Assembly: GCA_963663865.1 (NCBI GenBank)
Contig: OY760686.1
Span: 1,952,001 to 2,016,000, forward strand
From: Spirochaetota bacterium
Lineage (GTDB): Bacteria > Spirochaetota > UBA4802 > UBA5550
Length of the DNA: 64,000 bases
Direction of reading: 5' to 3'
Below, piece after piece: positions 1-64,000 of the stretch; position 1 is the first letter of the stretch; every line of letters starts with the position of its first letter. The translations under genes and the position numbers were made by a program. Below the pieces are notes generated by a model that was not told the origin of the DNA, made no database searches, and saw only the letters and a program-made list of their open reading frames with translations.

Positions 1-57
1 ATCATGATGGGATACGATCAGACCACGGGCCTTCAGAGAGTACCCTTTTATCCGTGA
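1..57 (+). CDS. possible 3' end of an upstream gene (IMMGYDQTTGLQRVPFYP*), product unknown
   Basis: Open frame from the window edge to TGA at 55-57, 36 bp before ptsI; too short to identify. Confidence 0.3.
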   Translation: MMMGYDQTTGLQRVPFYP

Positions 58-93
58 TAGTACAAAGAATTTAATTGTGAGCGTTATAGCCTG

Positions 94-1845
94 ATGTCCG
101 AAGAATTCACAAGCGGAACGATTGCCTCACCCGGTATTAGAATCGGAAGGGCCCGTGTCCTGAGCAGAAGAAATCCAGATATTCCGCGTTATTTTATTAA
201 CACCTGGAACATCAACAATGAGATTTCCAGATTCGAAGAAGCTGTCCACTCAACCAAAAGCGATATCGAGACTATACAGCGACAGGTCGCCATAACCCTC
301 TCGTCCGAGATGTCCGACATTTTTGCCACACATGTCATGATACTTGAAGACCCCCTCCTTGTTGAAAAGGCCAAGGACATAATCAGAAGAGAACAAAAAA
401 ACGCGGAATGGGCCATCAATGATATCATTGTTGAGTACACAAACAATCTTGAAGCTTCCGGTGATGATTACCTCAAGGAGCGAATAGTAGATTTTTCTGA
501 TCTGAACAGGCGTATAATATCCAACTTGATGAATCACAGAGAAAAACCTCTGATGGACGTATCCGAAGGCGATATTCTTGTTGCGGCCGATTTTACTCCC
601 GGTGAAACGGCCTGTATGAACAGGATGGCGATATCAGCATTTGTTACCGACAGGGGCGGAAGAACTTCCCACACGGCGATTATGGCACGAGCTCTGGGAA
701 TACCTGCAATTGTCGGAGCCATAAACGCAACGGCATCCGTCAAAACCGGGGATATGCTCATTGTTGACGCCATACACGGTAGAGTCATAATCAACCCATC
801 AGAAGAGGTCCTGAAAGAATACAAACAGTATGAGCATGACTACACCCGAATTGAGGCGGAGCTTGAATTGCTTTCAAATCTGGGAGCAAAAACCTCTGAC
901 AACGAGGAAATATTCATCTATGGGAATGTCGAGGTTCCTGAGGAGATGAAATCAGTAAGCCGATTCGGAGCTCATGGAATAGGCCTGTACAGGTCAGAAT
1001 TTCTGTTCATGGGCAAGAAGCTCCCCGATGAGGAGGCGCAATTCCAGGCATACAGAACGGCAGCTGAATTTTTCGACCCTCAGCCTGTAACCATCAGGAC
1101 TATCGATATCGGCGGTGACAAGATAATCAGCTATACGGAATCCATGAAGGAGAAAAATCCTTTTCTGGGATGCAGGGCGATCCGATTCTGCCTGGATAAT
1201 GAAGAGCTGTTTCGGATACAGCTTAGAGCGATTTTAAGGGCAAGCGCTTACGGCAATGTGCGCATACTTTTCCCCATGATTTCATGCGTTGGCGAATTAA
1301 AGGAGGCCCAAAAGATACTATCAGACGTAAAATCTGAACTTGACTCAGCAGGAATCACCTACAAAAAAGACATCAAAGCAGGAATAATGATTGAAGTCCC
1401 CTCTGCTGCTATTAACGCGGACAGGCTTGCTTCCTATTGTGACTTCTTCTCGGTAGGCACAAATGACCTGGTACAGTACATTCTTGCCGTTGACCGCATC
1501 AACGAAAAGATAGCCAGGCTTTACAACCCCGCTGATCCAGCGGTACTACGTTTTCTCAGAATGATTTCAGATTCGGCTGCCCGTTCAGACGTACCTGTTT
1601 CGATCTGCGGCGAGATGGCTGGCGACCCTGTTTACACAATGCTTCTGATTGGACTGGGCTTCCGTCACCTTTCGATGAGCCCTGCCTTCATGTATCAGGT
1701 AAAAAACGTAGTAAGATCAGTCAGCTCGGAAGAATGCAGAGTCCTGGCAGAAGAGCTGATGACTGAAGAAGACGGCGACATTGTTCGCCGCAGGATATAC
1801 GAAATATACGACAGAAGATTTAACAGTTTCAGAAAAAAGGCATGA
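94..1845 (+). CDS. ptsI: PTS enzyme I (PEP-protein phosphotransferase)
   Basis: GGRTSHTAIMARALGIPA phospho-His motif, GIGLYRSEFLF, NPFLGCRAIR, FFSVGTNDLVQY, ICGEMAGD. Confidence 0.97.
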   Translation: MSEEFTSGTIASPGIRIGRARVLSRRNPDIPRYFINTWNINNEISRFEEAVHSTKSDIETIQRQVAITLSSEMSDIFATHVMILEDPLLVEKAKDIIRREQKNAEWAINDIIVEYTNNLEASGDDYLKERIVDFSDLNRRIISNLMNHREKPLMDVSEGDILVAADFTPGETACMNRMAISAFVTDRGGRTSHTAIMARALGIPAIVGAINATASVKTGDMLIVDAIHGRVIINPSEEVLKEYKQYEHDYTRIEAELELLSNLGAKTSDNEEIFIYGNVEVPEEMKSVSRFGAHGIGLYRSEFLFMGKKLPDEEAQFQAYRTAAEFFDPQPVTIRTIDIGGDKIISYTESMKEKNPFLGCRAIRFCLDNEELFRIQLRAILRASAYGNVRILFPMISCVGELKEAQKILSDVKSELDSAGITYKKDIKAGIMIEVPSAAINADRLASYCDFFSVGTNDLVQYILAVDRINEKIARLYNPADPAVLRFLRMISDSAARSDVPVSICGEMAGDPVYTMLLIGLGFRHLSMSPAFMYQVKNVVRSVSSEECRVLAEELMTEEDGDIVRRRIYEIYDRRFNSFRKKA

Positions 1846-2597
1846 AACTTTACACTGAACTTGCAGAATACTACTTCTCGATTGAAGAGAACCACAGGGA
1901 CATCAGCGACGATGTATCCTTTGTACGTTCAATTCTTCTGGATGAAAGCGCCCCTGCCCTCCTCGATATAGGATGCGGAACGGGTGAGCACCTGAATATT
2001 CTATCGCGCTATGGAATTACCTGTACTGGGCTTGACAGCAGCCCAAAAATGCTCGAAATTGCCAGAGCCCGTCAGGGTAACAGAATAAAGTTCATAGATT
2101 CAGATATGCGGGATTTTGACATGTACGAGGAATTCGACATGGCCATCTCACTGTTCGGATCAATGAACTATCTTGTCGACGACAGCGAGGTGGACAGGAC
2201 TTTTTGGAATATCTGGCGAGCGCTTAAGCCGGGAGGCAGACTGCTCATTGAGCTATGGAACTCATATCCGATAGAGATTATCCGTGAGAAGGAGATTTCA
2301 CGCGTATCTCTCACTCAGTTCGGAAATATCCAGATTGAGAGAGAAAGAGGTTTCAGGAAGATTGATTCCTTTGGGGGGCGAACCGTCTGTGAGGTAAACT
2401 ACATATACCATGTCCACAAAAACGGGGCAACAGAGGAGATCAGAGACAGGCACATTATGAGGTCATTTTCGATGAACGAAATAGAGCCCTTCATCCGGGA
2501 CAACGGTTTTGTTATTGAAAACGTATACTCAAGCGTACTAAAGGAACCCGTAACGCCCAGATCAAAAAAGATGATATTCTTATGCACAAAGGAGTAG
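1842..2597 (+). CDS. class I SAM-dependent methyltransferase
   Basis: LLDIGCGTGEH motif I, GLDSS, ALKPGG; ATGA overlap with the ptsI stop. Confidence 0.9.
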   Translation: MKLYTELAEYYFSIEENHRDISDDVSFVRSILLDESAPALLDIGCGTGEHLNILSRYGITCTGLDSSPKMLEIARARQGNRIKFIDSDMRDFDMYEEFDMAISLFGSMNYLVDDSEVDRTFWNIWRALKPGGRLLIELWNSYPIEIIREKEISRVSLTQFGNIQIERERGFRKIDSFGGRTVCEVNYIYHVHKNGATEEIRDRHIMRSFSMNEIEPFIRDNGFVIENVYSSVLKEPVTPRSKKMIFLCTKE

Positions 2598-2603
2598 CGT
2601 GGG

Positions 2604-3095
2604 TCAGCCCCTCAGAACAAGGGATGAAGCCGAAGCCGCAATTCCTTCACCTCTTCCGGTAAAACCGAGTCCTTCCGTTGTTGTACCCTTGATGCCAATT
2701 CTGGAGACGTCAAGGCCGTTCATGGCCCTGGATATATTGTTTTTCATAGTTTCTATGTAAGGAGCGATCTTAGGCCTGTCGCAAATTACTGTACAGTCAA
2801 TTGAAATGACCTGGATACCGCCATCATCAAGCATGCCGAAAACCTGACTCAGAAGATCAAGGCTGTAAATATCCTTATAGTTTTGATCGGAATCCGGGAA
2901 TAACCTTCCAATATCTGGAAGAGAGGAAGCGCCCAATAGTGAATCCATCAAGGCATGAAGCAGTACATCGGCATCGGAATGACCGACAAGCCCCTCGGGA
3001 TGATCAATCTCTGCGCCGCCCAAAACGAGGGGCCTGTTAGCGCCAAAACGGTGAACATCAAAGCCGTTTCCGATTCGAAGAGAAAGTATATCCAC
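2604..3095 (-). CDS. ispF: 2-C-methyl-D-erythritol 2,4-cyclodiphosphate synthase
   Basis: RIGNGFDVHRF, GHSDADVLLHALMD, DIGRLFPD, TTTEGLGFTGRGEGIAA. Confidence 0.96.
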   Translation of the reverse strand: MDILSLRIGNGFDVHRFGANRPLVLGGAEIDHPEGLVGHSDADVLLHALMDSLLGASSLPDIGRLFPDSDQNYKDIYSLDLLSQVFGMLDDGGIQVISIDCTVICDRPKIAPYIETMKNNISRAMNGLDVSRIGIKGTTTEGLGFTGRGEGIAASASSLVLRG

Positions 3096-3107
3096 AGAGG
3101 CCGACCG

Positions 3108-3407
3108 TTAAATATTGAAAACGTCAGAAAGCGAACTCAGCTTAAGTACATTAAGAACCTTTGAGCTTACTTTATTGATGTTGAGGGATTTACCCTTTTT
3201 TTTCTGGAGCTTTAAAAGGCTGATGAGTACACCAACACCTGAAGAATCGATATAGTCAACCGCAGAAAGGTCGATCTCAATATCCTTGTCGATATTCTGT
3301 CCAATCTCAAACAGCTTCTGTTTGAAAGTCTTGATGGTCATCATCTCGATGTCGCCTTCAACAGTCACGAGAACTCTGTCGTCACTTTCTTTGATGTCAA
3401 TTTCCAT
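3108..3407 (-). CDS. STAS-domain anti-sigma factor antagonist (RsbV/SpoIIAA family)
   Basis: IDLSAVDYIDSSGVGVL with the phosphorylatable Ser; start moved to MEIDIKE (ATG 3407), 99 aa. Confidence 0.9.
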   Translation of the reverse strand: MEIDIKESDDRVLVTVEGDIEMMTIKTFKQKLFEIGQNIDKDIEIDLSAVDYIDSSGVGVLISLLKLQKKKGKSLNINKVSSKVLNVLKLSSLSDVFNI

Positions 3408-3669
3408 ATAGTACCTGTTTAATCGGTTTGTATGCTTCCAAAACAATGCTCAAAAAACACTTATGTGCTTATACATCTTAAAAAAGGAAAAATTGTCTTG
3501 CTTACGTATCATTCGGAATATACAATAGAAAAGGTCTGTTTGTCCAGAATCTTTTATATTTTCGTCATCTATACGGTTATATTTAATCTATTATTTGTGT
3601 ATTTTCCATAACTGGACGAATCATACCGCTTCAGACAGGATGGTTTATAAAGTATTATTTAACTCTGCC

Positions 3670-4041
3670 ATGAGGATAAACACGGTGAATAGAATTTTAC
3701 TCATTTCTTTTATTGTATTAATAACAGGCAGCTTCCTTACGGGAGCTGATATTAATGACAATAGTGTAAAAAATATGATAGGCATCTCAGAATCCAGACT
3801 TGCGAGTTACATTGAAGAGCATCATCCACAGGCCGTTAAAGATGATATCTCTCAAATAGAAAAAACTATCGGTAAATCAAAACGCCTTCTTTCGGAGGGT
3901 AAAACGAGCGAAGCGTACTACATAATAAGCCTTACAGCGCCACAGTTCAAAAAGCTGCAGGCACGTATTGAATATCAGCAGACTTTGAATAAATACAATG
4001 AATTGGAGGGGCACATATCTGTTCCGGAGGTAAGCAAATGA
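3670..4041 (+). CDS. exported helical protein, DUF4398-like, partner of the downstream OmpA-like gene
   Basis: Hydrophobic signal peptide, helical body; overlaps the next gene (ATGA); start 3670 or GTG 3685 (GAGGA RBS). Confidence 0.5.
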   Translation: MRINTVNRILLISFIVLITGSFLTGADINDNSVKNMIGISESRLASYIEEHHPQAVKDDISQIEKTIGKSKRLLSEGKTSEAYYIISLTAPQFKKLQARIEYQQTLNKYNELEGHISVPEVSK

Positions 4042-4781
4042 AATTGAGGATATTATCGTCAGCCATTATCCTGCTTTTTGCCGTGGCAGCCCATTCTTTT
4101 ACTGAAACAGATTATAACGACGCTATAAAAAAGGCCTCTGAAGCGATTGAGCGTCTGGAAAAAGACGAAAACATTAAACCTTATATCCCATACGGGATTT
4201 ACGCCGATCTGGTTGTATCAATTAGAGCAGCACGTTCATCATTTGGAACCGGCAATATAGATGAAGCATATTTTCACGCGCGGGCAGCGATTGAATACGC
4301 TGAAACCGTTGCCATCATTGCGGACACCAGGCGTATGGGAAAAGAGATTGAGATTGCCAATACGATTTCAAAGATAGAAACGCGTATCGCGGAGAGTGAA
4401 GCGTCAAGGTATTCGCTTCTGCTTGCATCCGGATTTCGAAAGAAGGGGAATTGCTACACCGTTGATATTTCTGACGGGCTCGTATTCGGAAAAAACCGGG
4501 GAGCTTTGAGCGTTTCCGGAGAAGAGAGGCTTAATAAGCTCGTACAGATTATCAAGAAGCTGGGTCCCTCAGGAGTAGTCATTGCCGGACATACGTCAAA
4601 ACGCGATGTGAAAAACTATTCCGCAAGAAAAGCCGGCATAGTTGAGTCATTTCTGATAAAGCAGGGAGTAGATTCCGGCCTTATACGAAAGGCGTCATTT
4701 GGAGACACCGTAGCTGCCGATACCGCCGCCGGATTTATAAAGGCTGACAGGATAGAGATTGTTCTCGAGGGGCTTCAGTAA
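4038..4781 (+). CDS. OmpA C-terminal-like domain protein with N-terminal helical region
   Basis: Signal peptide; VVIAGHTS...YSARKAGIVESFLIKQGVD...SFGD...ADRIEIVL follows the OmpA_C pattern. Confidence 0.7.
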   Translation: MKLRILSSAIILLFAVAAHSFTETDYNDAIKKASEAIERLEKDENIKPYIPYGIYADLVVSIRAARSSFGTGNIDEAYFHARAAIEYAETVAIIADTRRMGKEIEIANTISKIETRIAESEASRYSLLLASGFRKKGNCYTVDISDGLVFGKNRGALSVSGEERLNKLVQIIKKLGPSGVVIAGHTSKRDVKNYSARKAGIVESFLIKQGVDSGLIRKASFGDTVAADTAAGFIKADRIEIVLEGLQ

Positions 4782-6783
4782 GCTCTGACGCGGACGGCCT
4801 GATTTTTTCAATAAGCACCCTCAGCCTTGTGCGGCCCATAAAGCTCTCTCGGCTTAGAGAGCCCAAAACATCAAAGGTCGGGCTTTCATGAAAAACACGC
4901 TCCATTACACGGGCCATGTTCCAGCCTATTGCCTCGGCATATTCAGGATTGATAAGGTCGTATCTGCCATGCTGTTTATCAGCTCCAAAGGCAGTGAAGT
5001 TTTCAGCTCTAAGATTTCTTATTATAAAGAGCGGAGACGGATTGTCCCTTCCGAAAGGCTCAAGGCCTTTAAGGGCATTCAGAAAGGATGATGAAATGTC
5101 GTTTGAGCCGATTTCCATGTCAGCGGGCTGTTCCACAGCAGCAAAGTTCTTTTCGGAAAGGCCTGCGGATATCCGGCTTTGAATCTCATTAAGCGCGTCC
5201 CTGCTGGCCGTAAAACCAAAGGCCTGGGGGTGTCCGCCGATTCTTTCAAACAGGTCAATTAAAGGTTCGACAGCCGAATAGAAGTCGAAACCTTCAGGCG
5301 CACGGCCGGAACCTCTGACAAAGCCGGGTTCCTCTGAAACGGAGGCGTATACAATCACCGGCTTTGCATATTTGTCGCTTATTCTGTTTGCAACAAGTCC
5401 GGTCAGCCCCTCCTCCATGTCTCCGCCATTGACAAAAATAAACCCACCGGATGCGTCAACCGTTCCGCTTCGAATCATTTCCAGCACTTTTGAACATTCG
5501 GCTGTAACGGTCCTTTTCCTTTTTTCGTTCAGCCTCTTAATCTCGTTTACCAGCTCTTCACTGTTTCCGCTGTTTAAAAGAAAATCGGCCGTCATTTCCG
5601 CCATTCCAAATCTGCCGGGAGTGTTTAGCAGCGGGGCGATCTCCCAGCCGATTTTTTTACAGCTCATCGGACCGCCGTCAATTACGCGCCTCAGGTTTTC
5701 ATGTGTTGTGGATTCAAGTTCTCTCATCCCATGGCATATAATGACCCTGTTTTCACCGGTCATGGGCATGATATCCGCTATGCTGCCTAACGCCACCATC
5801 TGAGAAGCGGACGATATGAACTCCCTTATCTTCGCTGGTGAAAAATGCTGGTATTCCTTAAAAAGAGAAATCAGGGGGATAATACCGGTCCGTGTCGCGG
5901 CAGCTTCCGTAACTCCGTTTTTTGCGGGATTCAATACGGCAACTTTTTTCCCAGGGAAAAGCGGGCTGATTTTGCTGTAATCCGCTTCAGATGTCAGCAT
6001 GATTGAGGATTCATCTTTGAATGATTCAATGTAATCTCGCAGTGTTTCAAAGTCAGGTTTTTCTGCGGACTCACGGACAACCCCCTCTGTCAGCATGGCC
6101 ACTTCATATCCCTCAGCCTTCGAAGCTATCAGGAAGACCCTGCTGTTGAATACCGGCAGGTAGCTCATGAGAACGGCCAGAGCGGTCTTATACGCCACCC
6201 CTACGCCCGCAAGGTTCTTATCTGGATATGAACACTCTTTAAGCCTTGGGTTAACGACAATAGCAGGCGGAATTTCATCGCCCTGCTCATGGTGATCCGT
6301 TACTATTACATCAATTCCACGGGAAACAGCGTATTTGATTTCATTGACATCCTTTATGCCTGAGTCGACTGTGATAAGCAGCGTAACTCGCTTATCCGCC
6401 ATCTCGTCGACGACGGACTCAGTAAGACCATAGGGCTCATCCTTGACAGGGAAACGGTATGAAGGGGTTATGGAAAACTTCTCAAAAAGCGACATCATAA
6501 CAGCGAGAGAGCTGAGTCCATCGAGATCGGAATCAGCGAATATACCGATCCTTTCGCCCGATGATATGGCCTTCTTTATTCTTTCGACAGCTTCACTCAT
6601 TCCCGAAAGCCGAAACGGGCTGTGGCACTGATAGAAGCCCGGATTGAGAAATGCATCTATTTCGTCCGCGCTTCTTATGCCCCTGGCGTTGAGTATTCTG
6701 AGAACCCTTCTGTCAGCTGAAAGCAGCGAAGCGGACTCTTTGAGAAGGTCTTCATCTACTTCCCTGAGCGGCCATTCAGACAT
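4735..6783 (-). CDS. recJ: single-stranded-DNA-specific exonuclease RecJ, with internal insertion
   Basis: DSDLDG, LITVDSG, IVTDHH, NLAGVGVAYK, ALGSIADIMPMTGENR, RGSGR, GGHPQAFG. Confidence 0.93.
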   Translation of the reverse strand: MSEWPLREVDEDLLKESASLLSADRRVLRILNARGIRSADEIDAFLNPGFYQCHSPFRLSGMSEAVERIKKAISSGERIGIFADSDLDGLSSLAVMMSLFEKFSITPSYRFPVKDEPYGLTESVVDEMADKRVTLLITVDSGIKDVNEIKYAVSRGIDVIVTDHHEQGDEIPPAIVVNPRLKECSYPDKNLAGVGVAYKTALAVLMSYLPVFNSRVFLIASKAEGYEVAMLTEGVVRESAEKPDFETLRDYIESFKDESSIMLTSEADYSKISPLFPGKKVAVLNPAKNGVTEAAATRTGIIPLISLFKEYQHFSPAKIREFISSASQMVALGSIADIMPMTGENRVIICHGMRELESTTHENLRRVIDGGPMSCKKIGWEIAPLLNTPGRFGMAEMTADFLLNSGNSEELVNEIKRLNEKRKRTVTAECSKVLEMIRSGTVDASGGFIFVNGGDMEEGLTGLVANRISDKYAKPVIVYASVSEEPGFVRGSGRAPEGFDFYSAVEPLIDLFERIGGHPQAFGFTASRDALNEIQSRISAGLSEKNFAAVEQPADMEIGSNDISSSFLNALKGLEPFGRDNPSPLFIIRNLRAENFTAFGADKQHGRYDLINPEYAEAIGWNMARVMERVFHESPTFDVLGSLSRESFMGRTRLRVLIEKIRPSASELTEAPREQSLSCQPL

Positions 6784-6789
6784 TCGGCT

Positions 6790-7455
6790 TCATCCTTCCT
6801 TTCGTTCAAGGGCCTTTTCCGAGTAGTGAATGGCCTTGTCAAGATACGCGCGTGAAACGCTTTCAATTCTGAATTTCTTGATTTTTGAAGCAATTTCCCT
6901 GATCTCATTGATCATCAACTCAGACTTTTTGTCCGCGATGGATATGCTTCCGTCAATCTGTTTGCATATTGTTTCAGAGGATATCTTTATTTTAAGAGAA
7001 AGCGTATTGAAATATACAGCCAGCTTGAGGGCCCTGATAATTGCCGTGTATGTGGAGTATGGCTCGCTGTTTGTACCGGTATACTGAGAAACCCTTCCAA
7101 CCTGCCTGTCATCCTGATCGTGAATGACAAGGCCTATTCCTGATGGGCCGGTTTTTTTGCCGTCAACAAAAGCCGCAGTATATATAGAGAGTTGCGAACT
7201 TACTGGAACCGCGGAGAGCTCGGCACCGACAAGAAGAGCCGCTGCTTCGCTGTCCTCTTCAGGCTTTTTTGGTTCCTGTTTTTTTATGATAATCTTTTTT
7301 CTTGATAGAGGCTTTTCATATTTAGCGAGAATATCTCTCGCCCTTCTGATAACACCGCTCACATCGTCTTCAGAACAGGCCGAAAGCTCGGCAATCTTTG
7401 ATACTGACTTGCCCTCGGCAAGAAGTTGAAGAACTCTGTCAATACTTAAAAGCAT
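6790..7455 (-). CDS. N-terminal HTH fused to an RNase HI-like domain lacking catalytic carboxylates
   Basis: GKSVSKIAELSACSEDDVSGVI HTH; IYTAAF..TGPSGIGLVIHD..YTAIIRALKLA..KISSETICKQIDG matches the RNase HI pattern; lies downstream of nif3 and the zinc-ribbon gene as rnhA-like genes often do. Confidence 0.75.
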   Translation of the reverse strand: MLLSIDRVLQLLAEGKSVSKIAELSACSEDDVSGVIRRARDILAKYEKPLSRKKIIIKKQEPKKPEEDSEAAALLVGAELSAVPVSSQLSIYTAAFVDGKKTGPSGIGLVIHDQDDRQVGRVSQYTGTNSEPYSTYTAIIRALKLAVYFNTLSLKIKISSETICKQIDGSISIADKKSELMINEIREIASKIKKFRIESVSRAYLDKAIHYSEKALERKEG

Positions 7456-7561
7456 ATAATAATCCTGTGTATGTTGTAATTAGATCGGCATGCTCTCAGG
7501 CGCTTCGCGTCCGGGCGTAAAGCCTTAATCTCTATCTGTTCAACGTAAGCATAACGGTTTC

Positions 7562-7599
7562 AAAGAAAAAAAATAAAATAATTATCCCGCAAGGGATAT
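7562..7599 (-). terminator. intrinsic terminator after the zinc-ribbon gene
   Basis: Minus strand: TATCCC-TTGC-GGGATA hairpin followed by a long T-rich tract. Confidence 0.55.
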
Positions 7600-8300
7600 C
7601 ACTCGGCGTAAATATACCTTCCACAATTTGTGCAGCTAATAATGGCATTTGTACCGGATGCCTCTACCGCAAGCTGCGAAGGAATCTGAAAGTGACATGC
7701 CCCGCAGACCTCTCCTTCAAGTTTTGCTATTCCGATGCCGTCCTTCGAACCCAGCAGCTTTTTAAATCTCGACTGGTGCGAAACTGTGAGGTTTGGAAAC
7801 AGCGTGTCAAATTTCTCTGTCTCCGCAGCGATATCAGCTTCAAGGGCCGCTATCTTCGAGTTGATGTATTCATTGTCTTTGACAAACTGTTCAGAGGCCT
7901 CAGCAGCGTCTGCCGCGGTTTCTTCGGCTTTCTTTTCGCAATCAGCCTGGTCGTCGATGAGCTGAATCAGCCTTTCAGCGAGAGCTTCATCCTCACCCCT
8001 GGCCTTTTCAATCTCCCTGTCTACTGCCGCGATCTCCTTTTCAGACGCAAGCGTTGTCTTTCTTTCCTGAAGCTTCCTGAGCCTGGCGTCCGCTGTATCG
8101 AGGTCAAGCTCTATCCTCTTAACCTCAGACCTCACATCGGCAAGGCTTTTTGCGGCTGACTGAGACTCTTTGTTCTTCTCTTCAAGTCCGGCCTTCCAGA
8201 AAAGGATGTTCTTGCGGCATCTTGACGTTTCTTCCTTCAGAGACAGGATTCTGCTCCAGTACCTCTGAAGCTCGACCATAATTTTTATATCTTTGTTCAT
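7599..8300 (-). CDS. coiled-coil protein with C4 zinc ribbon (CT398/FlgZ-like)
   Basis: Long coiled coil, then CGACHF...CTNCGRYIY; overlaps nif3. Confidence 0.87.
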   Translation of the reverse strand: MNKDIKIMVELQRYWSRILSLKEETSRCRKNILFWKAGLEEKNKESQSAAKSLADVRSEVKRIELDLDTADARLRKLQERKTTLASEKEIAAVDREIEKARGEDEALAERLIQLIDDQADCEKKAEETAADAAEASEQFVKDNEYINSKIAALEADIAAETEKFDTLFPNLTVSHQSRFKKLLGSKDGIGIAKLEGEVCGACHFQIPSQLAVEASGTNAIISCTNCGRYIYAE

Positions 8301-9109
8301 TGGCGGAAGTAGACCTTGAAGGGATTTTTTGACTGTGTGCTCATAATTAGTCTGATTTCTCCGTCATGGCCGTTTTTTGTCAAGCACTCATGTAATTCAT
8401 CCATTAAAAATCTCAGCATTAGTTTTTCGGTATGATAGTGGCCCGCGTCGATAACGGCGACTCCATGAGCGGCAGCCTCCATTGCAGCGTGATAGCCCAC
8501 GTCTCCGGTCACGATGCAGTCAACCTCACCGGAGGCGGCAATACCCGCAACGGCTTTCCCGCCTGAGCCGTTTAACAGGGCCGCTCTTTTTATTGCACGG
8601 TCATCGTCTCCGCAATATGCGAGGTGTTCCGCTTCAAGTTTCCCGGCGATATTTTCAAGAAAGCCCCTCAAGCTGACCGGTTTTGTTTCAGAGAGCGTCC
8701 CAAATCCGGTTACCCTTCCGTCTTCAAGGGTTTCGCCTCCGAAGAGGACCCTGATGTGTTTCAGCCCGAGTACTGATTCAAGCTTCCGGCAGAACACTCT
8801 GTCGAGATTGGTATGGGCCGAATAGACGCCGATGCCGGATTTAATTAACCTCATTATCACAGAAGACAGCGGGTCTCCTGGCAATATGCTCTTTATTCCG
8901 CGGAAGATGACCGGATGATGGCTCAGGATAAGGCTGGCGCCGGTCCTCTCTGCCTCGAGAACGGTGTCCATTGTGACATCAAGCGTAAGCAGCGCTGTTC
9001 TGATATCGCTGTTTTCCGGTATTACCTGCGGCCCTGAATTGTCATAGTTCTCCTGAAGGCTGAGCGGATATAGAGCTTCAATCAGTTTAAATAATTCCTC
9101 TGCGAGCAA
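8297..9109 (-). CDS. Nif3-like dinuclear metal centre hexameric protein
   Basis: QENYDNSG, LSHHPVIF, SAHTNLD, VTGDVGYH, IDAGHYHTE; TTG start at 9109 behind GGAGG. Confidence 0.92.
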   Translation of the reverse strand: MLAEELFKLIEALYPLSLQENYDNSGPQVIPENSDIRTALLTLDVTMDTVLEAERTGASLILSHHPVIFRGIKSILPGDPLSSVIMRLIKSGIGVYSAHTNLDRVFCRKLESVLGLKHIRVLFGGETLEDGRVTGFGTLSETKPVSLRGFLENIAGKLEAEHLAYCGDDDRAIKRAALLNGSGGKAVAGIAASGEVDCIVTGDVGYHAAMEAAAHGVAVIDAGHYHTEKLMLRFLMDELHECLTKNGHDGEIRLIMSTQSKNPFKVYFRQ

Positions 9110-9371
9110 TGTAACCTCCAAAAAGTAAATACGCGTTGTCCGGTTCTGTAAGAGCACTATACCTCAGGGTCCAATCGCTGTCATCAATAAATTATGCTTG
9201 ATGCTGAGATACCCGCGCTATATGAGTGAACTTTCGCTTGATATTTCAATATTCAGGAACTATAAATAAAAAACCGGGCAGCCGAGAAGCTCATTATTCA
9301 GGCAGGGCCCTGTTCTTAAAAGCGGATTTTATGAAATTTTGCATTGCAATACAATGATATGGAGAAGACAA

Positions 9372-10460
9372 ATGACTGAAGGAAAAGAGCTTAAAAGGCA
9401 GCTGACAAACGTGCTCGTTACCGGCGGGGCCGGATTTATCGGATCAAACTTCATAAGGTATATGATGTCAAGAGACGACTTCGATGGCGGAATTATAAAT
9501 GTCGACAAGCTTACCTACGCGGGCAATCCGGCAAGCCTTGAGGACGTATCAGATAAGTTCGGCGGGACGCGCTACTTTTTTGAAAAGGCCGATATCTGCG
9601 ACGCGGAGGCGATGAAGGCCGTCTTCGAGAAATACAGCATCGACACTGTCGTGCACTTCGCCGCTGAGTCCCATGTAGACAGATCAATTCACGGGCCGGC
9701 CGAGTTCATATCAACAAACATCATGGGCACATTCACGCTTCTTGAAACATCAAGGGCCTTCTGGACCGGGAAAGAGGGAGTTCACTTTCACCACATAAGC
9801 ACCGATGAGGTCTATGGCTCGCTTGGTAATACAGGCTACTTTGAAGAGACCACCGCCTACGATCCAAGAAGCCCATATTCTGCATCCAAGGCCTCTTCGG
9901 ACCACCTTGTAAAGGCCTATCACCATACATACGGCCTCCCTGTGACTATTTCAAACTGCTCGAACAACTACGGACCGTATCAGTTCCCCGAAAAGCTCAT
10001 TCCGCTCATGATAAGCAACATGCTTGAAGGAAAGTCCCTTCCAATATACGGAGACGGTAAAAACATACGGGACTGGCTGCACGTCGACGATCACAACAGC
10101 GCCGTCTGGGCCATACTCAGGGGCGGTGTTAACGGCGAAACATACAATATCGGCGGAGAGAATGAGTGGGAAAACATCAAGCTGGTGAATTCACTCTGCG
10201 AAAAGCTTGCTGCTCAGACCGGTGAAAAACCCGAAACATACAAGAGCCTCATCACATACGTAAAAGACCGCTCCGGACACGACAGGCGTTACGCCATAGA
10301 CTGTTCAAAAATCAAACGGGATCTGGGCTGGAAGCAAAGCTACAGCTTCAGCGCCGGCCTTGATATGACGATAAGCTGGTATCTAAACAACCGCGAATGG
10401 TCCGATAACATCAAGTCGGGCGATTACCTCCAGTGGATTGAGAAGAACTACGGCAGGTGA
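9372..10460 (+). CDS. rfbB: dTDP-glucose 4,6-dehydratase
   Basis: VTGGAGFIGSNF, DKLTYAGN, HFAAESHVDRSI, STDEVYG, PYSASKA, CSNNYGPYQFPEKLIP. Confidence 0.97.
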   Translation: MTEGKELKRQLTNVLVTGGAGFIGSNFIRYMMSRDDFDGGIINVDKLTYAGNPASLEDVSDKFGGTRYFFEKADICDAEAMKAVFEKYSIDTVVHFAAESHVDRSIHGPAEFISTNIMGTFTLLETSRAFWTGKEGVHFHHISTDEVYGSLGNTGYFEETTAYDPRSPYSASKASSDHLVKAYHHTYGLPVTISNCSNNYGPYQFPEKLIPLMISNMLEGKSLPIYGDGKNIRDWLHVDDHNSAVWAILRGGVNGETYNIGGENEWENIKLVNSLCEKLAAQTGEKPETYKSLITYVKDRSGHDRRYAIDCSKIKRDLGWKQSYSFSAGLDMTISWYLNNREWSDNIKSGDYLQWIEKNYGR

Positions 10461-10830
10461 GCTTTACGCGGCCAAAACCCCTTCTAAGCACCCTTATAAG
10501 AATAAAGGCCGCTATGCCGGCGCTGTTGGCTGCAATGTCGCCAATCGAAGCCTCACGGTGCGGCAGGAAGTACTGAACCCCCTCAATGAGTACGCCCACC
10601 GCGAAGACAAGCGCCGTACCAGTGAAAATGCCATGACATCCTCCGTAACAGCGGAGGATGCTCATTGTAAAAAAAGTCATTCCATGGAGCAGCTTGTCTG
10701 ATAATTGCTTTTCTATCTCAAGAGAACCGGGTTTGAAAGCAAAAACCGCGGCTGTTATCACAGAAACCCAGAAGAAAGGGCCTGATGCCAGCTTTATCAG
10801 TCCCGCCGCCCTGTTTTGCCATTTACACAT
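10411..10830 (-). CDS. VanZ family membrane protein
   Basis: DKLLHG..FF and IEGVQYFLPHREASIGDIAANSAG; 3' end overlaps convergent rfbB. Confidence 0.82.
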   Translation of the reverse strand: MCKWQNRAAGLIKLASGPFFWVSVITAAVFAFKPGSLEIEKQLSDKLLHGMTFFTMSILRCYGGCHGIFTGTALVFAVGVLIEGVQYFLPHREASIGDIAANSAGIAAFILIRVLRRGFGRVKLTCRSSSQSTGGNRPT

Positions 10831-10984
10831 AAACGTTTAAACCTCGACTTAAAGATTGAGACAGCACCCAAAATTTCGTGTTGACAAATATCGGGTCCGG
10901 TATGATATACTTTTCTATTCAGGCGGACGCTTAAGCGCCAATATAAACGCCTGTATTCTCATTTTCAGGAACAAATACTATCTT

Positions 10985-11809
10985 ATGACACAGGAAAACT
11001 CTGAACCGGGGAGTCGAAAATCACTCATTAAAAGAATCAGAACCCACCTGAAGAACCTCAACTCCGGGAAAAGAAAGCCCGGCTATGACTCAAAAGACTA
11101 CGATAATCTGGACACAAGCCGTCAGAACATGATAAGGGGCGTTTTTGAGCTTCCTGATCACATCGCCAGAGACCTCATGATACCCAGGGTTGACATAGTG
11201 GCGATAGACTCAAAGATTGAGCTGAAACCCCTTGTCAAGAAAGTCTATGAGGCCGGGCATTCAAGGCTTCCCGTATATGACGACACCATTGACAATATAA
11301 TCGGCATCCTTTACGCCAAGGATCTGCTTAAAGTTCTGATAGACAAGCCCAAAAAGTTCAACATAAAAAAAATTGTCAGGGACGCCTATTACGTGCCCGA
11401 GACGATGCCCCTTGACGAGCTGCTGTTCGAGTTTCAGAAGCGGAAACACCACATGGCCATTGTCGTTGACGAATACGGCGGTGTTGGAGGCGTGCTGACT
11501 CTTGAGGATATTCTTGAGGAGATAGTCGGCGATATAGTCGATGAGTACGACTCGGAGATGGCGCCAGAATTTGTTGAACTGGGCAACGGCAGCTACGAGG
11601 TAGACTCGAGAATGACGCTCTACGATTTCAACGAGAAGCTTGGAGTGGAACTGCCGGTCGAAGACTTTGACACAATCGGAGGCTTCGTTTTCGATCTGTT
11701 CGGTAAAATCCCCAAGCTTAACGAACAGGCAGCGCACGGCAATATGACATTCAAGATAAACAAAATTAAAGGGACCGTTATAAACAGGATCGGCCTCAAA
11801 GTGGAATAG
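10985..11809 (+). CDS. corC: CBS-pair/CorC-HlyC domain protein (CorC/YbeX type, no transmembrane domain)
   Basis: MIPRVDIV, GHSRLPVY, AIVVDEYGG, TLEDILEEIVGDIVDEYD, DTIGGFV. Confidence 0.85.
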   Translation: MTQENSEPGSRKSLIKRIRTHLKNLNSGKRKPGYDSKDYDNLDTSRQNMIRGVFELPDHIARDLMIPRVDIVAIDSKIELKPLVKKVYEAGHSRLPVYDDTIDNIIGILYAKDLLKVLIDKPKKFNIKKIVRDAYYVPETMPLDELLFEFQKRKHHMAIVVDEYGGVGGVLTLEDILEEIVGDIVDEYDSEMAPEFVELGNGSYEVDSRMTLYDFNEKLGVELPVEDFDTIGGFVFDLFGKIPKLNEQAAHGNMTFKINKIKGTVINRIGLKVE

Positions 11810-11812
11810 AAG

Positions 11813-12547
11813 TTGAACGCTTCAAACGACAATCTAATTGTTCTAACATCGTCCATTACCGGAGAGGCCGATGTCATGGCTACCGCTCTGTGCCGTGACA
11901 GGGGCAAGGTCAGGCTTCTGTTCAAGGGACTGAAGAAAAGCCGGCGCCGTTCGCGTTCCGCAGGCGAACCCGGCTCGCTGCTCTCCGCTGTAAGCCGCAA
12001 AAGCCGCACCGGTAACTATTCCATAGTCAGCGATTTCTGCGTAAAAGGCAGCTGTGACGCCATCAGCAGGGACTACAGCAAGATAATGTGCATGCACTTC
12101 ATGCTTGAGCTTTCCGACAAGACAACGGCGGGAAGCGACCCGGACTGCCGGGTGTACGACCTGCTGCTTGCGGCCCTCTCAGCGCTGTCTGAAACCGAGC
12201 ACCCGGTCAGGCTGGCCTGCACCTTTACGGCCCATCTCATCAGGTCGCACGGGCTTCTCGGAGGACTCAACTGCCGGATATGCGGCTGCGAACCGGATAC
12301 GGGCTCAGTACTCGAAACCTCAAACCTGTCAATGCTGTGCGGCTCCTGCCGCGAGCCGGGCGGCCATTACGCGGGCAGAGGCATTCAGCAGTTTTTCAGG
12401 GACTGTCTTTCCGGAAAGTTCAGGGACCTGGACCAATGCCTTTACAGCGAAGAGGATGTCCGCAGGCTGCTCTTCTATCTGACCGAGTACATCGAACAAT
12501 ATTTTAATATAGTCGTGAAATCCAGGAAGCTTCTCTATTCCTGTTGA
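11813..12547 (+). CDS. recO: DNA repair protein RecO
   Basis: IVL....GEAD......RDRGKV...KG N-terminal OB pattern and CRICG...CGSC zinc finger. Confidence 0.87.
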   Translation: MNASNDNLIVLTSSITGEADVMATALCRDRGKVRLLFKGLKKSRRRSRSAGEPGSLLSAVSRKSRTGNYSIVSDFCVKGSCDAISRDYSKIMCMHFMLELSDKTTAGSDPDCRVYDLLLAALSALSETEHPVRLACTFTAHLIRSHGLLGGLNCRICGCEPDTGSVLETSNLSMLCGSCREPGGHYAGRGIQQFFRDCLSGKFRDLDQCLYSEEDVRRLLFYLTEYIEQYFNIVVKSRKLLYSC

Positions 12548-12569
12548 TTTTTGGCGGGGGGATAAAGCT

Positions 12570-12764
12570 CTATCTGCTTCTTTGCTTCTTTGCCGGCGTC
12601 TGACTTTTTTCAAAGTCGTTTTTCTCGATGATGTACGACAGCTTGAGCGACTCGTAGTTTACTATAGTCTGTGCATCCGCCCTGCTCTCCTTGAGATACA
12701 GGATGATCTCGTCCAACTGCCTCAGCTTCTCAATATACTCTCTTAGACATCTGAATCTGTACAT
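12570..12764 (-). CDS. small hypothetical protein (64 aa, MYRFRCLREYIEKL...)
   Basis: GAGGA RBS before ATG at 12764; directly downstream of a sigma-28 consensus promoter. Confidence 0.65.
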   Translation of the reverse strand: MYRFRCLREYIEKLRQLDEIILYLKESRADAQTIVNYESLKLSYIIEKNDFEKSQTPAKKQRSR

Positions 12765-12797
12765 TTCAATCCTCGTGTCAATATTTGATAATAGCAA

Positions 12798-12824
12798 TTA
12801 TCGGCCGAACAAATATATCCTTTA
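12798..12824 (-). promoter_or_regulatory. sigma-28 (FliA/SigD) promoter
   Basis: Minus strand TAAA-ggatatatttgttcg(15 nt)-GCCGATAA, an exact match to TAAA-N15-GCCGATAA. Confidence 0.78.
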
Positions 12825-13089
12825 GGCTTAATTCCGCTATTTCCGAACGAACAATGGGTCAATCTGCAACACACAACATAGCCATTAAACGTCTACGTTT
12901 GAATATTTTTAAATATTTTTAATAATTAAGCTCAAACCTGGCAAGTATGAACAAATCGTGTACCTATAAGCCGGTTTTTAGCAAACTTGTTTCTATTAAT
13001 AATTGACTTGATTGTTATAATAACGGATTATAATTTCAGAACCGGTAATTACTCTTCAGGTTTAAGATATTTCCAGGGATGAGGCTATC

Positions 13090-14217
13090 GTGAAATTAAA
13101 CTTTTCAGCAAGGTTCTCGGTGCACACAGCCGCGGTGTTGTCGGTATTTATTATCCTGGTAGCGGCCGTCTTTACCTTTTCTCAGAGGAATTTTTCAGGC
13201 CTTTTCACCTCGTGCGTAAACTATGCCGAACAGCAGAGATTAAAGGCCGTAGCCTCATCAATATCTGACATGCCCGGTGTATCGGACAGCGCAGGCATGA
13301 GGCCGCTAATGCAAAAACTACGCGATATTCTTTCAGGCGACAGCCGCATTCTGAACTTCATTGTCTACTCTAAGACCGCCGACGACAGCTACTTCAGGGC
13401 CGTCGATTCAGCTGATTCAAGCGCAGTTCCCGGCCCCGAGCTTAACTCGGCTATCCGTGACACAGATGGGCAGTTTCGTAAAGGAATGCTTGAAATCACT
13501 CCTGATACGACTATATTCGGCAAAGATGGAAAGTACTGGAACAACACGGCAATGCCCGTTAAAATCGGCGGCCGTGAACATGTCCTGCAGCTTGTAACCG
13601 CCGCCCCGCCTGAAAATCCGTTCAGTACTGAATTCAATACAAAAAGCAGGCTTTATATAAGCATTATATCTATAGCGGCTTTTATTTCAATAATTACGCT
13701 CTACGTGATGACGTGGATATTCAACAGACGTTTTTCCATATTCATCAGGGGGCTTTCGGAGCATCTTAGCAGAGCCGCTTCGGGAAGCCTCGAGGTTTCA
13801 ATGAGGAACGACGCGGCAGACGAAGAGATTGCAGGGCTCGCTTCATCCTTCAACAGACTGATGGAAACATTGAAATCGTCGGGAGATGCCGCACTCCCTG
13901 AAGCCAAATCCCCGGATGAAATGAGCGGCAGCCAGTCCTATGTTGACCGCCTATTTGCCGACGGCGTGAGTTTCATGAAAGAACAGCACTTTGACAGGGC
14001 CATTGATGTTTTTTCAGCAGTGAGGGCCCTTCGTGTTGACAGCTTCGGAGCGTATTATAATCTCGGCGTCGCGTTCGCGAGGACCGGGCAGTTTGATAAA
14101 TCGCTCGAAAACTTCAATGAGGCGCTGGCTTTGAACCCTGCGAACAGAGATCTTCCGGAGTATATCGCTAAAGTTGAACGAATTATCGAAAAAAGCGCTC
14201 TTCGATCCGGCAGTTAA
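13090..14217 (+). CDS. membrane protein: two TM helices, periplasmic domain, HAMP, C-terminal TPR
   Basis: IRGLSEHLSRAASGSL...DEEIAGLASSFNRLMETL HAMP; AYYNLGVAFARTGQFDKSLENFNEALALNP TPR. Confidence 0.78.
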   Translation: MKLNFSARFSVHTAAVLSVFIILVAAVFTFSQRNFSGLFTSCVNYAEQQRLKAVASSISDMPGVSDSAGMRPLMQKLRDILSGDSRILNFIVYSKTADDSYFRAVDSADSSAVPGPELNSAIRDTDGQFRKGMLEITPDTTIFGKDGKYWNNTAMPVKIGGREHVLQLVTAAPPENPFSTEFNTKSRLYISIISIAAFISIITLYVMTWIFNRRFSIFIRGLSEHLSRAASGSLEVSMRNDAADEEIAGLASSFNRLMETLKSSGDAALPEAKSPDEMSGSQSYVDRLFADGVSFMKEQHFDRAIDVFSAVRALRVDSFGAYYNLGVAFARTGQFDKSLENFNEALALNPANRDLPEYIAKVERIIEKSALRSGS

Positions 14218-16000
14218 AAAGAAAGCCGCGTCATTTCCGGAGGAACCCGGCGTCTACCTGATGAAGGACTCATCCGGCGAGATAATCTACGTCGGCAAGG
14301 CAACATCGCTGAAAAAGAGAGTGCTGTCGTACTTCCGTAAAAACAACCAGGACGCGAAGACCTCAATACTCGTAAGCAGAATTGCGGACATTGACTTCAT
14401 CATCACCTCTTCCGAAATTGAAGCACTTCTGCTTGAGAACAACCTCATCAAAAAACACAGGCCGCGATTTAACGTCCGCCTTAAAGACGATAAAAGATAT
14501 CCATTTATAGGCGTCACGCTCGACGAGGATTATCCGCGTCTTGTTTACACGCGCCGGGTTTTCGGTAAAACAAACAGGTTCTTCGGACCTTATGTCGACG
14601 CCAGAGCGGCTAAAAACATGATTGAGCTCATCAATACAGTTTTCAAGCTGAAGACCTGCCGGCGGGATCTTCCGCTCAGGAGTGGTGAACGCCCGTGCAT
14701 CAACCACCAGATACAGAAGTGCTCAGGTGTCTGCACTGGGCTTATATCCGCCGATGAATACAGGTCCATAATCTCTAACGCGGTAAAATTTCTGGAGGGC
14801 GGCACGGGTGCCATTATCGAAGACCTCAATTCGAAGATGAAGTCATACTCGGAAAGAATGGAATACGAGAAGGCTGCTTCAATCAGGGATATTATCCAGG
14901 ACATTCAGGCGGTAAACGAAACACAGCGGGTGGAAACAAACATAACAGGCGACATCGACTACATTGAAGCGCTTCCGGAAGGCGATGAACTCATCGCTGT
15001 TATATTTGAGTTCAGAGGCGGCAATCTGCTCGGAAGGAAGATATCGGTCTTCGAGAACGCGTCATTGGCCGAGGTAAGCGACGTCATGCGGCTCTTCATG
15101 CTTGACTACTACGGTAAAGGCGATGTTCCCGGAAGGATTGTCACGAGCAGGCCTGTCGCCGACCGTGTAATCATAGAGAGCTTTCTCACAGAGAGATCCT
15201 CGCGAAGGGTGAGAATATCGCCCCCGGTATCGGCAAACGACCGCGGCGTATCGGAGATGGTAATCAAAAACGCGAAGCAGATTCTTGCCGACAGAAAGGC
15301 GAACAGCTCTGAAGGCAATTATCCGGCGGCCGCCGCTGAGCTTATGGAGGTACTGGGCCTCGACAGGCCGCCCGTTGAGATTGTCTGCTTTGACATTTCC
15401 AATCTTCAGGGAACAAACTCTGTGGCTTCCATGTCATGCTTCAGAGACGGAAAGCCATTTAAAAGCGGCTACAGGCGCTTTAAAATAAGGGGATACGAGG
15501 GGGCAAATGACCCCGGCATGATTCACGAGGCCGTGTCAAGGCGTGTCCAGCATCTTGTGAATGAAGATATTGAGCCGCCGGATATCATGGTGATTGACGG
15601 CGGCATTACACAGCTCACAAGGGCCCTTGAGGCCGTCAGCAATTTCGACATCAACATCAAGGTAATTTCCATAGCAAAGCGCTTTGAAGAGCTGTATTAT
15701 GACCCTGCTGAAGAGCCTATCCGGCTGCCGGAATCGTCCCCTGCCCTTCGAGTCATTCAGATGGTACGCGACGAGGCGCACAGGTTCGCCATAACCTACC
15801 ACCGCAAGCTCAGGGCGAAGGCATTCACCAGCTCAGAGCTCGACTCTATTCCCGGCATCACCGAGAATAAAAAAGGGCTTCTTTTCGGCAGCTTTCACTC
15901 AGTCGAGGCAATAAAGAACGCCGAACTCGACGAACTGCTGAATGTCAAAGGGCTTGGCAAGGCAGTCGCCGAAGCGGTTTACAGATTCTTTAACGGTTGA
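14174..16000 (+). CDS. uvrC: excinuclease ABC subunit C
   Basis: PGVYLMKD..IIYVGKA GIY-YIG, EALLLENNLIK, CFDISN, IDGG, RDEAHRFAITYHR, C-terminal HhH. Confidence 0.97.
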   Translation: MNELSKKALFDPAVKKKAASFPEEPGVYLMKDSSGEIIYVGKATSLKKRVLSYFRKNNQDAKTSILVSRIADIDFIITSSEIEALLLENNLIKKHRPRFNVRLKDDKRYPFIGVTLDEDYPRLVYTRRVFGKTNRFFGPYVDARAAKNMIELINTVFKLKTCRRDLPLRSGERPCINHQIQKCSGVCTGLISADEYRSIISNAVKFLEGGTGAIIEDLNSKMKSYSERMEYEKAASIRDIIQDIQAVNETQRVETNITGDIDYIEALPEGDELIAVIFEFRGGNLLGRKISVFENASLAEVSDVMRLFMLDYYGKGDVPGRIVTSRPVADRVIIESFLTERSSRRVRISPPVSANDRGVSEMVIKNAKQILADRKANSSEGNYPAAAAELMEVLGLDRPPVEIVCFDISNLQGTNSVASMSCFRDGKPFKSGYRRFKIRGYEGANDPGMIHEAVSRRVQHLVNEDIEPPDIMVIDGGITQLTRALEAVSNFDINIKVISIAKRFEELYYDPAEEPIRLPESSPALRVIQMVRDEAHRFAITYHRKLRAKAFTSSELDSIPGITENKKGLLFGSFHSVEAIKNAELDELLNVKGLGKAVAEAVYRFFNG

Positions 16001-16074
16001 CTAAAATTTCTCCCCTCACTCGAATTTTTCTTTACATACTCAACATATAATTATTATTGGAGATATAGTTTGGA

Positions 16075-16148
16075 CGGGGTGTGGCGCAGTCAGGTAGCGC
16101 ACATGACTGGGGGTCATGTGGTCGCTGGTTCAAATCCAGTCACCCCGA
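16075..16148 (+). tRNA. tRNA-Pro(GGG)
   Basis: Acceptor CGGGGTG/CACCCCG, anticodon arm CATGA-CTGGGGG-TCATG, T-loop GGTTCAAATCC; CCA not encoded. Confidence 0.97.
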
Positions 16149-16152
16149 ATTT

Positions 16153-16179
16153 AAGCCCTGAGATGATCAGGGCTTTTTT
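16153..16179 (+). terminator. intrinsic terminator after tRNA-Pro
   Basis: AAGCCCTGA-gatga-TCAGGGCTT followed by T run. Confidence 0.75.
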
Positions 16180-16453
16180 AATGTCAAATGGCAGAAATCT
16201 TCGGCATTTAAATCTTCCTGAAAATAAACTTCCAACCCGTTCAGCATCTTAATTATTCGTCCATCACTCTTCCATCTTTAAGTATATAACGAATATACAA
16301 TTCAGCCTGTCTGATTTTTTAACTTCAATTGCGAATATCATTTGATTTTTATATGCTTTTGCTGGTGAAATATTTGATGAGGGTTTTGTGGAGATAAAGT
16401 ATGCAGTATGTGTCATTAAAGACTCAATATTATGAGTAAGAGGAAAAATACGT

Positions 16454-17311
16454 ATGCCATATATTCATTTTGGCCGCATTGGTGATATTTGGAAACATTT
16501 ACCTTTAGCAGAATATTTAGCTACTGTCAGACCCAATAAATATGTTGAATCGAATTCTGCATCATCTATGTATTTATTATCAAATACACCTGAACAGGAA
16601 TATGGGATTTATCATTTTTGGAATAATTGTCATAAGGCTGATTATCTAAAACAAACAGCGTACTATTTAATGATGAAAAATTTTAACCCTGGTAATATAA
16701 CCACATATCCAGGTTCATCAGCAATCGCACTAAATTTACTAAAGAATATCGATTGTATTTTTTATTTTTATGATATTGAAAAAGACTCAATTAACAACAT
16801 TGAAAAATATACAACACAATCAGGACTAAAAAAAAGAAGCCATTTTTATATTACAGATTCAATAAATGGAATTCATAAACAGCTTGATGAATTTAACGAT
16901 CAAACTTTTATCCATTTTGACCCATATGATGCTTTTACTCCAAATTCTAAGGGAATATCGTACTTGGATTTGTTTTTTGAAGCAAAGAATAAAGGAATTA
17001 TGGCAATGCTATGGTATGGTTTCATGACAACAAATGACAAAAAAGATATATATAGCTTGATTAAGAAAAAATTAAACTATAACAACAAAGAGAGATTATC
17101 CTGTGTTGAAGTATTTTTAAGCAGTATTCAAGAGAATTCAGTGCTGGTCAATCCCGGTGTAGTCGGTTCTGGTGTAATTACATGCAATCTTCCAAGTAAA
17201 TTAATTGAAAAAACATATTGTATGGCAAATGAATTGAAAATGATTTATAAAGATTCTTTTGTATTTGATAAATATAAGGGCGATATAGAGGTGGAATTAA
17301 TAGACTATTAG
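16454..17311 (+). CDS. RlmJ-like (23S rRNA m6A2030 family) methyltransferase
   Basis: YIHFGRIGDIWKHLPL (cf. HAGNxADVxKH), YPGS, FIHFDPY, LWY; AT-rich. Confidence 0.7.
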   Translation: MPYIHFGRIGDIWKHLPLAEYLATVRPNKYVESNSASSMYLLSNTPEQEYGIYHFWNNCHKADYLKQTAYYLMMKNFNPGNITTYPGSSAIALNLLKNIDCIFYFYDIEKDSINNIEKYTTQSGLKKRSHFYITDSINGIHKQLDEFNDQTFIHFDPYDAFTPNSKGISYLDLFFEAKNKGIMAMLWYGFMTTNDKKDIYSLIKKKLNYNNKERLSCVEVFLSSIQENSVLVNPGVVGSGVITCNLPSKLIEKTYCMANELKMIYKDSFVFDKYKGDIEVELIDY

Positions 17312-17377
17312 ACTCGGGCCGTGTGAGTATTGGGTCCTTCGCGAAACCACGAAGGATTAGATATCAATTCAGTCTTT

Positions 17378-17426
17378 AAATATACTTGCAAATATACTTG
17401 ACATGCATCTCTTTCTTTATTATTGT
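17378..17426 (+). promoter_or_regulatory. sigma-70 promoter of vapBC with tandem direct repeat
   Basis: TTGACA(17398)-17 nt-TATTGT(17421); AAATATACTTG repeated at 17378 and 17390. Confidence 0.5.
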
Positions 17427-17444
17427 TACATCAAGAGGTTTCTT

Positions 17445-17672
17445 ATGCCACAGATATCATTATATATCGACAAAGATACTTTATCCAGGATAGAAAAGGC
17501 TGCGGCCAAAGAACGTATTTCAATCTCAAAATGGGTAGGCAGAAATATTAAAAAAGCGATGAAGGAAGACTATCCGCATGGATATTTTGATTTATTCGGC
17601 ACCATTACGGATAATTCATTTGAGATTGAGAATTTATCATTTGACCATGATTCCAAAAGAGAAAGCTTGTGA
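17445..17672 (+). CDS. type II antitoxin, RHH-like (VapB role)
   Basis: MPQISLYIDKDTL..IEKAA....ISISKWV ribbon-helix-helix pattern; overlaps the PIN toxin gene. Confidence 0.78.
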   Translation: MPQISLYIDKDTLSRIEKAAAKERISISKWVGRNIKKAMKEDYPHGYFDLFGTITDNSFEIENLSFDHDSKRESL

Positions 17673-18073
17673 AGTTTTATCTTGATTCAAATATCTGTGT
17701 ATATTTCCTTAATGGATTATATCCTTCAATACTGGAAAATTTGCAAAATACGAATCCGGATAATATAAAAATTCCTTCAATTGTAAAAGCTGAGCTGCTT
17801 TATGGCGCTGAAAAAAGTCAGCATAAAGCAAAAAATTTAGCTGCCGTCAACCGATTTCTTGAACCTTTTGAAGTTACCCCATTTGATGATGATTGTTCAA
17901 TTGCCTATTCAAAAATTCGTTCAGCTATGGAATTGAAAGGAACAATTATTGGCCCGAATGATTATATAATCGCTTCGACAGTTTTAGCAAAAAATGGAAT
18001 ACTGGTGACGAATAATACAAAAGAATTTAAGAAAGTAAAAAATCTAAAAATTGAAAATTGGACTGTTAAATAA
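17669..18073 (+). CDS. vapC: VapC PIN-domain toxin
   Basis: YLDSNIC, AELLYGA, IGPNDYIIA, LVTNNTKEF. Confidence 0.92.
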   Translation: MKFYLDSNICVYFLNGLYPSILENLQNTNPDNIKIPSIVKAELLYGAEKSQHKAKNLAAVNRFLEPFEVTPFDDDCSIAYSKIRSAMELKGTIIGPNDYIIASTVLAKNGILVTNNTKEFKKVKNLKIENWTVK

Positions 18074-18208
18074 CCGTTTCCTGGCTGTAAAATACATGAA
18101 AGTCTGGAATTGAGTCCATTGCCTGTTGTGTACCCTGATTTTCCTCCGAAGCTGTATTCCCTCCGTGTCAAGTTTAATATCATTATATGCTTGTAGTTTA
18201 GGCGCCCA

Positions 18209-18877
18209 TTAAGGTTTTTCATAATATATTTTTTTAAACGTCTGGCGGCTTCCTACATCGACACTGATCTTAATCTCGAATCTATTATCTGAGACCTTTT
18301 TCACTGATTCAACCCAAAACCCGGCAGGTTTTGTAAGGATATCGTACTCCTTACCCATAACATACAGGCGTGTTTTACCTCCCATATGCCACCGCTCTCT
18401 GAACTTGCCGTCCCGAACTGCCTTGAAAGTCCAGATTTCATCATCACAAAAGAATTCCACTTTCCTTGTCACATTGGTGAAAGGACCGTACTCTTTTCCG
18501 TTAATTACGAAATAATACTTCTGGTCGCTTGTCTGATCATCTCCCTTAAAAGCCATAAAGTAAAAAAAACGGCCGCCCGGAGAAAAACCAGCGATACGGT
18601 AATTTATATAATCATATGGTCCATAGCCATCTTTATTGCCTGCATTTGTATGGACGCGATAAGTGCTTTTATTTGAATCATCTTTGTTTTCACTTATGAA
18701 AAGCCATTTATCTTTGTTTTTCGCAAGATCGCTGACCCAGAAGAATGGCCCAAACTTTTCCCCGTTAAGATTGTACCACCATTTACCGTCAGCCTTGAAT
18801 GGAAGATCTGTTCTTCGCTGAGAAGCCGCCGGTACAATCAAAGTCAATATCAAGAAAATCACCAATAGATTTTTCAT
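18209..18877 (-). CDS. exported hypothetical protein with repeated (N/D)GxxxGP(F/Y) motifs
   Basis: Signal peptide MKNLLVIFLILTLIVPA; NGEKFGPF, DGYGPY, NGKEYGPF. Confidence 0.7.
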   Translation of the reverse strand: MKNLLVIFLILTLIVPAASQRRTDLPFKADGKWWYNLNGEKFGPFFWVSDLAKNKDKWLFISENKDDSNKSTYRVHTNAGNKDGYGPYDYINYRIAGFSPGGRFFYFMAFKGDDQTSDQKYYFVINGKEYGPFTNVTRKVEFFCDDEIWTFKAVRDGKFRERWHMGGKTRLYVMGKEYDILTKPAGFWVESVKKVSDNRFEIKISVDVGSRQTFKKIYYEKP

Positions 18878-19198
18878 GGAATGCGCCCTATCCCTTTTGT
18901 AAATATGCAATTGAGTCATCTTCACTTCAAAAAAATAAAAGTGTCTTTTCAAAATTGACTTTATATCATAGATAATTTACCAGGTCAATTTTAAAATTTC
19001 GTGCACAATGATATCTATACATTTCGTCAATCATATCATAGATTTAACAAGTATTCAAGCTCTTTCTTGCAGCATATCAACAAACCTAAGCCATAAATGT
19101 TAATATATTTTTTAATATCATATAATTTATTATTGTTTTTATCAAACGATATTTAAATTATGACATTAACAAAATATTGATTTTTACAAGGCGTATAA

Positions 19199-20344
19199 TT
19201 GATGGATGTCTTCAGCAATGTTTTTACTCGACTCATAGGTATAGTATATTTAACTGTTAATCTTATTCTGCTCTACCTTTTTCTTACACCAAAGCGTTCT
19301 CTCCTGTTTCAGATAATCGCTTTTTTGGCAACATTCGTTGTAGTTCATTTTTTCATTCCTCACCCTGAAGGCCTTTATGACACAGATTTCATTCTAAAAG
19401 CCTATCTTCTCGGGACCCTTTACCTGATACCCTGCCTCCTTGTATTCCAGGAAAAAACTTACGCAAAGATTTATGTTTTTTTTATGAATTACACACTTAC
19501 CCAATTTGTCTTTTTGATACTGCTTCACATAGTAAGACTGGCTGGGCCTTCCGTTCCGTCTCTTTGGGTACTTGCAGGCCTGCTTATAGAGGCAGCTTTT
19601 CTCCCCCTGATAAGAAAAAACCTAAAATCACCTCTTTCATTAATTCTGGGACTAATTGACAGCCGATATCCCGCATTTACACTCTTTCCAATTCTTTCAT
19701 TTCTATTACTTGCACACTTTGCTCTGACAGGAGAGATTAACAGTCCAGCTTTTGTAACGCTTACACTTTCTGCCGCATTAATATTCTATTCTTATTACCT
19801 GATTGGTACTGCAATAAAGGCGACACGCAGGGAAAGCGAGTTTGAGCACATTTCCAATTCAGACAGCCTGACTGGAGTTTCAAACCGAAGGCATATGGAA
19901 AGACTAATCAACGAGCAATTACAGCATTTTCGTAAAACCGGAATCGAGTTTTCATTAATTATCGCGGATATTGACCATTTTAAATCAATAAATGATACCT
20001 ACGGCCACGACAATGGAGATGTTTTGCTCGTTGAAGTTGTTAACAAGATAAGCAGTTCAGTAAGGAACGTAGATACGGTTTCACGCTGGGGCGGAGAGGA
20101 GTTTCTTCTGCTTCTGCCTTCGACAGGCCGCGAAAACGCCTTCGCCATGGCTGAAAGGATAAGAAAAAAAATCTCTCATCATGCTTTCATCATTGGATCA
20201 ACCAGATTAAATGTTTCACTCACGCTGGGCGTCTCGGTCATCAGAGCTGATGACACATCGGAAAGTATAATTAAAAGAGCTGATACAGCTCTGTACAGCG
20301 GCAAGAAGTCCACAAGAAACTGTTCTATCATGAGCACAGAGTAA
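19199..20344 (+). CDS. membrane-bound diguanylate cyclase
   Basis: Multi-TM N-terminus; DSLTG, DIDHFKSINDTYGHDNGD, RNVD I-site, RWGGEEF. Confidence 0.93.
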   Translation: MMDVFSNVFTRLIGIVYLTVNLILLYLFLTPKRSLLFQIIAFLATFVVVHFFIPHPEGLYDTDFILKAYLLGTLYLIPCLLVFQEKTYAKIYVFFMNYTLTQFVFLILLHIVRLAGPSVPSLWVLAGLLIEAAFLPLIRKNLKSPLSLILGLIDSRYPAFTLFPILSFLLLAHFALTGEINSPAFVTLTLSAALIFYSYYLIGTAIKATRRESEFEHISNSDSLTGVSNRRHMERLINEQLQHFRKTGIEFSLIIADIDHFKSINDTYGHDNGDVLLVEVVNKISSSVRNVDTVSRWGGEEFLLLLPSTGRENAFAMAERIRKKISHHAFIIGSTRLNVSLTLGVSVIRADDTSESIIKRADTALYSGKKSTRNCSIMSTE

Positions 20345-20480
20345 TTCATATCATAAACCAAACCTGCTCTTATCCCGAGTTAAAACAATCATAAACCCCG
20401 AGAATATTTAATTGACTATAAATGTCAGCAGTACAAGAGTCATGTTATAGAATCTCATTAATCTAAGCTCAGAGGCCCTT

Positions 20481-21731
20481 TTGATAAAGGAAAAAATATT
20501 TTTGATTGTCGTATTCGGATTCATCGCTTCTTTCCAGAGCATATATGGCGGTTCTGACGATTTCAATATTACAGGACTGCCTCTCGCGTCATATTCCACC
20601 GATGAGGACCTCAGGTATGGCGGGCGCGTCTATCTCTACACCGGAAACAGCGGAAGCCGTTCGAGTCAGTACGCCTATCCCTACGACAGCAGAACATATC
20701 TTCAGGCTACGGCTTCGACAAAGGGGCGTCTTGACGCCGAACTGGACTACGACAGCTGCGGCTTTCTTCATGAAAGACTGAGGCTTCAATGCAAACTGTT
20801 TTACGAAAGAATTCTGAACGAAAACTACTTCGGAACAGATGCCGGCAGCACCGACTCTCTCAGGGCACCTGACGGGACTTCCTACTCAACCTACAGCGGC
20901 TATGAAGACCTGTTCCTTAACGCGGACAGCGGAACCTTTGCAAACTACAACCTCTATGAGCATAACACGGCTGAGGGCTCCGCGCGAATCACCGCGATGC
21001 TGCCCTTCGACCTTCGCGTAATGACGGGAATCAGGGCCGGCAGCATTGACATTGATACAAAGGACAATGGAGTTCCGGACTCAACCCTTATGTCCCGTGA
21101 GCAGCCAGCGGGAATACAGGGCGGACTCATTACCTCCTTGCTTTTCAGCGTATCGCACGACACCAGAGACTACGAACCCGATCCGAAGAACGGATCAGCT
21201 TTAGACATCTCTGCTCTCATATCCCCTGACGGGACATTATCCGATTACGGATACTCTGCCTTTTCCGCCTCATACAGAAAGTACGTCTCTTTCAAGTCGA
21301 GGTTTACGCTTGCAATGAGGGCCGCATGGACATACTCTACTGATGGCGCTCCATTCTTCCGGAAGGGAGAATTCCTTACCATGAGCGACGTGATACCGGG
21401 GCTTGGAGGCTACAAGACGCTTCGTGGATACCGGAAAAACCGGTTCGTCGATGACTGCATGACTCTCGCTAATGCCGAATTGCGTGTAAGGCTTGACAGC
21501 TTTACCATTGCCGGTTCAACTTTTCAGCCGGTATATCTGGCATTTGTTGACGCGGGACGTGCCTATGGCGGCCCTGCTGATCCGATAACCGATCCGGATT
21601 TAAACGGCTGTCACACCTCATGGGGCATGGGCGGCGCGGTAGCGTGGAACCGTTCAACGGTGATACACGGCTGGGTTGCAATGTCAAAAGAGGACCTGGG
21701 CATATCAATTAATTTCAATTACATATTCTGA
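20481..21731 (+). CDS. BamA/TamA (Omp85) family outer-membrane beta-barrel protein
   Basis: LGGYKTLRGY..NRF, NAELR, FVDAGR, C-terminal FNYIF; no POTRA domains seen. Confidence 0.82.
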   Translation: MIKEKIFLIVVFGFIASFQSIYGGSDDFNITGLPLASYSTDEDLRYGGRVYLYTGNSGSRSSQYAYPYDSRTYLQATASTKGRLDAELDYDSCGFLHERLRLQCKLFYERILNENYFGTDAGSTDSLRAPDGTSYSTYSGYEDLFLNADSGTFANYNLYEHNTAEGSARITAMLPFDLRVMTGIRAGSIDIDTKDNGVPDSTLMSREQPAGIQGGLITSLLFSVSHDTRDYEPDPKNGSALDISALISPDGTLSDYGYSAFSASYRKYVSFKSRFTLAMRAAWTYSTDGAPFFRKGEFLTMSDVIPGLGGYKTLRGYRKNRFVDDCMTLANAELRVRLDSFTIAGSTFQPVYLAFVDAGRAYGGPADPITDPDLNGCHTSWGMGGAVAWNRSTVIHGWVAMSKEDLGISINFNYIF

Positions 21732-21742
21732 GATGAGAACAC

Positions 21743-22540
21743 ATGAATAAGATACTTACAGCATCAGCCATTATTCTTACAGCGGCGGCAACGCAACCTG
21801 CCGGCGCGGAGGTGAACTACGCTGACATCTTCAGCAGTGAAGAGATCAGGGACGTTACGGCCGGGGCAATAATTACTGACGTGAAGTACTTCGGCGATAC
21901 TGTCTGCACAGGCCGCGTGCGCAAGGCCGGAGACAGCGCGGCTGAGCTCTTCCTGAAAGAGCCGCTTAAGAACTTTCACCTCATCGCTTCAGAGAGGGCC
22001 TTCATCCCACTCCCTAAAAAAAAGATTCCTGAATTTCTAAAGAAGCTCACATCGATAAAGATGCTCGAAGACCTCGACTACTACTCCATGACTGAGAATC
22101 GTGTTGAGCGCTTCATCAAGGACGTCAAAGTTATCCGATTGAATAGCAAGCCGGACGCCGGCAACAGCATTTATTCAGGGGGGGATATTGCCGTTACTGA
22201 CAACAGGTTCGGCCGTATGATGTTCAGGACTTTGATGAAGGCAGGAAGCCGTAGTGTCATCATAGAAAACACAACCACCGAAAGCCTTTCAAAGTTCGGA
22301 TTCACTGTCTGTGAACGCGGCGATTACCGGACATATACGGCGCTCTACTACCTGCCGGCGCATAAAGGCTTTCTATACTATTCAATACACGCCATGAAGA
22401 TAAAGCATTCAGGGATACTGAAGATATATCCGGTTAATCCAGGAAGCTTCGGCAACAGGTTGAGGGCCTCGTTTATTCGTGCCGCGTCATTGGCTGGAGT
22501 GAAGAGGCTGGACCGGCTTGCGGCTTTCAGGGGAAAATGA
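21743..22540 (+). CDS. exported hypothetical protein, DUF6675-like
   Basis: Signal peptide; L.DL.YYS.T, TDNRFG, SFGNRL recalled from a spirochaete family. Confidence 0.55.
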   Translation: MNKILTASAIILTAAATQPAGAEVNYADIFSSEEIRDVTAGAIITDVKYFGDTVCTGRVRKAGDSAAELFLKEPLKNFHLIASERAFIPLPKKKIPEFLKKLTSIKMLEDLDYYSMTENRVERFIKDVKVIRLNSKPDAGNSIYSGGDIAVTDNRFGRMMFRTLMKAGSRSVIIENTTTESLSKFGFTVCERGDYRTYTALYYLPAHKGFLYYSIHAMKIKHSGILKIYPVNPGSFGNRLRASFIRAASLAGVKRLDRLAAFRGK

Positions 22541-22733
22541 CGGTGCCCGGAAAGATAATGCGAACTTGACCGGGCTGCCTGCATATTATTGCATTTTTCT
22601 TGACACAAACGCGCTCTATAGGGAATGTAGAAGCAGCATTGAATGAAGCAGAGATTATTTTGATCTGAGGGTCAATATCCCCCCGCCAAAACAGAGACTC
22701 TGCTCCTGAAAACCCGGTTCGAAACAGGTTAAC

Positions 22734-24134
22734 ATGATAAACATTATACTTTGCGGTGGTACAGGCACAGGGATGTGGCCGGTATCGAGGACGATGTATC
22801 CCAAGCAGTTCGCGGCAATCACAGGCGGACTTTCGACATTTCAGAAAACTGTTTTGAGAAACTCAAAGATGTTCGATGAGTTGTGTATTTCAGCAAGCAG
22901 CGATAACTACTTCATAGCCAAGCATCAGCTCGAATCCGTTCTGACCGGTGAAAAAGTCAGGTATATCCTTGAGCCCGCGGTAAAAAACACCGCGCCGGCA
23001 ATAGCGCTGGCATGCATGGGCATCGATCCGGAGAAAATTGTCGCCGTGACGCCCGCAGACCACATCATCGCGGATGAAAAAGCTTACGCCCGCCTCATGA
23101 GCGAAGCTGCAGAAGCCGCGTTAGAGGACAGGATTGCCGCCATAGGTGTTCCGGCTCTCAAGCCTGTGACTGAGTACGGCTATTTCCGCACAGCGGAAAG
23201 CGGAAACGGCGCTTTGAGAATAGCCGAGTTTCACGAAAAGCCGTCCATCGAAAACGCTTCGCTCTATGTATCTGACAGCAGCTGGTGGTGGAACAGCGGG
23301 ATATATGTTTTCAAAGCGGGCGTGTTTTTATATGAGCTTAAAACCTCATCGCCGGCTCTCTATGAATTTGCCCGCGCCGCATTCGAAGGCGGTGTGAAGT
23401 GCCGCGACAACGGAGCCTCTGGTCTAAAGGTGCCCGCGGATATAATGGAAAAGGTCGAATCAATCAGCATTGAAAAAGCCGTCATTGAGAATACGGGAAA
23501 CATATTCGCTGTTACCGGCGACATCGGCTGGAATGACCTTGGAAGCTTTGATTCGCTCTACTCCGTCTTAAAAAAGGACAGGAACGGTAACACCTCTGAG
23601 GGAAACATCATATACTCCGGCTCAACAAACAATCTCACCATATCAGACAATCGTAAAATCGCGATGGTCGGCGTTGACGATCTGATAGTCGTAGATACCC
23701 CTGACGCTTTGCTTGTCAGCCGCAAAAACGCCTCCGGTGAGCTCAAAGAAGTTGTGTCGCTTCTTCAGGATGAGGTCCCTGAAATAACATCGTTTCACAC
23801 GACTGTGCACCGTCCATGGGGAACATATACAATTCTGGACGAAGGAGAAGGCTTCAAGATCAAGCGTATTGCGGTGAAGCCAGGCAAGAGGCTGTCGCTT
23901 CAGAAACACGCTCAGAGGAGCGAACACTGGGTTGTTGTTTCAGGGACGGCCGTTGTCCAGATAGACGAAAACATGAACACAGTCCAGAAAAACGAATCAA
24001 TTTATGTTCCTGTCGGATCAGCCCACAGGCTGATAAACGAGGGCATGGTTGACCTTATTATTATAGAAACTCAGGTGGGAGACTACCTGGGCGAAGACGA
24101 TATAGTAAGGATTGAGGATGATTACAAGAGGTAG
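22734..24134 (+). CDS. manC: mannose-1-phosphate guanylyltransferase / mannose-6-phosphate isomerase
   Basis: WPVSR..YPKQF, LEP..KNTAPAI, FHEKP, WNSG, WNDLGS, RPWG, SLQKH..RSEHW, YLGEDDIVR. Confidence 0.9.
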   Translation: MINIILCGGTGTGMWPVSRTMYPKQFAAITGGLSTFQKTVLRNSKMFDELCISASSDNYFIAKHQLESVLTGEKVRYILEPAVKNTAPAIALACMGIDPEKIVAVTPADHIIADEKAYARLMSEAAEAALEDRIAAIGVPALKPVTEYGYFRTAESGNGALRIAEFHEKPSIENASLYVSDSSWWWNSGIYVFKAGVFLYELKTSSPALYEFARAAFEGGVKCRDNGASGLKVPADIMEKVESISIEKAVIENTGNIFAVTGDIGWNDLGSFDSLYSVLKKDRNGNTSEGNIIYSGSTNNLTISDNRKIAMVGVDDLIVVDTPDALLVSRKNASGELKEVVSLLQDEVPEITSFHTTVHRPWGTYTILDEGEGFKIKRIAVKPGKRLSLQKHAQRSEHWVVVSGTAVVQIDENMNTVQKNESIYVPVGSAHRLINEGMVDLIIIETQVGDYLGEDDIVRIEDDYKR

Positions 24135-24179
24135 CGTGCCACTTGTTTAACACGGAGAACGTAGTCCCGATGTATAATG

Positions 24180-24204
24180 CGTAACGGCTCGACTGTTCCC
24201 TGCG
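24180..24204 (-). repeat. degenerate REP-like palindrome, inverted relative to the copy at 25982
   Basis: Minus strand GCAGGGAACAGTCGAGCCGTTAC vs GTAGGGGACGGTCGAGACCGTCCC. Confidence 0.35.
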
Positions 24205-24237
24205 TTAATATGTTTATTATCCCCATGCACTGTCTCA

Positions 24238-24600
24238 CACGAAAATGTTCCGGCCTTCGGCTTCCCTACTTCTCTTGTTATCAGCGGGGGCCGACCGGGT
24301 GCTCAAACAAACGCAGCGCTTTTCCCCGCGTCTGACTGCGATGTACTCCGACAAACATGGTGTTTTAGTGCCGATGGCCGCCAGGAATATAATGGCGGAA
24401 TTAAGAAAATGCAGGTCCCCTGCTTCAACAACGCAACCCGGGCGATTTTCAAGGATGAAAATCGCACAGCGCCGACGTTCAGGATGAACTAGTGCCTAAG
24501 CCGCCCAGGAGGGGCAAAAAGGCTTAGGCCTTTTCATCACGATGATGATAACGGAGCTCAAACAGTCGAGTAACTGCAAAAGCCTAGCCCTTCCGGCGCC
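24238..24600. repeat. structured intergenic repeat, copy A
   Basis: Shares TGTTTTAGTGCCGATGGCCGC, AGGTCCCCTGCTTCAACA, GCGATTTTCAAGGATGAAAATCGC, TTTCATCACGATGATGATAACGG and TTCCGGCGCC with 25568-25819. Confidence 0.85.
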
Positions 24601-24857
24601 AAAAGACATTGGTCGAAAAGCAGGCGGTTTTTGCCAACAACAGATTGTCAACAGCACACGTGAATCAAAACAACAATCTATCTTAACGCGGCGAATGCGT
24701 TAGTCTTTCTCACTTAAAAAAAACAAAAACAGTAAAAATTGTAATTGATTTCCAAAGATTCTACTTTTAAGATTAATTGAATATTATTAATAACAATCTT
24801 TTATAATAATGTATTCTCTTAAACATAATTCTACTGCCCTCACTACAGGAGATTTGA

Positions 24858-25040
24858 ATGCTACCCTTAAAACAGAACTATATCATTGATACAAAAGGCA
24901 ATCCCGTTAGCGTGATTATTCCCAAAAAAGACTATGACAAGCTGGTAGATTACATAGAAGAACTGGAAGACATAGCCGCCTATGACTGCGCTAAAAAAGA
25001 GAAAGGTTCTCACAAGCCCTGGAAATCTGTAAAACGCTAA
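24858..25040 (+). CDS. small antitoxin (RelB role)
   Basis: YIIDTKGNPVSVIIP...YIEELEDIAAYD; immediately upstream of RelE; CAGGAG RBS. Confidence 0.78.
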   Translation: MLPLKQNYIIDTKGNPVSVIIPKKDYDKLVDYIEELEDIAAYDCAKKEKGSHKPWKSVKR

Positions 25041-25043
25041 ACA

Positions 25044-25301
25044 ATGTACGAAATTATTTTTCTTTCCTCAGCCGTAAGAGATTATAAAAAATTACCTGAT
25101 AAGGTAGTTCCAGACATAAATGACGCCATTGAAGCCCTTGCAGATAATCCCCATCCACGTGGATGCAAAAAACTAAAAAACCGCAATGCCTTTCGAATAC
25201 GTGTTAATATTTACCGTATAATCTATGAGATTAATGAACAAAATATAACTGTTTTTGTTATCAGAATAAGGCAGAGGAAAGAGGTTTACCGGAATTTATA
25301 A
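25044..25301 (+). CDS. relE: RelE/ParE family toxin
   Basis: YEI.F..SA.RD.KKL, LADNPHPRGCKKL, FRIRVNIYRIIY, RKEVYR. Confidence 0.9.
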   Translation: MYEIIFLSSAVRDYKKLPDKVVPDINDAIEALADNPHPRGCKKLKNRNAFRIRVNIYRIIYEINEQNITVFVIRIRQRKEVYRNL

Positions 25302-25310
25302 TGAACTGCC

Positions 25311-25382
25311 AAATAACAAACACGGAGCACTGACCCGGCCTTCGGCTCTCCTCAACTTGTCAGATGTGGAGGCTCGTTATCT
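25311..25382 (+). other. possible degenerate attC-like site
   Basis: AAATAAC ... GTTATCT ends with internal CTGAC/GTCAG pairing, 9 bp after the relE stop; L boxes pair poorly. Confidence 0.25.
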
Positions 25383-25567
25383 CTCGCAAAGTTCGCCAAG
25401 TATGCGAAGTCCCTGATCTGAAACTTCATGAACTATTATTACCATTCAAATTCCGATGCTGCCTAATTCATTTATATTAATATTCTCCATTGCGTTCTCA
25501 GCGTACTTTGCGAGAACACCATCAATACTGGCGTTTCGTATAGTTTCTTTTGAAGTTTGCTTATTTC

Positions 25568-25861
25568 CACGAGATGTTGGCTTCCCTCCTCATCTTGTCA
25601 TTCGCGGGGGCTGCGAGGTAGTCCGACAAACAGGATGTTTTAGTGCCGATGGCCGCTAGGAACATAATAGCGGTATTAAGAAACTGAAGGTCCCCTGCTT
25701 CAACACCTCAACCAGTGCGATTTTCAAGGATGAAAATCGCCTGGGCGCCGTTTCATCACGATGATGATAACGGCGTTGAAATAGTCTGGTAAAAGGAAAG
25801 GCCAAGCCTTTCCGGCGCCTGAGGAACGGGCTTTGGTCACTTTCGCCCGGACGAAAGTGAC
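25568..25861. repeat. structured intergenic repeat, copy B, ending in hairpin GTCACTTTCG-cccgga-CGAAAGTGAC
   Basis: Direct imperfect copy of 24238-24600 lacking two internal segments. Confidence 0.85.
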
Positions 25862-25981
25862 GAAGAAAAAGGTCTCACACTCCCAGTGTGAAGAAGACTG
25901 CAGGCTCCCTGCAAATAAAAATGCGTGTCACGAAACCCAGCGGCGAAAGAAATGCCCGTGCATTCTGCACAGCAAACAGTC

Positions 25982-26005
25982 GTAGGGGACGGTCGAGACC
26001 GTCCC
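25982..26005 (+). repeat. GTAG-type REP element
   Basis: GTAG followed by perfect palindrome GGGACGGTC-GA-GACCGTCCC. Confidence 0.7.
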
Positions 26006-26350
26006 GAATAAACAAAGTACCACGCTCGAAGCGTGAAATAGACGGCAGGCCCCCCTGCCAGAAGAGAAGCGTATCGCGCATCAGAGCGAGTTAATGCCAG
26101 CAGCCAAACACCAGGATAATCTAATCGGTGTTGACACGGATCATTCCTGCTGATAATAATCAGCTTATAGCAAAAAAATGAACAAACAGAGCTTCATTAT
26201 TAAGAATCAGTACATGAAACAGTTCTAATGATTATAATGCAAAAATAGCTGAACTCAAAATGAGGGCTATTTGATTTCTTTTACAAACACATCAACTCGC
26301 TTATTAGGATATCTATAAATTCTTAAAACTTAAAGGATGGTTTGATATAA

Positions 26351-28597
26351 ATGCGGAATAATGAGATTAAAGAATTGAGCATTATTCGTTCACTTATGAT
26401 ACTCTGTATTTTCATAACCCATTACTACGAGTTCTTCAATCCAGGAGATTCTGCAGCATTTGGAAATCCATCTGCGGGTTGGCCTTCATTAGGTGAAAGG
26501 TTCGCACAACTAAGACCTTTAGAATATGTAGATTGGACTTCCATAGTTGAGAATATTTATAGATATCTCGCCTTGTTTGGCGATCAAGGAGTTCAAATCT
26601 TTTTTTTGATAAGCGCTTTTGTTCTTACTCTGGGTTTTGAAAGAAAAAAGAATGGGCTTTTAACCTATAAAGAATTTCTATCTAAACGATTTTTCCGTAT
26701 TTATCCAGCCTGGATATTGGCTCATTCAGGTTTAGTCCTAACATGGATAATCTTTGGTGCGGGCATTAGTCTATTTTCAATAAACACCTGGCTGAGTATG
26801 GCCGGAGTCAGGATTATACCTTCTCTCTATTATTATGGATCTCCGGCCTGGTGGTTTGTAGGCTGCCTGCTGCAATTATATCTGATTTATCCATTTGTTT
26901 ACAACTGTACGATTGGGAAGAATTTACCAGTTCGCCTCCTCTATTTAATAGTGATATCAACTATTATAAGGCTGTGTGGACTCGTTTTCCTTTCAAACTA
27001 TTTTCCGCATTATCTTGATGCATGGTCCCGTGGATTATTTTTTATTGTAAGAATGCCGGAATTCCTTATTGGAATTTATTTCGCGGATAAATACATGAAG
27101 AACAGGGAAACAACTCTGTCTTTTATTAAATCCTCTCGAGGCATCATCATAGCCCTTGGCATCTGGCTCGCAGGAAATATTCTTTCATTTACCTTAATAG
27201 GAATGTCAGTTTCATTTTTACTCACAGGAATTGGAGGATTCTGCCTTTTATGGGGATTGCTCTTAAAAATCAAGACAACTCAAAACAACCTGTTATTACG
27301 ACTAAACAACATCTCCTATGAATTCTATTTAGTCCATCATGTTATTATATTGTATATAGCTTATAAGCTCCAAAACATAGTGTCTTTTCACGCGATTACT
27401 ATTATCCTTATTTTTACAATAACCCTTATATTCTCAATTATCCTTAGAAGGGTTTCTCGGAATCGGTATATTATTACCTTTCTAAAAAAATCATTGTCTT
27501 TCCTGTGGAACAGGAAAAGGCATATTTGCATTTCACTTTTAATCCTTTATTTATTATTAATTGGCTTTGAATTGATAATTCAAAGAACTAATCCACAGGA
27601 AATTTATGGCTGGGGGGAAAGACCTGCACTGCAACCCGACAATAAATTCGGCTATAAACTAAAACCTTCAACCCGGACGAGATTGATGTGGCAAAGTTAC
27701 GATTATCATGTGAATTCAAACTCCTCAGGATTTCCTGGAATGGAATATTCCATGGAAAAACAATCAGGAACAAAAAGATTTATTATTACCGGAGATGCGT
27801 TTGAAAGTGCAGAAGGTGTTGATACTGAAAAAAGCTGGCCCTCATTGCTGGAAGAATATCTGAACACTGACAGTAAATCAAATTATGAAGTCATGAATTT
27901 TTCTATTACCGGATGGGGACCACAGCATTACTTTAGAGCTCTTAACGAATATGTTCCACAGTATCGTCCTGATGCAGTATTTGTCGCACTTTTCATTAAC
28001 GATTTAACTGACGTCTTCATTACGGATAAAGCATTTATGGATTCTATAGGCTTTGGCAGGCCTTCTCCCTTCGGATTTAAGTCAACAGTGAGGCTGGAAC
28101 ATACAAGAAAGCTTATCCACATCAAGAAGGGGCGGCTTTTAGCACTGATTAACAAAAACAGATATCCCTATGATTATTATTTAGGTCACCCGGACAAATT
28201 CCTTATTAAAAACTATCCAAAATTAAAGGAAGGCCAGCAGTTAGTATCCAAGTATCTGAAAAATATACTATTATTATGCGAAAAGTATGATTCGGACTTA
28301 TACATAATTCTTGTCCCATCGTCTTTACAATCCGCCGATCCAGGTGAGATTAATTACATTCCTGAAAATATCGATTTAAGAAATAACAAACTCTATGATC
28401 TAAACCAGCCCCAAAATTTATTAATAGAAATCTGCGATAATTTAAACTTAAAGTATTATGATTTAAGAGAATTGTTTCAAATAAATAAAGGGAGAAATAT
28501 TTTCCAACCTGATAATATGCATTTTACAAAAAATGGACATAAGATTACGGCAGAATGGATGAAGGAAAATATTCTGAAGCTTAATTATAACAGGTAG
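26351..28597 (+). CDS. acyltransferase-3 / SGNH-hydrolase-like fusion (O-acetyltransferase-like)
   Basis: GVQIFFLISAF, KRFFRIYP, WWFV..LLQLYLIYP, ISYEFYLVH; C-terminal GDAF, GWGP, FIND, DNMHF..NGH. Confidence 0.85.
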   Translation: MRNNEIKELSIIRSLMILCIFITHYYEFFNPGDSAAFGNPSAGWPSLGERFAQLRPLEYVDWTSIVENIYRYLALFGDQGVQIFFLISAFVLTLGFERKKNGLLTYKEFLSKRFFRIYPAWILAHSGLVLTWIIFGAGISLFSINTWLSMAGVRIIPSLYYYGSPAWWFVGCLLQLYLIYPFVYNCTIGKNLPVRLLYLIVISTIIRLCGLVFLSNYFPHYLDAWSRGLFFIVRMPEFLIGIYFADKYMKNRETTLSFIKSSRGIIIALGIWLAGNILSFTLIGMSVSFLLTGIGGFCLLWGLLLKIKTTQNNLLLRLNNISYEFYLVHHVIILYIAYKLQNIVSFHAITIILIFTITLIFSIILRRVSRNRYIITFLKKSLSFLWNRKRHICISLLILYLLLIGFELIIQRTNPQEIYGWGERPALQPDNKFGYKLKPSTRTRLMWQSYDYHVNSNSSGFPGMEYSMEKQSGTKRFIITGDAFESAEGVDTEKSWPSLLEEYLNTDSKSNYEVMNFSITGWGPQHYFRALNEYVPQYRPDAVFVALFINDLTDVFITDKAFMDSIGFGRPSPFGFKSTVRLEHTRKLIHIKKGRLLALINKNRYPYDYYLGHPDKFLIKNYPKLKEGQQLVSKYLKNILLLCEKYDSDLYIILVPSSLQSADPGEINYIPENIDLRNNKLYDLNQPQNLLIEICDNLNLKYYDLRELFQINKGRNIFQPDNMHFTKNGHKITAEWMKENILKLNYNR

Positions 28598-28725
28598 GTT
28601 AGATGATTATAGGGCATCATAAGCTGTCTTCATGAATTTTGTTTGATTACAAACTTCTTAAATTATAGGACTTATGATGTCTTTTTATCCCTGTTACACT
28701 TCCCTATTGAATTATGGAATCTTCA

Positions 28726-29724
28726 TTACTCGCTTTCAAATAGAACTGCACCTTGTTTCTCACTTTCCTTGTCGATAAATTCAAATTTGACAGTTCGTTC
28801 AATCCCCTCTAAAAGTGTTACTGGAGGCACAAAGCCTGTCTTTTCAATATTAATTGATGAGAACTGAGTGTCTTTACAGAATTTTTTTACCCTGATTGCG
28901 CTTACAGGGAATTCCTTCCCTGTCATTTTAGAAATTATATCCAGGCCAAAGCCTCCCGCAAAACCAAGAAAATACGGAATCCTGATGTTCAATGAAGATT
29001 TCTTTTCAAGTTTTTCATTCACCGTTTTGACAAGTTTGTTCATTGTGAGATCAGGCTTATCGATATAGTTAAACAAATGCTCGCTTTTTTTATTTTCAAG
29101 TGAGAACTGCAAAAACGCGGCTACATTCTCCACATAGGCCATTGACTTGACATTATCGCCCTTTCCTACCATAATGAAACGTCCTGAGGCCATTTGCCGG
29201 AGCAGGTTGTATACATTGCCCCTGTTTCTCTCGCCGAAGATAACCGTTGGCCGTACTATAGTAAGACAGCGCGTCTTATCCCCTGCAAGCCAGTTTCTGT
29301 AAACGCCTTCGGCAAGCATCTTTGTCCGGCCGTAGTTGTTAAAGGGGTTAAAAACGCCAGATTCATCAGTGTTCTTAGGAGCGAAGCCGTAGACGGCGAC
29401 TGAACTGGTAAATATTATCTTTTTTATTCCGAGCTTTTCAGCTGCTTTACAGACATTGGCTGCGCCGTCAACATTTACTTCATCGTACAAGCTTACAGGA
29501 GTAACATTGTCTTTATGCTCTGCGGCAAGATTGTATATTACATCGCAGTCTTTAAGCGGCTTGTGAAGTGATTTGTAATCACGAACATCCGCAAACTGCC
29601 ACAGCTCTGGATAGAAGTCGCTTTTGCGTTTATCTATGATTATCACTTTATGTTGTGCTTCAAGAAGCCTTTTAGTTAAACGGGTTCCCACAAAGCCGGA
29701 ACCGCCGATGATTGCAATTTTCAT
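28726..29724 (-). CDS. gnu: Gnu-like Und-PP-GlcNAc 4-epimerase (NAD-dependent epimerase)
   Basis: GGSGFVGTRL, LAAEHKDNVTPVSLY, RPTVIFGERNRGNVYNLL, KSMAYV, RVKKFC closely follow E. coli Gnu as recalled. Confidence 0.82.
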   Translation of the reverse strand: MKIAIIGGSGFVGTRLTKRLLEAQHKVIIIDKRKSDFYPELWQFADVRDYKSLHKPLKDCDVIYNLAAEHKDNVTPVSLYDEVNVDGAANVCKAAEKLGIKKIIFTSSVAVYGFAPKNTDESGVFNPFNNYGRTKMLAEGVYRNWLAGDKTRCLTIVRPTVIFGERNRGNVYNLLRQMASGRFIMVGKGDNVKSMAYVENVAAFLQFSLENKKSEHLFNYIDKPDLTMNKLVKTVNEKLEKKSSLNIRIPYFLGFAGGFGLDIISKMTGKEFPVSAIRVKKFCKDTQFSSINIEKTGFVPPVTLLEGIERTVKFEFIDKESEKQGAVLFESE

Positions 29725-30827
29725 TGTTTTTTCATCAAATCCTTATAAACTTTTTTTACTTTTTTTAATACTACATCATCTGAAAACAAATTATTAACTC
29801 TTTTTAAAGCGTTATTACCATATTCAATTCGTAGTTTCTTATTTGTTGACAATAAATCTATGGCCTTGGCTAACTTTTTTACATCTCCAGGAGGAACAGT
29901 TAACCCTGTCAAACCATGCTTACTAACCCATGGAACTCCAGTCGGTAAAGATGTGTTTATTATCGGTTTTGCATAAGCCATTGCTTCCAACTGCAGAATA
30001 CCAAAAGCTTCGCTAGGGTATTTTGACGGAAAGATAAACAATTCGGATTTTGATATTATATATTTTTTTTCTTCTTCAGATACATGTCTATTAATAAAAA
30101 CAATATTTAACTGTGGATTATTTTTCATAAATTGAAGCACTTTAACAGCCTCTTCGCCAGTGCCTACTATTACTAATGGAATATCGGATTTTAGCAACAA
30201 GTATGCTTGAAGAAGATCTTCTATTCCTTTATAATATGAAAGCCGACCTAAAAAAAGTATAAACCTTTTCGGTAATTTCATATCAATCTTCTTTACAATT
30301 TTATAATTATTCAGATTTATTGATAGTGGCAACACACATGCTTTGTCATTGAATTGATTTATAATCATTGAGTTAGCTTTTAATCTCGGTGATGTTGTCA
30401 AGATAACATCTGCTTTCTTACAGGCTTTTATTTGAAACCAATTTATAATCTTACCGAAAATCTTTTGACGTATAATGTCACTATGCCAGGTGATTATTAT
30501 TTTTGCTTTTGAAGGTAATAACGACAAAATAGTTCCAATAGGGAATGGCTCATGAAAATGAATAATGTCATACTTATTTTTATTAATAAAATATAATATT
30601 AATATAGAAAATGAAATAGGCATGGAGAAAAATGTGCCGATAGAAGAACATCTAATAATATTTACATTATTAATAATTTCTTTTTTTGTTTTCAGTTTAA
30701 AATGTTTCGATGCTACTAAAACATCAACCTCATCGACAGAAGAAAAATATTCAGCATATTGTTTAACAACTGATTCTATACCACCTATTTCTGGGTGGTA
30801 TATTTTATTGATGTAAAGAATTTTCAT
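29721..30827 (-). CDS. glycosyltransferase family 4
   Basis: YHPEIGGIE, FLGRLSYYKG, SEAFGILQLEAMAYAKP. Confidence 0.92.
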   Translation of the reverse strand: MKILYINKIYHPEIGGIESVVKQYAEYFSSVDEVDVLVASKHFKLKTKKEIINNVNIIRCSSIGTFFSMPISFSILILYFINKNKYDIIHFHEPFPIGTILSLLPSKAKIIITWHSDIIRQKIFGKIINWFQIKACKKADVILTTSPRLKANSMIINQFNDKACVLPLSINLNNYKIVKKIDMKLPKRFILFLGRLSYYKGIEDLLQAYLLLKSDIPLVIVGTGEEAVKVLQFMKNNPQLNIVFINRHVSEEEKKYIISKSELFIFPSKYPSEAFGILQLEAMAYAKPIINTSLPTGVPWVSKHGLTGLTVPPGDVKKLAKAIDLLSTNKKLRIEYGNNALKRVNNLFSDDVVLKKVKKVYKDLMKKQ

Positions 30828-31582
30828 TTTCTTACCAATCTAATAATAATTGCTATTATTAACTTTGCCCTAATTATTATTTTTTCATATAAACTATTGT
30901 TACTTTTAAAGCCAGAAGAAACATTGGAAGAATGCCTTCTATACATTATCAGTTTATCCTCAATGAAAATAGTTTCACCGAAAATTTCTGATACAAGCCC
31001 AATCCAAATATCATGTAAAGTAATATATTTTGGAAATGGTAAAGAGAGTTCTAATATATTTTTATTGAATGCCATGCAACAACCGTGATATGAACCATGT
31101 AAAATATTTGCAATAATTCCAGGTTTTGATGAATTAATCTCATAATATGATTCGTGTAGATAATTCGAATTTTCGTCAATAATTATTGCATCACTAACTA
31201 CACAATCATATTGCTTCAAATATTTAAGCATAATCGAAATTTTGTTTTCACACCAAACATCATCCTGATCGGCTAAAAAAATATAATCTCCGCTTGAATT
31301 TATTAGTGCATTTTCAAAATTATTCTTTGCTTTATTCCAAGCCAATTCTTTTTTTGTTTTATTATTTTTTATACTTTGTGGTCCAATTCTTGTTGAATTA
31401 TTTTTTACAATCTTTATACGTTCATCATTAAAATCTTTAATTATGTTTATTGTATTATCAGTTGATAAATCATCTGAAATAATTATTTCATCGTTATCAG
31501 AAATTTGTTTCAATATAGATAATAATTGATCATGGATATATCTTTCTCCATTATAAGTTGCCATACATACAGATATTTTCAT
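30824..31582 (-). CDS. glycosyltransferase family 2
   Basis: ISVCMATYNGE, SDDLSTDNT, LADQDDVW, HDIWI, YRRH. Confidence 0.92.
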   Translation of the reverse strand: MKISVCMATYNGERYIHDQLLSILKQISDNDEIIISDDLSTDNTINIIKDFNDERIKIVKNNSTRIGPQSIKNNKTKKELAWNKAKNNFENALINSSGDYIFLADQDDVWCENKISIMLKYLKQYDCVVSDAIIIDENSNYLHESYYEINSSKPGIIANILHGSYHGCCMAFNKNILELSLPFPKYITLHDIWIGLVSEIFGETIFIEDKLIMYRRHSSNVSSGFKSNNSLYEKIIIRAKLIIAIIIRLVRK

Positions 31583-31597
31583 ATAATTGTATGAGAA

Positions 31598-32491
31598 TCA
31601 ACTTCTCCTCTCTCTCCTCCCCATATTTTTCTTTAAACCATCATAGACACCTTGAAGCATGGTTGTGAAATTTACCAAACGAGGTTTATTTAGTAATGTA
31701 TAAGCTACAATGTACTCTATCACTTTTACAACAATACCAAACCTGCAAGCTATTGAAATATTTTTATTATTTATTGCCAAAAATATTCCATTCCTTGTCA
31801 TATAATAATATCTTTCTGAAGATCGAAGTATTCTATTATTTACCGTAATATTACCTAAAGTATGTTTTATCGTAATACCGTAATGTCCAATAATCCTAAA
31901 GCCTTTATTTTTTGCTCTCCAACACCATTCAGAATCAACCCAATCAATGAATAAATTTTCATCCATTAATCCAATTAATAGTAAAGCCTCTGTTTTAATA
32001 ATTTGGCCTGAAGCAATAACCTCAAAGGCATCAACTACATTATCCTTTCTTTTCGACCTTTTAATAAATAAAGATCGTTTGATAATAAAATCATTTACTA
32101 TTTTTTTGTTACAATCATAAAATGCTGGAGATATTGAGCAAATGGAATTTCCATTTTCAAGCTCTTTATATAATCCAATCATTTTATTAATATAATTATT
32201 AGGATAAATTGTATCTTGATCGGATAATAAAATATAGTTACACCTGTTATCTAATGCCGCTTTTATACCAATATTTTGAGCTAAAGCTATCCCCATGTTT
32301 TTTTTTAGAGAAATAATTTCAATTTTAGCTGGATTAATATTTTTATATTCTTTATAGAATTTTGTGTTGATTTCTTCATGTGGCGTGTTGTCAACTACAA
32401 AAATTTTGTTTATTTGAGATTCTAAACTTTCAATGGTTCTAATGATTTGCTTAAAATCGGGTTTATAAGTAACTATGACTGCATTTACCAT
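31598..32491 (-). CDS. GT2 rhamnosyltransferase-like
   Basis: VIVTYKPD, VVDN, NMGIALAQNIG, SDQDT, IASG, FIDWVDSEWCWR, RYYYMTRN. Confidence 0.88.
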   Translation of the reverse strand: MVNAVIVTYKPDFKQIIRTIESLESQINKIFVVDNTPHEEINTKFYKEYKNINPAKIEIISLKKNMGIALAQNIGIKAALDNRCNYILLSDQDTIYPNNYINKMIGLYKELENGNSICSISPAFYDCNKKIVNDFIIKRSLFIKRSKRKDNVVDAFEVIASGQIIKTEALLLIGLMDENLFIDWVDSEWCWRAKNKGFRIIGHYGITIKHTLGNITVNNRILRSSERYYYMTRNGIFLAINNKNISIACRFGIVVKVIEYIVAYTLLNKPRLVNFTTMLQGVYDGLKKNMGRRERRS

Positions 32492-32510
32492 TATGATGAT
32501 TTATTACCTG

Positions 32511-33521
32511 TTAAATATTTAATAACTTCTGAATAAATAAATAGTTGTATAACATACCCAATGAATAAAAAATTATAATTGATGTTACTATTATTTTTTG
32601 TTTAAAAATACGAATCATAGAAGGAAGTAATACTATAAGAACAACACCAATAAACTCAGATATTCTAAAGGCAAGAATCGGAAAAAATGAAAAGGAATAA
32701 AATACAAAAATCATAATACTAAGCAATTTAACTTGAATGATGTACTTGGAAATATAATAAATATTAAACACAAGTATAATATTTATGGCAATTAAGCTTA
32801 TATAATAAATATTTAACAAATTTATTTCACTCATATCTCCGTACTGTAAAACTTGATAATAAAGCTTCACTTTACCACCAATACCTTCTGGTATTATATT
32901 TAAAAATTTTAGAAAAAAATATTCAATAAAGTTTATCTTAGCTAAAAGGATTCCCAAAAATGGCAAGAAAACATAAAATAAACGATTTATTTTTTTTGGA
33001 TTCAAACAATACAAAGGAACCATTACTAATGAAGAATAATGGAATAAAGTTGCGAGCAAAACCTTGAAGAAATAATTTTTATAATTCCTATTTACAATGT
33101 TTGGTAAAGATAATAAAAAAATTCCTGCTGCAACTCCAGCTCGAATTTGCGTCATTTCATGAAGAATGAAATATAATGACATGTATATTATTAAGCTTAA
33201 GTACGGGAATTCAGATATTTTTTTAATAGTATAAAATTTAATAATTACACCTAAAAATGCAAATATAAAAAATACTCCCCTTACTTGATCAAAAAAAATG
33301 TATTTCGAAATTATTGCAATTAAAATAAAAAATGGTTCTTTATCAATTAAACTTAGAGGATTAGAATAATCCAAATTTATAATTATATTATAGTACTGTA
33401 TTGAATCACGATCAAAACCGACATTTCTAAGTCCAGCTATTAAAACAATAAAAATAATAATCAAACAACCAATAATTGTTTCAAACAAAAAAGGTCTATT
33501 TTTAATATTTAGTTTGTTCAT
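32511..33521 (-). CDS. wzy: EpsG-family polysaccharide polymerase (Wzy)
   Basis: Multi-TM; GLRNVGFDRD..QY, KEP.F, TQIRAGVA, LFHYS. Confidence 0.85.
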   Translation of the reverse strand: MNKLNIKNRPFLFETIIGCLIIIFIVLIAGLRNVGFDRDSIQYYNIIINLDYSNPLSLIDKEPFFILIAIISKYIFFDQVRGVFFIFAFLGVIIKFYTIKKISEFPYLSLIIYMSLYFILHEMTQIRAGVAAGIFLLSLPNIVNRNYKNYFFKVLLATLFHYSSLVMVPLYCLNPKKINRLFYVFLPFLGILLAKINFIEYFFLKFLNIIPEGIGGKVKLYYQVLQYGDMSEINLLNIYYISLIAINIILVFNIYYISKYIIQVKLLSIMIFVFYSFSFFPILAFRISEFIGVVLIVLLPSMIRIFKQKIIVTSIIIFYSLGMLYNYLFIQKLLNI

Positions 33522-33606
33522 TCGACTATTATTTATTTAGAAGTACTAATCTTTATGATTTGTTTGTTGATTATTTATAAACATGTATAATTGTTTATAA
33601 ATAAAT

Positions 33607-34686
33607 TTATCTTATCCAATCTAGTATTTTATATAATTCAACATTCTTTATAAGATCTTCAGCTAATATTTTATTTTTAGCGCTTTTATCTGGGGTTAGA
33701 CATACTTCATCATCATATATATCAATTCTTTCATATTGTTGTTCATAAAAATCACCAATATATGGTGATAATACTATAGGCTTTAAACCATAATATAAAT
33801 ACTCAATCATCTTTGTCGGACAGGCAACTTTATTTAGTATATGATCGTCCCTTACAATAAAACCATAGTGAGCTATTGAATAATACTTGAAAAGTTGTTC
33901 TGGTGGAACACTTTCAACTACAATTCTTGATTGTTTTATTTTTTTGTTTTTTATAATATTCTTTACTGTAATTATATCATTACTCAAAACAATAAAAACA
34001 ATTTTTTTGTTGTCATGTCGTTCAACATAATCGACAATTTTTTCAAAGTTCTGCCATTTTTGCAAATTACCAGCATACAGCAATATAACTTGTTCCTCTA
34101 AAATATGCATATCTTTTCTAATCGAACTAATATTAATATTATTTTGTGTTAATAAATTTTGAGGTATTATTGGATAAATTATATTGTTTTTTTTATTTAC
34201 ATTTATATATTTTCTTTCATAGTAATATTTCATTTGTTTATTGACATAAATTAAAGCGTAAGCTGCAGAAAAACACTTTTTTTCGATTATCTTCATCATC
34301 AGACTTTTTATTTTCAGACCCATGAACTCCAGTTCCTCTGGTACAGCTCCATGTATATCAAGTATAATTTTATTTCTTTTTAAATTATGAAAATATAAAC
34401 ATCTCATATTATATATTGAATGAACATATATCGAACTTGTTTTCTTTAATATTTTATTAATAAAAAATAGCGAAAAGAATATATTTGCTTTTATTACAGT
34501 CACATCGTTGTTAATGTTTTGTTGCTTTATTCTAATATTTTTGGTAAATGATAATTCTAAATATATTCTTTTTTTATCGTTTAGTATATTATCAATTTTG
34601 TAGATTCTCTGAAGCATACCATCTTTAATATTTTCTTCTGTTGGAAACGGTGAAAGTATTAACATTGGTGAATCATTATTCTTCAT
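33607..34686 (-). CDS. GT-B fold glycosyltransferase
   Basis: LDIHGAVPEE, YAGNLQKWQ, NKVACPTKMIEYL. Confidence 0.8.
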   Translation of the reverse strand: MKNNDSPMLILSPFPTEENIKDGMLQRIYKIDNILNDKKRIYLELSFTKNIRIKQQNINNDVTVIKANIFFSLFFINKILKKTSSIYVHSIYNMRCLYFHNLKRNKIILDIHGAVPEELEFMGLKIKSLMMKIIEKKCFSAAYALIYVNKQMKYYYERKYINVNKKNNIIYPIIPQNLLTQNNINISSIRKDMHILEEQVILLYAGNLQKWQNFEKIVDYVERHDNKKIVFIVLSNDIITVKNIIKNKKIKQSRIVVESVPPEQLFKYYSIAHYGFIVRDDHILNKVACPTKMIEYLYYGLKPIVLSPYIGDFYEQQYERIDIYDDEVCLTPDKSAKNKILAEDLIKNVELYKILDWIR

Positions 34687-34701
34687 TACAGTGCCTATTC
34701 T

Positions 34702-36087
34702 TTAATTTGTTTTCGATTTTTTATTTGTTAGAATTCTAAAGACAATAACAGCTTGTAACAATAAATGCACAATATATGCAAACAAATTAGCTAATGCTAA
34801 TCCTTTAGCCCCTTTATCAATGTATTTATAAGTTGTAATGAACAAAACAATCGCCCATTGCATGTTTAATGCAGCTCCCCACCACATTTTATTCATACTA
34901 GCAATTGCCTGACCCAAAAGACTTACAGATGAATTTATTAAAGTGGAAATAACAATAATTATTAATACAATTTTTCCCTCAAGAAAATCTTTTCCGTACG
35001 ATTCCATAATAAAGCCTGACAATGGAATAATAGTTAGTGTAATAACAGTCGAAATAATAAAATTTAAAAAAAGATTTATACTAAGAACTTTTTTGAACTT
35101 ATATAGACTTTTTTCTGAGTACAAATTTGATAAAATTGGCAATATCATCGAACCTAGTATTGCGGGAATAAAAAGAATGGCACTTCTCCATTGATTAGCT
35201 GCATTTATCAATGCCATTTCAGAGTATCCATTTGGCATTTTTACCAACATTGAATAGCATATCCAATTTACTGGGGCGACCAAAACTGAACTTAATGTAG
35301 CAGGAATACTAAATTTCCAAATAATTGATATTTGATCGAAACAATGCTTATAATTTTTCTTGATGGAATTTTGATCTAAAACATTTTTTATGGCTAATGA
35401 ATTTAGGGATATATTAACAATAGAGTTAATAATTGTACCAACTACTGCCCCCTCTAGATGGAAAAAAAAGCCACCTATTGTCAAAGCCGGCAATGATACT
35501 AACGCTGAAATAACGTTAATTTGTGCAATTTTTTTAAAACTTTCAAAACCCGATAAAATACCAATTTGAATACCGACAATTGCATTTGCAAACAACAACA
35601 AAGAACTAATTTTTAAAGTATTAGATAATTCTGACGCTGACAAACTACTTGTTGCAATTTCATTAGAAAATATAAATAAAACTAATGAGATTAAAAAGGC
35701 TGATGATATTGCTATAACATCTGATAAAGCTACAATTTTCCCAACTTTAACTTTATCAATATTTCTATATTCGGAGATATATTTTGTTGCTGTCATCCCC
35801 AATCCAAAACCAGCAAAGACTCCAAACATCCCTACAGTACTTTGTATCATACCAAATTGACCGTAAGTTGTCTTACCAAGTAATCTAGCAATAATAATGG
35901 ATGTTAATAAGACAAATCCTTTTGAAACAACTGCTCCTAATAAAGACCAAAATGACCCATGAAAAACACGATATGCTAGTGGACTGCTTCTGATTTTTTT
36001 TTCCCAGATATTTATAGCTGGGGAAGGAATGATTGTTTTTATTTTTCTCTTTATATATTTATTCATTAAAACATAAACTAACAACAT
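34702..36087 (-). CDS. wzx: Wzx oligosaccharide flippase
   Basis: About 12 TM helices; IIARLLGKTTYGQFG, GFGLGMTATKYISEY. Confidence 0.9.
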   Translation of the reverse strand: MLLVYVLMNKYIKRKIKTIIPSPAINIWEKKIRSSPLAYRVFHGSFWSLLGAVVSKGFVLLTSIIIARLLGKTTYGQFGMIQSTVGMFGVFAGFGLGMTATKYISEYRNIDKVKVGKIVALSDVIAISSAFLISLVLFIFSNEIATSSLSASELSNTLKISSLLLFANAIVGIQIGILSGFESFKKIAQINVISALVSLPALTIGGFFFHLEGAVVGTIINSIVNISLNSLAIKNVLDQNSIKKNYKHCFDQISIIWKFSIPATLSSVLVAPVNWICYSMLVKMPNGYSEMALINAANQWRSAILFIPAILGSMILPILSNLYSEKSLYKFKKVLSINLFLNFIISTVITLTIIPLSGFIMESYGKDFLEGKIVLIIIVISTLINSSVSLLGQAIASMNKMWWGAALNMQWAIVLFITTYKYIDKGAKGLALANLFAYIVHLLLQAVIVFRILTNKKSKTN

Positions 36088-37208
36088 TAAAATTGCAATT
36101 CACGAAAGATCTTCACAATATTTTTGCTTGTTTCTCCATCACCATAAGGATTTACTGCATTAGCCATTTTTATATATTCATCATTTTCGTTTAACAGCAA
36201 ATTCGCTGTATTAACTATTTTATTCTTGTCTGTTCCAACCAGAATGGCAGTTCCAGCCTCCACCCCCTCCTGTCTCTCAGTAACATCTCGCATGACAAGG
36301 ACGGGCTTACCTAGTGACGGAGCTTCTTCCTGAATTCCACCCGAGTCTGTGAGTACCATATATGATTTGCTCATCAGCCATATCAAGTATGGATAGTCAA
36401 GCGGACTTACAAGATGTACTCTTTCAACATTTTTCAATATTCTGTTTACCGGTTCTCTCACATTAGGGTTTAAGTGAACTGGATAAACAATTTGAACATC
36501 TTTATTTCGCTCAACAATCTCAGTAATTGCATTACAAATATTTTCAAAAGCATCTCCAAAACTTTCTCGCCTATGACCAGTAACTAATATTATTTTTTTA
36601 TTACAATCAAGAAAATCAAAACGTTTAAAATACTCTTCTTCGCCTTGTTTTTTTATCAAACTCAAACCGAGATATAGAGCGTCTATAACAGTATTGCCAA
36701 CATTATAAATGTTTTTGAAAATACCCTCCGATTTTAAATTTTCAACTGCTCGACTGGTTGGTGCAAAGTGGTAGTCTGTTATATGTGCTGTAAGTTTTCT
36801 ATTTCCTTCTTCTGGAAAAGGTGAATATAAATCTCCACTTCTAAGACCTGCTTCAAGATGAGCAATTTTTACTTTTTTATAAAAAGCTGCCAGAGCACCT
36901 GCTAAAACTGTAGTTGTATCACCTTGCACAAAAACCAAGTCAGGTTTACATTCTTCAATAACACTTTCTAAACCTTTTAGTACGTTAGCCGTAACATCAA
37001 AAAGTGACTGACCAGGTTTCATCACGTTTAGATCGTAATCTGGAATTATTTGAAAAAAGGACAAAACCTGATCGAGCATTTCCCGATGCTGGGCTGTTAC
37101 ACAGATAATTATTTCAAAATAATCATTATTTTTTTTAAATTCTTTAACAAGGGGCGCCATTTTAATAGCTTCAGGACGAGTTCCAAATATAAATAGGATT
37201 TTTTTCAT
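36087..37208 (-). CDS. wecB: UDP-N-acetylglucosamine 2-epimerase (non-hydrolysing)
   Basis: FGTRPEAIKMAP, TAQHREMLDQ, QGDTTT, HLEAGLRS, TGHRRE, TDSGGIQEEAP, NPYGDG. Confidence 0.96.
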   Translation of the reverse strand: MKKILFIFGTRPEAIKMAPLVKEFKKNNDYFEIIICVTAQHREMLDQVLSFFQIIPDYDLNVMKPGQSLFDVTANVLKGLESVIEECKPDLVFVQGDTTTVLAGALAAFYKKVKIAHLEAGLRSGDLYSPFPEEGNRKLTAHITDYHFAPTSRAVENLKSEGIFKNIYNVGNTVIDALYLGLSLIKKQGEEEYFKRFDFLDCNKKIILVTGHRRESFGDAFENICNAITEIVERNKDVQIVYPVHLNPNVREPVNRILKNVERVHLVSPLDYPYLIWLMSKSYMVLTDSGGIQEEAPSLGKPVLVMRDVTERQEGVEAGTAILVGTDKNKIVNTANLLLNENDEYIKMANAVNPYGDGETSKNIVKIFRELQF

Positions 37209-37227
37209 TATTTAACCTTAGATAAAT

Positions 37228-37884
37228 TCAAATTTTGTCGAGATTTTCAAAAACATACATTATTTGTTTAGGCTGTCGAAGTATTTTTTTGCCAATAAAT
37301 GGGCGAATTATATTTTTAATTAATATTTGCTTAATATATGTTAAACCGTAATAGGACCATCCATGGCATGAATACACCACGACTTGACTCTTATTAAGCT
37401 TTGGAAAAGAAGTCATTGTATATGTATTGATATGTTCAGAATTATATTGCAGGTTTTCACGATAAGGTACGATGACAATTAGTTGCTTACACTTCTTCAA
37501 TAATGATTCGGCAATAACTTGATCATTAGACAAGTGTTCAAAAACATTTGAAGCTATAATAATATCTACAGAAGGAACATCTGCGCATTCCCCTTGATAG
37601 AATTCTGCAATTTCTCCATATTTTTCCCTGCACATATCTACTGCAGAAGAAGAAATATCCATCCCTTTCAAAGAAGCTAAAGGAAAAGCATTATGATAAC
37701 AAGGAATGCTATCGCCAAGGGCACATCCAAAATCCATAATTGTTCCTGTGAAATCTTTACTAATAGGCAAATATTTTATATATCCAAGTGCAAACGATTT
37801 AGTTTGATAGCGTCCTTTCTTGTTTTCCCAATCACCAGAGCTGAATCTGTTATCCCAGTAATCTTTTGTATTAACATTACTCAT
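37228..37884 (-). CDS. class I SAM-dependent methyltransferase in the polysaccharide locus
   Basis: NTKDYWD, MDFGCALG, GMDIS, SNVFEHL, VP...EHI. Confidence 0.85.
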   Translation of the reverse strand: MSNVNTKDYWDNRFSSGDWENKKGRYQTKSFALGYIKYLPISKDFTGTIMDFGCALGDSIPCYHNAFPLASLKGMDISSSAVDMCREKYGEIAEFYQGECADVPSVDIIIASNVFEHLSNDQVIAESLLKKCKQLIVIVPYRENLQYNSEHINTYTMTSFPKLNKSQVVVYSCHGWSYYGLTYIKQILIKNIIRPFIGKKILRQPKQIMYVFENLDKI

Positions 37885-38132
37885 CAAATATACCCTCTCC
37901 ATCTTCCATCTTTTCTTGCAACACACATCTCTGTTAGTAATCCAAATTGCCGCGTAGTTTTACAAACATCACATACTTCTTCAATATCAGAAGAGTGAAA
38001 GATCAGCTAATTATTTTTTAAATATCCATACGAAGAATTTAAGAGAATATAAGCTGATTGTGTGACTAAACTTCTTTCTAAAATGCTTCTATAACAATCT
38101 ATTTTTATTCTTTTGAAATATTTTTTATTCAA
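37884..38132 (-). pseudogene. possible gene remnant, 83-codon frame broken by one TAG (38007-38009)
   Basis: Frame ends in TGA overlapping the next ATG (TGATG); no family recognised. Confidence 0.3.
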
Positions 38133-38148
38133 TTACTCTTATTATTCT

Positions 38149-38450
38149 TCACATCCTCACCCCGGTTCTCAAAGCTTCCTTAACGACCAGTCTTGAATCG
38201 GCTTCAGCGTCAGGTGTTACAACCATATCAATCTTCTGGTCGCCTATGGCAAACTGAATTTTTGTAATAGCCTTTACTATACGGGATTCTGCTTCGATAC
38301 CGCTGTATGGCGCTTTCACAAGCAGATCAATGTCGCCGCCGTTTTTTGTGTCATCAACTCGTAAACCGAAAAGATAAAGCTCAACATCGCTACCAAACTG
38401 CGATAAAACAATCTCTTTAGTTTTAGTTTTTGAAAATCAGTCAGGCGCAT
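38149..38450 (-). pseudogene. frameshifted minimal nucleotidyltransferase (MNT antitoxin-type)
   Basis: MRLTDFQK, then a shifted frame KEIVLSQFGSDVELYLFGLRVDDTKNGGDIDLLV...GDQKIDMVV...EALRTGVRM*; shift within AAAACTAAAACTAAA; absent from the ORF track. Confidence 0.8.
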
Positions 38451-38623
38451 TTCTTACCTTTAAAGACTCATCCCAACAATATTAGAATGATAAACTCTTA
38501 GATTATTTTTTCTACATCAATATTACCGGCAATTTTTTCAGCAATACGCCCGGCTTCTCTGTTCACTTCTGGAATCATTTATCAACCTCATATAACGAAA
38601 TGACCAAAAGAGTCACACTCCGC

Positions 38624-40138
38624 CTACTTCGCTATCAGCCCAAAAAGTCCGCCCCTCTTCCGGTTCCTTCTTACATTAAGCTCACGCATCTTTTTCGCTG
38701 CTGTACTTATGGATATTATCGATCCTGTGTTTCTCTTCACCTCGGCGCTGACTGACTTGAGGTACATGGAGAGAACCCTTCTCCTTATAAAGCCGGCATT
38801 TGTGAAGTGGCACCAGAAACCGTACTGATACTTTCCCTGTCTGCTTGTAAGGTAAAGCACCTCGCCTTTGAGGTTCACTGTCTTTTTCCCTCCAAGCCTG
38901 AGCTTAAGCTGGAGGCTATCGCCCTCCTGTACAGGCACATTGGTGAAAAACTGTAATCCATCAGGCGAAATTTCCTGCAGACCGCCTTTGATGTGAAGCT
39001 TGCGGTCATTGAGGGTCCTGAATTCGACGGCCACTCCCCGCGGATAGTACCTCACAGTCTGCTCCCACCATCTGATTCTGGGATCAATAATGGCCGCCAA
39101 ACGCTCAGTCCTGTCCTCCATCACTGAGAGCCAGTAGAGAAAATGCACCTGAACAACGAGCACCGTTAAAAGAAGCATTGACCTGCTGTAAAAGCCTCCA
39201 TGCCAGTACAGGGCACCAAAGCTTCCAAACAATATAGCGATCGGGAAAACCGTGGCAAGTATCATAGTGTTCGAATAACCGGCTTCGAGCAGCTTGTGGT
39301 GTATGTGGTTTCTGTCGGCCTCAAATATCGGCCTCTTCATCTGAAGCCTTCTTATTATTACCCTTCCAACGTCAATAAAGGGGAACAGGAATATCATCAC
39401 TGGAACTATAATGGTCCGCGATCCCGCGTCTGAACCGCTTGTCAGCGGAATAATCACAGAGACAATGTAGCCAATCGAATAAGCGCCCGCGTCACCGAGG
39501 AATATCCTTGCGGGAGGCCTGTTGAAAACGAAAAATCCCAGTATGCTTCCCAGCAGTATTAAGGATGATGTCATCAGAAATGGATTGCCGCTCATGGCGC
39601 CGACAACAGCAAAAAACACAAGGCCGATCATTGTGAGCCCGGATGAGAGCCCGTCAAGACCGTCAATCAGGTTTACCGCGTTCATGAACGCGAGTATCCA
39701 TATGACCGTAACTGCGATATCAATTACCTCAGAGACTCCCTGTATGGAACTGATATAGTGGCCCGCGTGTATTCTAAGGCCTGAGGATACTGCAAGTGCT
39801 GCCGCAAGAATCTGAACGGCAAGCTTATAGCGTGCCCTTATGGGCTTAACGTCGTCAACAAGTCCCATGGCGAAGACCGTGAGGAGTCCCGCGGCAAGCA
39901 GAGGCAGTGACACGTTGAAGCTGTAATACCTGCCGAGGGTGAACGTTCCAACCGTGACGAAAGCGGTAATAACGCCCACACCTCCGAGACGGCCTATCTT
40001 GCCGGTGTGTATCTTTCTCTCATCGGGGTTGTCATAGAGAGACATAACCTCACAGAGCCTGATCATCAGATAGACTATCGCTGAAGAGAGAGCGAAAGCT
40101 GAAGTAAAGATTAAAGCATTAGTTAGAATAGTATCCAT
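38624..40138 (-). CDS. wecA: WecA/TagO-type undecaprenyl-phosphate GlcNAc-1-P transferase fused to a C-terminal PilZ-like domain
   Basis: DNPDERKIH, LGG, GLVDD, NAVNLIDGLDGL, FNRPPARIFLGDAG, ADRNHIHHKL; then R363YYPR367 and E389ISPDG394 followed by beta-strand pattern. Confidence 0.88.
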   Translation of the reverse strand: MDTILTNALIFTSAFALSSAIVYLMIRLCEVMSLYDNPDERKIHTGKIGRLGGVGVITAFVTVGTFTLGRYYSFNVSLPLLAAGLLTVFAMGLVDDVKPIRARYKLAVQILAAALAVSSGLRIHAGHYISSIQGVSEVIDIAVTVIWILAFMNAVNLIDGLDGLSSGLTMIGLVFFAVVGAMSGNPFLMTSSLILLGSILGFFVFNRPPARIFLGDAGAYSIGYIVSVIIPLTSGSDAGSRTIIVPVMIFLFPFIDVGRVIIRRLQMKRPIFEADRNHIHHKLLEAGYSNTMILATVFPIAILFGSFGALYWHGGFYSRSMLLLTVLVVQVHFLYWLSVMEDRTERLAAIIDPRIRWWEQTVRYYPRGVAVEFRTLNDRKLHIKGGLQEISPDGLQFFTNVPVQEGDSLQLKLRLGGKKTVNLKGEVLYLTSRQGKYQYGFWCHFTNAGFIRRRVLSMYLKSVSAEVKRNTGSIISISTAAKKMRELNVRRNRKRGGLFGLIAK

Positions 40139-40139
40139 T

Positions 40140-41333
40140 TCAGAATCTCCTCAATGCGTTACGCTGTTTAGCCGCTTCCATCCACTCCATGAAAAACACA
40201 ATGAAGACTGATATAAACAACCCCGCGAACATCGCCACAACAGCCATCATTGCCCTTTTGGGACTCACCTTCTTGTCCGGCACAATAGCCGGGTCAATCA
40301 CCTCAACATATATCTCCGCCTTCGCTTCATCGAGCTTTGCCTTCTCGTAGAGCTTGACAATGGTCTCGTACACAGCCTGCGATACCTTGACGCCGGCCAT
40401 AAGACCAGTGTACTCAACCATTTTATCAGGAGCGTTCCCGAGAGACGGGAGGGCCCCCGTTTCCTTTCCGCTTCCTTCTATCGAACTAAGGTTTTTATTA
40501 ATCTCCTTTAGCTGTTTTTTCATAGCTAGAAGCCTCGGATTGTCAGGCGACAGAGCCGATTCAAGCCCCTGGACCTGCATTTCAAGCGACATCTTCTGGC
40601 TCATTAGAGCTCCATAAAGCGTCATTGTTCCTTTTGCCTGAACCTCCGGGTCAAGGAGTTTGCTTTTTTTCTGGAAAGCCGCAAGGCTCTTTGTCTCTCC
40701 CCTGAAGCGCTTCTTTTCAGCAATAAGCTGGTTTTCGTAAAACAGCCTGTTTTTCTTTTCGATTGTCAGGGCCTTCTCTTCCAGAAAGTTCTGAAGAACC
40801 TCGGTATACCTGTTTACAACAGCAGCTGCCAACTCCGGGCTTTCCCATTTGAATCCAAGAGTTATCACTTTTGTCTTCTTGTCATACTCTGCCGAAAAGA
40901 GCTCATCGAATTCCTCTATTGTGTACTGTATCCTGTCCCTCTTTTTTGGGATATCGTCCACGATTATCTTATCAAGCTCGAACTCCCTGACAATCTGTTC
41001 CTTGACCGTCCTGCTTTTCGCCAGAACCATTATCTTGTCGGTCTGGTCCTTGGCGCCGCCCATGTCAAGTCCGGCAAGCGCCGCCATACCCGCCAAATCT
41101 CCCAGCCCTCCTCCAGATGATGATGAAACAGGAAGCAGTGTGACCTCTGCCAGATACTTATTGCTTATGAACAGCGATATAACTATCGTTATTACCACTA
41201 CCGAAGCGGTGAAAATTGAGACAAACTTCTTCCTGGACCATATCGTGTTCCAGAGTTCGAGAAGGTCTATCTCGTCATCGCCGCTTACCGACTGCGAATA
41301 TATCTCTGTATTTTTTTTATTCATATTTGCCAT
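40140..41333 (-). CDS. polysaccharide co-polymerase (Wzz/GNVR type, no kinase domain)
   Basis: DDEIDLLELW, two TM helices, coiled coil, VIDPAIVPDKKVSPKR. Confidence 0.88.
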   Translation of the reverse strand: MANMNKKNTEIYSQSVSGDDEIDLLELWNTIWSRKKFVSIFTASVVVITIVISLFISNKYLAEVTLLPVSSSSGGGLGDLAGMAALAGLDMGGAKDQTDKIMVLAKSRTVKEQIVREFELDKIIVDDIPKKRDRIQYTIEEFDELFSAEYDKKTKVITLGFKWESPELAAAVVNRYTEVLQNFLEEKALTIEKKNRLFYENQLIAEKKRFRGETKSLAAFQKKSKLLDPEVQAKGTMTLYGALMSQKMSLEMQVQGLESALSPDNPRLLAMKKQLKEINKNLSSIEGSGKETGALPSLGNAPDKMVEYTGLMAGVKVSQAVYETIVKLYEKAKLDEAKAEIYVEVIDPAIVPDKKVSPKRAMMAVVAMFAGLFISVFIVFFMEWMEAAKQRNALRRF

Positions 41334-41352
41334 TTTCTACCTGATCCCGACC

Positions 41353-44130
41353 TTAAAGGCTCAAAGCCATAACCAGGGTTGATACAGACTGGAATATAAT
41401 CTGCGTAATGTCCCTGAACATAGGCCTCCACATAACCGGTATATTTATCTCAAAAGGAACTACAACCGCGTCGCCTTCTTCAAGCTCGAGATCGTCCAGG
41501 TCCCTGAAGAAGTTCTCATAGCTGTCACGTGATATAATCTTTCCGTTAGCCTTGATGACATATATATTGTCAAGATCAGAATTCTTGGCGGGCCCTCCGA
41601 CATCATCAAGATAATCTTCAACCGTCTTGTTCTGGACATGCGGCATGGATATCTGGTTGTAAACATTTCCGAGCACGAGCACATAGTTCGGCTTTGCCGG
41701 AACGAAGATATAGTCGTCCTGCACAAGCTCAATATTGTCGTCACTGCTCTTAAGGCTGTCTATTGTTGCCGGTATGTCAAGCGCCAGCCTTCCCAGAGCC
41801 ATCTTTGACTTTTTCTTTATCAGGGCGAGCATTTGCTGCTGTTGCCTCATTACAATAGTTATCGCGGACTTTTCCTCGTCCGACCCTCCCGCAGCTGCAA
41901 GGCCCGAAGAGCTCTTATTGACGTACTCCTCCATGGCGACCATGGATATGTTTATCTGGTTCATCTGAAGACGCTGCGCGTTTCTTCTGGTAAAAATTAG
42001 GCCCCTCGGGTAAGCTGTGTCCGTGTAGCCTCCGGCAGCTTCAATAATGTCAGAGAGCTTCATCCCCGGCTTATACTCATAGACACCCGGCTTGTTAACC
42101 TCACCTATAAGAGTTATAGTCTTGTTCTTTTCGTTGGACTCGGTCTTGCGTATTACAATTTTATCGCCCGGCCGGAGCTTTAGGTTGGCTTTTTCGTCTC
42201 CCCTGACAAGAAGGTCATGCAGGTATACAGTCCTTCTTGTCGTATCCTTTTCCTTTTTACCGAGTTTCATAATCTTCATTTTTTCAGATTCGGTAAGCTT
42301 AACGTTAGGATCAGCTTTCTGCTCATCACGCTTAAACAGGCCCTTTAACTCAGGATTGCTTTTGAGAAACAAATCAATATTTTCATCAGAGGCCTTTTCA
42401 GCATCGACCTCCTTTTCATCTTCTTTAAAAAGCTCATCTGCCGGCTCAATGTCTTTGACCTCAGCCGGATCGATTTCGCCTGTTTTCAGCTCTTTTGAGT
42501 AAATCTCAGCTTTTAAAATTGACGCAGATCCTTTGAGACGGACCTGTTTGAGCGCGTCTAACATCTTAATCCCTTCAAAGTAAGGGACAAGTTTTGACTC
42601 TTCAACCTGCCCTGAAACATGCATGGGCTCTTCAAGCCATCTAGGGTAGAAAGTAATCTGGTCTCTTTTCTCCAGAACGATGTCGGATTTACCGTTTAAT
42701 ATATTCTCAGGAGCAAAGGAGATCACAGTCGTTGTATGCTTTCTCCTTACGTCGCCAATTCTTGCATCCGTGTCAGGCAGCAGCTGGGCCTTCTTCATTA
42801 CTTCGCTGAGCTTAAGCCCCTCTTTCCAGGAGTACTTGCCGGGATACCTTATATGCCCGGCGACTTCGATTTCGTTTTCAATTACGGAGTTTATCTGCTC
42901 TACTCCGATAAAATCGCCATCATCCATCACCTTTTGGAGAAACTCAGTTTTGTCCAACGAGCCCTCATATATATAGACTTTATCGTTTTCATATCGATAG
43001 TGTTTAATTCCCGGATTATAAGCTGAAAAAGAAGCACCTCCAGCGTAGTCGATTGCGCTTTGCACGGTATCACCATTCGAGATTTCGTAAATAGCGGGTC
43101 TCTTTACATCACCCGTGACTGCGGCAGTCTTTCCTATCTCATTGACAAGAACGCTGTCTCCCTCCCTTACTGTCACATCTGCCGGTTTTCCTGAAACAAG
43201 GAAGTCATAGAGATCGACTCTGATTTTCTTCTGCTTTCCGGATTCCATACGGGTAATTTCAATATTTCTGAGGCTGCCATTCTTCGCGACTCCGCCTGCC
43301 TGGACAAGTACATCAATAATCGAGTATGTTCCGAGTGACTGAACCACACCCGGTTTTTCAACAAACCCTGACACGTAAACGGGAAACTGTCTGAGCTGAC
43401 CCAGCGTGAGAGCTATCTCAAAACGCTTGTATTTTTTTGCGAGTGAGTTGTGAACGATCTTCTTTATTTTGTTTATTTCAAGGCCCCAGACATAGAAAAC
43501 ACCGAGGTTAGGTACAAAAATCTTCCCGTCCCTGTCTACTGTTATAGAATAGAAGCCGTTAAGCCCGAGAATATCAACCGGATCACCCCAGAAGTACAGA
43601 AAAAGGGTGTCACCGGGTCCGACAGCGTATTTGTCGCCTACAGGGAGAAAGTTTTCAGCTGACCTGACTTTGAAAAAATCGTAGCCAAATTGACGAAGCT
43701 TTTTGTCTTCTTTGATCATGTACTCGTCTTCTTCTTCGATCTTTTCAGCTGCCCTTTTTTCAGGCAATCTGCTATTATATACTTTCTCTATTGATGAAAG
43801 CGGCTCTTTTGAATATAACCTGTATAGTTCGTCATCTGTCAGCAGTGACTTTTGATCTTTTGCCTGCGAACTGCTTTTATCAGTTGAGGGACGTGTATTT
43901 ATTATTGAATCAGCCTTCGACGGCGTTTTACGCTGATTAAAAAGATTGGTTTGAGAGCCGTCGCTGCTGTAGTGAACACCGCTTCCTTGAAGCAGCAGCT
44001 CCTGCTGCGACATCACCTGCGCCCCGGCTCCGCTGCCGATGAGAATGGCAAAAGCTGTAAGCATCAGATACGCTGTCAGCTTGAACTTAGTCAGGCCTGT
44101 TTTTAGAAACCGTTTGAGAGAATTCATCAT
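41353..44130 (-). CDS. polysaccharide export protein with multiple SLBB domains (KpsD/Wza-like)
   Basis: FGYDFF, Y.VGPGD, VDRDGKIFVPNLG, GSLRNI, repeated GxVxxPG SLBB units; start taken at MMNSLKR. Confidence 0.9.
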   Translation of the reverse strand: MMNSLKRFLKTGLTKFKLTAYLMLTAFAILIGSGAGAQVMSQQELLLQGSGVHYSSDGSQTNLFNQRKTPSKADSIINTRPSTDKSSSQAKDQKSLLTDDELYRLYSKEPLSSIEKVYNSRLPEKRAAEKIEEEDEYMIKEDKKLRQFGYDFFKVRSAENFLPVGDKYAVGPGDTLFLYFWGDPVDILGLNGFYSITVDRDGKIFVPNLGVFYVWGLEINKIKKIVHNSLAKKYKRFEIALTLGQLRQFPVYVSGFVEKPGVVQSLGTYSIIDVLVQAGGVAKNGSLRNIEITRMESGKQKKIRVDLYDFLVSGKPADVTVREGDSVLVNEIGKTAAVTGDVKRPAIYEISNGDTVQSAIDYAGGASFSAYNPGIKHYRYENDKVYIYEGSLDKTEFLQKVMDDGDFIGVEQINSVIENEIEVAGHIRYPGKYSWKEGLKLSEVMKKAQLLPDTDARIGDVRRKHTTTVISFAPENILNGKSDIVLEKRDQITFYPRWLEEPMHVSGQVEESKLVPYFEGIKMLDALKQVRLKGSASILKAEIYSKELKTGEIDPAEVKDIEPADELFKEDEKEVDAEKASDENIDLFLKSNPELKGLFKRDEQKADPNVKLTESEKMKIMKLGKKEKDTTRRTVYLHDLLVRGDEKANLKLRPGDKIVIRKTESNEKNKTITLIGEVNKPGVYEYKPGMKLSDIIEAAGGYTDTAYPRGLIFTRRNAQRLQMNQINISMVAMEEYVNKSSSGLAAAGGSDEEKSAITIVMRQQQQMLALIKKKSKMALGRLALDIPATIDSLKSSDDNIELVQDDYIFVPAKPNYVLVLGNVYNQISMPHVQNKTVEDYLDDVGGPAKNSDLDNIYVIKANGKIISRDSYENFFRDLDDLELEEGDAVVVPFEINIPVMWRPMFRDITQIIFQSVSTLVMALSL

Positions 44131-44854
44131 TAAAGTTATTCCATTTATTAAATGCTTAGTATTTATCAATTACAAGCTGTTAAGACTTCAGGCATTGGGC
44201 CGTAAACATTTAGCGCCTGAATAATTTTGACAAAGACTGTTTTGAACAGTCTCCAGTGATGGGAGGAACTTTTCCAAATCCCATCTTAGTAATGTGTTTT
44301 TTGGCATGAAAAAGTGACACATAAAATTTAAAAAAGACGAATTTTTTTCAAAATCGCTTTTCCAGCACAAAACTTCCAATCAATCTTCACCATCCTCCCG
44401 CCTGCTTTCTCAATCCGCGGCGAGGTTTAACACGACCAGCACAGTTAACCATTGGTACGACAAGCATGCTGTATTCAAGAGTTTTTTTCAAAAAACAATT
44501 ACATTTATATGTATGTATTTGAGAAAAACAGCCGTACTTTTTTTTACAAACCCCAATTTATGTCAACACATATTTCGATAATACAAAATAAATTAAACAC
44601 ATTCAAATCACCGCCTGATATCAAAGAGCGCGAACCCTGCAAAAACTTCACACCATTCGCCTGGGACAAAGCCTTAACCAGGTTGATATATTGCAATCAT
44701 AAATTATAAACCGCAATAAGTCAATGCAGGATAGGCTTATTTCCTATTCTTTTTCGTATTACTTATTGACCTTATCAAAAAATGAAATAAAATTGCGTTG
44801 ATAAAGGTGTGATACTTTAAGGCTGTGTGATATCCAGTGTAATTCGGAGGCAGC

Positions 44855-45361
44855 ATGAGAACAGCGATCCCTTTGAGTCTCAGGAAAACCGATATCCTTA
44901 TTTTAATTTTCTTCTTCATCAACATTCTTTTCATTACTTATATCGTGGATTTGGAACAGCTTGTTATCGACGACCCGTCGAGTTTTGACTATCCCGTCTG
45001 GCCGCTCCCCTTCATGGTGGATATTGTCCATTGGTGGGGCAACAACTTCGACCCGGTGCTGATTGCCAGACCTGCGTGGTGGCGCGCTACCATATGGATA
45101 GACTCGCTCTTCTTCGGGCCGTTCTACATCTTCGCCATTTACGCCTTCATCAAAGGCAGGGAGTGGATAAGACTTCCGGCAATAATCTACTCATCTGTCC
45201 TTGTTACGAATGTCGTCATCATCCTCTTCGAGGAGATGAGGGGTATCCACAGTACGCCGAGTCCATTGCCGGTCCTTCTGGCAAATCTTCCCTGGCTGGT
45301 TTTTCCAGCTCTCATAATATTCAGAATGAGGAACGAACATCCATTCACAACGCAACTGTAA
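44855..45361 (+). CDS. EXPERA (emopamil-binding/TM6SF2-like) membrane protein
   Basis: Four TM helices; DPVL..RPAWW, IDSLFFGPF, NLPWLVFP; GGAGG RBS. Confidence 0.75.
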   Translation: MRTAIPLSLRKTDILILIFFFINILFITYIVDLEQLVIDDPSSFDYPVWPLPFMVDIVHWWGNNFDPVLIARPAWWRATIWIDSLFFGPFYIFAIYAFIKGREWIRLPAIIYSSVLVTNVVIILFEEMRGIHSTPSPLPVLLANLPWLVFPALIIFRMRNEHPFTTQL

Positions 45362-45488
45362 GGAGGGCTTTTTTACAGCTCTCCGGGCAATACACTTGAC
45401 ATTGTGAGCCTGTTCTTTTCCTGTTCTATGAGAATGAACTTAATTTGTCTATAATGAATAATAACTTTATCCGGAGGCAAGGAATACC

Positions 45489-46076
45489 ATGTTAAGAAAA
45501 TCTTTTGCAGTAAGCTTCGCAGCCGCGGCGGCTTTAATGCTTTCTTCATGCGGATACAACACGATGCAGCAGCAGGAAGAGAATGTCTTCAGCGCGTGGG
45601 CCGACCTGGAGTCAACGCTTCAGCGAAGAGCCGACCTTATTCCCAATCTGGTAAACACGGTAAAGGGTTACGCCGCTCACGAGAAGGAAACGCTCACACA
45701 GGTAATCAAGGCAAGGTCGCAGGCAACGGGGGTTAAACTCAGCGCAAAGGACCTCAGCAATCCGCAGGCCCTGCAAAACTTTCAGAAGGCCCAGGACTCT
45801 CTGTCAGGCGCCCTCTCACGCCTCATGGTTGTAGTTGAAAAATATCCCGATTTGAAGGCCGACAGGCATTTCTCCGACCTTATGAACCAGCTTGAAGGAA
45901 CAGAGAACAGAATCAACGTAGCAAGAATGCGCTACAACGAGGCCGTTAAAACATTCAACTTCTCTATAAGAAAGTTTCCATACAACCTTACAAACAACAT
46001 CATGCTGAATCTCGAAAGAAAGGAATACTTCAAGGCAGAAGAAAAGGCCAAAGAGGTTCCGGAAGTCAAGTTTTAA
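45489..46076 (+). CDS. lemA: LemA family lipoprotein
   Basis: LSSC lipobox, [40 protein letters not shown]. Confidence 0.96.
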
Positions 46077-46079
46077 TTC

Positions 46080-46111
46080 AGGCGGGCGCGGTTCATCCCG
46101 CGTTTGCTTTT
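46080..46111 (+). terminator. hairpin/terminator between lemA and the TPM gene
   Basis: GCGGGCGCGG...CCGCGTTTGC followed by TTTT. Confidence 0.45.
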
Positions 46112-46126
46112 CAGGAGGCAGAAAAG

Positions 46127-46999
46127 ATGAGATTTCTTCAAGCCGTGACTACCCTCATGGCGTTAATTATTCCTATCACCCTGTCCGCGAAGGAGGTTGA
46201 GCTTCCGGAACTCAAGGCCCGCGTGAACGACTACGCTCAGATTCTCACCGAAAGCCAGGAAGCCGCTCTGGAGCAGAAGTTAGCGGCTTTTGAAAAGTCC
46301 GACTCAACACAGATCGCTCTGCTGACCATTAAATCGCTTGAGGGAGGCTCGCTTGAGCTCTTTTCAATCAAGCTGGCCGAAAAGTGGAAGATTGGGCACA
46401 GTGGACGCGACAACGGCGTTATAATCATTGTATCAGAAAAAGACCGCGCGATCAGAATTGAGGTGGGCTACGGGCTTGAAGGAAAGCTTACTGACGCGGT
46501 ATCGGGCCGTATAATCAGAGAGGTAATGTACCCGGCCTTCAGGTCAGGCGACTACTACTCGGGCATAGAGGGAGCGGTCACAGCGATAATCGACGTCACG
46601 AGGGGTGAATTCAGCGCTTCCGGATTCAACCCCGCCCCCCCTGAAAAAAGCAAAGCGGGTGGTACCGTTCTGGTCTTTCTGCTGGTAATGAGTGTTCTCG
46701 CTATAGCTTCTGTTAAACCGCTCAAACGTGCCATAACCGGCGCTGTTGCGGCACCGCTCATCGCCTGGATGGCATTCCCCGGCGCTCTGTGGATGCTTCT
46801 TCTGCTTCCGGCGGGCATACTTCTTGGCCTGTTGCTGCCTCCTCTTCTGAAGATAATCTTCCTGGCATGGGTGGCCAACATGGCAGCCGGTTCATCGTCA
46901 CGAGGCGGCGGCGGATTTGGCGGCGGAAGCTTCGGAGGCGGAGGTTTCAGCGGCGGCGGTGGAGGATTCGGCGGCGGCGGTGCTTCCGGCAGGTGGTAA
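46127..46999 (+). CDS. TPM-domain protein (YgcG-like) with Gly-rich tail
   Basis: RVNDYA.IL, W.IG..GRDNGV, RIEVGYGLEG.LTD, GGGFSGGGGGFGGGGASGRW. Confidence 0.93.
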   Translation: MRFLQAVTTLMALIIPITLSAKEVELPELKARVNDYAQILTESQEAALEQKLAAFEKSDSTQIALLTIKSLEGGSLELFSIKLAEKWKIGHSGRDNGVIIIVSEKDRAIRIEVGYGLEGKLTDAVSGRIIREVMYPAFRSGDYYSGIEGAVTAIIDVTRGEFSASGFNPAPPEKSKAGGTVLVFLLVMSVLAIASVKPLKRAITGAVAAPLIAWMAFPGALWMLLLLPAGILLGLLLPPLLKIIFLAWVANMAAGSSSRGGGGFGGGSFGGGGFSGGGGGFGGGGASGRW

Positions 47000-47032
47000 T
47001 ATCCCCCCCAAATTGAATACCGAGGTGAAATC

Positions 47033-47668
47033 ATGAAAGACCTTACGAAAAAGTTTTTAAGCGAACAGGACAAAAAACGGATCATAGATACCGTTAAAGA
47101 TATTGAAAAGACAACTTCAGGCGAAATTGTACCGATGATTGTATCAAGAAGCCACGCCTACAACGCGCCGAGACTTCTGGGAACATTACTGAGCTCACTG
47201 GCAATTGCCCTCGCAGCGGCTTTCATTCTAAAGAATTACACAATATGGCTCTTCGTGCCGGCCTTTGCGGTATCTCTTTTTGCCGTCTGGGGCCTCAGCG
47301 GAGTCTGCGACCCCTTTCACCGCTTCTTTATTCCCGATGAGGTTATAGAAAGCGAGGTCAGCGACGCGGCAATGAGGGCGTTCTATGAAAGCGGGCTGTA
47401 CAGGACCAGAGCTGAAACAGGAGTTCTTCTCTTTATTTCAATCTTTGAGAGACGGGTTTACGTCCTCGCTGACAGGGGCATTAACGAGAGGGTTGACAGG
47501 CAGGCCTGGGAAAAAGCGGCTTCCATAATAACTGATGGCATTAAACATGGCAGCCAGGTTGACGCGATCTGCGAAGCGGTAAAATATGCCGGCGCCCTTT
47601 TAGCAGAGCAGTTCCCGCCCGGAGACGATAATCCAGATGAGCTCAGGAATTTCATTAGCGGGAAGTAG
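47033..47668 (+). CDS. TPM-domain membrane protein
   Basis: EKTTSGEIV, T...TGVLLFIS.FER.V.VLADRGI, FP...DNPDEL. Confidence 0.88.
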   Translation: MKDLTKKFLSEQDKKRIIDTVKDIEKTTSGEIVPMIVSRSHAYNAPRLLGTLLSSLAIALAAAFILKNYTIWLFVPAFAVSLFAVWGLSGVCDPFHRFFIPDEVIESEVSDAAMRAFYESGLYRTRAETGVLLFISIFERRVYVLADRGINERVDRQAWEKAASIITDGIKHGSQVDAICEAVKYAGALLAEQFPPGDDNPDELRNFISGK

Positions 47669-47732
47669 CATTCCGGTTGGGGGCTTTACCCGCAAGACGA
47701 AAAACCCGGTAACTATTAAGAGTAATAATACA

Positions 47733-48713
47733 ATGACAGACACCACAGCGCAGGAAACAGAAAAGAAACTCAAGCTCTACAGCGACCTGGGAAGGTTCTT
47801 TGATTCTGACGGCAGCTTCAGGGAAGGCATTTTCAGGGAACTTTTTGCCGGCAACATCGGGAGGCTAAGAGGCATGCATGCTTCTGAAGCCGACGCCGAC
47901 TTGAGAACAGCCAAATCGATTTCCGAATACATCGCGGTAATTCTCGACTATCTGGAGGTAAAAAAGCTCCCGGATGCGGCAGTCACTCTTTTCAAGGCCG
48001 CGCGCGACGAGGCAGCTGCCGCCGGCATCGCTGACATCTCGATACAGGGCCGGCACACATCCTTTCTGCTTTCAGCCTCCCGTAATGAACCTAAAAAAAG
48101 CGAAAAGAACAGGCCCGTCGACGAAAAGATTAAGATGATATACGACGCCGCTCTGAATGTGTTCGAAGATGAAGGCTTCCGCAAGGCCACCATGGACAAG
48201 ATCGCCCAATCAGCCGGAATCGGAAAGGCATCTGTCTACCGTATATTCAAGAACAAGGAGGAGCTTCTCGACAAGCTTCTGCAGCAGGAATTTGATATCA
48301 TTGTCAGGGGCATTAACAAGATCAATTCCAGCAACACCGAAGTCACCGAGCAGATAAGCGAGATGATCCGTTACTGGATTGGCTATGTTTCACACAACCA
48401 CACAGTCTATCAGCTAATACAGACAGAATCAAATTCCGAAGGCATTCACAACAAGGTGCTGTTTTACCACCATCTAACTTCCAACCTCCCGATGTTCAAG
48501 GAGCGTATTGTCTCACAGAACCTTCAAAACCGCCTGAAGACCATAAACTTCTACACTGTTTTCTACGGCATCCTGGGCTATATTGACGGGGTAATAATCA
48601 AGTGGATGAGAAGCGGCCGTGACTACAATCTCTCCGACGAGATTCCCGAGATAATAGATGTCCTCTTCTCCGGCTTTGTCGAATACAGCGAAATCCCCAA
48701 TCTGAGGTTATAA
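47733..48713 (+). CDS. TetR/AcrR regulator with long N-terminal extension
   Basis: IYDAALNVFEDEGFRKATMDKIAQSAGIGKASVYRIFKNKEEL HTH begins about 130 aa in. Confidence 0.85.
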   Translation: MTDTTAQETEKKLKLYSDLGRFFDSDGSFREGIFRELFAGNIGRLRGMHASEADADLRTAKSISEYIAVILDYLEVKKLPDAAVTLFKAARDEAAAAGIADISIQGRHTSFLLSASRNEPKKSEKNRPVDEKIKMIYDAALNVFEDEGFRKATMDKIAQSAGIGKASVYRIFKNKEELLDKLLQQEFDIIVRGINKINSSNTEVTEQISEMIRYWIGYVSHNHTVYQLIQTESNSEGIHNKVLFYHHLTSNLPMFKERIVSQNLQNRLKTINFYTVFYGILGYIDGVIIKWMRSGRDYNLSDEIPEIIDVLFSGFVEYSEIPNLRL

Positions 48714-48719
48714 ACAGAA

Positions 48720-50120
48720 ATGCTTAAATTCCCGGTGAGGTTATTCCTCTTCATTCTGATACCTGTAATACCCCTTATTATATTCAGCTCATCTTTTCCT
48801 GAGGGCTCTGAAGGCGGCCCTCTTTTTCTGCAGGTGCACTATACGAGTCCGCTGAGCGGTGTAAGTTCAGAGCAGCTAAGCGCGCTTCTTTCCGGAAAAC
48901 CCCTTGATACGGCGGCTCCTTCAGTCACGGGTACGTTTGAGGTCTTCGCCGACAGCGCTGTGGCGGACGGGCTCATAGAGCAATATCCTCAGCTCAAAGC
49001 AAAGCGCGCGGACTTCAGCTCCAGCTCTCTTTCATCTCTTCGCAACTTTATAGGCATCTCCGATTCACGAGGGCTTCAGCCCTGCTTCAAAGTACTTCCG
49101 GTTGACGGCGTTCTTCCCTGGACGGCGGTGGATGATGCCGCCCGTAATGAGTCTGCCTACCCCTTCACAGCCGGCTTTGCAAGGCAGTGGGACAGCTCCG
49201 GGCACGTCAGCGTTGTGCAGACCGGCGTAACCGCCATGACTAGGGCTTTTATTCCTGCGGTAAAGCGCTCCGGCGATGTTCTTTCGCCAGTTCGTGAAAC
49301 ATGGGAGATAACCTCGTCGGCGGATATAGCCATGACCTCAAACGAGGTTTCCTTTGACGACAAATGCACCTATCCGTTCAAGGACAGAATGAGCTTCTGC
49401 TCTCCGAAGGAGTACTACCGAATTTTACAAAAGTCAGGCTTCGACGTAATTGAACTTACCGGCAACCACAACAACGACTATGGAACCGGCAACAGCATCA
49501 AAACCCTGGACATGTATGAAAAGGACGGAATAGTCTGTTTCGGCGGCGGCAGGAATACCGATGAAGCAGAACGGATAAGATACGTCGACGTAAAGGGAAC
49601 ACGCTTCGCGTTCACAGGCTTCAACCAGTGGGGGCCGCCTCAGGCATGGGCGGGCAATGATTCTCCGGGAGCGGCCCGGCTCACCCGTGAAAAGTTTTTC
49701 GCAGCGGTCAAAGAGGCTGCGGCCAAAGCGGACATTGTATTTGTGTCAGTGCAGTGGGGTAACGAAAACAGCCCTGTTCCACACCCCATTCAGACGGAGT
49801 ATTTCAGAAAGGCCGCTGAGATGGGGGCCCATATCCTTGTGTCTTCGTCGGCGCACAGACCAATGGGAATTGAGTTCCACGCCGGAAGGTTTATATCATA
49901 CGGCCTGGGAAACTTCCTTTTCGACCAGATGCAGACAGTCAATCACAGACGGGGTCTCATCGCGAGGCACCATTTCTACCGCAAGAGGCACATACAGACT
50001 GAACTTATACCCTACCTCATTCACAGCCACTCCCGGCCGGTTCTTCAAAAGGGTGCTGACGCCGGTGCCACGATGAGCGATGTTTTCAGATACAGTCTGG
50101 GCGAGACCTTCGGGAAATAG
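48720..50120 (+). CDS. CapA-family metallophosphoesterase-fold protein
   Basis: GFDVIELTGNHNNDYG, VSVQWGNE, SAHRP, SYGLGNFLFDQ. Confidence 0.85.
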   Translation: MLKFPVRLFLFILIPVIPLIIFSSSFPEGSEGGPLFLQVHYTSPLSGVSSEQLSALLSGKPLDTAAPSVTGTFEVFADSAVADGLIEQYPQLKAKRADFSSSSLSSLRNFIGISDSRGLQPCFKVLPVDGVLPWTAVDDAARNESAYPFTAGFARQWDSSGHVSVVQTGVTAMTRAFIPAVKRSGDVLSPVRETWEITSSADIAMTSNEVSFDDKCTYPFKDRMSFCSPKEYYRILQKSGFDVIELTGNHNNDYGTGNSIKTLDMYEKDGIVCFGGGRNTDEAERIRYVDVKGTRFAFTGFNQWGPPQAWAGNDSPGAARLTREKFFAAVKEAAAKADIVFVSVQWGNENSPVPHPIQTEYFRKAAEMGAHILVSSSAHRPMGIEFHAGRFISYGLGNFLFDQMQTVNHRRGLIARHHFYRKRHIQTELIPYLIHSHSRPVLQKGADAGATMSDVFRYSLGETFGK

Positions 50121-50125
50121 AACGT

Positions 50126-51271
50126 TCATGCGTAACTTCCGGCAGCGTCCATAATTTCAATAGCGAAGCTGTGTATGCTGCTGACACGGTCTTTTTCGAC
50201 CCTGAATCCTATGGCACCCTCGTGTCCGCCGCCGTTATCTATGTCAAGCTTCTCAAGTATTCTTCTCAAGTCAAACACCTTGTAGTTCATGCTGCGCCTG
50301 ATTCTGAACTGTATGAGCCCGGTTGTCTCATCGGGGTCATAATAAGCGATGAGCCCGAGGCGTCCGCTTTTTTCCGCGAGGTCGTCAGCAAGCCCTCTCG
50401 CTACCGATACTACCGTATCGCTTCCGAATCGCCTAAAAATCTCGTTGGAGATATCTCTGTCAACTATAACGTAGGAAAAGAGACCATGCTTTCTTTCGTC
50501 CCTGCGCATCATCTCAGCGCACATGCTTTCTTCAGATGACAGCTTCTGTATCTCCGAAAACACCTCGGACATGTCAGAGAGGTTTGTCTTCTTTGTGGTC
50601 TCCATCCCCAGTATGCGGTTGTACATCTCGCTGAATATGCTGTAGTATATCCTTTCACGCCGTGATTTCAGAAAGCTTCCCATTTTTGAATCGCCGATAA
50701 TCCCTGTAAGTACCGCAAGAACGAAATTCCTTGTGAAGGGATTGATTCCGCCGGCGGCGTACCACGGCGAACTTTTCATCTTGAGAGCGAGGTATCCGAC
50801 AAGCTCGCTGGCCGACGATGCCTCTGTTACAAGGCTCAGCTCCGGATCTCCGATGTATTCGCTGTCCGCTCCGATATGGTGATCAATCTCGACTTTCACA
50901 ACGGATTCATCATTTAAGATAAGGTCAATCTCTGGAATTGTGTCAAGCATTGAGCCCTTTGGTGTGTCGCAGATGATGACAGCATCAATGTCATCCGGGA
51001 TTGCTGCGGAAGAGCTCACTATCGCTATTCCATTGTAGCGGCTGATGCTGACGAGGTATTCGAAATGCTCGTGTATGGCATGGCTCTGAAAAATGACAGC
51101 CGGCCTGTCTATCTTTGAGAGCAGTATTCCCGCCGCGACTGTCGAAGAGATGCAGTCCTCGTCCGGGCTCTTATGGCCGAGTATCAGAAAACTTTTCCTG
51201 GTATTGAATACGTCTATTATAGCCGAGGATATCGCCCTTTTCTGCATGATTGTCGGTATTGGTCTCTTCAC
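50126..51271 (-). CDS. DHH/DHHA1 family phosphoesterase (NrnA-like)
   Basis: GHKSPDEDCISS, IICDT, EIDHH, GIIGDS, GGGHEGAIG. Confidence 0.88.
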   Translation of the reverse strand: MKRPIPTIMQKRAISSAIIDVFNTRKSFLILGHKSPDEDCISSTVAAGILLSKIDRPAVIFQSHAIHEHFEYLVSISRYNGIAIVSSSAAIPDDIDAVIICDTPKGSMLDTIPEIDLILNDESVVKVEIDHHIGADSEYIGDPELSLVTEASSASELVGYLALKMKSSPWYAAGGINPFTRNFVLAVLTGIIGDSKMGSFLKSRRERIYYSIFSEMYNRILGMETTKKTNLSDMSEVFSEIQKLSSEESMCAEMMRRDERKHGLFSYVIVDRDISNEIFRRFGSDTVVSVARGLADDLAEKSGRLGLIAYYDPDETTGLIQFRIRRSMNYKVFDLRRILEKLDIDNGGGHEGAIGFRVEKDRVSSIHSFAIEIMDAAGSYA

Positions 51272-51296
51272 AGCGCTCCCCCGTAAAGGATGTTTT

Positions 51297-52268
51297 CTAA
51301 ACTCTGTAAACCCTGTTCTTGCCGCTGTTCTTTGCGTGGTACAGTGCGGTGTCGGCCTGCTTCATTAACGCGGCCGGATTGTCAGCGCTGTCAGGAAACA
51401 TGGCTATGCCCTGACTCAACGTTATGCTAAGGCCGCTCATCCCTGTAATCGGGGCAAGATCTATATCCTCTATCGTTCTGGTGCCCGTTTCCGCTACTCT
51501 CTCAGCATCACTGCCGCCTGTATCGGGCATTATAACACAGAACTCATCGCCACCGTATCTTATAAAGATATCTTTTTCACGGAGAACAGCGCTGTATTTT
51601 TCGACGAAAAGCCTGATAATGCCGTCCACAACCTCAGGCGGGCATGCCTCGGATATCTCCCTGAAGTTATCTATGTCCATCATGATAAGAGCAAGCTTTT
51701 TTCCTGAAGCGGACGCGGTCCTTATGCTGTCAGGCAGGGCTTCATCAAAATGTCTTCTGTTGTAGATGCCGGTCAAGTCATCGCGATACGCGCGCCTGCC
51801 CGCTCTTTCACCCCAGTTGATCATCTCGGCAAGGAATGAACTCTTCTCTTCGAGTCGCTCTGTAATGGTGTTCAGCATATTCAACATGAGAATACCGGCC
51901 GCCTTCGGGTGCTGATCGATGAATGACTTAAAGGATTCCCTGCTCACGGCAAGAAGGACGCTGTCTGCTTCGGAGACACAGCCGGCAGACCTTGGCTTGT
52001 TCTCAAACACTGCCATCTCGCCGAAAAAATCACCTTTCACGTAGGACCCCAGCGGCCTCTCGCCGGTTCCCGCGGCAGAAGAGCTTGATATTACACGTCC
52101 CTCAATAACCACATAGAGCTCATCGCCGGCCTCCCCTTCGCTGAAGATAAGCGTACCCTCAGAAACGGTCATGGGCCTGGCCAACGAGACGAAGACGTCA
52201 AGATCGTCAGCCGTGAAATGCCTGAAGAGACTGAGCTGCGTCAGCGTATTTCTGATCTGCTCATTCAT
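51297..52268 (-). CDS. cNMP-binding domain + GGDEF protein (GGDEF motif intact)
   Basis: FFGEMAVFENKPRSA; DDLTG, MDIDNF, REKD I-site, RYGGDEF, ADTALYHAKNSGKNRV; start MNEQ overlaps the upstream stop. Confidence 0.92.
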   Translation of the reverse strand: MNEQIRNTLTQLSLFRHFTADDLDVFVSLARPMTVSEGTLIFSEGEAGDELYVVIEGRVISSSSAAGTGERPLGSYVKGDFFGEMAVFENKPRSAGCVSEADSVLLAVSRESFKSFIDQHPKAAGILMLNMLNTITERLEEKSSFLAEMINWGERAGRRAYRDDLTGIYNRRHFDEALPDSIRTASASGKKLALIMMDIDNFREISEACPPEVVDGIIRLFVEKYSAVLREKDIFIRYGGDEFCVIMPDTGGSDAERVAETGTRTIEDIDLAPITGMSGLSITLSQGIAMFPDSADNPAALMKQADTALYHAKNSGKNRVYRV

Positions 52269-53271
52269 ATTGAATAAATTCCGTGATATAATCGGTGTGG
52301 ATCCTTGCTCCTCCAGCCTTTCTTGCGGCATGCATAAGCTCATGGGCTTTTTTTATGAAACCGTTTTCGTCAACACTCTTTCCTGAAAAAGCGGATATAC
52401 CCATGCTCACCCTCATATTAAAACGCTCTCCGCCAAGAATGTCAGATATGTCCATGTTGTACAACATGCGGGCGATATCCTCCGCGTTTCCCAGGGCCTC
52501 TTCAAGCGCCACGGCGGGCATTATAACCGTGAACTCATCTCCTCTGTAACGGGCGGCGGTAAAACCGGGCGAAATCTTTTCACCAAGCAAACGCGCTATT
52601 CTGATGAGCGCGGCATCGCCCGCGTCGTGTCCGAAACTGTCGTTTACGTATTTAAAATCGTCGGGCTTTATCATCAGTACGGACACAGGAAGCGGCAGGG
52701 TGTGAGGCGCAGCGGCTACCTCGCTCTCAAGGTAAGTCCTGTTTAGAAGGCCGGTCAGCCTGTCGGTATAGAGCTTGCCTCTGAGCTCGTTAAGCCAGGG
52801 CGTCCTTTCAGCGATAAGGCCGTTGACGTCTCTTATGCGGCCGTCGAGTATCGATATGAAGTGGTAGAGTATCTCGGCGCATATTCCAGGATGCCGGTCA
52901 GAAATCTCCTCCAGAGTGACATCATCCCCCGGAAAATAGAGAAGAGACGTGTCTCTGACGGCCATGGCGCTCACCGAATGCCTGGAATCTCTAAAAAGAG
53001 AAAGCTCGCCAAAGCTCTCGCCTTTAATAAAGCCGGCAACATCGGCATGATCTTCGCCCTCGCCGCGCGAGAGGACAACCTCGCCGTCTTCTATAATATA
53101 CATAGAGGAGCTTCTTCCGCCTTCGCGGAAAAGGAGCTCGCCGGCCGGCAGGCGCCTCCTGGCCGTGTACTTTGCAACTATAGCAAGCTCTTCCGGGCCG
53201 AGGTTGGCAAAAAGCGGCAACGAGCCAAGAATGGACGCGATGTCCTCACTGCTGTTGTTCTGTGTTTTCAT
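52261..53271 (-). CDS. cNMP-binding domain + degenerate GGDEF protein (RGDEF)
   Basis: SFGELSLFRDSRHS; DRLTGLLNR, MIKPDDFKYVNDSFGHDAGD, RYRGDEF. Confidence 0.9.
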   Translation of the reverse strand: MKTQNNSSEDIASILGSLPLFANLGPEELAIVAKYTARRRLPAGELLFREGGRSSSMYIIEDGEVVLSRGEGEDHADVAGFIKGESFGELSLFRDSRHSVSAMAVRDTSLLYFPGDDVTLEEISDRHPGICAEILYHFISILDGRIRDVNGLIAERTPWLNELRGKLYTDRLTGLLNRTYLESEVAAAPHTLPLPVSVLMIKPDDFKYVNDSFGHDAGDAALIRIARLLGEKISPGFTAARYRGDEFTVIMPAVALEEALGNAEDIARMLYNMDISDILGGERFNMRVSMGISAFSGKSVDENGFIKKAHELMHAARKAGGARIHTDYITEFIQYE

Positions 53272-54586
53272 TCACCATCGATACCGGCTGCCCCGTCGCC
53301 TCAAGAACGCTGTGCCAGAAGGGCGATATCGGATTTAAAAGCTTTCTCTGCGATATTGCCATCTCAATCGGGATGTGTATGTACATGTTGTTGAACTGAC
53401 CGATTACGCAGTCGGTTTTACCGGCCATTCCGGCATGCAGGGCGTACTGCCCAAGCAGCGCGCAGTAAACAGCGTCGTTCGGGACGGCTCTGGAGCTGCG
53501 TATGATGTAGCTCGGATCGATATACTTCAGATTTACAGGGTTCCCCCTGGCGCTGAAGTAGCTCCTTATTTTGTCTCTCAGATATATTCCGATATCGCCC
53601 AGAATAACGTTGCCTGATGCGTCCTTTACTGGGACTCCATTCTCGTCGACAAGATGTTCCTGCCCGGCGCCCTCGGCTACGCAGATTACAGCGTGGCCTC
53701 TGTGCATCATTCTTCTCTCGAGATGGGCTAAAAAGCCGTTTTCTCCTTCCATGTCAAACTTCACTTCTGGAACGAGTACAAAGTTGACATCGTTAAGAGC
53801 GAGAGCAGCGTTAGCCGCAATGAATCCTGAGTGACGGCCCATGAGCTTGACAAGACCTATACCGTTAGGAGCCCCCTTTGCCTCGACATGCGCGGCGTAT
53901 ATGGAATCGGCCGCCTTTGAAAAGGCCGTTTCGAATCCGAAGGACCTCTGTATATAGCTGATATCGTTGTCTATTGTTTTCGGTATTCCGATGACGGACA
54001 GGTTCAGTCCCTTTTTCTGTGCGAGCTCTGATATTTTGTGAGCGCCTCTCAGAGTGCCGTCTCCTCCGATTGTAAAGAGGACATTGATCTTCAGATTCTC
54101 AAGGGTGTTGACCAGAATATCCATGTTTTCCGTACCGCCCCGTGAAGAGCCGAGAATGGTTCCCCCGTTGAGGTGAATCTCGTCAACGAGATGCGGTGTA
54201 AGCTCAATAGGATGATATCCCATTGAAGGATTGAGTCCGTTATAGCCGAAGCGTATTCCCAGGATTGAATGCACTCCGTATCGGTAATAGGCTGACATGA
54301 CTATTGAACGGATAACATCGTTCAATCCGGGGCAAAGGCCGCCGCAGGTAACAATGGCGCATCTGGTCTCCGACGGCTTGAAGTGGAGATGTTGCCTCGG
54401 CCCGGCAAGCTCGAAGGTAAGATCATTTTTAGAACTTTTTTTAACAGGGGCAGCGTCCATGTGCTTAAATATGTCGTAACGCATTCTGGTGCTCTCAGGC
54501 ACATAGAACGAGTCCTGCATCGGCATTTTCATTACGTCCGTTGCCCTGAATGCGCATTTGCCGATAGTCTTTATGTTAAAATCCAT
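53246..54586 (-). CDS. pfkA: ATP-dependent 6-phosphofructokinase (clade X type)
   Basis: TCGGLCPGLND, GGTILGSSRG, GGDGT (Gly at the ATP/PPi-discriminating position), PKTIDND, KLMGRHSG, YIDPSY. Confidence 0.93.
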   Translation of the reverse strand: MDFNIKTIGKCAFRATDVMKMPMQDSFYVPESTRMRYDIFKHMDAAPVKKSSKNDLTFELAGPRQHLHFKPSETRCAIVTCGGLCPGLNDVIRSIVMSAYYRYGVHSILGIRFGYNGLNPSMGYHPIELTPHLVDEIHLNGGTILGSSRGGTENMDILVNTLENLKINVLFTIGGDGTLRGAHKISELAQKKGLNLSVIGIPKTIDNDISYIQRSFGFETAFSKAADSIYAAHVEAKGAPNGIGLVKLMGRHSGFIAANAALALNDVNFVLVPEVKFDMEGENGFLAHLERRMMHRGHAVICVAEGAGQEHLVDENGVPVKDASGNVILGDIGIYLRDKIRSYFSARGNPVNLKYIDPSYIIRSSRAVPNDAVYCALLGQYALHAGMAGKTDCVIGQFNNMYIHIPIEMAISQRKLLNPISPFWHSVLEATGQPVSMVNENTEQQQ

Positions 54587-54681
54587 TTTTCACCTCATTT
54601 TGTCCGCTTTCCGATTCTACTTCTCTTGCTTATTATTAATGCAAATAAGATTTCTTATAATCACAATAAACCCGGCTTTAG

Positions 54682-56079
54682 TCAAGTTAAATGTTCCACA
54701 ACTCTCATTGATTTCCAGGCGCCATGACGGAACCTTAGCAAAAAGATAACACCCACTATGGCTATGTAAAGGGAGGCAGACAGCCAGGCGGCCATAAGTC
54801 CCAGACCAAACACGGAAATAATCAGATATGAAGGGAGCACAAGAACACCGAGCGAGGTCAGCGTCATAACATACATAACAAAACGTGTGTCCCCGGCGCC
54901 CTTGACGGCTGAACCGAATATTACATTCATTGTGTCAAAGATGCAGTAAAAGGCAACAAATCGCATCAGTATGAGCGTTAAGTCAAAAATTTCATCAAAA
55001 ACAGCACCTTCTGTATTAAGGGAAAAAGGCATTATGAAGAGCTCCGGCACAAAAACAAACAACAGAGCCACTACAGACATATAGAAGAAAGCTATATGAA
55101 AACCCGAATAGGCGGCATATTCAGCTATATCGGCCCTGTTACGGCCGATATTACGCCCCACGAGTATGGATATCGCCATCCCGAGGCCGATCATCGGCAT
55201 GAATGAGAGATTGCTGATGTTGTAGGCGATATTCGTCGCCGCAAGATTGACTGTGCCCAGCTTCCCGATAAGGATGAGAAAAAGCGAAAACCCTGAGACC
55301 TCGAGAAAAAACTGGATACCGCTTGGCAAACCGTACTTGATAAGCCTCGAAAAAAGCTCGTAGTTAAACCTCCAGCCTCCGGCTGTATTGTACTTCCTGC
55401 GGTATTCTCTGCTTAGAAATATAGCGTAATAGATAATGATATTCAGCAGAGAGGAGATTACAGTCGATATTCCCGCGCCTGCAATACCCATGGGCTCAAA
55501 CCCCAGATGGCCGAATATCAGAACATAGTTCATGAGGATGTTGGCGCCGGTGATGAGTATGTTTACCCACATCACAATCCATACCTTCCCTATGCTCGAA
55601 TAGAAACTCGACAGCGCGCTTGAGGCTACAACCGGAAATGTCCCAACGGCAAGTATCTGAAAGTACAGAACCTCCTGCTCCCTGATAGCCTGTTCATGCC
55701 CTATAAAGTCAAAGATGTAAGGCGCGAGAGGTATTGAGAGCATTACGAGTACGGCTGAAAACGCGGCGATGTAGATTCCCTGCCAGAGCGATGGACCTGT
55801 CATGGAGTAGCGTTCAGCGCCGAAGTACTGCGACACGAAGGTCCCCACATATGTCGCCGTGCCCATAAAAAGGCAAATCAGTGTGAAGTTGAGTATTCCC
55901 GAAGGCACCGAGGCAGCAATAGCCTCGGGTGAATACCATGTCAGAAACATCCGGTCAATAAACTGCTGAACTGACCAGCTGCCTGTGGAAATAATAAGAG
56001 GAAAAGCAAGCAGCAGAATCTCCCTGTAACCGCACTCAGCCGACCATCTTCTGGAAATATATCTATTCAGTTTCTTCAT
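54682..56079 (-). CDS. MATE family efflux transporter
   Basis: 12-TM duplicated pattern; FIDRMFL, SQYFGA, NYVLIFG..GF..MGIAGAG, GAGDTR. Confidence 0.93.
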   Translation of the reverse strand: MKKLNRYISRRWSAECGYREILLLAFPLIISTGSWSVQQFIDRMFLTWYSPEAIAASVPSGILNFTLICLFMGTATYVGTFVSQYFGAERYSMTGPSLWQGIYIAAFSAVLVMLSIPLAPYIFDFIGHEQAIREQEVLYFQILAVGTFPVVASSALSSFYSSIGKVWIVMWVNILITGANILMNYVLIFGHLGFEPMGIAGAGISTVISSLLNIIIYYAIFLSREYRRKYNTAGGWRFNYELFSRLIKYGLPSGIQFFLEVSGFSLFLILIGKLGTVNLAATNIAYNISNLSFMPMIGLGMAISILVGRNIGRNRADIAEYAAYSGFHIAFFYMSVVALLFVFVPELFIMPFSLNTEGAVFDEIFDLTLILMRFVAFYCIFDTMNVIFGSAVKGAGDTRFVMYVMTLTSLGVLVLPSYLIISVFGLGLMAAWLSASLYIAIVGVIFLLRFRHGAWKSMRVVEHLT

Positions 56080-56295
56080 TAATTCCGCATTTAATATTGA
56101 ATTTTCACGTTAAAAACATCATAATCCATGTTCATCCTGAAACAGTGACATAAATAGTCAAGCAATAATGAATTGACAGTGAACCGCGTTTGAAACAAAT
56201 GACTTTTATGCACGGACTTATCGTTAAGTCTATGCCAGTGTTCTTTATACAGCAATTGACGGCCTCAACCGCCGCCGAATCGGAAGGTAATTTCA

Positions 56296-56970
56296 ATGGA
56301 CTTGAAGATTCAGGAAGTAGCGGGTCTACTCAGCGCGCCTGAAAAAACTATTAAGCGCTGGATAAAAAAAGAAGGGATGCCTGCGTACAGAATCAAGAAG
56401 CAGCTGTATTTCAACAGATCTGAGGCTGCGGAATGGCTTCTTGAGAACAACAAGGCTGTCCAGGCTGACATTGAGAAGCTCTTTGCCGCTGAAAAGCCGG
56501 TTTCAATACATGACCTTGTGATAAGAGGTGGGATATTCCGCAACATAGGCGGCAACAGCCCTTCAACGGTTATAGACCACCTTGTCCGGGAAATCAACAT
56601 CCCCGGAGAAACCTCAAGAGAAGAGATACGAAAAACGCTCCTTCAACGCGAAGAGATGATGTCCACTGCTGTAGGAAACGGCATCGCAATTCCTCACCCC
56701 CGCAATCCGGTAATATCAAACATAGGCGATGAGGCAGTATCAATCGCTTTCCTGGCAGAACCTGCCGACTTTCACGCCCTCGACGGGAAGCCTGTCCACA
56801 CACTGTTTGCGGTTATATCATCCAACGCAAGACGGCACCTGGAAATCTTAGCCAGGCTGTCATATCTGTGCCGCAGGCCTGATTTTATAGCATCTCTTGA
56901 GGAAAGACATGGCGACTCGGCCCTCCTAAAAAGCATCGAACTAATTGAAAAGGAAATGGTTTCAGCGTAA
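56296..56970 (+). CDS. PTS EIIA (Ntr/Fru-type) with N-terminal excisionase-like HTH
   Basis: LKIQEVAGLL...EKTIKRW....MPAYRI; REEMMSTAVGNGIAIPHPR phospho-His; HLEILARLS. Confidence 0.9.
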   Translation: MDLKIQEVAGLLSAPEKTIKRWIKKEGMPAYRIKKQLYFNRSEAAEWLLENNKAVQADIEKLFAAEKPVSIHDLVIRGGIFRNIGGNSPSTVIDHLVREINIPGETSREEIRKTLLQREEMMSTAVGNGIAIPHPRNPVISNIGDEAVSIAFLAEPADFHALDGKPVHTLFAVISSNARRHLEILARLSYLCRRPDFIASLEERHGDSALLKSIELIEKEMVSA

Positions 56971-58946
56971 TGTTATGGATTATTACCGGGGCCGGAGTTC
57001 TCCTCGCCGGCGGACTCGTTTCGTCGATTCTGAAAGAGAGGTTCAGGGCCTTATTTTCAGCTTTATCATCGGTTGCCGCCGGCGGCTTTCTCTTTTACTC
57101 GTCCATTTCTATTCTCGTCAATGGAGGCAGCGATTCAGCGTCTCTCAATTTGGGGCCAGGTTCGCCAGAAATAATTCTCAGGGCGGATTCAATTTCCGCG
57201 TTTTTCATATTCATCATAGCTTCAATAACAATACTGGCTGCGTTCTACTCGACCGGCTACATGAAGCAGTATCTCGGCAAGGGGCGTTCGACCTCCTCAC
57301 AGAGCTTTAACCTCTGTCTGCTTTCAGCCTCAATGATTATGGTTGTAATATCCTATTCGGTTGTACCCTTTTTAATTGCCTGGGAGCTGATGTCGCTGAG
57401 TTCTTTCTTTCTCGTCTACTTCAACTGTCATGAGAAGCGGGCTGTAAGCGTTTCACTCTACTATCTAATAGCGATGCATTTCGCCTTTGTGTTCCTCCTG
57501 TTTGCTTTCGTTTACATATCAGACAAAACACGCAGCACTGACTTCGGGTCGTTTGCCTCTGTTCTTTCCGGAGACCCTGTTTCACAGTCAGTCTTCTTCG
57601 TTCTAATAATCGCTGGTTTCGGTACGAAGGCCGGCCTTTTTCCGTTTCACTCATGGCTCCCCGGCGCCCATCCGGAAGCTCCTTCACATGTTTCCGCTCT
57701 GATGTCAGGCGTCATGATTAAAACCGGTCTTTACGGAATTATAAGGTTCACACTTATCACAGGCAAAACTCTGCCGGAAATATCCCTTGTCGTAATCATT
57801 GCCGGTGCGGTAAGCGCTGTCTACGGAATCGTTCAGGCTGTTACTCGCACCGAGATAAAATCTTCACTCGCCTATTCTACTATTGAAAACGCGGGAATCG
57901 CCGCTGTCGGACTCGGAACCGGAATGGCAGGCCTCTCTTTCGGGAACCCTGTTCTGGTCGCCCTTGGATTTTCCGGATGCCTCTTTCATATTCTGAATCA
58001 CTCTTTTTTCAAGACCATCCTCTTCTTCGGCGCGGGCTCGGTTATCACATTTTCCGGGCTATCAGACTCAAACAGGCTCGGCGGGCTACAGAAGGCAATG
58101 CCGGCGACAGCATTTCTTTTCTTTTTAGGCTCAATGTCAATCTCCGCGCTGCCTCCCTTCAGCGGCTTTACGGGTGAGTTTATAATATACCGCGCCCTTA
58201 TTGAGGCTCTGACCTCCGGAAGCGGAGTTGAGGCCGCGACAGTCATGTCTGTAATCGCGCTGCTCGCATTCGTCGGAGCCGCATCGCTGCTCTGCTTCAC
58301 AAGGCTCTTCTCGGGCATCTTCCTCGGCAGATGCAGGTCTGCCATTAAGGGCACGGTTCAGGGTTCCGTACAGATGACGGCGGCTTCGCTGGCCGCGGCG
58401 GTTTATATCCCCCTCTCAATTATTTTCAGCACGCAGATATTTGCAATAGTCTCCCGTACGGCAGCCGAAATTGCCCCTTCTCTGATCAGTGCACCGATGC
58501 CGGAGGGCCCTGTATCGGTGTTGAATGTCACCAGGGCTGCGGGTGCGGCGCTTCTGATATTCGGAATCATCTACATGGCCAAAAGGCTTTTGCTGGCTGG
58601 CAAAAAAAGTTCACTTCACGGCACATGGGCATGCGGCTATGAAGGGGCAGGCCCGTCAGTACAGTACACACCGAGTTCATTCCAAAAGCCTTTTCTCAAG
58701 ATTTTCAGCAGAATGACCACGAAGAAAACAGAGGCATCGGGCCCGTCAGGGCTTTTCCCCGCCGGGTCATCCTATAACGAAGTTTACTCAGACCCGGTTG
58801 ACAGCCGGCTCATCACCCCCGCAGTAAGGGGCATCTGGAGCTTTCTTTCACGCTTCACATGGATTCAGAACGGAAGCATGAGACAGTACATACTCTACGG
58901 GCTGATTTATCTAGCCTCAGTGATTATCTGGATGATGGCGGTATAA
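56970..58946 (+). CDS. hyfB: hydrogenase-4-like membrane subunit B (antiporter-like), Ehr complex
   Basis: AWELMSL, GFGTKAG.FP.H.WLP.AHPEAPSHVSALMSG, LAYSTIEN, HILNHSFFK, WACGY. Confidence 0.9.
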   Translation: MLWIITGAGVLLAGGLVSSILKERFRALFSALSSVAAGGFLFYSSISILVNGGSDSASLNLGPGSPEIILRADSISAFFIFIIASITILAAFYSTGYMKQYLGKGRSTSSQSFNLCLLSASMIMVVISYSVVPFLIAWELMSLSSFFLVYFNCHEKRAVSVSLYYLIAMHFAFVFLLFAFVYISDKTRSTDFGSFASVLSGDPVSQSVFFVLIIAGFGTKAGLFPFHSWLPGAHPEAPSHVSALMSGVMIKTGLYGIIRFTLITGKTLPEISLVVIIAGAVSAVYGIVQAVTRTEIKSSLAYSTIENAGIAAVGLGTGMAGLSFGNPVLVALGFSGCLFHILNHSFFKTILFFGAGSVITFSGLSDSNRLGGLQKAMPATAFLFFLGSMSISALPPFSGFTGEFIIYRALIEALTSGSGVEAATVMSVIALLAFVGAASLLCFTRLFSGIFLGRCRSAIKGTVQGSVQMTAASLAAAVYIPLSIIFSTQIFAIVSRTAAEIAPSLISAPMPEGPVSVLNVTRAAGAALLIFGIIYMAKRLLLAGKKSSLHGTWACGYEGAGPSVQYTPSSFQKPFLKIFSRMTTKKTEASGPSGLFPAGSSYNEVYSDPVDSRLITPAVRGIWSFLSRFTWIQNGSMRQYILYGLIYLASVIIWMMAV

Positions 58947-58948
58947 TC

Positions 58949-59869
58949 ATGAAATACACTATCTACAATCTCATAATCCTTTTTATAATGCCCTTTCTCT
59001 TCGCGGGTATCATAAATCGGACAAAATCATTCTGGTCCGGCAGAGAGGGCCGATCTGCTTTCCAGTGTCTGTTCGACTTCATTAAACTTCTGCGAAAGGG
59101 ACAGGTGATAAGCAGCAGTTCCGGCCTGTTGTACAGAACAGCCCCCTCCTTCGCCCTCGGCTTTACAATAGCAGCCGGGCTTGCGGCTCCGGGTTTAGCA
59201 GGGGAAAGCATCTACCCTTTCGAAGGCGACTTTATACTCTTCGGCTATCTGCTTTCAGCGGGCAAATTTGTGTCAATTCTGGGAGCCATGGACAGCGGTT
59301 CGCCGTTTCAGGGCATGGGAAGCAGCAGGGAAGCCTCTTTCTCGGCCTTCACCGAACCGGCGCTTTTTCTGATTCTGTCAACCCTCGCGCTCATATCGGG
59401 GCTGAGTGACTTCAGTAGCATTCTCTCGTTTACCGTCGACTCGCGGCCGATAATGGCGATTGCTGCAGCCGTCTCTTCAGCGGTGTTCTTCATTTTGCTT
59501 CTTGCTGAAGGGTCAAGGGTGCCTGTAGACGACCCGGATACACACCTGGAACTCACCATGATTCACGAGGCGATGATTCTCGACTATTCTGGCCCTGACC
59601 TGGCCTTTGCCCACTATACCGCCTGGATGAAGATGACGATATTCGCTTCAATAATATCGTGCCTCGTTATTCCGCAGCAGCTGTCTTTCATCCAGGGAGC
59701 TGCACTCCACACTGCGGCAATATGTCTTATTGCCGCGGCTGCCGGCACAGTCGAATCGGCCGTTGCCAGAATCAGGATGTCGCATGTACCGCAGTTTCTT
59801 CTAATAGGTTCAGCCCTCTCGGTGATACTCGCCGCGGCCGTGCTGGTTTCAACTGGAGGCAGACTATGA
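58949..59869 (+). CDS. hyfC: NuoH/HycD-like membrane subunit
   Basis: GREG...FQ...D..KL.RK, DSGSPF.GMGSSRE, EGSRVPVDDPDTHLELTMIHEAMILDYSG; start MKYTIY at 58949. Confidence 0.9.
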   Translation: MKYTIYNLIILFIMPFLFAGIINRTKSFWSGREGRSAFQCLFDFIKLLRKGQVISSSSGLLYRTAPSFALGFTIAAGLAAPGLAGESIYPFEGDFILFGYLLSAGKFVSILGAMDSGSPFQGMGSSREASFSAFTEPALFLILSTLALISGLSDFSSILSFTVDSRPIMAIAAAVSSAVFFILLLAEGSRVPVDDPDTHLELTMIHEAMILDYSGPDLAFAHYTAWMKMTIFASIISCLVIPQQLSFIQGAALHTAAICLIAAAAGTVESAVARIRMSHVPQFLLIGSALSVILAAAVLVSTGGRL

Positions 59870-60501
59870 GCAGCCTGTTTGTAATTCTTTTCGGGATAAC
59901 CATTCTTTATATGTCCGTATCGACACGCCTTGAGAGCTATGTCAAGGCTCTGGTGTTCCAGGGCATTATTCTCTTCGCTATCGTTATCTGGGGATCCGGG
60001 CATCTCGCGGCTGGAAGCCTCATATTCCTTGTAATAGAGACCATCGGAGTCAAGACCATTGCCATCCCGTCCTTTCTGATTTACATCATTAGAAGAAATG
60101 ATATATTCCGCGAGATTGAGCCCACGGTGACAAGCGTATCGTCATTGATCATAGCATCGGTTTTACTCGCAGGCGGCTTTTATATTTCCTCTTATTCGAG
60201 GGGATTCAACGGAGCCGTCATACCTTTGTATTTCGGAATGTCAGCTTCGATAATCGCATTTGCATTATTTGTAATCATATCCAGAAAGAAAATCATTACC
60301 CACGTTATCGGTTACGCACTGCTTGAAAACGGCATTTTCATGCTGTCGCTTTCTATAGCGCATGAAATGCCGTTTATCGTAGGAATGGGAGTGCTTCTTG
60401 ATGTCTTTATCGCTGTTTATCTGCTCGGCTTCTTCGTGAATAAGGTAAAAAACATGTACCCGGATGTTAACGCCGATTCTTTAACAAATCTCAAGGATTA
60501 A
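59866..60501 (+). CDS. hyfE: HyfE-like membrane subunit
   Basis: K.IAIP, IGY.LLENGIF, EMPFIVGMGVLLDVF, L..LKD; start MSSLF at 59866. Confidence 0.87.
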   Translation: MSSLFVILFGITILYMSVSTRLESYVKALVFQGIILFAIVIWGSGHLAAGSLIFLVIETIGVKTIAIPSFLIYIIRRNDIFREIEPTVTSVSSLIIASVLLAGGFYISSYSRGFNGAVIPLYFGMSASIIAFALFVIISRKKIITHVIGYALLENGIFMLSLSIAHEMPFIVGMGVLLDVFIAVYLLGFFVNKVKNMYPDVNADSLTNLKD

Positions 60502-60505
60502 TCTA

Positions 60506-61909
60506 ATGCTCATCTTGACTGTTCTGCTTCCTGCTTTTCTCGCGGCGCTGTTATTTCTTTTCAGATCGCCCCGGTTGAACAGAGCCGTTATCATTCTTTT
60601 TTCATTCGCGTTTCTGCTGCTTGCAGTTTTCTTTTTCTTCATGCCTCCGGCATCGTTGACTGACTATTTTGCAGCCGGAAAGAAGGAGCTTTTCTTTTTT
60701 GCCGTGCAGTCCGCTGTTTTCGCGGCAGTTTCATTACCCGCATCTGACTACCTTAGAAGACGCGCCGCGGTGAGATTGCCTAACACCCTCTACTGCGTTA
60801 ACATTCTGCTCTTCAACGCGTCTTTAAACGGCGTCATTTTCGCCAATCACCTCGGCCTGATGTGGGTCTTCATTGAAGCTACCACTCTCTCAAGCGCATA
60901 CCTGATCTACTTCGGAGCGACATCCACCTCGCTTGAGGCTGTATGGAAATACCTTTTTATATGTTCAATCGGTATCGCGTTCGCTTTTACTGGAATTATC
61001 CTGCTATCAGTCGGCACAGGATCGGAGGGGAGGCTTTTCTTCAGCGATCTTGCCTCAGCAGCGGGTTCCATAGAACCTTTCTGGCTCAAGCTTTCCTTTG
61101 CTTTTCTTCTTGCCGGGTTCGGCACCAAGGCCGCCCTTGCGCCGATGCATTCCTGGCTGCCTGACGCCTACTCTGAATCTCCTTCGACAGTCACGGCTCT
61201 GCTCGCCGGAACCCATCTCAACGTCTCAATACTCGCTATCATGAGGATATTCGCATTGACTGGCTCAACAGACGCTGGAAGTCCTGCCTCTGACATCCTG
61301 ATGTTTACCGGTTTCCTATCGGTATTCATCGCGGCAGTCTACATCGTAAAGGTTAACAACTTCAAACGAATGCTGTCTTACTCTTCGCTTGAAAACATGG
61401 GGATAATAGCCATCGCGGCAAGCCTCGGCGCTGGAGGAACTGCTCCTGCTCTTCTTCATCTTGGAGCACATTCGCTTATTAAAACATTCCTTTTCCTGAC
61501 CGCAGGTTCGATAATCAGACGTTACGGCACAAAGGAGATATCCTCAGTAAGCGGCCTCATGGCCACTGACAGGCTGACGGCCTGGCTATGGATAGGCGGC
61601 TTTATACTGATTTGCGGCATACCTCCCTCTCCGCTTTTTTTCAGCGAGTATCTCATCCTCAGGGAAATGATATCTTCAGGCCTTTATATTCAGTCTGCCC
61701 TTCTCTTCCTGATGATGACATTCATTATGGCCGGCATGGGCAGGGCGGTGCTGGGAATGACAGGCGGCAAAAGCTCAGATAATTGTCTCGATATAAAAAT
61801 AGGGAAAATCAACACTTTCCCTCAGACCGGACTGCTTATACTCTGCGCGGCAGCCGGAATTTCAGCTCCGGCCTGGATTTCCTTTTTTTCAAAAGCAATG
61901 AACATGTGA
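60506..61909 (+). CDS. hyfF: HyfF-like antiporter-like membrane subunit
   Basis: WVFIEATTL, SLEAVWKYLFICS.GIA.A, GFGTKA.LAPMHSWLPDAYSE.PS, KRMLSYSSLENMG. Confidence 0.9.
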   Translation: MLILTVLLPAFLAALLFLFRSPRLNRAVIILFSFAFLLLAVFFFFMPPASLTDYFAAGKKELFFFAVQSAVFAAVSLPASDYLRRRAAVRLPNTLYCVNILLFNASLNGVIFANHLGLMWVFIEATTLSSAYLIYFGATSTSLEAVWKYLFICSIGIAFAFTGIILLSVGTGSEGRLFFSDLASAAGSIEPFWLKLSFAFLLAGFGTKAALAPMHSWLPDAYSESPSTVTALLAGTHLNVSILAIMRIFALTGSTDAGSPASDILMFTGFLSVFIAAVYIVKVNNFKRMLSYSSLENMGIIAIAASLGAGGTAPALLHLGAHSLIKTFLFLTAGSIIRRYGTKEISSVSGLMATDRLTAWLWIGGFILICGIPPSPLFFSEYLILREMISSGLYIQSALLFLMMTFIMAGMGRAVLGMTGGKSSDNCLDIKIGKINTFPQTGLLILCAAAGISAPAWISFFSKAMNM

Positions 61910-61919
61910 GATATCTGTT

Positions 61920-63395
61920 ATGAAATGGGTTGAAACAAAAAACTGTAAAGCTGTAGCAATATCGCAAATACCTATGCTCAGTTTCAATGAATTCATTGAG
62001 GCTAATCTGTCCTCGGCCGGTTCGGGACTCAGGCCGCTTAGCCTTATCCCCCTTAAAACCGGGAAAGGTTGGATAATATATTCCGTGATGGCAGACGACT
62101 CTTCTCAGTCAATTAGAGTAAATTCAGCCTCAGCCGGCCCTTCATTAAGCTACGAATCGATGACAGCTGTCTGCCCCTCATTCCATGTTTTTGAAAGAAT
62201 ACTGTATGAAGAAACCGGAATAGAACCACTCGGGCATCCCTGGCTCAAACCGCTCAGACGCTTGAACGGCCCGGCTGTGAACTACCCCTTTTATTCGATG
62301 AAAGACAGCCAGCTGCACGAGGTAGCCGTCGGGCCTATTCACGCGGGTGTTATTGAACCGGGCCACTTCAGATTCATCTGCAGCGGGGAAGATGTGCTTC
62401 ACCTTGAAATAATGCTCGGATATCAGCACAGGGGCATTGAAGAGCTCATGCTGTCAGCAAAACCTCACGCGAGAAACATAATTGCTGAATCCATTTCGGG
62501 AGACAGCGTCACAGGTCACGCCTGCGCCTGGTCTCAGCTTGTCGAATCGCTTGCTGATATCAGCCTCCCGCGCGAAGTACATTCTATCAGGTCAATAGCG
62601 CTTGAGATGGAAAGAGCGGGTATTCATCTTGGAGACCTCTCAGCCGTCGCGGGAGATATCGCCTATCTGCAGGGAGCCGGAGTTTACGGAGCAAGAAGAA
62701 CGCTTGTTATAAACTCTCTGCTTTCCTTCACTGGAAGCCGTTTCGGCCGCGGCCTTGTCAGACCCGGAGGCGTCAGGTTCGGCATCTCGAACCGGATTGC
62801 AGCAAACATCAAAACGCTCTTCCCGGAAATCAAAGAGACCATCGAGAAGATGTCCGAGACAATGTTCAACAGCTCTACCGTCCTTTCAAGGCTTGACAAT
62901 ACAGGCGTTCTAACCAGGCAGCAGGCTGCATCTATCGGGATGGTAGGTCCCGCTGCAAGGGCTTCAGGCCTTTCGATTGATGTGAGGTCCACTCACCCAT
63001 GGGGAGCCTACAGGTACAACCCGGTCCACCCGCACACCATGCCGACAGGCGACGTTTTCGCCAGGGCGTACATACGATATGTGGAATTTATCCAGTCAAT
63101 TGATTATGTCCTGCGAGAACTCGACATGGTCAGAGGCTACCCTGTACCGGAGTGCATGCCGGCTGAACACCTGATGCCGGACGCCCTCTCAGTCTCTCTC
63201 GTGGAGGGATGGCGCGGAGAAATCGTACACTGCGCGGTAACAGGACCTGCCGGAGAGCTGATAAAATACTCGGTTAAAGACCCGTCAGTGAATAACTGGT
63301 ATGGACTCGCGCTCGCTGTTCGAGGCAATGGCATCTCTGATTTCCCGCTCATCAACAAGAGCTTTAACCTGTCATATTCAGGAAATGACCTGTAA
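61920..63395 (+). CDS. HycE/HyfG-like large subunit lacking Ni-binding cysteines (EhrL)
   Basis: VGPIHAGVIEPGHFRF, GYQHRGIE, EGWRGE, DPS..NW; ESISGDS and NKSFNLSYSG replace the two CxxC motifs. Confidence 0.9.
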   Translation: MKWVETKNCKAVAISQIPMLSFNEFIEANLSSAGSGLRPLSLIPLKTGKGWIIYSVMADDSSQSIRVNSASAGPSLSYESMTAVCPSFHVFERILYEETGIEPLGHPWLKPLRRLNGPAVNYPFYSMKDSQLHEVAVGPIHAGVIEPGHFRFICSGEDVLHLEIMLGYQHRGIEELMLSAKPHARNIIAESISGDSVTGHACAWSQLVESLADISLPREVHSIRSIALEMERAGIHLGDLSAVAGDIAYLQGAGVYGARRTLVINSLLSFTGSRFGRGLVRPGGVRFGISNRIAANIKTLFPEIKETIEKMSETMFNSSTVLSRLDNTGVLTRQQAASIGMVGPAARASGLSIDVRSTHPWGAYRYNPVHPHTMPTGDVFARAYIRYVEFIQSIDYVLRELDMVRGYPVPECMPAEHLMPDALSVSLVEGWRGEIVHCAVTGPAGELIKYSVKDPSVNNWYGLALAVRGNGISDFPLINKSFNLSYSGNDL

Positions 63396-63407
63396 GGAGC
63401 CTCCACC

Positions 63408-64000
63408 ATGATAAACATTATAAAAACAAGAGTACTGCAGAAATACCAGGCGATTCGCGACATCAGAAAGGCAGAAATAGGCCCTGCATTCCGAGGCTTT
63501 CCCGGCCTTGATGCTAAACTCTGCTCATTATGTGGCAAATGCGCGGAAGCCTGTCCGACAAAGGCTGTAAACATAAAGCCCCTCTCGATCGACATGGGAC
63601 GCTGCGTTTTCTGCGGGGAGTGCGAATCGGCATGCGAGACCGGCTCCATTTCATTCACTAACCGGCACAGGCTCAGCTCAACCAGCAAGGAAAGGCTTGT
63701 TGTCCAATCCGGAGACAATCCTGAAGATTACAGCGCTGCAGCTGTAGTAGTAAAAAAAGAAATCAAATCCATGTTCGGCCGCTCCTTTAAGCTGAGGCAG
63801 GTTTCCGCCGGCGGCTGCGGCGGCTGTGAATGGGAGCTCAATGCCTGCAACAACGTTAACTTTGATATGTGCCGCTTTGGATTTGAATTCACAGCTTCGC
63901 CAAGACATGCAGACGCGATCGTAATTACCGGCCCGGTGACAGCAAATATGGCCGAAGCGCTGATAGAAGCAAGGGAATCAATGCCTGAGCCCTGCCTCGT
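63408..64000 (+). CDS. ferredoxin + NuoB-like fused small subunit (EhrS), truncated by the window end
   Basis: Translated by hand: CSLCGKCAEACP, CVFCGECESACE, SAGGCGGCEWEL, SPRHAD..VITGPVT; AAGGAG RBS; absent from the ORF track. Confidence 0.9.
   Translation, partial: MINIIKTRVLQKYQAIRDIRKAEIGPAFRGFPGLDAKLCSLCGKCAEACPTKAVNIKPLSIDMGRCVFCGECESACETGSISFTNRHRLSSTSKERLVVQSGDNPEDYSAAAVVVKKEIKSMFGRSFKLRQVSAGGCGGCEWELNACNNVNFDMCRFGFEFTASPRHADAIVITGPVTANMAEALIEARESMPEPCL

Follow-up and report, generated by a model that had tools for sequence, protein, structure and literature searches.

How polysaccharides of the synthase-dependent kind, such as cellulose, alginate and Pel, are controlled after translation is well understood. 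The initiating transferase of a lipid-linked pathway uses a scarce undecaprenyl-phosphate pool that is common to cell-wall synthesis, and is therefore a logical point for gating. For Wzx/Wzy-dependent pathways, such control is described as incompletely understood in a recent Myxococcus study (mBio 2025, PMC12802240). According to the same study, Myxococcus EpsW acts on the phosphoglycosyl transferase of the EPS pathway, which makes the initiating Wzx/Wzy enzyme a post-translational control point. EpsW is described there as a separate, single-domain response regulator that answers to a different signal, unlike the protein studied here, in which a putative second-messenger receptor is fused to the enzyme (PMC12802240).

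BcsA, a GT2 enzyme with a C-terminal PilZ domain (PDB 4hg6, 4p00), is activated when the biofilm signal c-di-GMP binds to its PilZ, as stated in a review (PMC12220298). Like the fusion protein, BcsA combines a membrane glycosyltransferase and a cytoplasmic C-terminal PilZ in one polypeptide. However, their catalytic folds are unrelated: BcsA is a processive synthase that polymerises and translocates its chain without a lipid carrier, whereas the fusion enzyme has a non-processive MraY/WecA fold and is confined to making the lipid-linked sugar with which a Wzx/Wzy pathway starts. The PilZ domain of Alg44 (PDB 4rt0, 4rt1, 4xrn) is the best structural match of the fusion PilZ (Z 12.4-12.7, rmsd 2.3-2.4 Å) and also its best sequence-profile match, but Alg44 is no enzyme, carries its PilZ at the N-terminus and is part of synthase-dependent machinery. 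E. coli WecA, MraY and human DPAGT1 have a fold in common with the fusion transferase (Z 29-31) and, unlike it, are without a regulatory domain; E. coli wecA adjoins wzzE and wecB, just as the fusion gene shares its locus with wzz and a UDP-GlcNAc 2-epimerase gene. The holdfast of Caulobacter is made by a lipid-linked, Wzy-type pathway. HfsJ, an early glycolipid glycosyltransferase of this pathway, is bound and activated by c-di-GMP according to the excerpt of a PLoS Genet perspective (PMC9980756), and thus shows that c-di-GMP can act post-translationally at an early stage of a pathway of this type. In contrast to the fusion, HfsJ belongs to a different protein family, and the excerpt neither describes it as an initiating phosphoglycosyl transferase nor mentions a PilZ domain.

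A literature search found no paper on a transferase-PilZ architecture, in line with the first-pass annotation of this DNA, which knew of no characterised PilZ on a lipid-carrier initiating transferase. The architecture is already recorded by automatic annotation.

The fusion gene

The gene lies in a single-contig genome of 3.16 Mb, within the window, the whole 64-kb stretch of DNA analysed here. Its parts are:

38624..40138, minus strand: transferase-PilZ fusion gene (ATG start, single ORF, 504 aa)
39089..40138, minus strand: residues 1-350, polytopic polyprenyl-phosphate HexNAc-1-P transferase domain of the MraY/WecA superfamily with 11 membrane helices (PF00953, AF2, structure match); its motifs are D95-D96, N153..D159-G-x-D162-G-L and H278-I-H-H281
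39056..39088, minus strand: residues 351-361, juxtamembrane linker (DPRIRWWEQ, with conserved P353 and W357; alignment of relatives, AF2)
38741..39055, minus strand: residues 362-466, PilZ domain, a six-strand barrel (369-445) and a C-terminal helix (450-462) (PF07238, AF2, structure match)
39038-39052, minus strand: R363xxxR367 motif (R363-YYP-R367; translation checked)
38957-38974, minus strand: E389-I-S391-P-D-G394 motif (EISPDG, residues 389-394; translation checked)
38627..38740, minus strand: residues 467-504, low-confidence basic tail (RRNRKRGG; alignment and AF2)

The ORF boundaries are exact, and the protein matches two Pfam families, Glycos_transf_4 and PilZ, each above its curated cut-off, which bears out the proposal that a WecA/TagO-type transferase continues in frame into a PilZ domain. 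The transferase part is complete as proposed, but its length is nearer 350 aa than the suggested 340 or so, because an eleventh membrane helix is included. Four full-length relatives of 482-494 aa are collinear with the fusion and span both domains.

Operon and polysaccharide locus

Upstream of the fusion gene lie two genes with which it forms a conserved three-gene module, and a further stretch of the polysaccharide locus lies downstream:

41353..44169, minus strand: Wza-like outer-membrane polysaccharide export protein, 938 aa, first of the module (Pfam Poly_export and three SLBB stretches)
40140..41333, minus strand: Wzz/PCP-type co-polymerase, 397 aa, with Wzz and GNVR (PF02706, PF13807) and without a kinase domain
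28726..37926, minus strand: variable low-GC part of the locus (Pfam)

A single base separates the TGA stop of wzz (40140-40142) from the start codon (ATG) of the fusion gene, with a GGAG just 5' of that ATG, and the fusion gene is predicted to be translationally coupled to wza and wzz. The variable part encodes a methyltransferase, a UDP-GlcNAc 2-epimerase, a Wzx flippase (Polysacc_synt), two GT2 and one GT1 glycosyltransferases, an NAD epimerase/dehydratase, an EpsG-family (Wzy-like) polymerase and a 359-aa protein matching no Pfam family; GC is 0.24-0.37 over 28-38 kb, compared with 0.44-0.47 in the wza-wzz-transferase module. Judged by gene content, the fusion gene heads a complete Wzx/Wzy locus, with predicted flippase, polymerase, co-polymerase, exporter, initiating transferase and glycosyltransferases all present, and the Wzx/Wzy context suggested earlier thus agrees with the Pfam content. 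An Rfam scan of the 64-kb window found one tRNA only, and no c-di-GMP riboswitch or other RNA element.

Three GGDEF proteins had been noted in the window, and all are real:

19199-20344, plus strand: GGDEF protein gene
51297-52343, minus strand: GGDEF protein gene
52261-53271, minus strand: GGDEF protein gene

The genome as a whole holds 29 GGDEF matches and five further PilZ loci. By our arithmetic about 0.6 GGDEF genes are expected per 64 kb; we rejected GGDEF enrichment of the window as weak evidence, given the 29 matches in the genome and the fact that two of the three genes are tandem paralogues.

Transferase domain and topology

Residues 81-230 match PF00953 (Glycos_transf_4; E 8.2e-37, 127.1 bits against a cut-off of 27), and D95, D96, N153, N156, D159, D162 and H278 are invariant among 93 aligned homologues. 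By structure comparison, the model matches MraY (8cxr; Z 30.7, rmsd 2.5 Å, 282 residues) and DPAGT1 (6bw6; Z 30.6), the alignments covering the transferase from residue 1 and stopping at residues 314-322. Profile, catalytic motifs and MraY-type fold all place the domain in the MraY/WecA superfamily. E. coli K-12 WecA is 28% identical to the transferase (E 1e-25), and the DD, NxxNxxDGxDGL, R264 and HIHH positions align, with a one-residue offset between H278-I-H-H281 and R264 and their E. coli counterparts (HIHH, Arg). Work from the Valvano laboratory has reportedly implicated the HIHH motif and the preceding Arg in UDP-GlcNAc recognition by WecA. The NCBIfam model ECA_wecA (TIGR02380) gives 132.3 bits, below its cut-off of 326.05. 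The name WecA used in the first-pass annotation therefore holds at the family level and fails at the equivalog level, and by these scores the enzyme is WecA-like rather than a WecA equivalog. Because of this score, we only infer GlcNAc as the sugar; the product is most likely Und-PP-GlcNAc, for which the match of HIHH and R264 to E. coli WecA and the UDP-GlcNAc 2-epimerase in the locus are supporting points. The genome has one other PF00953 match, a protein of 410 aa that is presumed to be MraY.

The AF2 model was based on the 93-sequence alignment (pLDDT 87.2, pTM 0.79) and replaced a first model from five sequences, in which the membrane part reached a pLDDT of 58. It shows 11 membrane helices, two of which follow the cytoplasmic HIHH loop. 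The helix at residues 316-350 lies beyond the end of the MraY/DPAGT1 alignments and is therefore an extra, eleventh helix, which brings the chain back to the cytoplasm. Lys and Arg number 20 in the predicted inside loops vs 2 in the outside loops. From the helix count and this bias, the PilZ domain is predicted to be cytoplasmic, which answers the point that the first-pass annotation had left to check. The published WecA topology, with 11 helices and the C-terminus in the cytoplasm, agrees with that of the fusion protein. P353 and W357 of the linker and G496-G497 of the tail are invariant in all five fused proteins; the linker has a pLDDT below 50, at which the model is uninformative on contact between the domains.

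PilZ domain

Residues 375-456 match PF07238 (E 8.3e-8) with 32.9 bits against a curated cut-off of 22.5, in a match that begins at profile position 15, so that RxxxR is unscored; the PilZ regions of the four fused relatives reach 26.8-44.4 bits, all above the cut-off. The modelled domain (pLDDT 83-96) matches the c-di-GMP-bound PilZ of Alg44 with Z 12.7 (4xrn) and 12.4 (4rt1), at rmsd 2.4 and 2.3 Å over 102 and 103 of 108 residues, respectively, and further matches are MotI, MrkH, YcgR, BcsA (Z 8.6-10.5) and PlzA. The PilZ fold proposed for the C-terminus is thus upheld by Pfam, by the AF2 barrel and helix, and by known PilZ structures. With a five-sequence profile, the best PDB matches were all PilZ proteins, with Alg44 at the top at a weak E of 0.016, equalled by a non-binding "type IV fimbriae assembly protein" PilZ; in the Alg44 alignment, D44 is set against E389. 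A single-sequence PDB search with the C-terminal 160 aa found no PilZ, a PF07238 scan of the whole genome yielded the five other PilZ loci and not the fusion gene, and a word-based search for homologues of residues 340-504 alone returned only the query among 691 candidates. An ESM Atlas feature search with residues 316-470 gave a best score of 0.80, which is a lead only.

Both motifs translate as reported, with E389 of EISPDG 22 residues after R367, and the strings GDSLQLKLRL, LKGEVLY and YGFWCHF and the basic tail are all present. R363xxxR367 directly precedes strand 1, and its last Arg stands 22 residues before the second motif, compared with 21, 22, 23 and 32 in four of the genome's five other PilZ loci and with 23 in Alg44, as anchored on the profile alignment. 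The register R363/R367 is favoured by the Alg44 profile alignment and by the genome's own PilZ proteins, while an eight-sequence MAFFT alignment sets the last Arg of a second fused lineage (see below) opposite R363; by structure, the linker is of low confidence and aligners give ranges only. The second motif opens with Glu where (D/N)xSxxG has Asp or Asn. Glu is shared with one relative (P0002), and the other three fused proteins have Asp; S391 and G394 are invariant in all five, and R363 is kept in four. At the RxxxR positions, the four closest fused relatives have K..Q, R..K, R..V and R..E. Since none of them keeps both arginines, c-di-GMP binding by the fusion PilZ is plausible, not secure.

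Distribution and evolution

The fusion is rare, being found in two of the 401 genomes sampled from the phylum. In the tree of transferase domains, fused forms branch off at two distinct positions (SH-aLRT 100 and 96-99), a pattern by which the fusion arose at least twice. The second fused lineage has canonical RxxxR and NxSxxG motifs in three of its four full-length members. The family profile aligns across the PilZ region of two neighbouring-clade proteins (P0121, P0124), in which Pfam detected no PilZ at E <= 0.01. The wza-wzz-transferase-PilZ triad is conserved in loci L001 and L002, in L001, L002 and L009 the fused transferase is preceded by a Wza gene, and in L002 a PAS-GGDEF gene is directly upstream. 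In genome G013, a separate, membrane-anchored PilZ protein of 244 aa, from the same subfamily, is encoded directly downstream of the transferase gene, and the RWWEQ signature of the fusion linker recurs in it. A metagenome scan gave one truncated contig (L012) and no further information.

Proposed mechanism and alternatives

Taken together, we propose that the fusion protein is the phosphoglycosyl transferase by which synthesis of a Wzx/Wzy-dependent surface polysaccharide is initiated. The short conserved juxtamembrane linker ties PilZ to the cytoplasmic C-terminus of the enzyme. We infer that c-di-GMP would be bound through R363/R367 and E389/S391/G394, and that binding would shift PilZ and the linker relative to the catalytic loops on the cytoplasmic side and raise transferase activity, so that carrier lipid might be committed to this polysaccharide only at high c-di-GMP. 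For the proposal as a whole, that c-di-GMP binding to the fused PilZ activates the initiating transferase, we see an even chance. The first-pass annotation's reading, in which c-di-GMP would gate Und-PP-GlcNAc formation and so polysaccharide output, is partly supported: in architecture, PilZ fold, cytoplasmic location and Wzx/Wzy context, with binding and gating themselves putative. By analogy, the fusion may work in a BcsA-like manner; it stands outside the BcsA-type group, as its catalytic domain has the PF00953/MraY fold, not that of GT2.

An artefact, whether two adjacent genes wrongly joined in sequencing or assembly or a pseudogene in decay, is one alternative, and no point in favour of it was found. 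The ORF is unbroken in its single-contig genome and is present in L001, L002 and L010, the AF2 model is confident for both domains, and the four collinear relatives each come from different contigs, and therefore the fusion is not an artefact of assembly or frame; as far as the sequences reach, this reading is already refuted, and we give it almost no credence. A weightier alternative is that the PilZ domain is degenerate and non-binding, as is the PilZ that functions in type IV pilus assembly, and serves as a protein-protein adaptor or structural cap, for example by docking Wzz, Wzx, Wzy or a cyclase. The second Arg of RxxxR is missing in all four close relatives, the second motif has Glu for Asp/Asn in two of the five fused proteins, P0121 and P0124 follow the family profile and escape Pfam detection as PilZ, and the non-binding fimbrial PilZ ties with Alg44 in the profile search. 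In addition, an Arg/Lys-rich C-terminal helix is given as a protein-interaction surface of PilZ in a preprint by Galperin and Chou. However, the RxxxR of the window protein itself is complete and canonically spaced, Ser and Gly of the second motif are invariant and the first Arg nearly so, an independent lineage carries fully canonical motifs, and the genome has many cyclase-type genes; we regard a degenerate domain as unlikely, if still a serious contender.

It is also conceivable that PilZ binds c-di-GMP without gating catalysis, and instead steers Wza-Wzz-Wzx-Wzy assembly, localisation or stability, or passes the signal on. In its favour, PilZ is a separate protein beside the transferase in G013, so that a covalent link is not required; Wza and Wzz are the conserved partners in all loci, and Alg44, a PilZ on a non-catalytic co-polymerase according to PMC12802240, is a precedent. 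However, repeated fusion to this very transferase, in two lineages, points to the enzyme as the target, and we consider such a non-gating role rather improbable.

Implications

Returning to activation of the transferase through its own PilZ, the fusion adds to PilZ-controlled polysaccharide synthesis a variant with a new architecture, in which binding and gating would follow the mechanism proposed above. The broadest form of our reading, to which we give somewhat less than an even chance, is that c-di-GMP, via a tethered PilZ, directly gates the committed first step, at which carrier lipid is consumed, in Wzx/Wzy synthesis of a capsule or exopolysaccharide, that this arrangement evolved at least twice and operates in trans in some relatives through an adjacent membrane-anchored PilZ, and that it would be the first case of an initiating phosphoglycosyl transferase with a second-messenger receptor as part of the protein. 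A natural fusion of enzyme and putative c-di-GMP receptor offers a one-protein system for studying first-step gating, for which natural comparisons are available in the split form of G013 and in the second lineage with its canonical motifs.

A WecA-Like Transferase with a Cytoplasmic PilZ Domain

The ATG-started ORF at 38624..40138 on the minus strand encodes 504 residues in which a WecA/TagO-type transferase runs in frame into a PilZ domain, as the first-pass annotation had proposed. Pfam recognizes both domains, the PilZ match lying above its curated cut-off of 22.5 bits, and translation recovers the two binding motifs, RxxxR and EISPDG, on which that proposal drew.

Domains and motifs of the fused transferase
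Residues 81-230, Glycos_transf_4 (PF00953), Pfam, E 8.2e-37, 127.1 bits
Residues 375-456, PilZ (PF07238), Pfam, E 8.3e-8, 32.9 bits
39038-39052, minus strand, RYYPR (R363..R367)
38957-38974, minus strand, EISPDG (from E389)

The label WecA applies at the family level. The best NCBIfam model, ECA_wecA, covers residues 12-340 but at 132.3 bits falls short of its cut-off (326), so that the fused transferase resembles WecA without being its equivalog. In a BLASTP comparison, it shares 28% identity with E. coli K-12 WecA across 276 residues (E 1e-25), and the DD, NAxNxxDGxDGL, R264, and HIHH positions align between the two proteins. A role in recognizing UDP-GlcNAc has been ascribed to this HIHH loop and the Arg before it in WecA. 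Because these positions align and a UDP-GlcNAc 2-epimerase is encoded in the locus, the transferred group is most likely GlcNAc-1-P. The genome contains only two PF00953 genes, the fused transferase and a match in a 410-aa open frame that is presumably MraY, together with one PF02397 (Bac_transf) transferase elsewhere.

A structural model based on five sequences did poorly in the membrane region (pLDDT 58), while one built from 93 aligned homologues reached a pLDDT of 87.2 and a pTM of 0.79. The fused transferase is modeled with eleven long helices through residue 350, after which come a low-confidence linker (351-361), a barrel of six strands (369-445), a helix (450-462), and a basic tail modeled as disordered. 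MraY 8cxr matches residues 1-314 with Z 30.7 (rmsd 2.5 A over 282 residues), and human DPAGT1 6bw6 matches the transferase part with Z 30.6; since both alignments end at residues 314-322, the helix at 316-350 is an extra, eleventh one. Residues 353-466 superpose on the c-di-GMP-bound PilZ domain of Alg44 (4xrn, Z 12.7; 4rt1, Z 12.4) with an rmsd of 2.3-2.4 A across 102-103 of 108 residues, and further matches include the PilZ structures of MotI, MapZ, MrkH, YcgR, BcsA, and PlzA. Foldseek gives the same picture of a PilZ fold at the C-terminus.

The first-pass annotation had left the location of the PilZ domain open. In the MraY/WecA superfamily the catalytic loops (here D95-D96, N153..D159-G-x-D162, and H278-IHH) face the cytoplasm, and, with two helices after the HIHH loop, the chain ends back in the cytoplasm. 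The loop charges agree: K+R number 20 across the six segments predicted to lie inside vs. 2 in the five outside loops. On this topology, the PilZ domain shares its compartment with c-di-GMP.

Conservation of the c-di-GMP Binding Motifs

The RxxxR pair (R363, R367) sits directly before strand 1, with 22 residues from R367 to E389. Of the genome's five other PilZ loci, four have RxxxR and (D/N)xSxxG, at spacings of 21, 22, 23, and 32, and in each of these four a strand starts right after the last Arg. The top PDB match of a five-sequence C-terminal profile is the Alg44 PilZ domain (E 0.016), in which L24 and D44 align opposite V369 and E389; the Alg44 RxxxR accordingly falls no more than one residue away from R363/R367. 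The window protein and its four closest fused relatives all retain S391 and G394. However, three features temper our estimate: the second motif opens with Glu instead of Asp/Asn, the Arg pair is replaced in those relatives by K..Q, R..K, R..V, and R..E (both Arg kept in none of the four), and the Pfam alignment begins at profile position 15, leaving RxxxR outside. On balance, we consider c-di-GMP binding plausible for the PilZ domain of the window protein and judge it somewhat better than an even chance; for the nearest fused relatives, it would be less likely.

c-di-GMP Signaling in the Genome

The single-contig genome (3.16 Mb) has 29 GGDEF matches and, in a whole-genome PF07238 scan, five PilZ loci besides the fused transferase. 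The fused domain was itself absent from that scan, though hmmscan of the protein scores it at 32.9 bits; the first-look filter can miss weak domains within long genes. The three GGDEF proteins previously pointed out in the window are indeed present, but carry little weight as evidence: the genome-wide count corresponds to about 0.6 per 64 kb, and two of them are paralogues in tandem (cNMP-binding-GGDEF). Immediately downstream of this pair (348 and 336 aa) comes a DHH/DHHA1 phosphoesterase (381 aa; all within 50126-53271, minus strand), and the pair could represent cyclic-nucleotide-controlled cyclases beside a possible pGpG/nanoRNase-type enzyme. An Rfam scan of the 64-kb window found no riboswitch.

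The Polysaccharide Locus

The fused transferase is the third gene of a tightly packed minus-strand module, one base separating the wzz stop codon from its ATG, with GGAG just 5' of that ATG.

Genes preceding the fused transferase
41353-44169, minus strand, Wza-like exporter, first gene of the module
40140-41333, minus strand, Wzz/GNVR co-polymerase, second gene of the module

The sugar-specific half of the locus (28000-38600) has a GC content of 0.24-0.37 vs. 0.44-0.52 on both sides, and encodes a methyltransferase, the UDP-GlcNAc 2-epimerase, a Wzx flippase, a 359-aa protein without assignment, an EpsG-family polymerase, two GT2 and one GT1 glycosyltransferases, and an epimerase/dehydratase. 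Together with the module, this makes a complete Wzx/Wzy-dependent system with a conserved export/initiation head and an exchangeable cassette; the low-GC half has the look of a serotype-type cassette acquired by horizontal exchange, following the wza-wzz-transferase head. The Wza-Wzz-transferase-PilZ triad recurs in two related loci, L001 (contig title Spirochaetota bacterium) and L002 (Leptospirales bacterium), with differing cassettes downstream; the L002 triad is immediately preceded by a PAS-GGDEF gene.

A possible hot spot for insertions is the junction that follows the fused transferase. In the window, the 700 bp directly downstream (37927-38623) contain no ORF longer than 56 aa; the corresponding junctions hold a PIN gene in L001 (11156-11563), a nucleotidyltransferase/HEPN pair and a Schlafen AlbA_2 protein (Pfam) in L002 (9604-12335), and small ORFs in a third related locus, L012 (835-1463). 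An OafA-like O-acetyltransferase architecture (Acyl_transf_3 + GDSL, 748 aa; 26351-28597, plus strand) adjoins the polysaccharide locus in the opposite orientation, and a single tRNA gene (16075-16148, plus strand) lies at the edge of another low-GC stretch (16-20 kb, GC 0.33-0.37).

Distribution and Origin of the Fusion

At least five proteins carry both Pfam domains among the best 120 of 1833 significant homologues, namely the window protein and P0002-P0005 (39-47% identity; lineage A). Ten other long homologues (412-567 aa) of the best 120 listed lack PilZ, one having a rubredoxin domain. When 1.84 billion cluster representatives were searched with a profile, 39,269 matched, and 59 of the best 150 were scanned, i.e., all of at least 455 aa minus four scanned earlier. 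Among these 59, only P0257 has PilZ (43.9 bits), and other C-terminal additions are Wzy_C, VanZ, and CoA_binding_3/PglD_N. Cytoplasmic C-terminal add-ons of WecA-like transferases in other lineages thus include rubredoxin, Wzy_C, CoA_binding_3/PglD_N, and VanZ (P0118, P0192, P0238, and P0262), and C-terminal extensions without a Pfam family occur in many representatives of 480-600 aa. In the P0257 group (lineage B), both domains are present in five of the best 120 listed, and the motifs are canonical in three of the four full-length members (RRKERR...NISAGG, RRKESR...NISAGG, and RSYSR...NISFNG).

Sixty-seven proteins chosen by hand (five fused A, two degenerate, four fused B, and 56 unfused, without the partial P0306) were placed in a tree by their first 360 residues. 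All five lineage A fusions form one clade (SH-aLRT 100), and the lineage B fusions are placed in the opposite half, mixed with unfused forms in a 13-row clade (support 96). These two separate positions imply that the fusion arose at least twice, or that a single gain was followed by several losses.

The fusion is rare within the phylum: only 2 of 401 sampled genomes match at E <=1e-10, that of the window and G399, whose protein has the same sequence as P0002. Among 40 relatives, a score above 34 bits occurs only in G013, which has a split form.

Split arrangement in G013
7385-9621 of L009 (G013:C34), minus strand, transferase with degenerate tail, then separate PilZ gene

The G013 transferase (P0124) has a degenerate PilZ-like C-terminus below Pfam recognition at E <=0.01, and the gene after it specifies a membrane-anchored protein of 244 aa that has a true PilZ domain (31.1 bits), the juxtamembrane RWWEQ signature of the fused form, and the motif DISESG. 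A Wza-like gene lies upstream, and Wzz and two Wzi-like genes are nearby. Fused in some genomes and adjacent in G013, the pair presents a classic sign that this PilZ subfamily is functionally linked to the transferase.

The architecture is already on record through automatic annotation, since an ESM Atlas cluster of 82 members (feature score 0.95), mostly Thermodesulfobacteriota where the phylum is known, is auto-named 'Glycosyl transferase family 4/PilZ domain-containing protein'. In the portions of the full-text literature available to us, no paper on PilZ attached to an MraY/WecA-type initiating transferase was found; the supplements of the Galperin and Chou PilZ survey might list it.

Implications for Wzx/Wzy-Dependent Synthesis

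In its available text, the Galperin and Chou PilZ survey preprint mentions a glycosyltransferase once, for BcsA, and a 2025 capsule review (PMC12220298) ties PilZ and c-di-GMP, in the sections available, to synthase-dependent systems. Like BcsA, the fused transferase is a membrane glycosyltransferase that bears PilZ in cis and may work in the same way; its catalytic fold is another one, however, and it is therefore not a BcsA-family member. As far as the accessible passages go, post-translational control of Wzx/Wzy systems is described as incompletely understood in a 2025 mBio Myxococcus paper (PMC12802240), in which a response regulator acts on the initiating transferase, and HfsJ of Caulobacter (PMC9980756), an early glycolipid glycosyltransferase that binds c-di-GMP, provides a precedent.

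The fusion, its folds, its topology, and its locus are established, and gating of the transferase by c-di-GMP, together with the direction of the effect, is what we infer from them. The mechanism proposed in the first-pass annotation, in which c-di-GMP would act via PilZ to gate the first step of Wzx/Wzy polysaccharide synthesis, is the best-supported reading.
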